From Laetmonice hystrix (taxonomy: Eukaryota): a stretch of 64,000 bases of DNA. The DNA is taken from NCBI GenBank assembly GCA_965235115.1, contig OZ249436.1, positions 15,316,001 through 15,380,000 of the forward strand, given 5' to 3'. The notes beneath the pieces are model-generated. The model saw only the letters and a program-made list of their open reading frames with translations. It made no database searches and was not told the DNA's origin. Positions within the stretch are counted from its first letter, which is position 1. Every line of letters begins with the position of its first letter. Position numbers and translations under genes: made by a program. This document shows, one piece after another, positions 1 to 64,000 of this stretch.

Positions 1-2280
1 CACCCAACCCATTCCCAAGGAAATTTGGCACCTGAAGATGGAACACTACATACACTTTGGTACTATTTGAGACCGTAAAAAGTGCAGGCAGTCTGTTCAT
101 TTGCCTCACATTGTCCCAGGTATGACATTCCTATCTTATATCCTTATTTATCTATAAATATGCTCAAATATCCAACAAACGACATGTTAAGACGAGCGGT
201 TCCATGACGCTGATTTCTTACAGTTAAAATCTCACTTCATGTCTAAGATGCATTTCTATAAGTCTTTCCCAACATGACTAGCACCTCTCGCCACTGAAAT
301 CCAGGTTTAAAGGGAAACAAAAGATCACACAGCAGTGAGAATGAGAAGTTAGACAAAAGTTGGAATTAGGGGATGAGGAATGTGTCAAGAGCTGATTTCT
401 TATGACAGATAGATCATAATTAGAGTACAATCAGCCCCATATTTAAAGGCTTAAATCTAGTGATGACCTTTTAGCTGTTTCAACATGGTTGGATATCCGC
501 TCTCATTTTAAAATCTCAACAAATAGACACTGATCTCAAGTACCGGCACTACGAATTTTGATGGGGGAAAGATTGATACATGACAAAATTAATACCTCAC
601 AAAATCAATACGCCCGCATGCCTGATCGCACAAACGGTCACCTAAGCCTTACTACGGACAGCCACCTGCCCCCAAAGTTTGGAACAAATGACTGAAACTC
701 AAGGTAGCTTTTTATGCGGTAACGCATTAAAGTAAGCAGAAGCACTTGCGGATCTTTCCTTTTACATTTTACTTACATATCACTGAAAATTGGTAGGAAA
801 CCTAAAACCATCTCAGTGCATTTTACTTATATATAGTACCCCGGTATATATTACTCGTAATTTTGCTTTCTGTGAGACCTAACACTACATCCTTGGCTTG
901 CATGAGGCTCATCTTGGCCACACAAAACATACACTCAACACACTTCATTATAAACTTCTCTGTACAGATGCATTTAGGAGCAGTTTTTGTCTGCCCAACC
1001 AGACCCAACCAGAGGGATGTGCACACGTACCAAAACGTCTCTGTGATACAAAATCGTTCAGTCAGTGTATTCATTCCAATTATTGAAGTGCTATGATATC
1101 TTTATGGTTGGTCTGGCATGGCTGTCATTAGATGGGACAGCTTTCAGACGGATACATGTTATTTTGTGAATTTCCTTTTTTTCTTTCGCTTAGGATTCAC
1201 AGGACTATGTAAAAACTTAGTTAATTATCTATACACGGATTATTTGCTAAGCCTGCAAGGTGAAAATTTCACTGAATCGGCCTGTCGTTTGCATCGAGAA
1301 GCCAAGGCTTTTATTGTATAGCTCAGCCTTACAGATTACGAAGACACCTTTGCTCATTCACAAATGTGTGGTGAAAATATGCAAATATAATGTACATATT
1401 ATGATGCAGGCTACCCTTGTACATTGACTGTATCTTATTGTGAAGCTCGCCTTTTCTCACTTTTTCGATATCACTTATATGACTTTGAAGTTTTAATTAT
1501 TGTGCACATATGTATAATACTTTGTGTTGATCATATTTTAGGCCACACCATGTATGGCTCTCATACATTCAACATTCAAAGAAATGGTTTCTATTAGCAA
1601 CAGATATTCATAACAGATTCCTGTTATCAAGTTTGGTGTAATACTAAAATAGTATTTGTACAAGTTTCCATCTTCTCCTGTCCTCCATTAACTTTCTTCA
1701 CTGACAGCACTGATCTCTACCCATGTCATGTCAAACAGCATGCAATATAACCCCATTCTTCAGTGTAGCCGTCATATATTTTACGATCAGCTTGGAGCTT
1801 TACACTTTTGTTTATGCTAGCTTAACAGGTACAACTTCTCTATCAAGGTAAGCACTCTTTTTTTGTTTGAAGTAAAATTAATTTCGGATACAATAGGATC
1901 TGTAGAATTTCCCTGAAATTGTCAGTGACTTACATGGAAATTTACTGTGTTACGTTTACCACTATTAATATTAAAACACCAGTAGCAATACTAAAAGGAT
2001 TTTTAAAGGTGTTTCTGTTTTATTTGATTTCTTTTAATTCCATCTCTAAAATTTTTCAGTTTCTGAAAACATAGCAATATACTTCTGAACCTAAATGATT
2101 ACTTTCTAAGCTGCCACATATCATACATGACATTATGCGTAGTACAGCATGGCTGAAACCCACGCCTGGGCAAATCGGCACCAGTATACCCTACACTCAT
2201 TACAGGTACATAATTTGACAGCTTATTCTGCAGGAAGCAGGACACACTGATCACTTAAAATCTAGTATGCCATTGCCGGG

Positions 2281-5200
2281 TTAAGACTTGACTTCTTTCT
2301 GAAGATGCTGTAGGAACTCGTAGTATGACATGGTCGACTCTGTTCGATCCTCCACCATGTACTGCAGGAACAGCATACGCTGCCGACTGTCATCCCTGTT
2401 GAAATGATTTAGGCTTTTATTAGTTATTTATTATTTATTTATTTATTTATTTATTTATTAGTTATTTAGGCTTTGTTACTTTGCTATGATCTCAGTAACT
2501 TAGAGCCACAGAGCTGCAGTAAACAGTAACTTAAATATAACTCATAAAATAAACAAAAATTTATCTTCAAATTGCTATTATTATAGTTAAAGGGGGAGGG
2601 ATTGTGTGGATGTGTTGTGGTAAATAGGGGAAATACTAAATTACAGTAATTACCACAATAATCAGTTGTTTAGTTTAATAGAATATAGTGGATTTAGGGA
2701 CTGGTGTGAAGTCTGTTGCTCACCTGACCAACTGCAGGCTGGCAGCGAACGGTCTCTGACCATTCAAGTAGTTGATAAATGTGCGTACACGGTCGGATGC
2801 TGGATTGTCAAGTTCAGGCAGTTCAGTCTGAAAAGAATTAAGTGACGATTACACTAACAATGAGGATGAACAGTTTGTGATTTAAATGAGGTTTTTCACT
2901 GCTATTTGTTGTCATATAAATTAGCATTAAAGGATTTATCACCATTAACTAATATAAATAAACAGAGTTGTCAACCATTATTATTTTTCTAGAGTCAGTG
3001 AAACAGTACCAGCATGAATACTTTGCATAATTTTAGCATACTGTGACTGCCACTGGAGTGCATACGTTTTCTGTCACACTTTGAAAATACTCTAATGGCA
3101 GCTGTTTAACATATTATAATAATTATGCTGAAAAGCTACAATAAAAGACACTCTCAATCCATTTATTATAAAGGCTTCTATTCATTGTTTATTCTTAGAG
3201 ACAGATTTTTAGTTTCCTTACCAGTCCATCTGGAATTGAGCCAAAATTGGGCACATCAAGCACCTCTTGGCAGAAGCGGTCGCTGATTGCGCCCCCTATC
3301 CACAGGTACTGACGTGAGCCTGTGTCTAGGATGTAGGCACCATGACGGTCAATATTGGCTGAGGACAACTGGAGCAGCGGCGGCTGGGACACCTGTGTGT
3401 CTCCCTTACTGATGCATTGCTGGAGAAATGAATACAATGGCTGTATGTCAAGTAGGTAGTAACATCACAGAATCAAACTTCGAAAATTAGGTAACTGGAA
3501 AACGTGAAACGTTCTAGCTGACATCTTTTTGCCAATTAATTTGTAACATAATGTAGATGGTTTGAATAGTCATACCCCAACATCATAGATTTAACATTTT
3601 TATGCATACCTTGTCATCGAGGGCATGGACTGGATAGAGATGTGGATACAGTTCTTGGATTAAGTAGCACAATGGTAGTGTTTTACATTCCTCCAATGCA
3701 AGCACTCGGTCATCTAACTTTGTGCTTGATCCAACTCGGAATCCTGACTGTTGAGGCAACATAAATAATGATACTTAACCTTAATATACGTTGTTTGAAT
3801 GTACACCTGGATTCATGGCAAATCTCCAAGCTTTAAATCTGCTACTCATGATGGCATTAATCTTGTCATCTTTTGTGCATTTTAGCTTGCGAATTCATCT
3901 TCAGGTTTTCTAGTATTTGGTATTTATTTTCTTAGTTAGTTGCATGCAGAGTAATGCACATTATCTTCAGACTTCAGTTTGTGAAGAACCTTTTCACCAA
4001 ACAACTTACATATTTCAGCAATGCAAGACAGTAGAGAGGCATGAGACGCAGGGTAAAGCAAACAGGGAGCTGTCCCACTCTCTGGGAGGCTGCTAACGTC
4101 TGTCCATATGCACTGAGCATGTCAATGGATGCATTGATCACAGCATCTCGGGCATCGCCCATTGACTGGGAGATAGACTTGTCTACAGCTGAAAGATGTA
4201 AGAAAACCACCGATACAGCACAAGTCAATCCTTCTGATATTTTTCTTAACCATAGCAATACAAAGAATTCTTCAAACATAATCAAACTAGACTGAAAAAT
4301 ATTTTCCTATCAGACCAGGCAAAAAGTCAACCTATCCAAAAAAAAAATTTCTCATGTTTGACAGAAATCAGGACTCACCCATCTTTGCAAGCAGTCCAGT
4401 AATAGCCACTTGGTCAGCACCAACGTACACATCACTAAGAGAGTTTGTGACAGGCAGACACATTGTATGCACACGAATCCTACGCTCACCTAGACAGAGA
4501 CAACCAATGCAGTGTTACGGGTCATATGTTCTTTCATCGACAAAAATAGTTCCCCCTTATATTGCTCCCATTGTATCCTCTCCTTTGGACATAAAGACTG
4601 TTGTCTTGCCTTAATCTACAAAATAAGGATTATTTATTATCCTTTATTCAAATAATGTTAACTAATTTGGTAAGTTTAAAGACAATTTGCCAACCTTTAC
4701 TGGAGGTGTACAAGAGGGCGGCTTGGAAGGTTGCAGTGGCAGACTCCAAGGTATCCTCTATAGACATCTGCATTCCAAACCCTGCGTCTGGGTTGATGTT
4801 AGGGAGTGACAGGAGGTCCGTTGATCGCACAAAGAAGTTGCCATGGAAAGTGTGAATACTCAAACCTAAGGGGGGAAAACAGATAATAGCAGTGTCTCTC
4901 CACCTATAAAATATCTCATGTCAAATATAAATGCCTTCAAGTATTTCAGATAAAATATATTATATATATTATATCCAAATCATTGGATTGATAGATAATC
5001 TTGTCTGGACTAGTTACTAACCCTACCTAGTATAACTCTGTTTAAACCATAGAACGTGTAACAAGTGTTACAGTTCTATGGTTTAAACCAATATGTGAGA
5101 CTAACAGTTCTGATAAGCTGCAAGCTGCAAATGAGGATTGATCCTAGAACAAAATTGTTTGCATTTGTACCTCGTGTACACCTGATCCTCATAACAGCCT

Positions 5201-8200
5201 CAAAGCCTATTTTACGTATGAAGTAACGTCTCAATGTGGCCTCCAGGCGGTCAGTCTCGGCTGGGTTTTTAGCCGTATGAAGTCCCGGGAAGTAATGAAG
5301 ACATCCACCAGAGTACTTCGAAATACATGCTAAATAAAAGAGGACAATATGTATATCATTCACTCAAACGCATACCGTTAAAGGTCAGCTTCGTAGTAAA
5401 AAGTGGACTTAAAGCCCTAGCTCATCTAAACTGGTAATGTCTAAAAGACTTAAAATATATAAGGCAAATATAAATTACCTTAGATGAATATTTGGGACAG
5501 TATGAAGTCACTTTACTGCTTGTGCAACAGGCTATTTTCCAATCACAAGCTCACTAAGCTTAACTTGAATGTTTTATACGTGACCAACAGACACTTACCA
5601 ACAGTAGAGAGATCCGCATACTGAGTGTTGAGCATGAAGAGGTCGACTGCTATCTGCTGAGCTGAGCAGTCCAGTGATAACTTTTTGTAGAAGTCAGTGG
5701 CTGGACCCAAATGTTGAATCTTCTGGAAATTCCAATGACACATCTCAATGTTATGGCTTTAGGTTGCTGAGCGATTACAAGTGTAGACCAAGCTTAAGAT
5801 AATTAGAGATGTGTATTTTGTATAATTGGGCGACTATTATACTGACCCCACCTCCCTATTTTGTGTACCGGTATTTTACTTCAGGAGGTTTTTCAAATTC
5901 ATTAAAAGAACGTCGTTCACTTATTTTACAAGCATAATTGGATTACCTTTCCAGCACGTTCATTGGGATCCTCCCGAGTTTTCAAAGCACCCGGACCAAC
6001 GGATGGAAGTTGAGTTTGGAAAACAGACACCCTGCCTCCAGTCGCAACCTGCACCACAGAGAGCAATTGTAAATCATGTCACTCACTTCAAACCAACTGA
6101 GGCATAAATACATGAATGATCTGGATCCAAATCAGAAATTGCTAAACAAAGGATGCATCATGCTAACACTACACAATATGTACTGAACTATCCTCTTTAT
6201 GGTCGACCTGTATGACTTTGGAATTTAAAAATCTCCTAACTATGGCTTCCATAGCTGCCAAACAAAAATCTTTATCTCTTATGAACATGCTAGATTTAGA
6301 TTATTCGGTGGGCTAATCATAAGCCACTTCTTGAATAGGACACCAGATCAAAACCGAAGTTGAGGTGTATATTGCATGTAAAAATGATAAATAAAGAGAC
6401 ATCTGATCTGTACATAATCGGATTAGTTCAGAAGGCAATAACTACAGAGCATGAAAAGTGGCCAAGGGAATTCGCAATATTTTTTGTCCATCAGAACATT
6501 AATCTCGTCACTGTGACCTCTACATCAGGGCTGGATCTTCCCACTCATCCAGTTGTCTGACACAAGTCAGTTTGGGGCCGGAGGAGTATGTTTAATTTTG
6601 CTCCATTTATTTTACGCCGTTGACCTTTGGGCATAGTCCAGCCTTTCTCAAACAGTTCAGCCGGCCCAATGGCATTTCATGAGTCTGGCTCATGGCAGGA
6701 CATTCATTCACAGCTGCCACCAACTGGTGTGTCACCACACTTGCTAGCCGAGTGGTCCATTTTTTTCCCTGTGTTTAACATGTCCCGGCTGGCTCACTGC
6801 TACAGTGTCCCTTTTCAAGCAACTTGTCTGGTGGGTGAGCAGCTCAAGAATGCTGAAGATCCGGCCCTGTACATTCATTGACACACAGTTTTCCTGTAAG
6901 CGGGAGTGGACAACAGTGCTGAGTAAGGCTTTGTAGGAGGAGTCCATGCATGGGAATGAGCTACTCACACTGCTGCCTTCCCACTCTCCTTTCTATAAAG
7001 AGAGCCAAAAAATTCACATAATTTTGCTCCCGCATTAATTTTGAAATAACAAACAAATAAAAGTGGGTTACTGCCAAAGTCAGGTGACCGCTCAATGAGC
7101 ATTGGCTATGTTAGCATTCTGAAATTATTGTAACTAGTTACTTTGTAACTGCTTTTGTCAACAACCCATTGTAAGAAATCTTATGAGCCAGAACTGAATT
7201 AATTTTTCTCTTGATGCCATTTTTGAAGTTTGACTCTTTTTGCCAACCCAAGCCACTGGTGTTGGCTGAGACTGAGATGGGGTGAGAGTAGTTTGTTAGC
7301 CATTAGTCAGGTTCTAGGGGCTCTATGGTCTCCTATTTTCAATAATCAAAAATTCTTATTTTTGTTAGAAGCCTGTCAGGCCCTAAATAACTTCCATGCA
7401 AGCAGTAGTTTAGATCTACAGGTAGATTTATTCTACAGGCTAAGCCTTAGGCTGCAGATTTTAAGTTTTTGCCCTACTAATGTTCTAATATTATTTTTTA
7501 TATAATTTTAATATAATTTTTTAATATTATCTTGTCTACATCAAATAAAATGCTGACCACACTGTTTCAAAATCCAAATTTTATAATGGGAAACCTAACC
7601 ATTCAATAACAAATAAATAAATCTTATGCAAGTCAAGATTTTCTAATATTGCCACTAATACCAAGAATTAGTGGCAATTTTCCTTAAATGTGTAAAATCT
7701 TGAAATAAATTGTTGCGCACTATCTAAAATATAGTGAAGAAAAAGATTTCAATAGAGTGCAGATGTGTTACTGAACTTAGAGAAAAGCAGTAATAAACTG
7801 AACATTGCAAACAGCAGACAAGTCTGACAAGGGGAAAGCAGTGTTTGTACCAGGTCAGAAGTGAAAATCCCACACCTAAGCCGGGGATTGGCAGCCCCCA
7901 ACAGGCGCCTCCACGCCCCCCCCCCCCCCCCCGGGGCAGTGCAGGACTCAGGGGGCAAAGCCCCCTTAAGCTGAATTTGAAGCTGTTGAAACCTTTACAA
8001 TGCCATTCTTGCACCTATATAGATCTATACTTGTCAATATGAAGTCTGTTTATTTTCACTTCATCCTGAGTTTTGCTGGCTAATTACCTCAAAATCTGAC
8101 AACTTAATACAAAATCAATGCTTTTGTTGGAAAATCTGACCCCGTACAAACACTATTAAGATAGACGGCAACTGTATACATTGGGAAATTTTGGCATCAA

Positions 8201-11200
8201 GCTCTGTGCAGAATTACTTACCAGGAGTTTGTATGATGCCTGCAATGCTGCACCAAGTGCATTTCCCGTCTCCATGTTATGTTCGAACATATTCGGTAGC
8301 TGGTTAAGCAGGTCAATGACCAACTCTTTGCACTCACTCAAGTTCACCAAAAGGCTATCAGGACTTGGCAGAAAGACATCTGAAGATGGGGAGGTCAAAG
8401 GTTAAATAGGATTTCTACACAATATAACAATGATCTTTAATCATCATATTGCAGGATCTTTAGTCCAATTTTAGGAAGAAAAACGTTTTAATTTCTATTT
8501 AAAAAAATAAATTTGTAATTTTCTTTCAAACCCAGTAATTCTGTGATTCTATTGATTTCCACTAACATGATGAAATTTCACAACTCAGTTGACATGAAGC
8601 TGCACCCAGTTATGCAATATATGGGGACTTCTGTTCATACTAATACTCACCATCAATATCAGAAACCACCAACATCTGTGGCTGAGAAAGTCCCTCAGAG
8701 AGATTGTAAAAATGAAGAGCACTGTCAAAGGTGACAAAACCGATCTGTGTGCGTGCATCACCTGGGATCCTGTCCAGTTCTTCAAGCAATGTCTGGCAGA
8801 ATACAGACAGGTAACCTGCATGATAAAAACAACTCTTAATTTACAGAAATACAATAGTATCAACTACTGTTAATTACAATATGTGTGGTACAAGATAAAC
8901 AATTACCTGTATATCAAAATTTTACCTCAAAATTTTACCTCAAGTATCCTTCAAAGAAATGTACACTCAAATGACATTTTACTTTCCACTTACCTGTCGA
9001 TATGGCATTGAAAGACACATCAAGCACATACAAATACACTGCCGGTTGTGGAGGCCTCAACTGGAAACATAAAAAACGTACCTCCATCATGTCATGCAGT
9101 TTAATTTTTTTTAACATACAAATGTACACCTATCACTCCCAATTCCTAATTATGCACGATTCTTTTGTATGATTCTTTCCTCCAGCATTGGAAGGATTCT
9201 ATAGCAGAAAACAAAGCCTATTTATTGCTGGATACCCACCATGTATTCTGAAGGTGCTATGAACTCTATGGTTGCTGAACGAATCTCTGGCCTCCTCTGG
9301 GGTTCCCCGTATGACTTGCTGACTGGGTCATAATTGAACTCATCAGGCACTGCAACAGGATAACCCGTGAGTGCTTTGAGTGTCAACTAACTTCCATACA
9401 TAGCATTTAATGTGAGATTTCTGCCCAAGTCTTAGGACTGTAAAGTACTGAAAAACCAATTAAATGAAAGAAAGGGCCTACTTATCTGCATTTTTGAATG
9501 AACAAGAAATGATTTCATTTGGGCATAGATGAGCAGAGCCACAACGCATCACAAACATTTCTCAAGGTCCCTCTGCTGGAATATCTATTGATACTTACAT
9601 TCATTAATCCTGTAGCACAGGTTGCATTTCCACCGCCTCATATCCACAAACGTTACAAAGGGATTTATGTATGTTCTACATGACCTACATCGGACTATTA
9701 CACTAGACTGGACCACAGGCAGTTGCTGGAAATAGAATGCTATCATTTAACGACTCCATGGCATGAACACAAAGTAAGAGAATATGTTAGTTGGCTATAA
9801 CAACAGGGCTCGAATTAACCGGATTCGCATTGCAATTTGCATGCCAAAATCAGTCTATTGCGAATCAAATTAAGAGATGAGTCGCAAAATATTGCTTATT
9901 CCCGCTTCTACAAACCAGATAACTCAGTAATTATTGCAAATCAAAATTTTTCAAGTATTTCGAGCCCTGAACAATATATCCTAAACAGGGGTTTATAAAT
10001 ACTACTGGCATAAATAAATCCCGTTATATTGGAGACTTGTTATAGAATATGAGAATAGCAAAATTAAGAAACTTATACTTACTGATAAATCCCTAAATGG
10101 ATGAATTAGAATTCCTAATGGCAGCCTTGACTTATTGAGTAATGACTGAGACTGTGGCAATGTGCTCAGTGTACATCTGAAGATGCTGGAAAAACATAAC
10201 ACATTTTTATGTTACTTATGTCCATCTTTTTAGACAGCAGTATTCAATCCGAAATCATAAACACTGTTAACTTTAAAAGCAGCATTGGGTAAAACCTGGT
10301 TTGTGAACCAACTGAGAAGTTATACTTCTTGGTCTGAACATGTTGGTTCTAGATGAGCAGGATTGACACAATATCAGAAATACGTTTAATTTGTTACTTA
10401 CTCTGGATTTACGTTGACCTTTTTGTAGTCATGTGGTAGCTTGGGATGGACAGTTTCCACACCATCTGTGGGGATCAGGCGCCTCTCTTGCATCAAGTTG
10501 ATAGGTCGATCTGGTGTTGTGACTGTCTGCCCCATGTGCAGGTTGTTGAACGAAGTATTCATACTGTTGACATTGTTTAGAGTATTGTTGGGCATGTAAC
10601 CCATGTGTTGGGGCTGTCCTACTGTACTGGTCATTGTGTTTGGCGCTGCCCCTGGTTGTGGTGGTGGTACTTGTGCATTTAGTCCAGGCGACTATTTCAA
10701 CAAAAGAAAACAAATATTTTAGTTGTCGAGGTAAGAACAGCCTAAGGGAAAGCTGGTTGTTGACCTGCAACTGACTTGGATAGCCAATGAAATTCATTGG
10801 TTCATCGGCCAAGGAATTTCAATTGGTGGTCCAAGTAAATGCCAGGTCAACAACCAGCCATGAGGCGTTCACTTCATGACGACAGCAGGCAACTGGAACG
10901 TTGAATTTAATTAGATTTCTCCATTTCCGTGGGTATACATTTATTGATTTACAGTCTAAGGCCTTACCTAACCTAACAGCCCATGTTTTAGAGTCATTGG
11001 AATGTGAGATACTCTGTGATTGCTTTAAAATGAATTGGCTCACATATAATGCTTGGAAATACAGTGTTCGGGTAGTTCCCACAGAATATGACGACTTTCA
11101 TAAAGTTATACATGTTATATGACCAAACTACCAAAGCAAAAAATACATCTACCAGCCAGTCGATTATTAAAATACTGATTCTTTAGGGTTGGCCATATTG

Positions 11201-14200
11201 GTAGGTACATGTATTAGCTACCAGAAAACAATTTTTTGGCAAGAAGCACAACATCCCTCTGGTCAAAAAACCACTGCAGGCAGGGGATCCAAAATATCTC
11301 TTTATGTACAGACTCTCTTCAATTATAACTTTTTCTTGACTGACCTTCCTTTACTTGTCCGATTACTATGGATAAGTTTATGAAAACCAAGCCACGCAAG
11401 AAGGTAAAGCAACAGAAATTTTTCTTTTTTGACCAGAATACAAACACTAAATCATGACCTGAGAACTAATGGTGAGTTTTAGCGCAGCTGCACAGTGAAA
11501 CAGGGGAGTAAGGTCTCAGGAGTAGTGAAGAGACTAACATATTGTTGTTGCCATGGCTGCTGCAAGGCCGGGTACTGCTGATGATGGTGCTGGGCCATAG
11601 GTCCAGGACCACTGGCCGGAGAGACGCCCATCTGGCTACCAGGGGGCGCCATGGGTTGAGTAAGGCCACTCTATTACACACAAGTAGAGCAGCGTCTAAG
11701 AAGTATATCCTGGCACAGATTACACATGCCTGAGTTATCTCTCATTAGCAATCATTACCTACGATCCTAAATAAAATTGTATTATGCATAAACCTTTCAC
11801 TGTGGATAACAAGAAAGTGAGACTATGCAGTCTGTCAAGACTATGCAGTCTGTCAGAGTCTGTGTTATCCTCACACTCCTTACAGGCGCAGGCACACATC
11901 TCCTCCTCCATCCACACACACCCGACATACATGGACACAGGAGATTGGGACGACTTTTTGTCCCTGTTTCCTACCATCTGTGGGTATTGCCTTTTGCCGG
12001 CGATTCCCCCAATCCTGGACACGTCTTGGTTCTGTAATAAGTCCTGCTGAAAGCCCTGTTGCCCTAAGGGTGGCCCTGGCGGTGGCCCCTGCGACCCTGC
12101 AGGTGGTCCCTGAGGCCCAGGAGGTGGACCTGGAGGACTACCCACTTGCTGCCCAGGCCTGGGGGGTCCCTGGCTCCACGCAGCCACACCCGGCTGTTGT
12201 CCTCCTTTAGCAGAGAGCATCCACATTAAACCATGAAAAGCATAAAATTTCAATGAAGTGTATGACAAAGAAGATTTAGTGTTAAGTCTTACTTAATGTT
12301 TAGTAACCCGATTTGGTGAATGCAGTGCAGATAAGCCATAAAACATGACTCACCTTCCAATGCATCATAGTTGACCCCTGGTACTGGTGACGGTGCCCGA
12401 GACGACTTTTGGGAAACAGGTTCTTTTTAAAACAACACAAATGTACATAAAGTTGTTACATGGATGCCAGAGTAAGCTTTTAGCGTTTTAATCAATGGTT
12501 TAGATGGTAAATTTCGTACCATAACCAAGATATCTGTCATTTGCACATGGAGTACACACTAGGTCTAGGCCAATGTCTATTCCTCTGACATCTGGGTTTA
12601 AAATTCAGCACCACAATACGAGCATGGCATACTGGTACTATCCTTTGTTGACCCCTTAGTCAATCCATTTCCAGGCCCATCCATTAGTTAACTGTAAATT
12701 CTAGGACCCTTCTTGATTCTTCTGTAGTGGTAATCACAATGAACTGTTTGTTTATACAAGCCTCCTAGGTCAGCACACAACCATATACCATTTTATTTGT
12801 TGTATTCATTTTAAAGGGGAAATCAATTCCCATATTTTTAATTATACATGAAACAACAGACTGCCACAGATATTTGGACCTGGGATCAGGCATAAATCCT
12901 ACTGTTTATTATTATGTTACATGAGCGACAACTCATTCCTATCGATTGGCTAACAAAGTCAATGTCTATGAGGAAATGCCTAAAGGCAGAGAGTTTGGAC
13001 CCTGCTTCCTAATCGTATACCAGGCCATTGATTGGTGTGGTGTAAATTTGATACATTTTACATTTATAAGTAAAGATATGTGTCCCCATGGAATTGCCTT
13101 CTTTGAATATTTCACGACACGAAAACATAGGAAATCTGCTGTATAATCAGTATAATTCTTATTTGGCATCAGTACAAATCACAAGATGGAAAACTGACAC
13201 CAAAATCTATGATTATGAGAAACTGTTTAATCACGGACAGTGTCTAACTAGTAGTTAGTGTACTGTTAGTCTACTGGCCGAGGCCTCAAACTCAAAGGTT
13301 AAAAAACAATGTTTGGAATCACTTTGCAGATTAATATACATGATTCAGTATTGATTAAAGTACTGTATATGTAATTTGTAGGACAAGCAGAGCTTTACAA
13401 GTGTAAGACGACCCCCTCGGCCCTATGACCCAAGACAAGAGGCAGACATAGGTATGCTTGAGTACTGTAGCCACAGATTATTCTTAGGACGCGTCATTAT
13501 CAGTTAAAAAATTCCATTTTAGAACAATTTTTCCCCTCTTCCCCAGTCTGGTGACCAGCGGTAGCGAGATGATCCCCCGGAAACTTACTTCTCAACACCA
13601 AAACACATCAAAATATGCCAAACTTCCTCCTAAGATGTAACAGCTAAATTAGTCTAAGACCGACCTGAGTTAGTAGGAGTTATGGCTGAAGTTAATCTCG
13701 AGCTGATGCCTGCAGGGTTCAGTTGGTGAGAGTACTGCCCTTGGCCAGCAAACGGTACCGGCAACTCTGTCCTCGAACCTAAAACAACAGCATTTAGCCC
13801 TTTGGCATCAAAAACATGCATAATTTATAAATATTGTCCAAAATATTTTTTTTTATACCTGCTGGTACCAGAACAATGAAATCTTTCCCACCCACCACAG
13901 AGAAAGCCCAACTTGTCCTCAATTATCCAATATTGCTTTTGAGTGATATGGTCACAAAGCTACTCTTGAAAGTTATCAGTACAGATCATTTACTTTACAA
14001 AAACATTTCATAGAAACTTTTATATAAATTTTTGTTGCTTTTGTAGTAACTTTATATATGTATCATTCCAGTACTTAGCAGATTGTAGTATTTCTGTGCT
14101 AGGCCAATATTCTACAGCCACAATGGGCATATAAAATCTGTGAAAGGCACACAGCTTTATCACTGGAATGACATGTAATTTTTGCCCCATGGTGATTCAC

Positions 14201-17200
14201 TGTTATGCTATATATTCTATTTCTAGTCTTTCTTACCACTATTCATAAAAAAGGCCTCAAATGCATCAACTGAGGTTGCAGATTATTCCATAAGGTCTCT
14301 TTACTGTTGGCTTTAATTACAGGGTTTAACATTTTTTAACATTTAACAAAGATTTAGATATCTTTCTGAGAACATACAGAACTGTTTATTAAATTTTATT
14401 CCATTGGCCACTTTCCTTATCAGCATTTAAAGTTAACCCCCAGCGCTTCGAAATGTTTGTCCAGTGAAGACTGGTAGTGGTACAAAAGATTTAAATTGCT
14501 CGTTTGGAGTACCCGGTAGTCTCTGACTCTTGATAAAATAACCAACATCTCGGTGCTGTACCAGTATAATAACGGTATATATCCCAGCTGGATGCTCATC
14601 GCTGACCTACAGTCACTTCGTTCAGTTGCACACAGACTTAATCTTGTTACCAGTTTTTTGTAACCTGGTATAAGTTTCATCTTCACCGACTCACTCAAAC
14701 CGTGTTGCCTGCTTGCCTTTCAACCTTTCACCATGATAATCTATCCGTAAACTCCATGTACTTTCACGTCACAGTACAGCTTCGATGACTAATTTCCCTT
14801 GGCGTGGCAAGAATGCTCAGCCTTGCTATTAGGAACATGCCCAGGCGTTCAACCCGTAGTGAAGAGCCCAGCTGGTCGTCCTACACTGCAGCCGGCAACA
14901 GGAGCTGGGGTGGGGTGACGGATAGTGATACCAGGCCAGTCACGCTAATATAGATCCTGCAGACACCCAACCTATCCCACCCTTGGGGTAAAACTACAAC
15001 CTCCCCTCCCCCTTCATGCCAGATGCGACACACATCCTACTTACTTTGGACCAGAAGACTGTATGCCAACAGCAGACACATGTCAAACTCGCTTAATGGC
15101 AAAATCTATACAATAATCCGCGTTTTTCTGCCACTGAATAGTGAAACCATAGAAGAGATGCCATTTGCGTCTATGTATCATAGCAAATGGAGGACTTTTA
15201 TCCACTCCTCCAGTGAATGATAGATCACTGTCTATCTCCATGTATGAGCCGAGATTGCGGCTTATAAAAATGCAAGGCAACCTCCTTTTTGTACACCAGG
15301 GTGTTTTTTTGTGCGGCACTGCATGATCTGCTCAAATCAGAAGCGCTTGCATCCCAGTCGGCAGCACAGGATGGACCTCACTGTACCTTCTGAATCCCGG
15401 ATGCAGGGGTTGCCTCATCCTAGTGACCCGCTACACACCCCAAGCTCGGACCTCACCGCTGCCCACCCCCTTCAATGATGGCCAAGTGAATGGGGTCAAT
15501 GCTGTATTCCGGTCCTGGGTCGGTCTGTCTACACACTGCTCTCTCCAGCCATGCCTGATGTACTGTCTATGGTAGCACACACTCTTCTCATTTCTACTAC
15601 TCCGTGCTGCATTGTTCTGGGAGCGCTTTGACACTCAACTTGGGTTGCCGTTCTCTGCCTCTCAGAACCAGCATCTCTGGAATGACTGCCTGCTTTAGCT
15701 AACGGCTTGCAACCAGACTCTGGGTCAGGCCAGGCCTCGATCACCAAGCCTTCCAGGGGGGTTACTCCTGCTCCTTCGTTTATACAGCCATAATACACAC
15801 CAGTACAAACCTCTCGAGGAACTGGCTACACCGATCTGGCTGCTGGCCTGCCGGCTGCTAGCTGGCAGTTTGTCCCTCCGGTAGAAAACAATACCAAATG
15901 ACAGTGTGCTAACAACAGTGTGCTAACTAGGCCAACTAAATGTGTAGCAACGGTTCTCCATGGATGTCTCTTCATGCATCTGACTTCACTTCAGTTCTAG
16001 ATTCCTGATATAACTTAAACTATATAATATCGGATACCATCTGTCCACCAATAACAGGGCACATAAAGAAAATACATGTATAAGCAAAGAAAAACAGGCA
16101 TGCCTAGTATATATAACTGGTCAAAGTTGTCTCCCCCTTACAACGTTTTATATTCTATGACTTGACATGCTGAGGTGTCTCCCCCTTACAACGTTTTATA
16201 TTCTATGACTTGACATGCTGAGTTGACTCCCCCTTACACAATCATTATACAATGATTACTGATGGCACTGTCATTGCTGGCTAAGTACTGTTCTAAATAT
16301 ATACTCCTCAAATACGTGTAATGTATAACTAATGTATGTGCCTGTTATTGTTTTACCGATAACAACCCATTGAAAATTTCATATCTTATTCTTATGGGGG
16401 GGGGGTAGTCTTCTTATAAGGCAAAATATATTCTACCGCAGGATTCCATATAGTTTCAGAACCAAAAAATTAGGCTCAGAAGATTGGAAGGTGAGCACTT
16501 TAATTCTATCCTAGAGAGATCCCCGAGATATGCATCACTTTAAACCATATATCATAGAAGTATGTACGATTTCCCTATATCCTTAGCAGGACAGACTGAA
16601 CCAAACAGAAACCTCTTGTGCATATTTTAGTAATTACAGACTCGCTCAGCTTCAAGATGTGTTGCTGTGTTGAATTAAATTATGTACACCAGTATACCCT
16701 GGTAATGGTGATCTAAAACACACTTATCTATAAACTACCAGACTAGCCATGAAGGCCTTACAATGTAAAGTCTTACCCCCCCCCCCCCCCAATTTTTCTC
16801 CAATACAAAGTCTAAGTTAGAAATCTAAAAGAAGTAGTTGTAAACCCCAAGCTCAAGTTTTAGTGTGATAGATGGCCTGGTACCTAGCACCATGAGACAT
16901 CTATAGGTCATGCAACACCTTTCTCAGAAACTTGAAGTTGAATGTCACTCAAGCATGTAAAGGTACTTTACATGGTCTATTAACATGGAAGACCTTATCC
17001 ATCTTTATCATGAACAACCTTTCTTGTCAGTTATATAAATGTTATCTTTTATGATACATTAAATTTTACACCGTTCAATCTGTTGACTGACTCCAGATGG
17101 CAACAGTACCAACATCAACCGATTTGTGCAGATTACATGGAAAGATTGAGGGTTTGATAAGTACTCCTGGTCAGGAAGAAAGCAAAGAAGCTGAAGAACA

Positions 17201-20200
17201 CATAGAAAAAGATGCAGACATGAAGCAGGCAGAACAGAAAAAGGAAAAGAAGGAAAAGAAGACGAGGAGATACTGATATATGCATGTTAAAGTGTCTGTT
17301 AACATCTTGCTTCTCGAGTCAGACCTCGTTTCGTGCCCAATAAAATGTCTTCTGATTCTGAAATATACCGATTAGGCTGACCATAAAAAATTGTTTCAAA
17401 GAATCTGGCTGTAACTCAAAACCTTGGGGGTTGTAACTTTTATTTTTAATGTCTTCCATTTTCCACTGACCCTGGGGAAATCTTCAGTGTGCCCCTGCCC
17501 CAAGATAACCACCATTCCGATTTTTCATGTGCAATCCCATTCAGCAGGGGGGGGGGGGGGAGGGGAATTTAAAAAAGTCCTCCGTGCCTCATTCTTTAGA
17601 ACAAACAATTTTTTAAGGCTGGCCTTACTGAATCATTTTAAAAACAAAACACAGATTAACGTGGTCTGACTGTATAAATTATGTGGATAAAGGCTCCTAG
17701 TGGAAATCAAAACCTACCTGAATAGTTCTGCTGTCCGCCAATAGGTGGTGGAGGCTGCATGCTATTGGTCATGTGGGGTCTTCCTCCTGGCAGCAGTGGC
17801 TGGGCACCCTGTGCTGATGAATAGGGGGGAGGGGTCATCCCTGGCTGAGGAGGGCCTGGGGGTCTGGCCCCCATGGGAGGTCCCGGAGGTCTCCGTCCTC
17901 CGAACTGACCCTGCAATGGTAGCCCGTGTCCTTGTCCAGGTATGGGAGGGCCAGATGTTTGGGGCATACCCATTGCTGGTGGAGGCAGTCCTGGTTGAGG
18001 GATGCTTGGTCCTGATGGCGGGCCGTTCGTTACAGGGGCTGGTTGAGGTGGACCCATGTAGTTAGGTTGACTAGAAGGCACTCCATTCATAAATGGTGGG
18101 CTACCAACTCCTATTGGGGGTCCGACACCTCCCATTGGAGGAGGTCCTTGCAATGGTGGTATTCCTGTCTTTGGTGATAAAGAGTTAACCATGCCTTGTG
18201 GAGAGCCGCCCATTGGTTGGGGAGCCCCAGACCCTATAGGCCCTGTCATGTGAGGGGGGCGGGGAGGCATGCCTCCACTCATTGTTGGTGGCTGTGGTGC
18301 CCCATGGTACTGGGGCATTTGTCCTGCCATGTTCATCCCGGGTCTTGGCTGTGGTGTTCTATAGTTCATGGCCCCCATCGATCCTGGGCCTCCCATGGGT
18401 TGTGGTGGTGGGGGCTGCTGGAAACGGTTCTGGGCCAACATTGGGGCAGCAGAATTCTGGGGCGCATTGACTTGTACAGGACGGGGAGGCAGGCCACCTT
18501 GGCCTCCCGACTTATAAGGTGATGGTGCAACAGGTAGTCCAGTCATCCCAAAACCTGAAGAACATAAACCAAAAAACACATGCCAATTTCGCATCTTTTT
18601 CATTTGTTAATTCAGTTCTCACCCATAATCCCATGACAGTAACGACACCTTTCCATTACACATTATCCCAGACTCATTGTCTGTCAAGGCAGACGACTTC
18701 AAGTTCACCAAAATACTAAACCTGATTGCCATAAATTATCGTAATTATTGGTCAACTAGATGAAACGGCTAGTGCTATGTTATTAATGTGCTGAAATTAG
18801 AATAGATCCCTAATTAAAAATAATGTATTTGTGAACTCTATCAATCAACCAAAAGTGAATTCCATACCGAGGAATAATCAAATAACATGCTTTCCTGATT
18901 TTTAACCTACAGACACCTGCAACTGAGTTGAAGTCATGAGACCATGTGTAGTATCCTGGGACTCCTGACTGAATGCAATGAACAATTTTGTCTCTTGACC
19001 TACCGGCTACCACTGACCAGGACGGCCCAATTTCTGGGGCACTAATGCCGCATCATTACTGCCAGTTTCCCTGTTGGGTTGGTGTGCACTCTAACCTCTC
19101 TTTATACTGGTATGAAACGAGTACATGTACTAGGAAACCGACTGCAATCTCTGCAACCAAGAGTTTTTGCTCTTTTGGAGGGATACAACTCTTAATAAAT
19201 ATTTGATGAGATGTTTGCTGGTAGCCTAGACACGTAGAGATGTCTGATGTTAGTAAGCGGCCTCAGCACAGTAGGCACCCAGTATCTGATGTTTTTCTTT
19301 GTTAAGTTGACACTAAAGGCACAACACAATACTCATCATGGTGTCTGTTTGATATCACTGAGGTTAGTAAATATCGAAACAGATAATTTCCACTTTACTT
19401 GGGAATCTATCTTCACAATTAAAAGCATCTATCATTTACCTGTACTTTGAGGACAGCTTACGATTAGATTCATTAATCATACTGGCATTGTCTCTGACAT
19501 TTGCATAAACTTTATCATGTCTGTCGACGTGATAAGAATAAATGATCTAAGATATGCTGAAAATCTGATCATCAAATGCACTGGGCGGTTGAACCTTGGA
19601 GTTGGACTGCACTGACCTAAACCTTTAATACTTGTCAAGAAATTATACCAAAATGTGTCACGAAGATTAATCACTCAATAATGCCTTCTGCCTCAAACAC
19701 TCAGTCTCAAAGGCTTTGCTTGGATGATACAGGTCTGTAAAACTAGAAAAGCCAGAGCCATTTCAGACCCTGCCTTGGTTATTCAAACGTTACTGCCACT
19801 AAAAGGATCAGTGTCAAAGTAATAACTTCACCTACTTGAGAATCCTTCAATTGGATTGTTTCCCACTGTCATACAAGGATGGCAAACTTTCAGCATGATT
19901 ACCGATGTATTAGATTTTCACTGATATCACTACAGATCTTTACCCTTGGGTGTGGTAGTACACAGACCGACCTTCAGTGCCCGACTGCTAGCCGTGCCAC
20001 TATAGCACACGTTTATCACGGCTACGGCTGCGACCTTCCATGACGTTGTTACAAACACACCCAACTGGCTTTGGTCCAGCAAATTATATGAATGGGGCAA
20101 CGGCAAAGGGTGTACGGTCTGTACCCCGCCTACACTTCTCTGGGATGGGTGGGGACATCAACATGAATTCATCCATGACAGGACACACCTAGGGATTCAC

Positions 20201-23200
20201 CCAAAACAATAACTCACGTGTCATTCCAAGTAACTGCAAACATGGCTTTCTCTTTAACCCCGCCTAACCAACACACCACCAGCAAACTGATACATGTATA
20301 AACTAGATGTATAAACTGGATGTACTAGGCAAACGACTTTGGATGGTGAGCCTGGATCTATCCTGAACCAGTATCCTGCGATGTTGAACGTGGAAGAAAA
20401 AAATATGGCAAGTTCGACTTCTTCTACCCTTGTGGCGTTCCCGGGAAGTTCCCCCTTTAGTAGGTGAAACCCTTGATCTTCACCACTCCTGCATCTTGTC
20501 AAAGGCCTGTGCCATTCCATTATTTTACTTGGGCTTTGCGACAATGAAATTTTTGCTGAAATGATTTTACGCTTTTGAGTTTTCTCAAACAGCAGCACCA
20601 AAGTTTTCTTATCAGTACGATTTCATTGTTACCTTTTTTGATACATGGATATAAAGATAGAGTACTTGATAGAAAACAACATTCAGGCATTTGGTCATGA
20701 GGCCCTACTACTATTATCATTTTATTGCCTGTAACAGGTAAACTGTTTCCTGTCCATACCTAAGAACTCCCCAGAAATGATGCTACTAGCTTCAATGGCA
20801 TTGGCAGTTAAAGAGCGAGACCTTCAGTGCACATCCAGGTAAACACTCAAACAGATGGTGGATTTCCGGGGCAAAATGGTGCAAGCTAGTGAATTTTCAG
20901 CTTAATTTTGTGGTACACGTATTTTTCAGTCCGGGGGGGGGGGGGGGGGGGGCCTTGCTATAAGACAGCAAGACTGTTCCTGAATGCCAGCTCTGGGTCA
21001 GAGCTGAAGGCCTGGGCTCACCCCGGCTAACCCTGGATTTTAAACCTAGCAATGGTTCGTGGCCTGATTCCATTTCCCTGCTGCAGCAGTCGGCAGTGTC
21101 TGGCCAACAACTTCGTCAATAATACCTGCCACGTCTACACCCTCACAAAGCTGACACCTGTAGTATCACGTGTCACCACAGCTCAATGCAGGCGGTCCTT
21201 AAAGATACATTGTACACTGACAGTGAAAGGCCCGTGTCTGCCTGTAGGCAATTATAACCACTGCTTTTGAGTGCAGACAAGTATGAATTTTGAAACTTTG
21301 TTTTCTACACCATATATCTAAGTAACCATGCAAAGATGCGTGAATTTCTCCCAATACCTACACAACAGTTGGAATACTGACCATCCTGTCTCTTCCAAAC
21401 ACATGTTCCAATTTATATAAATTACAGTTTGTATATTTCTGCATGCCACTCTGCTCTATGTGCTTCTCGAAAGCAGAACCTTTAAGCTCCATATCTGACA
21501 ACAGTTTCGGCCTCGCCTGACCTCCCATAACCAACACAAACCAACACGAACTCGAGACTGATCCGTCTACTTGATTAACTGGCAGGTGACCTTGTATTGA
21601 TCTGTAGTCAGGACAATGGACTAAAACAAACTCATCTCCAATGGACCTTTTCAAAACTCCTCCTGCTAGTAGAATGAGTACCGTACTTATTTTATTTTTA
21701 TTACTGCTTACAAAATTAGACAATTCCTGTTCAGCTAGTATCTCCTCCTGCAGCTCACCAGTTAAAAATAGGCACGAGTAGTGATTATTTAGGGCTTCAA
21801 ATAGAAATCTGATTTCAAACTGGCTGACAGGTATATCTCTTTTTTTCTTTTTCTCCCCCTTGTTAAATTCCATCTTCCTTCGTACCAACAGTGTACGGTG
21901 GCTACATACGTCCAATCACGTCCTGATTCAGAACCCCTGGTATTTAAGGACCATGTTTTCAGAATGAAACACAACATGCCTAGAATATATGACCTCGAAA
22001 TATAAATGGCTAGCATGCCATTATATTCTACTGACCCTACATAACGTATAGATGGATGTACGGGAGGAAAACATTAAAGGATAAGAATAGATACTGCACA
22101 TGTTCTTCATACTAATCAGGAGATCATGCAGCATGCATAGAATGTAAAGTATTCTTCAGACAGAACTTTAATACTACCACTCGCCACATGATATTCTGGG
22201 GTCCGTTCCACTAAGCCCGAAAGACGTCTTTGAAATGGTCGCTGAGCCCAAAGAGGTCTTTGCGGCGACGGGTGTTCCACTAAGCTCCTATTCTTTAACA
22301 TTGGCGCCGCAAAGACGTCTTTCCAAAGACGTCTTTGCTAAAGACGTCTTTCGTTAGTGGAACGGACCCCTGACCTGCCTGGGGCAGAGAAAAAGAACAC
22401 TGATCAATGGGTCCTCAGAATATGAATTCCCTCCTTTCACCCCTAATATATAGGCATTAAAACTTTAACAATAACTCCTCCTTACAAAATGTTACAAGTG
22501 GCATATTTTTTTGGGTGTGAGTTCTGGTTTCTATCAGTTATAAGTACATGTACCGGGTATTTATCAACTTTATATAGGTACAATTTGCTTTTCTTGATGC
22601 CACGTTCTTAAGATGAACATGCATAGCCAATGCTTCATTTAACAGCTAAAAGAAACATGTTGAGAAGCACCTATTTCCAGTTTCTCAGCAGATGAGCATG
22701 ACTCAACATGTAGGTCGCGACACCTGCATGATATCTAGAGCAACTGAACAAGTGCCCTGGACTCAGTTCAGTTGACTTTAATTTCAGTATGTCCCCAGTC
22801 ACCTTAAGAGTTTTCAGGTCAGACAACATCAATCCACAATTTTCCACAATATCTACGACATGATTTAGTCACAGTAACCTTCAGGTCACCAGGGATCGAA
22901 ATTAAGGATTTTCCACACATAACTAAGGTTACAGCAGAAGTTCGCTCGAGACCTGCAGTTCGACACTGGTCAGCTGGTAAGCCACAAGCTGTGGGACACT
23001 AGTAAAAGATGCACTAGTGCCACCTGCTGGATACCAGGCCCCTTCTCACGAGTTTCTTATCCCTCATCTTTTTTCTAAGAACCTGGAAGTCTAAAGTAGG
23101 TAACTAGTACATAAATAACTTAGTTAAAGCAGGTATGACCCCATATGCATAAACTACCGATTCCGAATTTTATGAATCCACCCCTGTAAAAATTTGCATA

Positions 23201-26200
23201 ACAAATTATTTCTCACTGATTAGTCAACTATGACCAGTTAAAAGATTGTACTACAAAGTCATTTGTTTGGGGAATATGGAGCAGCAAGTACTACATGGTT
23301 GATGTCCATGAGAAGCCTAATCTATAAGCACACGTTGTATGTGGCAATGCGATATATGGCTGATCCTTCCATGTAGCGATCTATCTGACAGAAAATAGGG
23401 GGACCGGGGTGGCGCAGTGGTTAGAGCACGGCACCTTTGATCCAAGGGTCCTAGGTTCGATCCGCGGCCACGCCAGACTTTCCTGCATAAGCAGTGCTGC
23501 CGACTGCTTTATCAAAGGCCGGCCGTGTCACGATACGTCTATGTGGAGGGGCACGTTAAAGATCCCTTGGCACCTATCGATAAGAGTAGGGGTTCGCCCT
23601 GATGCCAGGTTTCCTCCCATCATCTCATTATCACCCAATGGATTTCACCGACTGAGTTAGTTACCTTGTTCTCGCCCTGAAATAGCTGAAATACTGCTGA
23701 CTGGGCGTTAAACACCAACTAGTCACTCATCTGACAGAAAATAAGTGATCTACAGTATGTGATGTAACAACAAAAGGGCTTTTGTCAAAACATGCTGCTG
23801 ACCTGCTGTTTCAGTGATTGTCTTTTGAAAAAGCCAGGCAAGGGCAAAAAGCTTGTCTAGATTTCTTAGACACGTTTTTTCATTTATCATGAAAGCTGAA
23901 GTAAGCCTGCCTGGCTGGACACTTTCAAAGTTACAGTGATATTTGTACTTGTACAGTTGTAGATTAGGATTTTACACCCAGAAGTGATAGGCCCTGTGGT
24001 GTAAGCCTCTGGCTCATCACCACAGGGCCTCTCACCTATTGGCGCCATTCCAGCAAAAGGTTGACAGTGAATTACTTTCCGATTTTGTTCAATATAACAG
24101 ACACATAAAGGGACATTCAAAATAAGATTAGTGATAATCCCAGTCATATTTAACATTAAGTTGTGTGACCTGTACATTATGATCCATGTGTGTTTAACCT
24201 CATTCAGCTGATGTAATGAGATTATTGTATATTGCATAATGTTTTCTGTATCTGTATTACTATTATCAAATGGTCATTAATGCTTCATACTGTGTATGCA
24301 TTGCCGTAGTCAGAGGCACTACAAAATAGAGCAAACATTTAATAATGGCCCTTCCAGGCCAACATTCTTCTTTGTGTGAGCACAAACAAAAATTATGTGG
24401 GGACAACCATATTTTGGAAAAAGTAATTTTTACGGGCCAGCACACCTATCCGGCCAAGCAGCCACTGAAAGCAAAGCATGCCAGCTAGGTCTTGCAACAC
24501 CTAGGCCTAGGGTCTAGGCCTAGCCCTAAGGAACCGGAAGCAGGCCTTGCCGTTTGACGTGCGCGATCGCGCTTGCACCTCTAAGAGCCCGCAAAATTTG
24601 TGTCAGAAGTGCTGTTAATCACGCCCCTCAATTACACTGACTGAGCATTCCAAATGGGAGACTCGAGACGCATGCGCAACGGCACATTAATATCCGTGTG
24701 GCGGAAGCACTGTCGCCCCGGTCCTGTTTACTGCATATTAGCATGACGTTAGATATGACGACGAATTGCTAATCTGTGGCAGAATGCATTTAGACTATTT
24801 GTTATGAAAATTAAAGGGGCATGCTACACGTTTTGGAGGATTTCCGACAGTTATCCAACATGATCGTGTACTAGGGATCCAAGTAAATAATCCTACCACA
24901 GCATTTGGTCCTGCGACGTGTTTTCGCTGTGTATGCAGCACAAGTAGATTCTATACGACCAAACCTATAGATTTCTCCCGATAGCACATCTCCCGCCATA
25001 ATTTGCTATAGACAACCTCCCATTAACCCATGTAATTGCATACTGTGTCACATCCTGCGTGTGCACTCTCTGCATGTGCTTAGTCACGTGCTTCGCTTAG
25101 TTGTAAACAATTCAGCAGTTGCACTCGATCGGCCAGCATCAGAATACCACCTAAAACATATTTTACGAAATCGGCAGAAAAGCAGGCAAGGGAGCTTCAT
25201 AAACTTCGATTTCTCACACAAAATGAAACTGATAAGTCTGTCTTTGTTTACCAAGCAATATTAATGAAGGATCTCTTTATGAAAACAGCAAAAGTTCTTT
25301 GAAATACCAATTTTTCACGTTTCCTCATAATATGCCCCTTTAATAACTCGATAGGCTTCGCCATGTTGAATAGCTCCTAAAGTACCTAAACGCATCATAA
25401 TATTTCATAACAAGTAGCACTACGGCACCCAGCTACAGATTAGCACTTCGTCGTCCTATCTAATGTCATACTAATGTGTCTCCATAGGGGACCGATAGTG
25501 GGGCAGCTTAGCCCAAATATTCAAAAGAATTGTGCAATTTGTGATACAAGCACCAAATTTGGCACAAATGTACATTAATATGTTGCGAACATTTTTAGAT
25601 ATTGGGCCACTTGAAATTCTTTCTTTGTGTCCGCCATATTGGATTTCAAAATGGCCGCCACTTGAAATCTACATTTGCTATTATCTCTGGACATAATGCA
25701 GCTATTGACTTGATTCTGGTATCTAAATGTATGTTTTTGGGGGCAAGAAATCCAATGCTACCAATTTAAACTTGGTATTGTCAAGTATTGGCCGCCATAT
25801 TGGATTTCAAAATGGCCGCCACTTGAAATCTACATTTGCGATTATCTCTGGACATAATGCAGCTATTGACTTGATTCTGGTATCTAAATGTATGTTTTTG
25901 GGGGCAAGGAATCCAATGCTACCAATTTCAACTTGTTATTGTCAAGTATTGGCCGCCATATTGGATTTCAAAATGGCCGCCACTTGAAATCTACATTTGC
26001 GATTATCTCTGGACATAATGCAGCTATTGACTTGATTCTGGTATCTAAATGTATGTTTTTGGGGGCAAGGAATCCAATGCTACCAATTTCAACTTGGTAT
26101 TGTCAAGTATTGGCCGCCATATTGGATTTCAAAATGGCCGCCACTTGAAATCTACATTTGCGATTATCTCTGGACATAATGCAGCTATTGACTTGATTCT

Positions 26201-29200
26201 GGTGGTGGTGGTAGTTGTAGTGGTAGAAATGTGACATTGTATCATTGCAGGTTCAGAAGACAGTTCCACCATGTCCAAGAGCTTCAGACTAGCTGATGTT
26301 GAGCGAACTTCACCGTCAGCATCACCGCACCTCACCACAACTGACTGGAAGTTATGCCTCATATGTCAAGAGGACAAGACGGAGACACTGACCAAACCTG
26401 ACCAATTAAAGAGAAAAGACATTGGGAGTGGGTACAGTTCACTCGCAGAGAACTTGGTCAAATTCAGTGAACTTGGATAGCTTCCAGGATCATTTCACCT
26501 GGAAAGACTCGATGATGGTCATGGCATTGAAGCTGCGATGGTTGCACACAGTGCACAATATCATCAGACATGCAGGCCCCAGTACAACAACACCAAACTG
26601 CAGAGAGCACAAAAGAGAGCACTCAAGAAAGAAGGTGAGAGCGATGAGGAACAAGCTGCATGCAAACGCACCAGGTCACATTCACGCTCATCAAATACAG
26701 AGAAGAAGGTACCAGGAACTTGTTTCTTCTGTGAACAACCTGCTGGGGCTGACAGTCTTCGGAAAGCTGCAACATTCCAAATGGACAGACGGGTGCGTGC
26801 CTGTGCAACCCTTCTTGGTGATACAGAACTGCTGGGCCGTCTCAGTGGTGGGGACATGGTAGCGTTGGACGCCCAGTATCACCCACGGTGCTTGACAGGA
26901 CTTTACAATCGCACAAGAAAGGCCCAGTCAACAGGATCACAGGACACAAACCAAGAGCGAACAATGTCGGCAGTTGTCTTCGCTGAACTCGCCCTCTACA
27001 TTGAAGAAAGCAGACAAGATGAGGAGATGGCACCAGTATTCAGATTGGCTGATCTTGTCCAGCTCTATCAGTCCAGAATGGAACAGCTAGGAGTCCAGCT
27101 CGACACGTGTTTGACGCTGTTGAACTTCAGTATCTGGGCTGTGGCAATTGCTGCATTAGTGTCTGCCATCTGTTCCTTGATGCTGGGTCCCTCTAGGATC
27201 ATACTGACTAGGGCAAGCAGCAACGGTGGCACAGGTTCTTCTTGACATCCTTCAGGGAATCCTGTGAAGGGCTTGGCTTCTCCAAACATGTGACGGCGAA
27301 CAATCTGTGCAGCACGGGCAAGATGGACTGCATCACTATCACTGTCCAGCTCGCAGGCTTTGGCAAGAGCAGCACCGACATCTTCTTCAAATGCCATCAG
27401 GATGTCTCTCCCCTTGGTGTGTGCCCGCATGCAGCCGATACGCATGTTCTCCTCTTCTTCAAGAAGAGAGACTGGCGTTAGTCTCCACTCCTTCAAGAAC
27501 AGAGACCTTGCCCATTCCGACCAGTGGTGGGCGTAAGAAATGGAGACTTTCTTCTTGAAAAATGAGAGCAGGTGTATACATTTTGACAAGGAAACTAAAT
27601 TCTATCCTAACCCTATCCCTGACCTTAACCCTAACCCCTAACCCCTATCCCTATCCCTGACCTTAACCTTAACCCTAACCCCTGCCCAAACATTTCGTGG
27701 AAAGTTATCATGGGGGAAGAACCCATTGGCTTAACTACCTAGGTGAGATATTCACCTGCTGACCTGCTCGCTGAAGCGGAACCGAGGCGGCAAGGTGATT
27801 GGACACCTAGCTAGTCTCCATTGGAAGAAGAAAGTCTCCATTTCTTACGCCCACCACTGGGCGGAATGGAGAAGGTCTCTGTTCTTGAAGGAGTGGAGAC
27901 TAACGCCAGTCTCTCTTCTTGAAGAAGAGGAGAACATGCGTATCAGGTCCGCATGTCAGGAAACTGAGCCAGCCGTTTCTGTTTCAGTCGTGTGGAGTGG
28001 ACTCGCGTGTCGAGCTGGACTTCTTGCTGTTCCATTCTGGACTGATAGAGCTGGACAAGATCAGCCAATCTGAATACTGGTGCCATCTCCTCATCTTGTC
28101 TGCTTTCTTCAATGTAGAGGGCGAGTTCAGCGAAGACAACTGCCGACATTGTTCGCTCTTGGTTTGTGTCCTGTGATCCTGTTGACTGGGCCTTTCTTGT
28201 GCGATTGTAAAGTCCTGTCAAGCACCGTGGGTGATACTGGGCGTCCAACGCTACCATGTCCCCACCACTGAGACGGCCCAGCAGTTCTGTATCACCAAGA
28301 AGGGTTGCACAGGCACGCACCCGTCTGTCCATTTGGAATGTTGCAGCTTTCCGAAGACTGTCAGCCCCAGCAGGTTGTTCACAGAAGAAACAAGTTCCTG
28401 GTACCTTCTTCTCTGTACTCGATGAGCGTGAATGTGACCTGGTGCGTTTGCATGCAGCTTGTTCCTCATCGCTCTCACCTTCTTTCTTGAGTGCTCTCTT
28501 TTGTGCTCTCTGCAGTTTGGTGTTGTTGTACTGGAGCCTGCATGTCTGATGATATTGTGCACCGTGTGCAACCATCGCAGCTTCAATGCCATGACCATCA
28601 TCGAGTCTTTCCAGGTGAAATGATCCTGGAAGCTATCCAAGTTCACTGAATTTGACCAAGTTCTCTGCGAGTGAACTGTACCCACTCCCAATGTCTTTTC
28701 TCTTTAATTGGTCAGGTTTGGTCAGTGTCTCCGTCTTGTCCTCTTGACATATGAGGCATAACTTCCAGTCAGTTGTGGTGAGGTGCGGTGATGCTGACGG
28801 TGAAGTTCGCTCAACATCAGCTAGTCTGAAGCTCTTGGACATGGTGGAACTGTCTTCTGAACCTGCAATGATACAATGTCATATTTCTACCACTACAACT
28901 ACCACCACCACCAGAATCAAGTCAATAGCTGCATTATGTCCAGAGATAATCGCAAATGTAGATTTCAAGTGGCGGCCATTTTGAAATCCAATATGGCGGC
29001 CAATACTTGACAATACCAAGTTGAAATTGGTAGCATTGGATTCCTTGCCCAAAAAAACATACATTTAGATACCAGAATCAAGTCAATAGCTGCATTATGT
29101 CCAGAGATAATCACAAATGTAGATTTCAAGTGGCGGCCATTTTGAAATCCAATATGGCGGCCATTACTTGACAATACCAAGTTGAAATTGGTAGCATTGG

Positions 29201-31060
29201 ATTCCTTGCCCCCAAAAACATACATTTAGATACCAGAATCAAGTCAATAGCTGCATTATGTCCAGAGATAATCGCAAATGTAGATTTCAAGTGGCGGCCA
29301 TTTTGAAATCCAATATGGCAGCCAATACTTGACAATAACAAGTTGAAATTGGTAGCATTGGATTCCTTGCCCCCAAAAACATACATTTAGATACCAGAAT
29401 CAAGTCAATAGCTGCATTATGTCCAGAGATAATCGCAAATGTAGATTTCAAGTGGCGGCCATTTTGAAATCCAATATGGCGGCCAATACTTGACAATAAC
29501 AAGTTGAAATTGGTAGCATTGGATTCCTTGCCCCCAAAAACATACATTTAGATACCAGAATCAAGTCAATAGCTGCATTATGTCCAGAGATAATCGCAAA
29601 TGTAGATTTCAAGTGGCGGCCATTTTGAAATCCAATATGGCGGACATAAGGAGAGAATTTCAAGTGGCCCAATATCTGAAAATGTTCGCAACATATTAAT
29701 TTACATTTGTGCCAAATTTGGTGCTTGTATCACAAAATGCACAACAGGTTTGCTATGCCGCCCCACTACGAGGCAATAGTGCTGCCACCACTCGGGAAAG
29801 ACAGGAACTCCATTATTTCGAGTCTCCCATTGGCATTGCTCCTCAGCCATGTCTGAGGCAACCTGAAAAACGTTTGCTGTCTTCTCCTTGTCCTCCAGTC
29901 AATCATTTTCTAGATGGCACCAGAATATCTTTCTGCCAAATCTTATAAACTACCCTGGGTTTACCTGGAAATACCCAAACGTGAGAAAGGAACAATTTTC
30001 TAGGGGGATAACCAAGGGGAGTGCTCCCGTAAAGATTTCAAATAGTGCTCAAACATTGCGTAAGGAAATTTTATTTTAATGTACAACATAAAGCAAAATA
30101 TAATACCGAGTGATCGTACATTGAAAAACAATGGTACATTTCGACAGAAATTTGACTAACTCCCGGTTCATACCGACTAGGGTACATATGGGCAGCGGTT
30201 ACTGGTACAATGCAAAATATTTCCCCCTGGGAATTTTTTTTGGGGGGGGGGGGGGGGAGTAGCTGAATAATGGGGGGGGGGGGAGTCTCCCCCTTTAAGG
30301 CCTAACCCAAGCAATCTGTTTGGATTCAGCATTTATTCAAACGAAGATAATAGATTCTAAATATACACTGCCAAATTAAAAACTAGATGGGGTGTGTCAC
30401 TGGCAGTCACAGTGACTGTGTGTGATGGCTGACGTGACGAGGACTAGTATTTAATTTAGGCAGGGGTTATTCTGCCGGCGTATATAGGCCTACTGCAATA
30501 CTGGGGTGTGTTTCACAACAATCGTAACCCCGTCGTGCTTAAAAATCCCCATTGAAAACACATTGGTGTTGATACGACAAGCTTACGACAGATTGTGAAA
30601 AGCATCCCTGGATTCTTATTGGATGATGTCTGACGGCAGAATAGCAGATTACGCCAATTTACGGTATCTAATTAGTCATTTTATTTTAGTGCTTAATTAA
30701 CAACAATTTTGGGAATAAACTAACACTAACCCTAGGCCTAACCCGAACCCTAACCCATTGTTTCGTGTCGGTAATTAGTCAAACTAATTTATTTATTCTG
30801 CCGTCTGACGGCAGAATAACCAGTGCCAGTGCCTGTGGCCAGGATTAGCCTACCTGTTCCGTCGCAGCAAGACAGTAAGCCGGTCGTGCAAACCTGGGTT
30901 GAATGGGAATTTTTGACACCATCTTTGAACATTCTGTGATCCGATTCTAATATTTTAACTGTTACACAAACTTACCATGCTGCATTGGAACTCCATGAGG
31001 CATACTCTGAACGGAATTCGCTGGATTGACAGTTCGATAGTTTGTATGTGGATCCGCCAT
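2281..31060 (-). CDS. SEC24B: Protein transport protein Sec24 (SEC24A/B-type COPII coat subunit), 23 coding exons, about 1295 aa
   Basis: Exons in transcript order, all GT-AG with consistent phases, total 3888 nt: 30976-31060 ([11 protein letters not shown]...), 17718-18554 (Pro/Gly/Gln-rich), 13665-13778, 12354-12422 ([13 protein letters not shown], resembling the YDALEGG motif I recall in SEC24B), 11975-12204, 11539-11670, 10402-10691, 10083-10185 ([23 protein letters not shown]), 9599-9725 (zinc finger [12 protein letters not shown]...WKCNLC), 9240-9349, 8994-9060 ([16 protein letters not shown]), 8651-8815, 8222-8379, 5947-6048, 5599-5722, 5171-5329 ([14 protein letters not shown]), 4695-4865 ([15 protein letters not shown]), 4379-4489 (ERRIRVHT), 4010-4188, 3610-3747, 3222-3419 (gelsolin-like), 2724-2827, 2281-2395 ([29 protein letters not shown]). 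Probably the single A/B co-ortholog. The low-complexity N-terminal exons are less certain. Confidence 0.95.
2425..2468. repeat. (TTTA)n microsatellite
   Basis: Run of TTTA/TTAT units in the last SEC24 intron. Confidence 0.8.
9804..9969. mobile_element. Short MITE in a SEC24 intron
   Basis: TIRs CAGGGCTCGAA / TTCGAGCCCTG with AACAA on both flanks. Confidence 0.65.
16127..16237. repeat. 48-bp tandem duplication (about 2.3 copies)
   Basis: TGTCTCCCCCTTACAACGTTTTATATTCTATGACTTGACATGCTGAG occurs twice, plus a partial copy. Confidence 0.85.
22199..22369. mobile_element. PIF/Harbinger-like MITE
   Basis: TIRs GGGTCCGTTCCACTAA / TTAGTGGAACGGACCC with CTG duplicated on both sides, and internal palindromic AAAGACGTCTTT repeats. 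Confidence 0.8.
23398..23728 (+). mobile_element. tRNA-derived SINE with Deu/Nin-like central domain
   Basis: A box TGGCGCAGTGG and B box GGTTCGATCC. The central GCACGTTAAAGATCCCTTGGCAC...GAGTAGGGG resembles the Deu/Nin core as I recall it, and the tail is ...GGCGTTAAACACCAACT. Perfect 15-bp TSD ATCTGACAGAAAATA at 23383-23397 and 23729-23743. Confidence 0.9.
24815..25339. mobile_element. Kolobok-like non-autonomous DNA transposon
   Basis: TTAA|AGGGGCAT...ATGCCCCT|TTAA: short TIRs starting with purines, plus a TTAA target duplication. Confidence 0.6.
25631..26203 (+). repeat. 161-bp subterminal tandem repeat, about 3.6 copies
   Basis: The unit CCGCCATATTGGATTTCAAAATGGCCGCCACTTGAAATC... recurs every 161 bp (ORF starts 25727, 25888, 26049). 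Confidence 0.95.
26271..27107 (+). pseudogene. Inverted duplicate of the truncated transposase
   Basis: Near-identical reverse complement of 28006-28842, with the same premature stop (26478-26480) and a few substitutions (HSAQ/HGAQ, CRPQ/CRLQ, SNT/SST, QLGV/QQEV). Confidence 0.85.
27108..28842 (-). pseudogene. Truncated Academ-like transposase (N-terminal part), primary copy
   Basis: ATG at 28842 ([11 protein letters not shown]...), premature TAG at 28633-28635, same frame continues ([12 protein letters not shown]...LAQFPDMR). It is interrupted by a MITE at 27432-27948, resumes ([17 protein letters not shown]...[11 protein letters not shown]) and breaks off at about 27108. Confidence 0.8.
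27432..27948. mobile_element. Non-autonomous TIR element (MITE) nested in the transposase, with a telomere-like internal tract
   Basis: 120-bp inverted repeats at 27437-27556 and 27825-27944. CCGCATG is duplicated at 27425-27431 and 27949-27955. Removing the element restores the transposase frame (QFPDMRAHTKG). A degenerate (CCCTAA)n tract lies at 27606-27682. Confidence 0.85.
28910..29643 (-). repeat. 161-bp subterminal tandem repeat, about 4.6 copies, inverted relative to 25631-26203
   Basis: Same unit on the minus strand (ORF starts 29064, 29225, 29386, 29547). Confidence 0.95.
30465..30821. mobile_element. Small TIR element with palindromic ends and a CCCTAA-like tract, left end split by an insertion
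   Basis: GGTTATTCTGCCG (30465) ... TCTGACGGCAGAATAG (about 30629), and right end TTATTCTGCCGTC-T-GACGGCAGAATAACC (30793-30821). CTAACACTAACCCTAGGCCTAACCCGAACCCTAACCC lies at 30720-30756. Confidence 0.6.
30504..30607. mobile_element. Short PIF/Harbinger-like MITE
   Basis: CTG|GGGTGTGTTTCACAA...TTGTGAAAAGCATCC|CTG: imperfect TIRs with a CTG duplication. Confidence 0.55.
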
Positions 31061-31361
31061 CTTGAAGTTGCGCTGCGATGTCTCTAAATAGGAAAGGTTC
31101 AGACCTTCCTAGTACTTTCCCCAACGTGCTACTAGTTCACCCCTTCCTTGGAAAATTAAATTTATATATCTGCCAACAGAAAATTTAAAAAGCGATAATC
31201 TCCCGTCTATTCATCGCATAATTTGACATCTTTAAAGTTACCGTTTACCGCAGATGTTCGCACAGTTTGATCCGGAAGTGGACTCTTATCACACATGCGC
31301 AATTTCTATCAACGTGGCATTCCCGTGATTCAAAGATTTCCTCCCACACGCTAGAGGGCGC
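31054..31361 (-). promoter_or_regulatory. SEC24 proximal promoter motifs (YY1-, ETS-, CREB3L/XBP1- and CTCF-like)
   Basis: AAGATGGCGG over the ATG (plus CCGCCATCTT, 31054-31063), CCGGAAGTG at 31272-31280, ACGTGGCA at about 31312, CACGCTAGAGGGCGC at 31347-31361. These are motif matches only. Confidence 0.45.
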
Positions 31362-32009
31362 CTATGTCCCCAAAGAAAGATTTTTTTTTCCACACCCCCA
31401 AAGCCCTACAAATGACCCCCCCCCCCCCCCCCGGCACGTGCTCTGTGTGCCGAAAGAGCGGCGTTAAAAATCCAGTCGCCAAATTATTATTAGGCCTAGG
31501 AAAAAGCTGATGAAGCAGAGCTCTCTGCATGGACATGCCATGCATGGAGGAATTTCTTCTTTAATTTTCTTTTCTTTTTGCTGAAAACATTTAGGCCTAA
31601 TTCCCATTTGCTGAAGGGATCACGCATGAAAAACTTGATTGAATCATGATTTAATGGCTGTCGACCATTAGGCATGGGCCTATAGAGTCTAGATTCTAAC
31701 CCCTCTGGCTCTAGGGTGTGTGTGTGTGACGTGTCCAGGATTTTCAGCCCGGGGGGGGGGGGGGGGGGGGCGTCTCACTGAGGAAATGAGAAGCTCTCTA
31801 AGACGCATTTCATTTCAGGGTCATTTTAGGGCATTAGGCCTATATTTTGTGGATTAATCGCATCAATTAGTGAGATAAAGTATGCAGGCTCCTGTAATGG
31901 TTTTCACACGCACCAAACGGCCTGCGGGGTCAACGGTAGGCAGGATGACCCGATGTGTGCACAGTGCTCAGTGCGCCAGACATTCAACCGCTTCCTGATT
32001 AAGCAAATC

Positions 32010-33530
32010 CACAAGATATTCACGGGATAAAGACCACGTGCTTTTCACGTGGTATTCTGGATGTATTTTATTTATCACGAGAGAAACACGTGAAAAACAC
32101 GTCATGAAATCACAAGATAACGTAGCATTCTGGATGTAGGCCTATTTTTATTTGTCACGAGAGAAACACGTGAAAAACACGTCATGAATTCACAAGATAG
32201 CCACGGGATAAAGACCACGTGCTTTCTACGTGGCATTTTGCACATGTGTTTTATTTGTCGCCAGAGAAACACGTGAAAAACAGGTCATGAATTCATGCAC
32301 AAGATATTCACGGGAAAAAGACCACGTGCTTTCTACGTGGCATTCTGCATGTGTTTTATTTGTCGCCAGAGAAACACGTGAAAAACAGGCCACGAATGCA
32401 CAAGATATTCACGGGAAAAAGACCACGTGCTTTCTACGTGGCATTCTGCATGTGTTTTATTTGTCGTCAGAGAAACAGGTGAAAAACAGGTCATGAATGC
32501 ACAAGATATTCACAGGATAAAGACCACGTGCTTTCCACGTGGCATTCTTGATGTGTTTTATTTGTCGCCAGAGAAACACGTGAAAAACAGGTCATGAATG
32601 CACAAGATATTCACAGGATAAAGACCACGTGCTTTCCACGTGGCATTCTTGATGTGTTTTATTTGTCGCCAGAGAAACAGGTGAAAAACAGGTCATGAAT
32701 GCACAAGATATTCACAGGATAAAGACCACGTGCTTTCCACGTGGCATTCTTGATGTGTTTTATTTGTCGCCAGAGAAACACGTGAAAAACAGGTCATAAA
32801 TGCACAAGATATTCACAGGATAAAGACCACGTGCTTTCCACGTGGCATTCTTGATGTGTTTTATTTGTCGCCAGAGAAACACGTGAAAAACAGGCCATGA
32901 ATGCACAAGATATTCACGGGATAAAGACCACGTGCTTTCTTGGCATTCTGTAGGCCTATAGGCCTATGTGTTTTATTTGTCGCCAGAGAAACACGTGAAA
33001 AACAGGTCATGAATGCACAAGATATTCACGGGAAAAAGACCACGTGCTTTCTACGTGGCATTCTGCATGTGTTTTATTTGTCACCAGAGAAACACGTGAT
33101 AAACACGTCATGAATCCACAAGATATTCATCGGATAAAGACGACGTGCTTTTCACGTGGCATTCTGGATGTATTTTATTTGTCACGAGAGAAACACGTCA
33201 TGAATTCACAAGATAGCTACGGGGTAAGGACCACGTGCTTTTCACGTGGAATTCTGCATGTGATTATTTGTCGATCACCAGAGAAACACGTGAAAAACAG
33301 GTCATGAATGCACAAGATAGACTAGGCCCTAGGCCTATTCACGGGATAAAGACCACGTGCTTTCCACGTGGCATTCTGCATGTGTTTTATTTGTCACGAG
33401 AGAAACACGTGAAAAAAACGTAGCCTAATGAATCCACAAGATATTCACGGGATAAAGATGAGGTGTGTTTTTCAATTTCACGTGGCATTCTGGATATTGA
33501 TGATTAGGCACCAGTAAAACACGTGATAAA
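32010..33530. repeat. 101-bp tandem array (about 15 units), CACGTG-rich, between the divergent SEC24 and FAM234 starts
   Basis: ACAAGATATT recurs at 32501, 32602 and 32703. Unit: CACAAGATATTCACRGGATAAAGACCACGTGCTTTCCACGTGGCATTCTTGATGTGTTTTATTTGTCGCCAGAGAAACACGTGAAAAACAGGTCATGAATG. Central copies are most homogeneous and edge copies are degenerate. Confidence 0.95.
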
Positions 33531-33977
33531 CACGTTCACGCAGCCCACCAGTAATTCACGAGGCAAATAGCCTATCACGTGGTATTCATACACGTGGTGA
33601 CACCACGAATCACGGGATTTCCATCTGCAGACCACGTGGTTTTTTGCCTCACGTGTGCTCCGCTGGGAAGGGGGGGGGGGGGGTCAGGGGTAACAGTCAT
33701 GCAGTCACACGTAGGGGCCTAATTTGTTACACGTGCTTTACCCGTGTTTTCGAGTTCCTATCAGGGCCCCCCTTGTCCCCCCGGTTCCGGCGCCTGTGTA
33801 TAGATCTAGGCCTAGGCTATGAAATAGGCCACGCTACGCCGGAGTTGCAGCGCAAAAAAAAACCCTCACCCGCGTCGAGTAGTAGCAAAAAAGTGGAATT
33901 TGGAGCAGGCGCCGAAGGACTAACAACAAAGCAGTTGCATGGAGATCGCCTATCAGTCGAGGGAGGCGGCCACCAAC

Positions 33978-36900
33978 ATGGCATCTTTGGGCAGCATACT
34001 GCGGAAAGGGGGTATGTTTCTGTATATTTGTTATATTTATGGCAATTTACAGTGTATTTTGGGCCGTGATACTAAGTACGATTAGTGACGTTCAATAGAA
34101 GTTTACAAGAACTGCTCATAGTAATATAGGTAAGGTAATGTTCGCAGTCCATTTACATCCATATGTTTGGTTTATGTCGATGTCCGGAGCCTGCGGAGGG
34201 AGGCGTAACGTTACCCGCCCTCGCTCAGCTATAGGCGCCGGACGAGATGGGCAGATCATAACAATGACAATGTGATATAATATATTTTGCTAGACTTAGT
34301 GGATTTCTCTTGGAGGACAAATAAGGACACTTAGATATCAACGTCGGTCGTACGGTTGATCTACATTTGAGACGAGAATAATATTCGTTCATTTTCAACT
34401 CTCTTCACAAAGACACAAATCACAATTCACAAATTGGAAAAAATTGTTTGTCGACATGTCAGAGACGTAGCCTAGTATTACTATTACTATTAGTATTAAC
34501 GTCGTGACCGGTGTGTGCACATGCGACCCTGGCAGAGACACAGGTAAAAACGACTGATGAGACACACGTACACTGACCAGTTCAAGGGCAGGAACATTAA
34601 AACTTGTCTTACGGCAGCTAGGTGGCACCACACGAATCCCCCTGTATTGCTTACTGAGTTACTCTGCGCACTATGTCATCTATCAGGGCTGTAGGCTGTA
34701 GCTAGAAATTTCTGAGGGGGGGGGGCAGTCAGGGGCCGATCGAGGAATTTGGCAAAGGGGGCCCCCCCATGGGAGTACCAAAGACGCAAAGCCTTGAACA
34801 CATATTTGAACATTAAAGTGCCAAATTCGCATTTTCCTGGCATCTGGGAACAAACTCCAAGGTCTAGTTCTAAAGCTGAAAAAAGCTTTTAAAAAAATTA
34901 AAAATAAGGGAAGACCTTTCAAAAGCCATTACTTCTGAGGGCCAGATAATCTGTCAAGGAATGAAACATACAAGGAGCTTTTTTTAAAATTCAAACATAT
35001 ATTTATTTTTAAGATATATTGTGAAGCGAATCTATAAAATTCTAGATAACAAGATATATGGAGAGGGAGGGGAGACAGATCCAGGCATTTGAGAAAGGTG
35101 GTGGAGAGATATATGGTAAAACTCGGTGAGTGCCAAAGGCAAGAGCTGTTCATGCGTCGGGGGTCTGGGGGCCCTTCCCCAGAAAATAATTTGTAAGGCA
35201 AAAAAACGCTATTTTTGATGAGTACCCCTTGGCTTTCTCTGTAGGCAAGCGAATGATGAGACCTTGCAACCCACTGCAGTGTCTGCCTTATGAAATGCCC
35301 ACTGGAGCAATCAGTAGCTCCCGTATCACGTGTATACATGTCTTGTTAGGGGAGCTGAAGGGGAGTGATATCTTTTGTGGGACAACTTGGCCATGTGGAG
35401 GATGCCCTCCCCCCCCCCCCGACCCGAAAATGGGGAAGGAAAATTGTACCTGAATGAGGAAATTCCTTCATTCATGTACAGCATGGTACACATCAATTAA
35501 GTTACATCCTTAAACCTAAGTTGAGTTGATCCATTGATTATGCCTATGGGAACGATCAATTGCGCTCTCATTTTCGAAATCATGGGTGCAAGAGCGATCG
35601 GTCTCGTAGACCTAAATTGGCAGGGTTTGCCTCTGTATGCTGTCCCTTAACATTAGAGCAGCAGTCTCGTCCTTCAGCATTTTGCAATAAGAGGGCCATG
35701 CTAATGGCCAATGTTCTATTTATAGATGGTCATAGTATACCACGAGTCATAGTATACCAAATATACCACGAGGTGGCTGCAAGCTTGGTCTAACGGACGA
35801 GGCCCTTACTTTAGTTTAAATGTCTGAATTTTGGAATAAAATACCCGAAGCCAATTTGATTTTGTCCCGGTCAAATGATGAGGTGTATGAGTGAGTGGTC
35901 ACTTTGTGCCCGGTCATCACCAACAAAGTGAAGGACCTTGTAGGACAGCAGTACAACTGATTTCCAATCCACCAAATATCATCATCAATTATTTTTATAA
36001 AAAGATCATTTTGGGGGGCTTCGGTCACAGCTATGATATGAAAAGCTTTAACTTAGGGACAGATAAATAGTACACCTTTGTTGGTATTGATAATATTTTT
36101 CAAAGGAAGTAAATGATCAAGGCACAGTTTAAGTACTTTAACTAAACTTTTAAGTAAACTCATATCTCTCTTTAGCCAACAACCCATCTGCCCACTCCAC
36201 AACCCAGTATGAAAAACTAGCCCAGGATCCCAGTGACAATGAAGAGGAAGATGACATCCTCTTCCGACAAGGAAATGGGCCAGAGGTCCAAGGGGTGACA
36301 AGGGCCACTCGCTGGCAGAATGGAGTTAGTAACAACCACAAAACCAGCAATGGTAAACAGGTAAATATGATATCTGGAACTGAACAGAAGCATTAAGGCC
36401 CAGATACGTGCAGACCTATTTACGGCCGATTTTTCTCCATAGGAACACCATGTTGTAAACATTTTCATAGGAACATGCCTCATAATGGAAGGCTTTTAAA
36501 GATCATCAAAAGATTCAACAATGAATGGTTTATGGAATAAGATTATAAGTACTGTCTTTCCATCATAAACAATATAGTATTCTCATACTTTATAGGCCTA
36601 CTGATAAACACTATGATTTACATATGAGAAAGTTATTGTCTGTCTGTAAGCAACGGAATGTTTATTAGCTGAAAAAAAATTAATTTAATTATATTTTTTC
36701 ATCATACAACATGGAAATGCATACAAATTAGCAGCAAGCCAGCTAAAATTCTGATTATGCTTGCTTGATGTTTTCAGGAGGGTATAGAGATGACTGCTCT
36801 AAGAGTGGTAGGAGTGCATTCAAAGCCGGCAAATGATGTGAAGGTTCGAGTGGTGAAAACTGGCTTGCTGACACGAACCCGCATTGCATGCTTTATTATG

Positions 36901-39900
36901 GTCCTACTGACAGGAATTGGCATAGCTTTTGCATTTGCATTTGTGGTGCCATACTTTACTGGAAATGGGCAAAGGTCACCAGTTCACCATCATCGCACAG
37001 CTCCCTGGACACACATACTGGCTGATCTAGGTGAGACCTGAAATTGAGACTGTGTGTACTAGTAGGCCGAACAGGTATAAGCACCATACAAGGATTTTAC
37101 GCATGTCACGGTGGCAATTTGTAGTCATTCCTTGTTTTTACATTCCTTTTGTACCCTTTATAGGAAGCATAAGTTTCAGTTCGGTTCCGTTTGTTTGGGC
37201 TTGATGGGCCCATTGAAAACAGTCCTTTCAACTTCAAATCATTATAACTGCATGTTTTTGATGTCCTATTAATCAGACTTCATCAGAACCAATATATGTC
37301 TTATCATAAATAAGAACATTTTTAAAAAAAAAGCTGATGTCTGGAGAGACATTTGTCCACCCTATGTTAAATGAGGAATTGTGACGTTACAAAGCTGCAT
37401 GTCGCCAGCGATTCTATTTTGGCCACATTAGCAGTTCCTTATAGATCAAACATAGTGAGATGCAAGACTCCTTAGCAAGATAGATTAAGAGTTTCATAGA
37501 CAAGGTCATTACAAATGACGATGTAATGACGGTCCATTTTTCATGTGGCAGGTACGGAGTCCAGTGTGCGTTTAGCAGATGTTGATGGTGATGGCAAGAA
37601 AGATGTTCTTTTTGGTACAATGAAAGAGTTTGGATTTCGGGTCACCACAGCAGATATGATGCAGAACTTGTGTGAACAAAGAGGTATGTCAAGTAACTCT
37701 TTAGATTTAAATCATTTCTATGGGGCATTCAAAGATCTATACAGACAAATTCTGAGAGTGAATGTGGGTCTATAAAGTAAGATCAAATTATAAAATTGAT
37801 GTAGGTACATGGACTCATGGATGCATGCAAAACACTTTAAAATAAGAAAAACAATTTAATGATTTATAAAGAAGCATTAATGTAGTCATTTATTATGATT
37901 TCATTGCAGATTTACCATTCCCATGTGTTGGTATGGTTACTGCCTTGCGTGGAACAGATGGTACTGAGCTTTGGCGTGTTGAAACCTATTCAGGGGTCAC
38001 TGACCTTAAATGTGATGAAATAGATGTAAATAACGATGGTTACAATGACTGCATTGCAACAGGGCGCATGGGAACACTCTTAGCTATCAATATTAGCAAT
38101 GGTAAGTAGAAACCTAAAAGCCTAACCAGGAATAGGATGGGCATGAGCAATCTTTAGTTTGAAAGAAGACTTTGTTACATGAATCTGAGACCTCATAAGT
38201 TGTTTTTAAAATGTTTTAGTGGTTCAGCAAAATAAAATATAGGAGGCAGGCTGACTCGATGTTTAAGAAACTGATTGTGTGGAGCCTTGTGACAGTTATT
38301 ATGATTATGGCCCTAAACGTACAAACCAGATTATTAGGTAAATATTAAGTTCCCTTTAGATACATAAGGTGTGTTTTTTTTTATCATCCTACAGGTTCCA
38401 TTCTATGGCATGGAGACGAAAGTGTCCTTAACAGGGCATTCAATGTTTATAACCCAGTCATCTTACCTGATCTTGATCTTGATGGAACAGCGGATATTCT
38501 TGTGGCCCATGGAGGAGATGATGCATTTCCACATGCTGTAATTATATTCTTTTCAATAGTCTTTAATGTTAAAGCATTCCAAGTCTTTTAGGCACAGCAG
38601 AATATGGAACCTTATAAAAATCTTTATTAAATACAAGTTGTTGCTTTTCAAACCTTAGTCTTTGGAACTTTTAGTTTTAGACAGGTTTTTCTTAAATTCT
38701 CTTTTTTAATTTTTTTTTGATCATATTGGTTGTGAGATCTTAATTTCTACAGTCTTATCTTATGGACAAATTTACTGAAATTTTGTTTTTTATGTCATAG
38801 AAATATTCTTAAATGAAGATGGGCAATTCTGGCATTGTCGCAATATGATTTGCCCCCTATTTTTGTTACATGATGTTTACCACACCATATTCTTTATTAT
38901 CAGTTATGACCATTTACTCTGAGGTAAATATTCCATCAACTTTGGTGGTGGCTACTAAAGTAAGGCATGGCATATTAGAAGCTTGCTCCCAAGTTTATTC
39001 AAAGAGTGAAAGACTGGATAAGTCCTGTTTAATTAACCTGCTTTGTAAAAGAAAATCTGCTTGCACATAATGTTTCTGCATGATACTAATATCTCATAAC
39101 TATGAAATGCTACCCTATTTAGAGATAGATTACTGGAGATCCAGAGCTTATTGTAGGAACCATCTATTGGGACCATTGGTGTATTATTAATCTTACCCAA
39201 GTTTTGATGACCAGTATTATTGTAGCTGTGGCACAAGCTGCAAGAAAATTTGAGGGGGAAAAGTTGCCACTTGTATTATTTCAAGACTGTTAACTGTTCA
39301 AGCTTATTGGTAAAATTATGAATTAGTACCTGCTGTGCTGACTGTTATTTGAAGATTCTAGACAATTATAGCTGTAGAGAAAGACTATTACTTGAGTACA
39401 CCCATGCGATCTGTTTCATCATGTCAACATCTGTCGATGGAGATAATTTCAGTTGTTAATAAACATTGTACTTTCTGATTTACTTGCGGTGCAGAAGTTG
39501 GTTGCACATAAGCTTGAGGTAAACCACAGGACCTTCCCTTGTAGAGTATTCATTAGCCTGCATGCTGTTTATCTTGTCCTAATGTCACATTTGAAATCCT
39601 AGAACTATTTCACGCTAGGGATCTTTACTAGTGCTGAAACGTCATAGAGTACACAAACTCTGCTTTTACTAATTTAGTATAAGTGTCCATGAACATAAGC
39701 ATACTTTGCCTATATTGAGTACCTATATAAATATATGTTCATTCATGTTAACAAATTCTTTTTGAGATTTCTGAATCTTTATGATAAGTTTTGTGTGTGT
39801 GAAAGTAACTTTAACATTAAAATATTGCATGCAGGTTATTGTGACTTTGATGGTAATGTTATGTCTCCTGTTACACTGTAGTCGTGATTGATGTGTCTAT

Positions 39901-42900
39901 ATCTATCCTAGAGTTTAAGATATTTTTGATCTTAGCTAAATTGGAAAATGCTCTTCAGTATACTATGGTTTTGATAGTTCAGATTGCAGAATATCAAAAA
40001 GATCAGCATTTCAGATTCACCTCTTTCCGATGACATGTAGTATTGCCTAGCCAATTAATTTTGAGACAGAAATAAAAATAATGCAACAAATATTATCCAA
40101 GACATTTTCACATCTACATTTGATTTGCAGTCCCAGAAGACTCCTGGTCGGTTGATGATATTGAGTGGTCGAACTGGAAGGACCCTTGGCAGAGTACTTT
40201 CTTTACCTCGTGGGCGCCAGACGTACATGCCACCTGTCATGCACAAGACAAAAGATGGCTCTATGTATATCCTGTTTGGCACAGGTGAAGCACATGTTCC
40301 AGGTAAGTCCTTTTGTTTTGCTCCTTGACTAATATTGGCTAACTGTTTTTTCAATAATGTGATGGCAGGACAATGATAGTCTGATGGATAAACTGGGGGG
40401 GGGGGGAGACTATGCAGGCTGGTAATTGGGAATGCTAGCCCAGAAGGGGTGTATTGGCTGATCTATTCCATTTCACTCAATTGCTTTGTATGCCTTATGT
40501 ATATCTTTCTGAATTAGTGAGTAGGCCAATGTAATATGATGTTACTATTTATGTTTCAGGCTCACTGTTTATGATCTCTGTCCCCCACTTGTATCGCTAT
40601 GTAAGGAGTTGGAATGCAACGGCAGAAGTACCTAATGTTAATGGTACCTACAAGTCTTGGAGTAATCTGCATTGTGATGCAATAGGAATTTGTGAAATAT
40701 TCAGGTTTGTATTTAATTTTTTTTTAAATGGGAAAATGGGAAAAGACCACTGAGGACAGAATCATGTCTTGCTATAAATAACAATGGATACAGATTAAAG
40801 GAAACCGGAATGGTCGATTACTCCTTTAATGACCTTGTCTGTTTCTGTTGTTTGCAGTAGCAGCATGAAGGGTCTAATGGTACCACCAGTGTGTGTAGAC
40901 CTAACTGGTGATGGTGTCATGGACATTGTTATGGCAGCCTATGATGGCACAGTAGCTGTGTGGGATGGGGACACCCTAACGGAAGTCTGGAAGGTGGCAT
41001 TCTCTGGATATGAGGCTCACAGGTGGGATCTTCAAAAACAATTTCAACTAGATGCAATATCTATTAGTCTTAGTGCAATCATATTGTCCTTGGTCACTTT
41101 GAAAGGAGACAGTAACAGGGTTAGGAACCGTCACCAATTAAGCTGTTCATGTTGTGTAAAGTTGTAACTTTTTCCCCACTCAGTGCTCCTGCTCCTGCCT
41201 TCTTTAACAATGATGGCACATTAGATTTAATGTTGCATCTTAACCATGGAACATGGCCACACTTCAATCATTCTAAGGTTAGTTTCACTGTCTCTGGTCT
41301 CTTTCTTCTCCAACAAATTCATCTGATAGGACGTTATTACATTTTGCTTAATTCATAAAGTTAGCACAGAACCATTAAGGTTTAAGGGTCATGTGATATT
41401 ATCCATTCTGCACAGGTCATGGTCCTAGATGGAAGAAATGGTGAGACGTTATGGAGCCTTCAGAGTGACCGTCATGAGATGACGTCAGACCTCGTTGTCA
41501 GGACAACAGGAACACACAGAGACACATATATATTCAGAGTGCAGGGCAACAAACATGGAGCAGCATCAAATCAGAATGAGGATAGAAGGAGACGTGAAGC
41601 CAACCCTCAGACAATGGTGAGCACAGTTTGCACAAAATCCATTTTCAGAGGCCACAATTTTGTTAAATACATAAAGGAGATTTTTAAAGTTATGTGATTT
41701 AATGCTTGGAGGTCTTATTTAATACCGGTACCTATTTGGATTTTTATTGAGAGACTAGAGAAAAAAGTAAATATTTTAAGGATACAAATGAGAGTTTTCT
41801 CTTTCACAGCCCCGTGGCTATGGGCCAAAGGGTCGTTACACAGGATATGACTATTCAGACTACAGTGACCATGTTGACACAGGAGATTATAATCCAAATG
41901 CAGACTACACCAACCTGAACTATCCGTACTCTCCAAGTCAGGTCAGTGAGCAGGAACATTTCCACATTCAAAATTGTCTCAGCCCATTTGTTGGCAGGCT
42001 TGAAAACAGAAGCTATCCACTCTAGTGTCTAAAATAACAGCTGTAAGCTGAAATGGAACTATTTATAGGTGGCTAGTGATGATATTCTTAAACTGGATTT
42101 AGTCATGATCAGATGTGTCCCTTTCAGGGTGACAGTACATATCCAAGGTATGGAGACCAAGACCAGCTTCAGCGGCAGTACCAACGCTACAGACAGCAGC
42201 AGCAGGGTAATGATGAAGACTTTGCAGGGCTGCTTGGAATAGGGGATCACAAGCTAGGAAGTGAACAACGAGATGACGAGCGATGGCCCCAGGAACGCCC
42301 AAAGAGTATGTTTGACGGCGATACAGTACCATCACAGTACCACACAGGGCTGGAGGACACATCATTTGGTGGGCACATACAGGGTGATCCACTAGATATT
42401 CTCAACTCACAGATGAGAAAGCCAGGTCAACTTCAGCATAGAAAAGGTACAGTAGAACTAATAATTAGGTATAAATAAACCAGAGCATTCAAAAGGTTAG
42501 AAACACTGACAGTAACTGTATATGTGCTGAACATCAAAATGTAGTCTTCGTACAGCGTTTGTAAAATAGAAGGAAGGTGACAAAACTAACCTCCAGTACA
42601 CAAACTTTCTCTGCCAGAGTACCCCCGTGTAAAACAGTGTTAGCAGTTTTTAAAGAAGCATAGCTGAGATGAGCAGGTAAAGTGGAAGCAGAATTAGGAC
42701 CCTAATCATGGAATGATGTATTTGTAACTGTTATTACAGTTGAAGCTTCAGGGAACAAAGGCCCAACCTCAATCCCATATGTGAGCCCTTGTGAGCAAGA
42801 TATCGAGAACTTCAAAACAGAAGTCTATCTGGTGGACAGAGCCATGATGCATGCCCCTCTCAAGGTGACAGAGATTCCAGCCATCAAGGTTTATTACAGT

Positions 42901-44353
42901 GAGTGATGTTCATTACATAAGGCACATGACCTTTTAGATCAGATCAATCCTGTTACTTCTAAACCGGGTTATGTTCTGATTCAGCACTACTCAATGTAAT
43001 TGACAGATGCTATTGAAGGAAAGTGGAAAGCATGGTTAATCCTGGAAAACTGAGTGCTGTGGCCATACAATTTTCTGTGTGTCACTTTTTTTTACAGTCC
43101 AACATAAGAGTTGAAACTTCTTTATCCAATTATCTGTGACACTGAGCTTATGATGGCCACATAGCACTACAGGTTGACTGCATTACTTGGGTCACTTAAT
43201 GAGATAAGCTCTCAATCGGTTTGATAGGCGTTGGTAGTATGGTATGCAGGTTTCAACTCTATATGACTGATCATTTCATCTCATTCTCTGATGTTATGTT
43301 GCAATAATTACGGGCAGTCAGTAATTTTTTCAGGCTCTGAAGGACAAGAAGAATTTTAGATTATTGTAAACACTTGTAGCTTAATAATTTCCAACATTGC
43401 TGAGTTTACTTTTTAAAGATCTCACCAGTGCAGACCACAAGATGTTGGAAACAATCCGGGGTGTAGGCAATACAAGAAAGGGCAGGGCTGCCCCACCCAT
43501 GACACCACTGGGACAGCCTCAGAGACGGAAGCCATTTCCGGGAAAGACACAACAGTATCCAACTCGCTTGAAAAGCCATGTTCAAGTCGAGAGTCAGGTT
43601 GGGGGAAAGAGTGGACCAGCTAGGACAAGGAAGCGACCACCGGTAGAGGTTAAGGGATCTCATGAGGAACAGGTGGTCACGCTGTGTACCATCATGGCAG
43701 CAAGTGAAATGGTTTCAGGTAAGAAAGATGAACGTGGAGATTTGTTGAGATTGTTGTTTTGTTTTGTTAGTTCTGGAAGAAGGCTAGTTAGTTTGGCATC
43801 ATTTTATTTTGGTACTTGCACAGAAAACTGAGTTGTATATTCTGTTGAGATGCTTGTATTTTTGCTAGAAATCTAAAAATGATTTAAATGTATGTACAGA
43901 GTATACTCTAGAGAGTAGAAGTAGAAATAAAACAGAATGGTATAAGTAATTGTTTAGCCACTGAAAATATATCTGTAATCTGCTAATATCTGTTAGTGAA
44001 TGATTAGTTAATTGGTTATACTTGTAGGCACACTGGGTGATGTTGACGCTGATGGCACACTGGATTTGGTCATGATGTTTGACAAGGAAGCTCAGATTCG
44101 AGCATCAGATGGCACGTACATCCGTTCAGAGTACGTTACACAGGTGACAAAGATTAACCTCATTGAGGTACTTCATCGAAAGGAGGTCGTCCCAATGAAT
44201 GTAACAGTGGGTGCCTTAATGGAGGGCAAGCCAGGGTCTAAGTCTGAGAAAGAAGCAAGTATATTCAAGCTGAAGTTCCTGCCTGTAGACCAGCAACCAT
44301 GGATGTCGTATCTGGGGACCCATGGCGATTCTGTATACAGGACTAGGCATTGA
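33978..44353 (+). CDS. FAM234B: FAM234-family (FAM234A/B-like) type II membrane protein with FG-GAP-like beta-propeller repeats, 16 exons, about 983 aa
   Basis: Exons with consistent phases, total 2952 nt: 33978-34011 (MASLGSILRKG), 36176-36360 (YEKLAQDPSDNEEEDDILF, resembling the FAM234B N-terminus), 36778-37030 (TM segment IACFIMVLLTGIGIAFAFAFVVP), 37552-37683 (DVDGDGKKDV), 37910-38101 (DVNNDGYNDC), 38395-38537 (DLDLDGTADILVAHGGD), 40131-40302, 40560-40704, 40858-41022 (DLTGDGVMDIV), 41184-41277 (FNNDGTLD), 41416-41616, 41810-41941, 42128-42446, 42740-42898, 43419-43718, 44028-44353 (DVDADGTLDL...WMSYLGTHGDSVY, TGA). Family assignment is from motif recall. Confidence 0.8.
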
Positions 44354-46377
44354 TGTCCCAACAAGTGGGTGGAGATTTTGGACAGGTGGACAACCCCTGT
44401 ACTACATGTCTAGAGGTTTTGTTACGCTCTGCCCCTGACACACCACTACCTTGGTGCAGATGCAGTCTACATTCATGGAATGTGGTTGTCTAAATCTGCC
44501 AGATGATTTAAAAAGCAAGCATCTGATAGCTAGATAAGTATTATGTGAAAGAAATAATCTTGTGAATCAAAAATAAGTTGGGGGTGTCAGTGTTTCAGGT
44601 ACATTTACAACGGCCGCCAGTGGGGGCATGGTAAAGAGCTGTGTAGCTCATTGGTCATAGTTTTATATCTTGACCGTGAGTACCCAAGACTAAAATCAAC
44701 TGAAATGAAAAACGAAGCTATCTGCTCTTTTTTTGAAACATGTAAATGCTGTTAAACATCGTTGTGTTATATGCAAAAGTGCTGAATGTGTAGTACCACA
44801 AACGCTGGACGATAAGGCACACTGGACTATAGCCTAGAGCATAGGACGCAAAAACCATTTTGTGGATGTCATGCGTGATAGTACTGTAATAGGACACAAA
44901 ATGAGATATTTTACCAATGTCTTCTCTTGAGGCCATTCACACTCCCGGCAGAGTTGTGGGTCATAGCATGTAATTATGGCAGGGTTAACCTCTGGCCTCC
45001 AAATTGTGTCGACAGGCTACCCATTCTTTCAAGTGATCACATGAGTACAGTCGTGGCTTTAGTCCCACTCCCACCGATTACATAACACCACATGTCCTGT
45101 GAAGGATCTTCCCACCCATAGCCATCTAGGGGCCCATAATTGCCGACTCAGTATTTTAAATTTATTTCCCATTCTAAAGATCAGGCATGTTAATGAAGGC
45201 CTCCTTTGTGTTAAACGATGTGGCAAAGATGAAGACCCAGGCAGCCATTTTATTTCCAAACGTAGCATCTTATAGTCTGGCATTTACAGTAAGTGATGAA
45301 TATTAGTAATAGTAGTATAACTGGCTAAAATGCGTTTGAGGTATTTAATCAATATGGAATTAAGGTAGTGAAGGGCACCTATGTAAATAACCTCATTTAT
45401 GGGTAAATCACAAAATATAGACAACAAAGTACAAGAGTATACGTTGTGATATACTGTGATGGTACTGCATGTGCTGTGAAGGAAATAATGGAACATGAAT
45501 TTTCACTAATGTTTATCGTTTCCTGCTTAAGTATCAGCTTTTAGATACTACAATTGTTAATTTCAAAAAAATCTTTTTACTTAGAGATTGTTATCTACTA
45601 CGAGAGAAGTGGGAAACCAGAGACTATAGACTAATGATATTTACCTAATCTCTATGTATATTGGTGTTATATTCCACCAGAAAGCAGCAGTTATGGTTGG
45701 CATGCCGACAGTTATTGAGGTAACACTGAGCTAGGAGACCATAACACCATACCCTCCCCACACTTATCCTGACACCCCTGAGTGTCAAGTTTGTCCTCAG
45801 ATCGAAAAAGCTGATTGTTCTTAGCAAAGTTTCTTTTATTTTATTTTACTATGCTATCCTCTTCAAACGAATACAATCAATACAAACCTTTCACCAGAAA
45901 GAGTTTCCTGGTTTAAACTTTCGCAGTTATGAGGCATGGTGGTAGAAAGCCGACGGAACCTAAGATAATCTTGGTGAACTCGACATTGAGTTTTTTTCCT
46001 TGGGCGTGTTTTTTTTTGTGCTAGAGAAGCCACTAAACTTCTGTCTGAATGACAACATGATTTTAGAAAGCAGTGTATTTGAAATTGTTAGCTAGTGCAC
46101 CTAGGTAGGCGGGTTCACAGCATGTGTATGACTTGCAGTGGGATACTAGTTAATATGTATATAGAACATTGCACTTGAAAACAATACAGGGGGTTGTGTA
46201 CAAAAGTTGCGTGTAAAGCTCTTGGAGACGTGGTAAACAAGAGCTGCAGACCTGTCATCAGGGCGTGTCTCTGGAAATAGGTCTCAAATATAGAAAACTT
46301 CGTGAATTATGATGTAAGGACTCTAGCTGTAATGCCATTAGCATTGTATGCAGGAGGATGTGTAGACCTCTCAATGC

Positions 46378-46415
46378 AATGAATGACTGAATGAATGAAT
46401 GAATGAATGAATGAA
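46378..46415. repeat. (TGAA)n microsatellite
   Basis: AATGAATGACTGAATGAATGAATGAATGAATGAATGAA. Confidence 0.85.
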
Positions 46416-49348
46416 CAGTTAAAATGTTCTTCTCTTTACGGATTTGACCCTTCCTGTTTTTAGGCCTGTAAAAGTGGTTGATGGGCATCCATTAAGAGTA
46501 CCGGTATAAAATAGGAGTTTTTGAGGATAGCAAGCTCCTGTCCAAATAAGTGTTTGGCTAATTACAGGTACCGTATATTAGATTTTCTTACCATACAGTG
46601 AAAGTCCATCATGACCATTTGGTCGCCATTGTCGAAACAGTATTTATTAATTCAAAGACCCTCAGAACATAATTCAGATCTACTGTTTCACTCTAATTAG
46701 ATTACATGTGAGCCGGGCCACTTGTGACGGTCCTTTCACATATATATATTTATATACAGGTATCTAAAGAATCAACATGTATGGGCCCGCATAAAACGTG
46801 TGTGTTAAATGCATGCATATTTTTAGATACCTTGTGTAGATTTATTAACATCACAAATTTTTATTTCCAAATAGGAAATAATAATTGAGTGTAGCGTTAC
46901 CCTGGTATATTATGTACACATACCCAAACGATATCCTCCTCATAGGTATATGTTGATAGTTTGCCGTTGTGATATTCAGCTAATGTTTAAGGTCAGTCTG
47001 AATGGGTGAAAACGGTTCAGTAGAGAAATCGCATATTGCATATATTTAGTACATATCTATTAAGTAAAACCGAATGCAATGACAATGCATGGTAGTGATA
47101 GCTTGAAACTGGTATTGTGTTCATAGAATGGTCTAAGTGGTACTGTATCGCCTTGTCATGGCAAGGTTGCTCCATTGTTTGTCTGGCTATTGTTATATTG
47201 GCTAAATAGTATTGTTGATATCAACACTTGGTTGTTTATTGAAGAATTGTCATATTTGTACCCCAGCCTGTATAGTTTAATAGATGTTAACAGACAAAAG
47301 AAAATGTCTGAAATGTCTGCTTCACTTGCCATGGTGTCTAAGAAACTCCTCCTTCTTTAGATGGATTCCCACAATTGTCCGTCAAATATACTGGGTTGCC
47401 GGTTAACAGGACATGAACATCTGAAATGATAACGACTTTAAACGTATCAATTCTTATCAAATTTTTTTTTTTCAATAGACAATTACGCATAGGTAAAGAG
47501 TTGTACTGAGGCAAGAATTATTTGATCAAATGAGATAGTTAGGTCATGTGTCGAAAAAAATTGACTGTCACATTTTTAACACAATCATTTCTCCTTATCA
47601 GTGTTATTTTAGGTTTTGTAGCCTTGGCTGTTCTAGTGTTTCATAACGTATAATAATGACTTCCCTGATGAAAGGTTAGGGGTTGAGCCTGAAAGTAAGC
47701 CTAGAATGATTAAAAATAACCATGAACTTTTCTTGATATATTATGGAGCGGTATACTAGAGTATTCTTCACCTAATAATGTATATATAAATACTTTAGAT
47801 CCTATATCCCGCAAGAAGCTAAAGCACAAGTGCCAGCATCTAATGAAAGGAGGAAGCGTTACCGTATTAAAATACCCCCTTTGTATCTCAGTTTTTTTTG
47901 GTTATTTACGGGTGAAATATCCTTATTATATATGGTAACAATAAAACACGTTATTGGTTAAACACAAGTGACTACATGTATATAATTTAGATGAAAAAAA
48001 GAAGAGAGAAAAAAACAAATGACAAATGAGAACAGGAACATCTTGATTGGGACAACGGTCAAAACTACATGTAATTGTAAACCCCCAGATGTATACATCA
48101 TGGAGGCTTTTAATGATTACTGGAGTGGCATTTGTTCAGGTGAATACATTATGATACAAAATGGTTTGAATATATGTACCCAGTAGGTTTCAAACCAATC
48201 ATGCGAGACCTTTTGTATACTATTTAATTATTAATGCATGTGGGCAATTACCGGTGCGTGGGCTTGGACTAAATCCCCCCTCCCTGTATAGCAGTGAGAA
48301 TGTCTTTATTATAGTAGACCCCAAATTATGCTATTGCATCAGTTACATATCATAACATTTATTCCATGCAGTTTTAAGGATTTTTTAACTTATAAGGATT
48401 TTTTATATATTTATGTTTCTTTATAAAATAGATCGAGGGCATTTCTGTTAACTACATTTGAAATAAAGCTATGAACACATGACCATAAATTAGCCAGGAA
48501 TCCGTGAAGCACAATGAAGGAGAAAAACAAAGAGTGGTTTTAACACTGAACATCTGGTAAAATATGAGAAAGGCATTAATTAAGCTGAGTACGCTTTCTG
48601 TCATATTCTGGACTCATTCTGTAATAACACCTCTTGTCTTCACCATAAATCGCCCCTAGAAACTAAATGTAAAAGACCTCCCCCCCCTTCGTCTGAACCG
48701 CTTAAAATATTCCTTTATTCCTATGAACCTATAGCATATGTTTAGAGACACCTTCCTATCCTTACATTAATAATAGTTGGAGTAATTACGATTTGTGCTG
48801 TTTGCTTGGTCAAAATGCCTTTCTTCCAGAACTGATGAAATTTTCCAACAAGTTGACTAGGCTATTAGGTCCCCTCCTTCAAAAAAAACTTTTGGAAAGA
48901 AAAACTCCTACCAATTGTTTTAGGGATCTGGCAGTGGCTCTGGTTGGCCCAAGAGGGTAAAGTCTTATTTTTCAAGCAACTTTAATTGGTTATAGGCCCA
49001 GGACGCTCTTGAACAACTATCCTCAACTATGAAAATCACTTATTATCACCAGTGTAGGCCTATATTCCTTGATCTATGGTACTTTTTGTTAGCTGTGCAT
49101 GTTTACTGAGTTGGTACCAAAATTTATCATGATCTTCGAATGCCTGTGCATAGCCTACTGTTCAGCTGTTATTTTTGTACAGTATTAATGTAGATATATA
49201 ATATATGCATAAATTATATACATATTTTTGAAGGAAATCTAGAGGGAAAATGTTATATAGTAATGGTAAATAAAACTGTACAATGGTCATCTTGTTTGTT
49301 CGTTTTTCTATAGACTATAGTATAGGCCTATCATTTCCGAGTCAATAA

Positions 49349-49564
49349 ATTTTGTCAGTGCCAACGGCAACGGCGAGGAAAAGGATCTGATAAACCCAAC
49401 TGAGACAATGGTGCGATTCTATGTTTCCCCAGAACTTGATGGGAACCTTCTTACATGAGATATGGTTCCCAGCTGTCTCGCTGGGTGGCTCCGGGTCGAA
49501 GGAGCCGGGAAACAGCTTACCGGGAAACCCACACTGGCGCCACCTGGTGAGTATGCCGGGAAAC
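49349..49564 (+). promoter_or_regulatory. Candidate CLUAP1 promoter / non-coding first exon with RFX X-box-like sites
   Basis: GTGCCAACGGCAAC at about 49358 and three CCGGGAAAC copies (49505, 49520, 49556). A strong donor CTG|GTGAGT follows 49546, upstream of the ATG exon. IFT genes are typically RFX targets. Confidence 0.45.
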
Positions 49565-49868
49565 CTAGATGTAGTCAAAAAGTTCTAGCCCTACCAGAAA
49601 GAGCGTAAGAAAATAATTTAAAGAAATAAAAAACATTCTTTTACGTTTATTACTAATCTAATCTTATTTAAAATTATTTAAACCAAAGGGCGACCCCTTA
49701 TGTTCAGTCCTGTCGAAATATATTTTTAAGTTAGCTTCTGTGTACACGTAGGTCACCTGAGAAGAGGTCAAGGTCATAGCGAATGCCATACTTGTTGGCA
49801 GCAATTAACAGTAACAGGTTGGACTTGGAGAGGGATTTTGGTAGAAAGCAAAGCCTTTCAAAGGCAAA

Positions 49869-52800
49869 ATGTCTTTCAGAGATTTGAGAAGTAAGTAAGA
49901 TTTGTATTTCAATGTGTGAAGATATAGTGAGATCATAAACAATGTTGGAATTAACGTTACGAGCCGTTTTGTCACATCACTCAGACCCATAGTTCAGTTT
50001 CTAAACGGTGTTTAGTTGTCAAGTGACGCTGGCATAGCGATTCTTGGACGCTCTGCGAAGAGGTCCGTTATCGCAACTTTGCGGCCTTCGTTTTGGTACT
50101 AAACTTCTTCGACGGAGCATGAAATCGATTTTTATAGAGAGCCACGGTATTGAAATTTCTATTCCGACCTTGATTATAATTATTGGACATATATAGGCCT
50201 AACGTCCACACGGTCCGGTTGTTTACGAGCAAGTCGGGTCCGTAGCTCCGGCAGCCATCTGCGGTGCACCGAGTGACCGGGAACTGATAAAAGTTAGATC
50301 GATACTGGTACCCGAAACGGGTAGCTTCACTCTGTGCCGTCAGCGTCTGCTTGAACAGAGCGCGACCTACTTATGCGGTCCGTTCCGGATGCACTATAGG
50401 AGTCGAAAATACGCATACCCGATAAACTGGGTCACCGCTGGTCGCCCGCGCTGCGCTGTATTTGACCAAACAAACTGTGAATTTCACCTACTAAGATAAC
50501 ATCCAACAAAATACATTTACGTATCTGTTGAAGTAACCTCTTTTGTTTACTCTCAGCAAGTTTCAGTGCCAAAAGTGGTCTGAAACATGACTTTGAGGCG
50601 ATGATGCGCGATAGGACCGAGATAGAACCCCGGCAGCATAGCAGTCGCTGGCGCATTTGTACTCGACGGTCAGAGTCCGTATGGACGTAAGGACTAGGAC
50701 TCTGACTTGTTGGAGTATCAGACCCACTGCTGAGCCACTCTCTCAGTCTCAGGCACTCTCAGACTCATTCTCAGTCTCAGAGACTCTACTTACTCCCACG
50801 TCCCAGTCTCACTCTCACTAGTCTTAGTCTCAGACTCAGTCTCGACACAGACGGTCACTTACTCCAACAAGTCAGAGATGTCAGGGCCCTACTAGTCAGC
50901 ACAATGTGAGTGCATCATCTTTGACCATTTCCACCAGGTGCGAGCGCAAACCTCAACATGGCAGTGTCCATTCCGCCGTCGCGAAGATTTCCTAGTTCAC
51001 AATCCCGTTACTTCGAGCGAGCGAGTGCAAAAAGTTAAACAACTTTAAAAAATCGCGCGTGCGCGACAGATGACATGATGTGTGTGCGGGCGCGTATGGT
51101 GGAAATTACTGCCTTCACTTTAACTATTTCTACTTTTGACGCGAGCGAACGCACCGAAACAAAACTTTTTTGGGGGGGTTAGTATAATTAAAGTGGCGAA
51201 TTAGGGTACTGATCTCGCCAATTGGAATAAACCTGACTGGAATAATTACAGGGGTAGATTTCATGAATGATTTTTTAGGAGTCAGCAGGACTCGTAAGTT
51301 GCAAAATTTAGGAGTCCGCCAAAAAATATGGGAGTCCACGAGCCTATAGCATAGGGATTAAAACGTGACTGGATGTAAAAAAAAGTGACCAATTACAGGG
51401 TGTTATGTCATAGTTTGGCATAAACACTGGAAGTACCGGTAATCAAGCCACCACGACAGGTAAGGGGGGGGCTGAGTGAAACATATGTCTTGTGACCCCT
51501 GCTGAGTAGCAGATATTCGGTTCCCCGAGACTGGGTGATTGTCACCAGGGCCCGGTTCACAAGCAAAGTCAAGTCAAATAAAATGAGCTTGAACTCAAGT
51601 TTCAAGTCAATTACGCGGGATTGCGGTTCACAAGCAAAGTCTCAAGCTAGTTAATGAACTTGACTTCAAGTCAACTCGACACCCTGACTTGAAACTCAAG
51701 TCAATTATTTCTAGTACGACAGTCCACTTGTTTGTGAACAATTTCCAGGGTTATTTTTTTCATTTCACTACATTGGGAACTTGAACAACGCAGTTGAACT
51801 TCTCATTATTAATATTATGTCTACTTTACCCAGTCTAGTTGCTATATTTGGTGAATATTTCCCGTTGACATTCACTGTACGCTGGCCCTCACCATGCTAA
51901 CGTTACCCTACAATCATGGCTACACGCGTTAGGCCGCATAGTACTCACGCATCAGTAACACACGACTCTTGTCTCTGGTAATTTCCGTTTTTCGTGATTG
52001 ATTTAGACCTACCCCAACTCCGCCAGGCTGGGTTGGTAATTTTCCTCATACTATATTGTCATCTTTAACTTCACTAGTCTTTACTGACTTAAAAAGTTAA
52101 GTGTCAGTCACACAAAAATTGTGCTCACGTTGACTGAACTTGTCAGTGCGAATGACGGGATCCGAATGACAGTGACAGTGTTTGGCCTAGATTTTAATCT
52201 ATCAACTATAAAAGACGTAACGTCGTTGTAGGCTAGAGTCTGGGCATAGATGGCTCCGCTAGCCTAGGCTAGGCTTACTCCCTACCTCGACAGAAAAGAC
52301 CATAAATTTGTCATTTATTGTCTCATCTCACGTTGAGTGGAAGATTTGGGTGGCTGTCCGTCATGTCGTTAGTTTTATAGCTTTGCCGCTAGGGGGATGC
52401 ACACTATTTGCCTTATTTGGTCAAAATAGCTCAAAATATCCGGTGCCGTGCTTTTTATTCCAGCTTTTACACATTCCCGACTTGTGCTTGGCCAAGTCAA
52501 TTACTGAATTGACTTGACTTCACTTTATGAACCCAGTTCAAGTCAATTAGAAGAATTAACTTGGCCAAGTTCATTAATGAACTTGGGCTTGAAACTTTGC
52601 TTGTGAACCGGGCCCTGGTCCTGGGTTCCGCATCAATCTGTGTCTAAATATCTGGGAGACAACCGGACGCATGGTCAGGTGGCTACCAAACATCCTGGAC
52701 ATCGAACACAGGATCAAAGCCAAACAAGCCAACTATGCCATCCAAACACAAAACAAAATAGACTCTAACACCGACCCAACAAGCAGGAACACCGGAATAA

Positions 52801-55800
52801 AGCCCTGGATACAAACAACAATAAACAAGATGCAACAAATGGGACTAAACCCAGAGGACCTAAAAACCAAAGGAAAAACACGAGGAAATCAACAATCAAA
52901 CAAGCAGTGACTGCAGCAATGAGACTAAACACAGAAAAAAACCGAACAGGGAAAAGCAAATACCAATTCCTAAAAGCAAATAGGCAAGGTAACAACCTAG
53001 GAAAACCATACTACCTTAACAACCTAACCAAACAAGAGGCAAGGACCATATTTATGACCAGAACCAGAATGCTAAAGGTGAAAGCCAACTACAAAAACAT
53101 GTACCCAAACCAGACATGCATGGGATGTGGCTCCCAACCCGAAACCCAAACTCATGTCCTGGAGGAATGCACGGCGATTCACCTAAACAACCACCTAAAG
53201 ACCAACATTGACCAACTATTCTCAAACGACCCAACAACAACAACAAAGAACACGGCAACCAAACAATAACTGACACCATCCACAGATGGGAAACAGCGGA
53301 GCTGACCCACCCCAACGGGAACGGCGACCTGGAGAACCAGGATTAACGCACGAAGAAAAGAAAAGAAAGAAGGAGTCCGTCCCAATTTTTGGGAGTCTCG
53401 GACTCCCGTCAACCCCAGGGGGGGTGGCATAACAGTTTTCAACGAAACATCACAGCAGATGGACAGCTTGTTTGAAATGGTTGGCTGATATCATGACATA
53501 AATAATTGTTCAATTATGAGTTAATATAATGTTTTCTGTGGCATTGGCAAATTAGGGTTTGGGCCAAATTTGCTTTTTTCTAGACAACACTTTTCACCTG
53601 CACAATCATAATGGAAATTGTGAACATTTGTCTGTTTTGCTTTTAAAGATTTTACTGAAATGATGAGGGCTCTGGGGTATCCACGTCTCATCTCAATGGA
53701 GAACTTTCGTTCACCCAACTTTGCTCTGGTAGCGGAGGTATTGACCTGGTTAGTGAAGCGGTAAGTATTTGAGTATGATAAGGAGCCTATAATAATCTTG
53801 CCAGACTTAATTCTTAAAAGAAATTATTTAAGAAGAGAGTTGACGACACTGGTTGGGTAGACCTGTCTAATGGCAAGTTCATGTAACTGTTTCTAACAAG
53901 TCAAGCTGAAGGCAAAGTCAAAAATGAATTGCCAGTTTTTTAGCCAAATGCTGTTTTATCACCCCAGTAGGCAAAATTCAAAAAATTCTATCAGTCATTT
54001 ACCAGTATATTTGCCATTCTGGCTACTTCTGGTATAGGTTCATACATGTATTACAACTGCACACAATTTCAGATATGACCCAAATGCTGACATCCCAATT
54101 GATGTTGACACAGAACAGGACAGGATTATATTCATCAAGTCTGCAGCACAGTTTATGGTAAGTAGAGGATCAGATAGAGTATCTAATGATTTGTGGATTT
54201 AGGATAAACTCTACTTCTGTTCTTGTAGTTCAGGAAAGAAATCTGCAACAAGCTGTGAGCTAAGTACAGGAATGCAAAAATATGAAAACTGTGGCATGTG
54301 CAGATTTAAATTCAGAAAATTGTAAAAATGTGAGCACTTTATCATCTTATGCAGAGTAGGGCAGAAATTTTGTAAATGGTAAATGGTGATACTCAGAAAT
54401 CCTTATATCTGGTAGTTTGAATAAGGTACAGATCCAAAAGGGTTTGGATTAGTATTGTGGTAAATTCTTCATGTAGATTCCTTTTCATCAATGCCAATGA
54501 GGACTCTTCATAATTTGGACAGCCCATTTTTCATAATGACCCGATCAGAGTACTTGGCCAAGTTTGCCTTCAACAGTTCCTATCCTAAATAAGTTCTGCT
54601 TACTTGTACAGAAGTTTGATTTGCTTAATGTAAGATATTTAAAAGCCTTTTTGAGAATTTTGTGTGGTTGATTATTTCATAGGCTACTAAAGCACACATC
54701 AAGATGAACACAAAGAAGTTGTATCAGGCCGATGGCTATGCTGTCAAAGAACTCCTGAAGGTAACTTCAGTCTTATACAATGCAATGAAGTCTAACATCA
54801 TCACTGAGGAGCGCCAGCAAGATGAAGAAGACCTGTCCATTACATTTGACATTTCATCTCGGGTATGTTGAATGAACAAATGTTGTAATCTACAGCTGCC
54901 TGGTCTTCTATCTTAATTTTCTACGACTGTTTGACAAGTGTTTTTCCCTTTTCTTAAAGAAAGCCTTCTATTATGCATATGTCTGGAATCACCATTTAAT
55001 ATACTGCACGATTTATTGTATGGGTACAGTATTATTGATAACTTTGCAGGTAAGCGAATTAAAAGAAGCACGTCGACTTGCAACGGATATCACTGTTCGA
55101 GGTGCAGCACTGTATGATATGCTTGGAAAAGAGGTCGAACTAAGGGTAAATTCTTATTTTGGTATTCTTAGGTATCTTATGTACAAAACTCTAAATACGT
55201 ATGTAGTCATATTTTGCTAATTCCATTATTCTTTTGTACATCATTCAGATAGGTTCACATGCAATGCTTTTTTTATGTAGTATGAATAATAAAAATACCA
55301 GGTATATAAGAAACATATAAAAATTGCAGGAGACTCGGTCAGCTGTGATTGCCCGGGCTCTAGAAATTAATGAAGTCGAGAAAGGATTATCAGCATCTAT
55401 CAAGGCAGTAGATAAAGACATTAAGAAGACGCTACAAAATATTGACAATGTCGCATCCGATGAAGCAAATCTTGAGGCTAAGATTGAAAAGAAACGAAAT
55501 GAACTGGAGCGCAATCAAAAACGTCTGACTACACTTCAAGCTGTTAGGTGAGATTGTATGCTTTTGCAATCATAACTTTGGTCACATCCCCCCTTTTGAA
55601 GAAGCAGAAGCAGTAAAATTGTTCACCTGATCAACTAGGGGTTTTCTCTTATTTAAAGGCCTGCATACATGGATGAATACGAACAGTTTGAGCAAGAACT
55701 ACAATGTCTCTACGAGCAGTACATGGCTAAATATAGAAATCAAGCTTACCTGGAACAACAGTTGGAAGAGTACAACCGTGTTGAACAGGACAGGTTTGAG

Positions 55801-58800
55801 GTAATGTCACTGAGGCAAACTCTTTGATGATGTCTAAATATGTTACAAAAGGATTAAACATAATAACCGAGTTCAACAATATGTTTAAGTCTAAATTATT
55901 ATGGTGGTTCTATATTTGCTGTGGACAAGCAGTTTTCAGTTTAATTTATCTGTTGAAGGAGTAATATTTGAATCTATGCTTGAATGATGGAAAATGATGA
56001 ACTAGTGAACTAATCAACAGGAAACAGAAATGTCTATGAGGAAACTGGCTGACCGGGTGAAGGGAGATGAGAAAAAACTCCAAATGACATCGGAAGATAT
56101 TGATGATGAAGATTTTGGGACCCTTGTAGAGGATGATGATGGAGAAAGTGAAAGTGAAGATGAGGGACCACAGAGAAAGGATCGCCCTCAACATAACCGA
56201 CAAAGAGGTCTGCATAAGAAAGTTGTGCAGTACTAACATTGCCATGTAATAAAATTGGAATTAAATTTCTGACTTTAAAATAGCAATTTAAAAAAATTGG
56301 CCACCCCTTATTTCTAGGTAAAAGTAAACTCTTTGGCCAGTCTGAATTCATTTTTTATTAAAAAACTATGTTTCTTCCTGGGACTCGCACACGCTGCCTG
56401 TTCAGCCTGAATCAGCCATGCGTTTCCTTACCATGACTGAGTACCTTCCCCTGTCCGTATCATGTATACTCTTTATTTTGACACATATACATTTTTAACT
56501 TATTATGACTTTCTACCACAAAGGTGCACCCAGCAATACTGCATCATAGCCACCGCTCAGTTAGATAGAACTGCCACATTAACTACCCAGAGTATGTGGT
56601 CACTATAAAGCTTGGTATGGTGCATTTTAAAGAAATTCAGTGGGCAGAGGATGAATTGGGGTTCCTGTGGGAGGGGTGTGTGGGTGAAGGGAGGTGTTGG
56701 ACAGACTTGGTCAAAAAGGACACGGGTGGTCTGCCTGTATAGTATTTTTGGATTTCAGCACACTGGCAGCACAGAAAAGTACAGCACTGCTACTAGACAT
56801 CTTCTAACTCCCCAGCTAAATTTATGTTTTCTGTTTAAGTGACTCTGCTTGTCTCGACTTGTCAAAAGACAAGGTATGCAATCATTGGCCACTCAATATT
56901 TTTTTAACAGAGGCAGCTGGAGGAGCTGGCTCAGAACGTCTTGTTGGTACCATGGGCATGGACATTGAGGATGACGACGATGACGATGAGGATGATGATG
57001 ACGAAGATGATGATGAGGTAGGAAAAAGAAGAATGTCCTACTGAGACAGTAATTACTGTGTAATTTTGAAGTAGGCCTATATGTCACATTTTGCTGTCAC
57101 TTTTAGGATATTTGTAGTTCAAAGATTTAATGGCTAATTCACTATGGTATTGTTTTAATACATCACAGGGATGATCATTTGTTTTACCTTGTAGTTTTTT
57201 CATTTGTATTTTTATAAACTGCTCCACAAACATGCAAATTGATTTGTCTTAAGGCATGTACACAAAATGGAAAAACTTTTAGTTGCATTTATGTTGTGAT
57301 TAAGAGCTGACACTGAAAGATTACCTGCTAAAGAAGCAAAGTAATATTAATGATAGCAAGGAAAGAGGGCATTCAATACTGCTGTATATTCCATGACAAC
57401 TTTCTGGGACTTGTGGGCAGCACTGGTTCTTTCAGTAGATCATATAATTTCATGTGGGGTTTAAATAGGGAAGGGGAATGGCTCGAAACATGAAAATCTG
57501 TTAAGATTTTTGTTTGGTCACTACTCTTCCATTTCAAAACTTAAACTTGCAAACAAGGAGACATTATCAGGGATGGACGATTCCTCTTGTCCATTGCGAG
57601 TTGATCAAATGGTCAGGCAAATCCATTATACCACACTCGGTAGCCCATTTTCAAACTGTACGCTTACTATGACACGAAAGATTTAAACCAAGCAATGAAA
57701 GTACTTGGGGAAATTTGATTCCAGAGGAGGGCAAAAGATTTTTTAGAAACCCTTGATCAGTGCTCAAATTGAAATATCGACCACCCCTGATTTCATCTCA
57801 GGTTTTTACCATATTACTAAGTAAATTATTTCATTTATTTTGTCGAATTTTGTAAATTGAACTGGCTTACTCTAAGTTAGATGGCCACTATAAACTGATC
57901 CTTTTCTGGCCCATTTGTTAATCCCAGACAAGGTCGTCAATCTTTACTAAAGTCTCTTGTGCTCCTGTTGAGCTGAAGGTCCATCGTGAAGAGGTGATTC
58001 TTTAACTCTATGCTGCCTACCTTATTCCCTTTCAGCTAAAATAGGCATGGTGCATACACCAACACTAGTCTAATGCTACCACTAGTGGCTTTAATCTATG
58101 ATACTTATAGACTAGTTCTGTGTAACAGACTAGTTCTTTGGTATGCAGTATAAATGCTCTATAAGTTACAGCGATGACTTGTGGAAACATACCGGTACTA
58201 ACAAACTAAATTTAAACTCAAATCGATAAATCACATTTTGAAACGGTTGCCCAAGGAGGGCCACTTTCTAAAGTGGTGGTTCTCTGTAAATCAAAGTCGA
58301 TGTCTGTATAACCATAGCAAAAATACTAATTCATGTTTCAACCCATATTTATTATTTATGATGGAAAAGGACAGCAAAATCTTTTCCTGAAACCTTTTTC
58401 CTCATTGAATTTTATGATCCCTTCAAGGTGAACTCCCATAATGTGAGGGATGTTCTTATGGAAATTTTTTCTAAAAACAATGAATAACCCCATGCAATAA
58501 TCATCAACTCGTGATTGCTCTTCAAGTACCTTGACTTGATATTGAATTAAACTAATGTAATGTTCAGATTTAACCTTTCTTAATATTTTCATTTGCACCG
58601 AACCCTCAGCTTGAAAAGTCAGCATGGCCTTAGTTTTCCTATTACTGTAAATGGAAAGTACGTGTATTGCATGTCATGTGTTAGCTATGCTACAAGCAAG
58701 CCTAAATTCTAGTGGTCTAGTATTTGAATATGAACGTCATCTTAAAATAACCCTAGATTATGGTATGTGAAAGAACTTTGTTTGGCAAATGTTTTGTTTG

Positions 58801-59761
58801 TTTGTATTTCATTATTGCAAATGACATATTTATCATATCTGTGCTAAAAGTCATCATTGCACATAATGCTTTTTTAGTGTGTAACAGTTTCAATTATTTT
58901 TATAGCTGCTAATTCTAGGAAAGGAACTGGCAGAGGTACTACTTTAAATTAAGTATTAGTATCAAAATGATACTGAATATTTCCTTGCCTATAAAGTTTT
59001 TTTTTCTTTATAACTTTGACTGTTGTAAAAATTGTGAAATATCCGATGCTCTGTTTTCTTTCCTTGTTATCTTTCTGCCGACTTTGTTTTTTTCCCTTAT
59101 GCAAATCATTTTTAATGAATTCAGTTTTAAATTATTGAGAATTTTACTATAAATGCAATCAGAGTTTGGCTGTGCTTAAAAATGTAATTATTAAGTGTCA
59201 AAAAAGCTAGTTTAGTGCATGAAAAGGAAACGGAAATGAATTTTGGGGAACAGTGTATAGCCAATAAAGGGGGTGCCCACTGTATATAAGTAGTAACCAT
59301 GCAATCTTATTCACCGTTCATTTACGACTCTGAAGTGCAATTTACGACACCACATGGTCTTTCAAAACAAGAAGAAATCTACCAACACACTTTGTACATC
59401 TTTACATACATTTGTACTTAAATATATAGATCGTTTAGTGAAATATATGTTAATTACCGGACTCATACTTACAATTTACTTGGATTAAAGGATTTTTTGG
59501 GGGTATAAAACATGTATTTTAATACATTTCCCTTTGTTACCAGTCAGTTATCAAGGTGGTAGACTATACACCATTAAAAGACCTTTTTTTAATTTCCAAC
59601 AGGACAGTGGTGGTATGGGCTCAAACGGATCAGAGGTTGACATTGATGATGAGGATTCTGAAGACGACGTTGAAATGGGAGCTGGCGTCATGCCTGGCAG
59701 ACGAATGCCAGGCAAACCACGACGGCAGGAAATACCCCCAGACGATGACGATGACTTCTAG
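49869..59761 (+). CDS. CLUAP1: Clusterin-associated protein 1 / IFT38 (IFT-B subunit), 10 coding exons, about 435 aa
   Basis: Exons, total 1308 nt: 49869-49890 (MSFRDLRN), 53649-53760 ([24 protein letters not shown]), 54073-54157, 54683-54862 ([26 protein letters not shown]), 55050-55145, 55330-55547 ([23 protein letters not shown]), 55659-55800 (RPAYMDEYE), 56021-56207, 56911-57017 (acidic), 59603-59761 (ends DDDDDF-TAG). The N-terminal motifs are diagnostic. Confidence 0.95.
50730..50845. repeat. Degenerate CTCAGT/CTCAGA low-complexity repeat
   Basis: Repeated CTCAGTCTCAG / CTCAGACTC units. Confidence 0.6.
51549..52614. mobile_element. PIF/Harbinger-like non-autonomous element in CLUAP1 intron 1
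   Basis: 21-bp TIRs GGCCCGGTTCACAAGCAAAGT / ACTTTGCTTGTGAACCGGGCC, flanked by CAG and CTG (CWG-type, not identical). Many subterminal TCAAGTCAA/AACTTGAC motifs. Confidence 0.75.
52646..53371 (+). mobile_element. 5'-truncated non-LTR retrotransposon (LINE) 3' fragment
   Basis: A KYLG motif at about 52646 and an A-rich coding strand. ORF 52907-53269 has [15 protein letters not shown] and the C-terminal zinc knuckle [18 protein letters not shown]. It ends in a GAAAA-type tail. Confidence 0.8.
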
Positions 59762-60414
59762 TGAAATCATGTGACCTTGATTGGAAGGTGACATGATGGG
59801 AAAACCAAAGAACTTCAGATCTCATGGTTTAATATCAGCACTGAGAGTGTGACCTCGTCAGTGTACAAAAGTGCCTCCTGTGTAGTATTTTTTTTCTGTC
59901 ACTTTTAACAGAATCTAAAGCTATAAATAGGTTTGTCTATAAACAAATGTTACAAAGGGCGCTGTGCAAGATTTACAGCTGAAGTACTGTTGGAGAGTTA
60001 TGGGGTTCTGTGGTAATTGGGGCATATGATGTCCTACGGAATGAAGGATAGAAGTGGTACTCGAGCGTTCTGTGCACGTTACAAAATGTAGAAAATTGTC
60101 TGTGATATTGTGTTGGCTGTATATGAACCATTCCGTCCAAGTGATGCAGTTCTGCCGTCCATTACTTTGTTTCATTATGTTCCCGTTAATACAGGTAAAA
60201 GAAAGCAGCAAATTAAAAGTGGTCCGAATAGAAAAGAAATGGTGACAGAAATAAACTGACTATATTTGTATGAGAATCTATCCAATGAATTTCTTGCAAG
60301 TCTTGAGGAACCAGGACCAGCGTTGTACCAGGACCATCGTGTTTTGCTTAATGCAAATATAAAATATTGTCTGTGCATTGATGTATTATTCTCTATTTCC
60401 AAGGATTCTTGGAA

Positions 60415-60420
60415 AATAAA
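60415..60420 (+). terminator. Candidate CLUAP1 polyadenylation signal
   Basis: AATAAA about 650 nt downstream of the stop codon; not verified. Confidence 0.35.
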
Positions 60421-61111
60421 TTAATCATTAAGTGTAGAAACCATCATTCCTTATTCATTTTAACAGCCACTTTGTGTCTGCTTCAGTCAGGACGACACAA
60501 TTATTAGCTGGGGGTTTCAGATAAGTGGATCAAGTTTTAGATTAGTGGAAAAAACGCAATTATACGGTGGTATACCTGTAACTAAATGAAATGCCAAGCT
60601 GAAATACATCTGTTACATCTAAATTCATTAGGCTATATGAAATGAACTTTGAACTCATATCAAAACGTATCTAAAGCAGTAGTATTAATGTAAATTTCAC
60701 AACAACCCAAAACAAAGATGGTAAAATGGCAGAAAAATTGCAGTCGTGTGCCAAGAGCTTATATATGAATAAGTTTATTCTAAAGAACAAAAAGACGTAC
60801 ATTGGAAAAGGGACGTGAAACCCAAAGGTTTGTGAATCCCTACAAATCGGTTATCTTTAGACAAAGATCGTTCGTTCATTCCTTTAGGATGAACGGACAT
60901 GTTCAAGGAGGGGGGGGGGGGGGGGGGGGTTCACAGGGGTCCGTCTTACTAAGGTCTGGTTATTAATAATATCGTTAAGTTATCATAGAACTAAAAGGAG
61001 CGAGTAGTTGGTGTCAGAAAGTAAATGGGAGGCAACTAGTTAATAACCAGTTGGTCTGTCATCGACAATGTAAAACCGATATCGTTACTGACCAGACCTT
61101 AGTAAAGGGCA

Positions 61112-61194
61112 TGATCCACAGACCGATTTACGGCAGATTTTTCTCCATAGTTTTCCTATGGAGAAAAATCGGCCGTAAATCGGTCTGTGGATCA
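61112..61194. repeat. Near-perfect fold-back palindrome (hairpin MITE-like)
   Basis: TGATCCACAGACCGATTTACGGCAGATTTTTCTCCATAG-ttttc-CTATGGAGAAAAATCGGCCGTAAATCGGTCTGTGGATCA. A related single arm is at about 36410-36442. Confidence 0.85.
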
Positions 61195-62067
61195 GGCGCC
61201 CCTGCTGCTGGGGACGGTTCTAGATCAGTTTGTCAAAAAAAGTCACTCAGCGCCCCCCCCCCCCAAAAAAAAAGTTTCTGGCTGTTAAAAAAAAATCTAC
61301 CCCTAAGCTACCACCCAAAAGTCCGACTCCCCCAATGAATGGTGAAATCCCCCTACACACACATCCTTAACATGACCATCGGAGGCAGAAAGCATGTGTA
61401 AGCAAATTCAACAATATTGGGACTATTGTAAAAATGTTTTTTTATTTCATTATTGTGCCATTCGTTGTGGCACTAGTATGAGAATCCAGAGCCACTGTTA
61501 TAGCAAGTATTCAAAGATGTATCAACCTGACGTATTCTTATTTTTGAAATCTCTTCAAAACGGTATAGCGGAAGTCCAAATTAAGCTGACAAAAATATCA
61601 CCCAATTAGGCAAAGTTGAAAAATATGCCAATTTTACCATTTATACTTAATAATACTGCGCACGCGTTCTCTCCGTCCCTATACTATCCTCATGACATTG
61701 ACAAGAGCAGTTAATACCAAGATATTGTTCCTTTCCACATCAATTACATGACGTTTTAAGCACTCAAGATGTCACTGCAAACGATCGTTGACCGTTAGCC
61801 GAGCATGATTAATACCTTTATCACCCGACTGTCAGACTGGAGCCTGGAGTAGGAACACCAATACACCAATAGCAGAATCATTAACATATTATACATTCAT
61901 GATATTCAATGGCCAACTTATCTTAAAGATATAACCGATTGGCTTCGTAACATGGGGCAGAACAAGGTTTTTAAATCTTCATATCAGACAACAATCAGAT
62001 TGGGTGATCATCAAGTGGTTTTTTGATATTTCTTCTTTTGAAGTGGAGGCCAGGTACTATTGTATGT

Positions 62068-63924
62068 TCACCAGTCATCAAATCCTGGCATGGGAAAGTT
62101 GACAGCAAACTCCTCCACCTCTTGCCGAAGGACTGCGATCTTTGCTCGTACACCTTCATCGTCTTTTACCTTGGCCTTGAACTCTCGAAGTGTTGGCCCA
62201 GACTCAGATGCTATATCCCCTGTCAGTTGGATTCCTTAAAAAATAAACACTACGGTATAGCCTGCATTGCACGGAAAGTTTTATGTCAAGAGTAAAGTGT
62301 TTGGAAAACCTTTTGTCACATATCTATCACTTATTGGCATAGAAGCTTGGATATTTATAACTATTTATCCTATACCATGAGAATATAAGGGACCCTGTCT
62401 GTCACATTAACCAGAGCAGAATATTCAGAACTCAAGGTAAAGTCATGACACAAACACTTCCTACCTGAAAATATCACTTCACTTAGAACTTATTTACACA
62501 GAATAATGTTCATGCTTCGGGTTGCAGGCTAACAAAAGTCAAAAGAGACCCTACAGCAATGACACACATGATAAACCTACCTCTGTAGATAAAATCTGCA
62601 ACTTTCTCAAAATCTTTCTCTTTCAGTTCACGTGATGTCAGAGCTGGTGTCCCCAGACGGAGTCCACTTGGTTTTAAGGCACTTTTATCTCCAGGACATG
62701 TGTTCTTGTTTACCGCAATGCTTATCTCTTCTAGTACACGCTCAGCACGTGCACCATCAATCTTTTGAGGTCGAAGGTCAACTAGGATCAGATGATTATC
62801 TGAGCCACCTAGTATAAGGAACAAAATAATACGGAGGGCACATGGAATTAGGCGGGATACAACTGTAGTCTGGTATCAAACCTATATACGGCACCTATAT
62901 ATACAGCAACCATCCATGAGGAGGTACTTTGTAATATTGTCTGATAAATTAAACCATTAAAGCAATCACCAAGTATCTCTCATTTCAATTACTCCAAAAT
63001 GCAGTTAGGGCTGTTAGGTTAGAGAAGGCCTTAGACTACATAAATCAAATGTTTACCCACAGAAATTGGGAAATCTAATAAAATTCAGCAAATGAATTTC
63101 AGCAATGAAGCAAATGTCTCATGGCTGGTTGTTAACCTGGCACTGACTTGACCAACCAACAATATTCAACAGAACTGGATCTATCAAGCTGATAGAAATT
63201 CTAGAAAATGATCCTTTTTGGGCACTGGTAGGTACTTACTTCCTAAAATGCCAATCTTATGGGGGACATCTTCAGCTGTACATTCTGCAATCATTACCTT
63301 CAGATGAGAATCAAAGAGTTATATATTACCTGACACCACATGGCATCCTTTCGACTGGAGACTCTTGCACAAAGCCTGACAGTTTGAAACCACTTGCTCT
63401 TGGTATTTTCTGAACTCTGGAGTTGTGGCCTGCTTTAGTGCGACACCAACTCCTAAAATACAGCAATAGAAAAATATTTTTTTATGGCATATTCCTAATG
63501 CTTGGTCTCAACAGACGGTGTTATTTGATAAATCTTTCATGCCAACTTTTATCTTGACTTGTCTGGGAAGCTTGTTCATGAAGTCATCAACTGCTATAGA
63601 TGATAAATGATTAAGAAAAGTTAGAAAAATATTGTATACACACATTCCCTAACTTAAGCGACATATTATATTAAAAAATTCTCGTTGGACCTTCCCTCCC
63701 GTAAATTAAGACTACATGTATAAACAATCTTAAATTCAATACATATATATATAAAAGTTATTCATATTTACTTATTCACATATTTGCATGGAAAAAGCAA
63801 GACGGTATACCTGCAATTGCATGGTTATGTGGTCCACCCTGCAGTCCAGGGAAGACAGCCTCGTTTATCTTCTTTTCTAGATCATACATGACCTTATCTC
63901 CCTTGGTGGTCACAGACCGTACAC
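62068..63924 (-). CDS. SHMT1: Serine hydroxymethyltransferase, last four exons (gene continues beyond the window); closer to cytosolic SHMT1 type
   Basis: Exons 63811-63924 ([20 protein letters not shown]), 63330-63452 (VALKQA...), 62581-62808 ([13 protein letters not shown]...[27 protein letters not shown]), 62068-62234 (...[12 protein letters not shown]). FPGLQ and PSGLRLGTP favour SHMT1 over SHMT2, but the paralog call is tentative. Confidence 0.93.
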
Positions 63925-64000
63925 CTGGTGAACATAATTACAACATTTCAGGTTTCATCAATATAGTGGAAGCCAGGCCCATATATTAAAACTTTGGGTT

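Follow-up and report, generated by a model that had tools for sequence, protein, structure and literature searches.

A fold-back transposon within the first intron of a SEC24 gene

The window analyzed here is a 64,000-nt stretch of the Laetmonice hystrix genome (assembly GCA_965235115.1, contig OZ249436.1, positions 15,316,001 to 15,380,000), and all coordinates below refer to it. On its minus strand, matches to the Sec23/24 trunk, beta-sandwich, helical and gelsolin domains lie between 3198 and 8401, and the best PDB matches of the gene product are Sec24B and Sec24A (E=2e-12). The first two exons are as follows:

30976..31256, minus strand: SEC24 exon 1, comprising the leader, the ATG (31060-31058) and 85 coding nt, followed by a GT donor (30975-30974)
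17710..18554, minus strand: SEC24 exon 2, Pro/Gln-rich coding sequence preceded by an acceptor AG (18556-18555); only its 5' limit was mapped

The exon 1 donor and the exon 2 acceptor are in frame. Exon 1 was defined from its splice signals, the reading frame and one contig of run X4 that covers 31053-31256 without differences, and an X4 contig also covers 17925-18388 of exon 2. Among the sequencing runs listed, none is recorded as RNA; run X4 (kind not recorded) and run X24 (RNA by guess only) were not counted as expression evidence. X4 stems from the same sample as run X1, and its contigs cover SEC24 exon regions and not the unique stem of the element described below. Judged by its sequence, the host gene is SEC24A/B-like and the insertion site is a high-copy repeat inside intron 1; the flanks of the element reach a depth of 1e4-1e5 in run X1. 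Domain matches, exon 1 donor, exon 2 acceptor and reading frame together confirm the position in SEC24 intron 1 that an earlier note on this DNA had proposed, where the element accounts for 4,273 of 12,421 nt (intron 1, 18555-30975). Its components are listed from left to right:

25493..25495, no strand: left CGA target-site duplication, 3 bp
25496..29768, no strand: whole fold-back element, non-autonomous and very probably Academ-like, 4,273 bp
25496..25529, plus strand: left-type terminus, TAGTGGGGC and 25 nt that differ from the opposite end
25631..26203, plus strand: left subterminal array of 161-bp tandem units, 3.6 copies, 98% matches
26204..27107, plus strand: unique part of the left arm, with 5' leader (26204-26271) and transposase codons 1 to ~279 (ATG at 26272, in-frame TAG at 26478-26480)
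27107..27108, no strand: inversion junction, at most 1 nt of microhomology
27108..27424, minus strand: single-copy centre, transposase codons ~300-431 (ORF 27068-27601, minus strand)
27425..27948, no strand: nested high-copy MITE, 517 bp and one copy of its 7-bp duplication (CATGCGG, minus strand)
27949..28005, minus strand: single-copy centre, transposase codons ~280-299
28006..28909, minus strand: unique part of the right arm, with transposase codons 1 to ~279 and 5' leader (ATG at 28841-28839, in-frame TAG at 28633-28635, sense on the minus strand)
28910..29643, minus strand: right subterminal array of 161-bp tandem units, 4.6 copies
29745..29768, minus strand: right-type terminus
29769..29771, no strand: right CGA target-site duplication, 3 bp

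The element begins and ends with TAGTGGGGC...GCCCCACTA, is flanked by CGA on each side and differs between its two ends over the outermost 24-34 nt. Its inverted repeat arms (25609-27107 and 28006-29504) are 1,499 nt long, 98% complementary and spaced 898 nt apart, with 27 mismatches per 1,499 nt by direct count. A second pairing register matches 25530-26203 with 29071-29744. The non-tandem stem (26204-27107, 904 nt) contains 7 mismatches, with uninterrupted pairing over 392 and 318 nt in its two longest stretches. Each arm holds 836 nt of transposase coding sequence with the in-frame TAG, and the catalytic part of the transposase is missing from the element. The anatomy sketched in the earlier note was thereby fully borne out at the coordinates given there, including the TAG..CTA-type ends with an intact CGA duplication at 25496-29768, reverse-complement halves of ~1.6 kb, one additional 161-bp unit (on the right), unlike outer ends, ~840 bp of transposase 5' coding sequence in the stem and the absent catalytic 3' part. 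The fold-back structure is far beyond chance, and it was found again at four other loci.

The centre of the element had been described as a loop of ~900 nt, and this length holds (898 nt); it is not, though, a neutral spacer, as within it a MITE interrupts a further 374 nt of transposase coding sequence. Across the inversion junction, the sequence passes from antisense codon ~279 (..QLDT) to sense codon ~431 (..FNSVKH). The nested insert has the hallmarks of a MITE, being short, devoid of coding sequence and abundant in the genome, and bearing terminal inverted repeats and a target duplication; the inverted repeats measure 120 bp (27437-27556 and 27825-27944) and CCCTAA-like repeats occupy 27606-27683. 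A genome search with the MITE gave 1,617 first-look candidates, and the 40 that were scored are near-full-length matches at 93-98%. Contigs of runs X6 and X24 omit exactly 27425-27948 (with 7 nt ambiguous), and they extend past 27107 into the remaining gene with identical sequence and without the MITE. At the junction point, the proteins P0062 and P0032 read KHKRTRGTTSST, and a 30-nt word spanning the junction gave 0 matches across the other genome-contig and metagenome-contig collections.

Single origin and recent transposition of the fold-back element

Within the 627-Mb assembly, the fold-back with the identical 30-nt inversion junction is present at 5 sites (5 exact occurrences of the junction word vs 0 in the control), and a 908-nt stem query recovered 10 arms at these 5 loci and one partial relic (11/11 matches); all such genome search counts are lower bounds. 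The SEC24-intron copy is 98.99-99.65% identical to the four other complete copies (C2, C6, C11 and C12), and pairwise identity among the five ranges from 98.89 to 99.87%. Perfect 3-bp duplications border four of the five (CGA, AAA, TAC and CAA), the fifth reading AAA/TAA. The two unlike end types are identical across 5/5 copies, whereas the 1-kb flanks of the five loci share no similarity with one another. From the same junction, the unrelated flanks, the 3-bp duplications and the 98.9-99.9% identity, it follows that the fold-back formed once and then moved by transposition. Independent formation of five fold-backs was considered as well and is ruled out by the identical junction and the identical nested MITE. 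As the four other copies carry this same MITE, it must have landed in the centre before the spread began. Each copy keeps both termini without encoding a working transposase, and the sites have their own target duplications. Transposase supplied in trans moved a hairpin-shaped element to at least 5 sites very recently. The SEC24-intron element is no unique "killer locus" but belongs to a mobile fold-back family with 5 transposed copies.

The two arms of a copy are kept alike by gene conversion between them. At alignment columns 7 and 114 (C6), 210 (C6 and C12) and 229 (C12), a copy-specific change occurs in the two arms alike, and the TAG stop (column 281) occurs in both arms of C1, C11 and C2. 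Other differences are arm-specific and common to several copies (columns 34, 381, 891 and 894). Long-read libraries can yield fold-back chimeras, and a chimeric palindromic read collapsed into the assembly would in principle produce a structure of this kind. Such an assembly or library artefact has next to no probability here and is effectively refuted already: the five loci lie on five contigs, each with its own flanks and target duplications, several copies have arm-specific differences in common, the two end types are consistently asymmetric, and contigs of the independent read set X1 cover the region.

Among the joints listed, one X1 contig connects position 25495 to 29806 and represents an uninterrupted paralog of the flanking repeat with a single CGA at this point. 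It was rejected as an empty-site allele on account of its 26 unlike letters and 27-nt side, which suggest another copy of the high-copy flanking repeat.

The parent transposon and its Academ-like relatives

Reconstructed from relics and relatives, the parent transposon would have had the order right-type end, 161-bp array, 5' leader, gene, inverted 161-bp array, left-type end. The gene comprises ~1,500 codons, the long terminal repeats consist of 161-bp units, and the right-type end adjoins the 5' end of the gene while the left-type end adjoins its 3' end. This arrangement is seen in the relic L016 (contig C8), which runs from the left-type end through the repeats and the gene C-terminus up to a 5' truncation, and in L046, where the C-terminal 250 codons stand beside the left-type end. 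These remains bear on the possibility that the fold-back is the normal architecture of the family, with coding sequence forming part of very long terminal inverted repeats. The parent does carry long terminal repeats of 161-bp units at both ends. However, both the C8 relic and L046 have the gene 3' end, and not an inverted 5' part, next to the left-type end, and the X6 and X24 contigs and the proteins P0062, P0063 and P0032 all read straight across the junction point, which contradicts this reading and leaves it extremely improbable.

A genome-wide look for full-length copies of the family, as suggested in the earlier note, returned the fold-back copies at their 5 sites and, for the parent, remnants. 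The lower-bound search of the assembly detected no intact parent, only one decayed, 5'-truncated relic and fragments. The transposase source for the recent moves is likewise absent from the assembly: all that persists there of the catalytic region is a 760-nt fragment and the part contained in the decayed C8 relic. Runs X6 and X24 (organisms B and M) preserve the gene sequence uninterrupted; the 97-99% identity of the transposon with theirs may reflect close kinship or horizontal transfer. P0032 (1,492 aa), a relative from the family itself, is 81% identical to the right-arm ORF. L038, a full-length paralog belonging to another Academ-like family, was used to stand in for the region that the fold-back lacks; its C-terminal domain matches P0032 with 41% identity and 99% coverage.

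Sequence-based domain searches gave little. Pfam returned no match at E<=0.1 for any of three long relatives and chance-level matches only (E 0.17-0.41) for five arm and centre ORFs, and a sequence-profile search of PDB, with four full-length relatives as queries, found nothing below E 0.17; fold comparison alone was informative. A Pfam-detectable transposase domain is also described as absent from Academ elements (PMC5751038). A model of the 437 C-terminal aa encoded by the L038 ORF reached a pLDDT of 89.3, and Foldseek retrieved 38 PDB matches at E<=0.001 for it, which include XRN1/2/Rat1, EXO1, FEN-1, T5 flap endonuclease and Rad2. The C-terminal domain of the full-length relatives is therefore predicted to fold like FEN/XPG/XRN nucleases. 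The motifs DNIDHN, DQPLYA and GGLHIEMA are conserved among the relatives.

AcademX elements duplicate 3-4 bp of target sequence and encode a nuclease (PMC10045372); they are long, at a mean of ~5.6 kb, and abundant in bivalves (PMC10294476). The present family resembles them in its 3-bp duplications (perfect in 4/5 copies, one base off in the fifth) and in the FEN/XPG-like fold of its relatives, an XPG/Rad2-type nuclease modeled on the L038 paralog. The TAGTGGGGC termini and long repeat-bearing ends are seen directly, and relics together with the 1,492-aa relative suggest a parent length of ~6 kb. The fold-back copy differs from AcademX in being non-coding, without core and nuclease, and was set beside it by published descriptions. 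Compared with Academ in this manner, the family appears to fit the assignment made in the earlier note, which is supported by the 3-bp duplication and the FEN/XPG-like nuclease predicted in the full-length relatives.

Proposed origin of the fold-back

Taken as a whole, the element is in our view very probably a non-autonomous fold-back that descends from an Academ-like (AcademX-type) DNA transposon of the cut-and-paste kind; having formed once, it then spread. A single aberrant repair event would lie at its origin, most likely gap repair that was interrupted following excision. In this scheme, a strand being copied from the 3' side may have switched template within the inverted 161-bp arrays, so that the 5' leader and codons 1-279 were copied backwards, and this backward copy would have been connected, through no more than 1 nt of microhomology, to a second strand that had been copied from the 5' side up to codon ~431. 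Catalytic core and nuclease domain would have been lost in the process and both transposon ends kept. We infer this template-switch model from the anatomy alone, and an identical product could also result from a break-induced fold-back or from recombination involving two copies.

In SEC24 pre-mRNA, the expected order would be the sense transposase 5' part, the centre and the antisense part. Owing to this order, the pre-mRNA could fold into ~0.9-1.5 kb of near-perfect dsRNA as a structural by-product, and read-through of the element from the SEC24 promoter is plausible given its position in intron 1. Such intronic dsRNA, whether ADAR-edited or Dicer-cut, might alter the splicing of intron 1, nuclear retention or the SEC24 transcript level; the large share of the intron filled by the element (4,273 of 12,421 nt) and the co-transcriptional folding to be expected are consistent with this. 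We nevertheless consider an effect on the host gene very unlikely, since the insertion is very recent, differing by 0.35% from the copies nearest to it, intron 1 was already filled with repeats and there is no sign of conservation.

Relation to known silencing systems

The first recognition and silencing of new transposon families has been well worked out in few cases only, with Mu killer of maize as the classic natural one. Mu killer consists of an inverted duplication of the 5' part of the transposase gene with its adjoining terminal region (PMC3440606), and the SEC24-intron element is likewise a partial inverted duplication of a transposase gene with the adjoining terminal region. Mu killer, like the SEC24-intron element, occupies a position open to read-through from a host promoter (PMC3440606). 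The likeness drawn in the earlier note stands in this respect and the analogy is structurally sound. Mu killer is a single locus, downstream of its flanking gene and derived from a plant Mutator transposon, and has genetic proof of a hairpin transcript, siRNAs and heritable silencing. In contrast, the present element lies in an intron, belongs to an animal Academ-like family, retains both transposon ends, has transposed to at least 5 sites and is described from its DNA structure.

Fold-back copies might act as Mu killer-like triggers, with hairpin RNA, originating from SEC24 read-through or from the element's own duplicated 5' regions, giving rise to siRNAs or feeding piRNA production and silencing intact members in trans. 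The unique stem (904 nt, 7 mismatches, perfect runs of 392 and 318 nt) would suit this role, as would the location inside an intron of a housekeeping-type gene and the fact that no intact autonomous copy is left in the assembly while the gene is uninterrupted in organisms B and M. Conversely, five copies at 98.9-99.9% identity indicate that transposase was active after the hairpin form existed; having worked alongside hairpin copies during the recent spread to five sites, it argues against a fast and potent killer. DNA transposon families moreover usually end up losing their autonomous copies, for which no killer is required, and long intronic inverted repeats are common in animals and mostly without known effect. 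On balance, a trigger function seems unlikely. Since the fold-back retains both transposon ends, its copies could also constitute a self-spreading "killer", in which the family transposase carries a generator of hairpin RNA to new transcribed sites, such as this intron of a housekeeping gene, and the resulting dsRNA shuts down the autonomous parent as soon as sufficient copies are expressed. This is an unlikely proposition, but if true it would explain five young hairpin copies without an intact parent and would represent a mobile animal counterpart of Mu killer that arose within an Academ family. A mobile hairpin derivative in a constitutively transcribed intron would in any case be a testable candidate trigger in an invertebrate animal, and seven arm-specific differences (at 26231, 26550, 26578, 26693, 26695, 27088 and 27091) distinguish its two arms. 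The object itself is clear but ordinary in kind, a rearranged non-autonomous DNA transposon. Without any function, the family still documents that long repeat-bearing ends are able to promote fold-back rearrangement, that the product of such a rearrangement remains capable of transposition and that its arms undergo concerted evolution.

Transposon-derived inverted duplications are known from other systems. Those of Ac/Ds, formed by alternative transposition, start siRNA silencing in maize (bioRxiv 10.1101/2020.01.07.897926). They resemble the SEC24-intron element in that an aberrant transposition or repair event turns transposon sequence into an inverted duplication. Their siRNAs and silencing have been demonstrated, chromosomal rearrangement is involved and the transposons are plant hAT elements; the SEC24-intron element, in contrast, is compact and mobile, and described from its DNA.

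Animal hpRNA and inverted-repeat endo-siRNA loci (Drosophila, mouse oocytes and Tc1 read-through in C. elegans) also give long dsRNA if transcribed, and are defined by small-RNA data, whereas the SEC24-intron element is a genomic inverted repeat alone. Foldback-type elements such as Drosophila FB have long terminal inverted repeats made of tandem subrepeats, the whole being hairpin-forming. The SEC24-intron element likewise forms a hairpin and has tandem subrepeats in its long inverted ends. However, its tandem arrays are confined to the outer 0.6-0.75 kb. Further inward, 0.9 kb of either arm derives from the transposase leader and coding sequence, present in duplicate, and the relatives of the element are Academ-like.

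Structure of the fold-back element

The element at 25496-29768 (4,273 bp) is a genuine and clearly defined fold-back derivative of an Academ-like transposon, and it has been mobile recently. Its inverted duplication, reported in the earlier note from inspection of the sequence, was reproduced here for the arms, tandem units, termini, CGA target duplication and arm ORFs. A repeat search of the window returned inverted arms at 25609-27107 and 28006-29504 (1,499 nt each, 98% complementary, spaced by 898 nt), as well as an alternative pairing register of 25530-26203 with 29071-29744. Direct counting gave 27 mismatches between the arms over the 1,499 nt and only seven in the inner, non-tandem 904 nt of the stem (26204-27107), which contains uninterrupted matches of 392 and 318 nt. 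The outer portion of both arms is an array of 161-bp units, 3.6 in the left arm and 4.6 in the right one. The termini read TAGTGGGGC...GCCCCACTA with CGA flanking either side, and the outermost 24-34 nt are unlike between the two ends (left-type and right-type). Both arms contain a 5' leader and an ORF beginning MSKSF (ATG at 26272, + strand, and 28841, - strand), interrupted in each arm by an in-frame TAG. Each 161-bp unit (e.g., 25631-25670) holds GCCGCCATATTGG and AAAATGGCCGCC in opposite orientations; these and CAAGATGGCGG, at the start of the coding part of SEC24 exon 1 (31061-31070), resemble YY1-type sites.

The centre had been described as a ~900-nt loop; a segment of this size is present, but it is structured, consisting of a transposase ORF split by a MITE. 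The right-arm ORF (- strand) extends ~20 codons beyond the arm end (27949-28005), is split at 27425-27948 by a 517-bp insert plus a single copy of its 7-bp duplication (the insert has inverted ends of 120 bp and contains CCCTAA-like repeats), and picks up again at 27108-27424 for ~130 codons ending in FNSVKH (- strand). At junction 27107/27108, the centre ORF abuts an antisense copy of codon ~279. The insert is recognized as an unrelated high-copy MITE: 1,617 first-look candidates turned up in a genome search, 40 of which were scored and proved to be near-full-length matches (93-98%), and contigs of two other organisms omit precisely 27425-27948, with 7 nt ambiguous. Many MITE matches fall on contig C19. 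The MITE centre is made of degenerate CCCTAA (telomere-like) repeats, and a second tract of this kind lies at 30719-30756.

Position within SEC24

Placement in SEC24 intron 1, also proposed previously, is supported by Sec23/24 domains, in-frame splice signals and contigs of sequencing run X4. Pfam was run on 148 ORFs of 72 aa or more lying outside the element, with the following matches in SEC24 and neighbouring genes.

Pfam features of the window
3198-8401, - strand: Sec23/24 gelsolin, helical, beta-sandwich and trunk domains
37870-41164 and 54876-55548, + strand: FAM234-like beta-propeller with FG-GAP repeat, CLUAP1
52769-53266: zf-RVT, weak match
62513-62875, - strand: serine hydroxymethyltransferase C-terminus

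The helical-domain ORF matches Sec24B and Sec24A (E=2e-12). An ATG opens 85 coding nt (31060-30976) up to a G/GTAAGT donor, a Pro/Gln-rich exon preceded by a polypyrimidine tract and AG starts at 18554, and joining the 30976 side to 18554 keeps the frame open. Contigs of X4 (same sample as the DNA run X1; kind unknown) span 31053-31256 and 17925-18388 with 0 differences. The exon 1 donor and exon 2 acceptor thus delimit intron 1 as 18555-30975 (12,421 nt), with the element inside. The element landed within a very high-copy repeat (23000-25495 and 29769-31000), which reached a summed contig depth of 1e4-4e5 in X1 versus about 30-45 in unique parts; a paralogous repeat copy lacking the element has a single CGA.

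Five near-identical copies from a single origin

The window corresponds to G000:C1:15316001-15380000 in an assembly of 627 Mb and 35 contigs. A 908-nt stem query produced 11 genome matches, namely ten arms (inverted pairs at C1, C2, C6, C11 and C12) and one partial match on C8. The idea of a unique "killer" locus was therefore not borne out, as five complete fold-back copies reside on five contigs. All five share the same two unlike end types, and four have perfect 3-bp duplications (CGA, AAA, TAC and CAA; C11 has AAA/TAA). No similarity between loci was found in the 1-kb flanks. The copies are 4,273-4,588 bp long with pairwise identities of 98.89-99.87%; the main differences are the 161-bp unit count and a 221-bp deletion within the MITE of the C12 copy. 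A 30-nt word across the inversion junction has five exact genome occurrences, one per copy (control, 0). Taken together, the shared junction word, unrelated flanks and near-identity show that the fold-back formed once, gained the MITE, and then moved recently as one unit; the fold-back product retained both transposon ends and multiplied. The C6 copy (L014) was inserted into a short tandem repeat, which makes its left and right flanks 93-97% alike.

Within the left arm, a left-type (3'-side) terminus and array meet the 5' leader, and the array-leader boundary coincides with that of the right arm; this places the switch from 3'-end to inverted 5'-end context inside the 161-bp arrays. The terminal arrays are inverted copies of one another, and microhomology at the inner junction is at most 1 nt. 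We infer that the fold-back most likely arose through interrupted synthesis-dependent gap repair, in which copying jumped from one terminal array to the other and end joining then closed the inner junction. This route would account for the anatomy, as might other fold-back routes.

An alignment of the ten arms revealed several copy-specific changes present in both arms (columns 7 and 114 in C6, 210 in C6 and C12, and 229 in C12). At column 281, the TAG stop occupies both arms of C1, C11 and C2, one arm of C6 and neither arm of C12. Such paired changes indicate that the arms evolve in concert by patchy inter-arm gene conversion. Four arm-specific differences common to several copies (columns 34, 381, 891 and 894) exclude a process in which each transposition rebuilds one arm from its partner. 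In the C12 copy (L015/L021), the stop-free arms and the 221-bp MITE loss create a 485-aa open frame running from arm through MITE remnant to junction, probably by chance.

Parent element and a possible silencing role

No intact parent was found by genome searches of the assembly, where counts are lower bounds; the full-length family copies sought at the earlier note's suggestion are represented by a decayed C8 relic (L016) and fragments. In L016, the 3' end of a long gene comes after a left-type end and 161-bp units; the gene can be traced back to a truncation inside the arm-homologous region and has decayed (many broken frames, internal deletion). In L046 (C11:29395168-29398312), of the same family, a left-type end adjoins the last ~250 codons (final 760 nt) of the gene. 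These layouts give the parental order as right-type end, array, leader, gene, inverted array and left-type end. Two further family fragments are L053 (C1:26268015-26271125; right-type end, about 4 units, then a break) and L047 (C5:35459181-35462325; left-type end, 183 nt). Within the assembly, the 3.26-kb catalytic region of C8 matches only the 760-nt C11 piece and, across 45-nt overlaps, the five fold-backs, and the next-best relative of the centre ORF has only 54% identity.

The element is matched at 96.6-98.7% identity by contigs from run X6 (organism B) and run X24 (organism M), with 97.3% for X24 record 13. These contigs lack the MITE, and the same sequence in both continues beyond 27107 as an uninterrupted gene. 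At the junction point, database proteins P0062, P0063 and P0032 read FNSVK[HR]KRTRGTTSST, and P0032 (1,492 aa) has 81% identity across the arm ORF. Presence in organisms B and M might be due to horizontal transfer or just to relatives being sequenced at low coverage. Identity over 25496-29768 is about 97-99% in X6 and X24; at a likeness of at least 92%, cover is zero on 17000-20334 (SEC24 exon 2 and neighbouring intron) for X6 and on 17667-20334 for X24. About a dozen coded organisms have a 5-7% share of words.

The host intron looks transcribed. The sequencing runs listed as matching include none recorded as RNA. SEC24 pre-mRNA would hold sense and then antisense transposase 5' sequence, which could form long dsRNA, and because the parent's leader points inward in both arms, the element might also be convergently transcribed from its own leaders. 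In structure, the element is as close an animal analogue of maize Mu killer as could be hoped for. That it works as a Mu killer-like silencer, however, we consider improbable: the only point in favour, absence of an intact parent from the assembly, is also the usual fate of such families, and five sites at 99% identity required working transposase after the hairpin existed, which argues against a strong killer. As a fold-back derivative, the element adds another case to a kind of object already known.

Probable assignment to Academ

Full-length paralogs of up to 1,561 aa (L038) are present in the genome as three-part proteins.

Organization of the paralogs
Part 1, N-terminal: Cys-rich region, the portion duplicated in the stem
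Part 2, core: conserved motifs DNIDHN, DQPLYA and GGLHIEMA
Part 3, C-terminal domain: ends in a CXC cluster

None of three long relatives matched Pfam, and a PDB sequence-profile search gave no match either. The L038 C-terminal 437 aa were modeled from a 42-row alignment (pLDDT 89.3, pTM 0.85), and the model adopts a predicted 5'-nuclease fold (XRN1/XRN2/Rat1, EXO1, FEN-1, T5 flap endonuclease, Rad2), with 38 PDB matches at E<=0.001 and modest TM scores of 0.3-0.5. A passage of PMC10045372 describes AcademX as having 3-4 bp duplications and encoding a nuclease, with which the 3-bp duplications and nuclease fold fit; they agree as well with PMC5751038, where Academ is said to lack Pfam similarity, and with PMC10294476, which describes Academ elements as long and abundant in bivalves. 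The parent is probably Academ-like, an assignment made by comparison with published descriptions.

Protein searches found relatives in many aquatic animals. L038 (G000:C8:4481000-4490999; 1714-6396, - strand), an uninterrupted 1,561-aa ORF, belongs to another Academ-like family, and further families (L037, L039 and L040) have ORFs of 1,239 aa, 950+652 aa and 716+613 aa; some of these other families may still be active. Four hypothetical proteins from a Sedimenticola metagenome-assembled genome (P0001, P0002, P0004 and P0009) have 49-87% identity to the transposase domain; they are encoded on contigs of 3.7-7.9 kb and probably represent DNA of the host animal that ended up in a bacterial MAG through binning.
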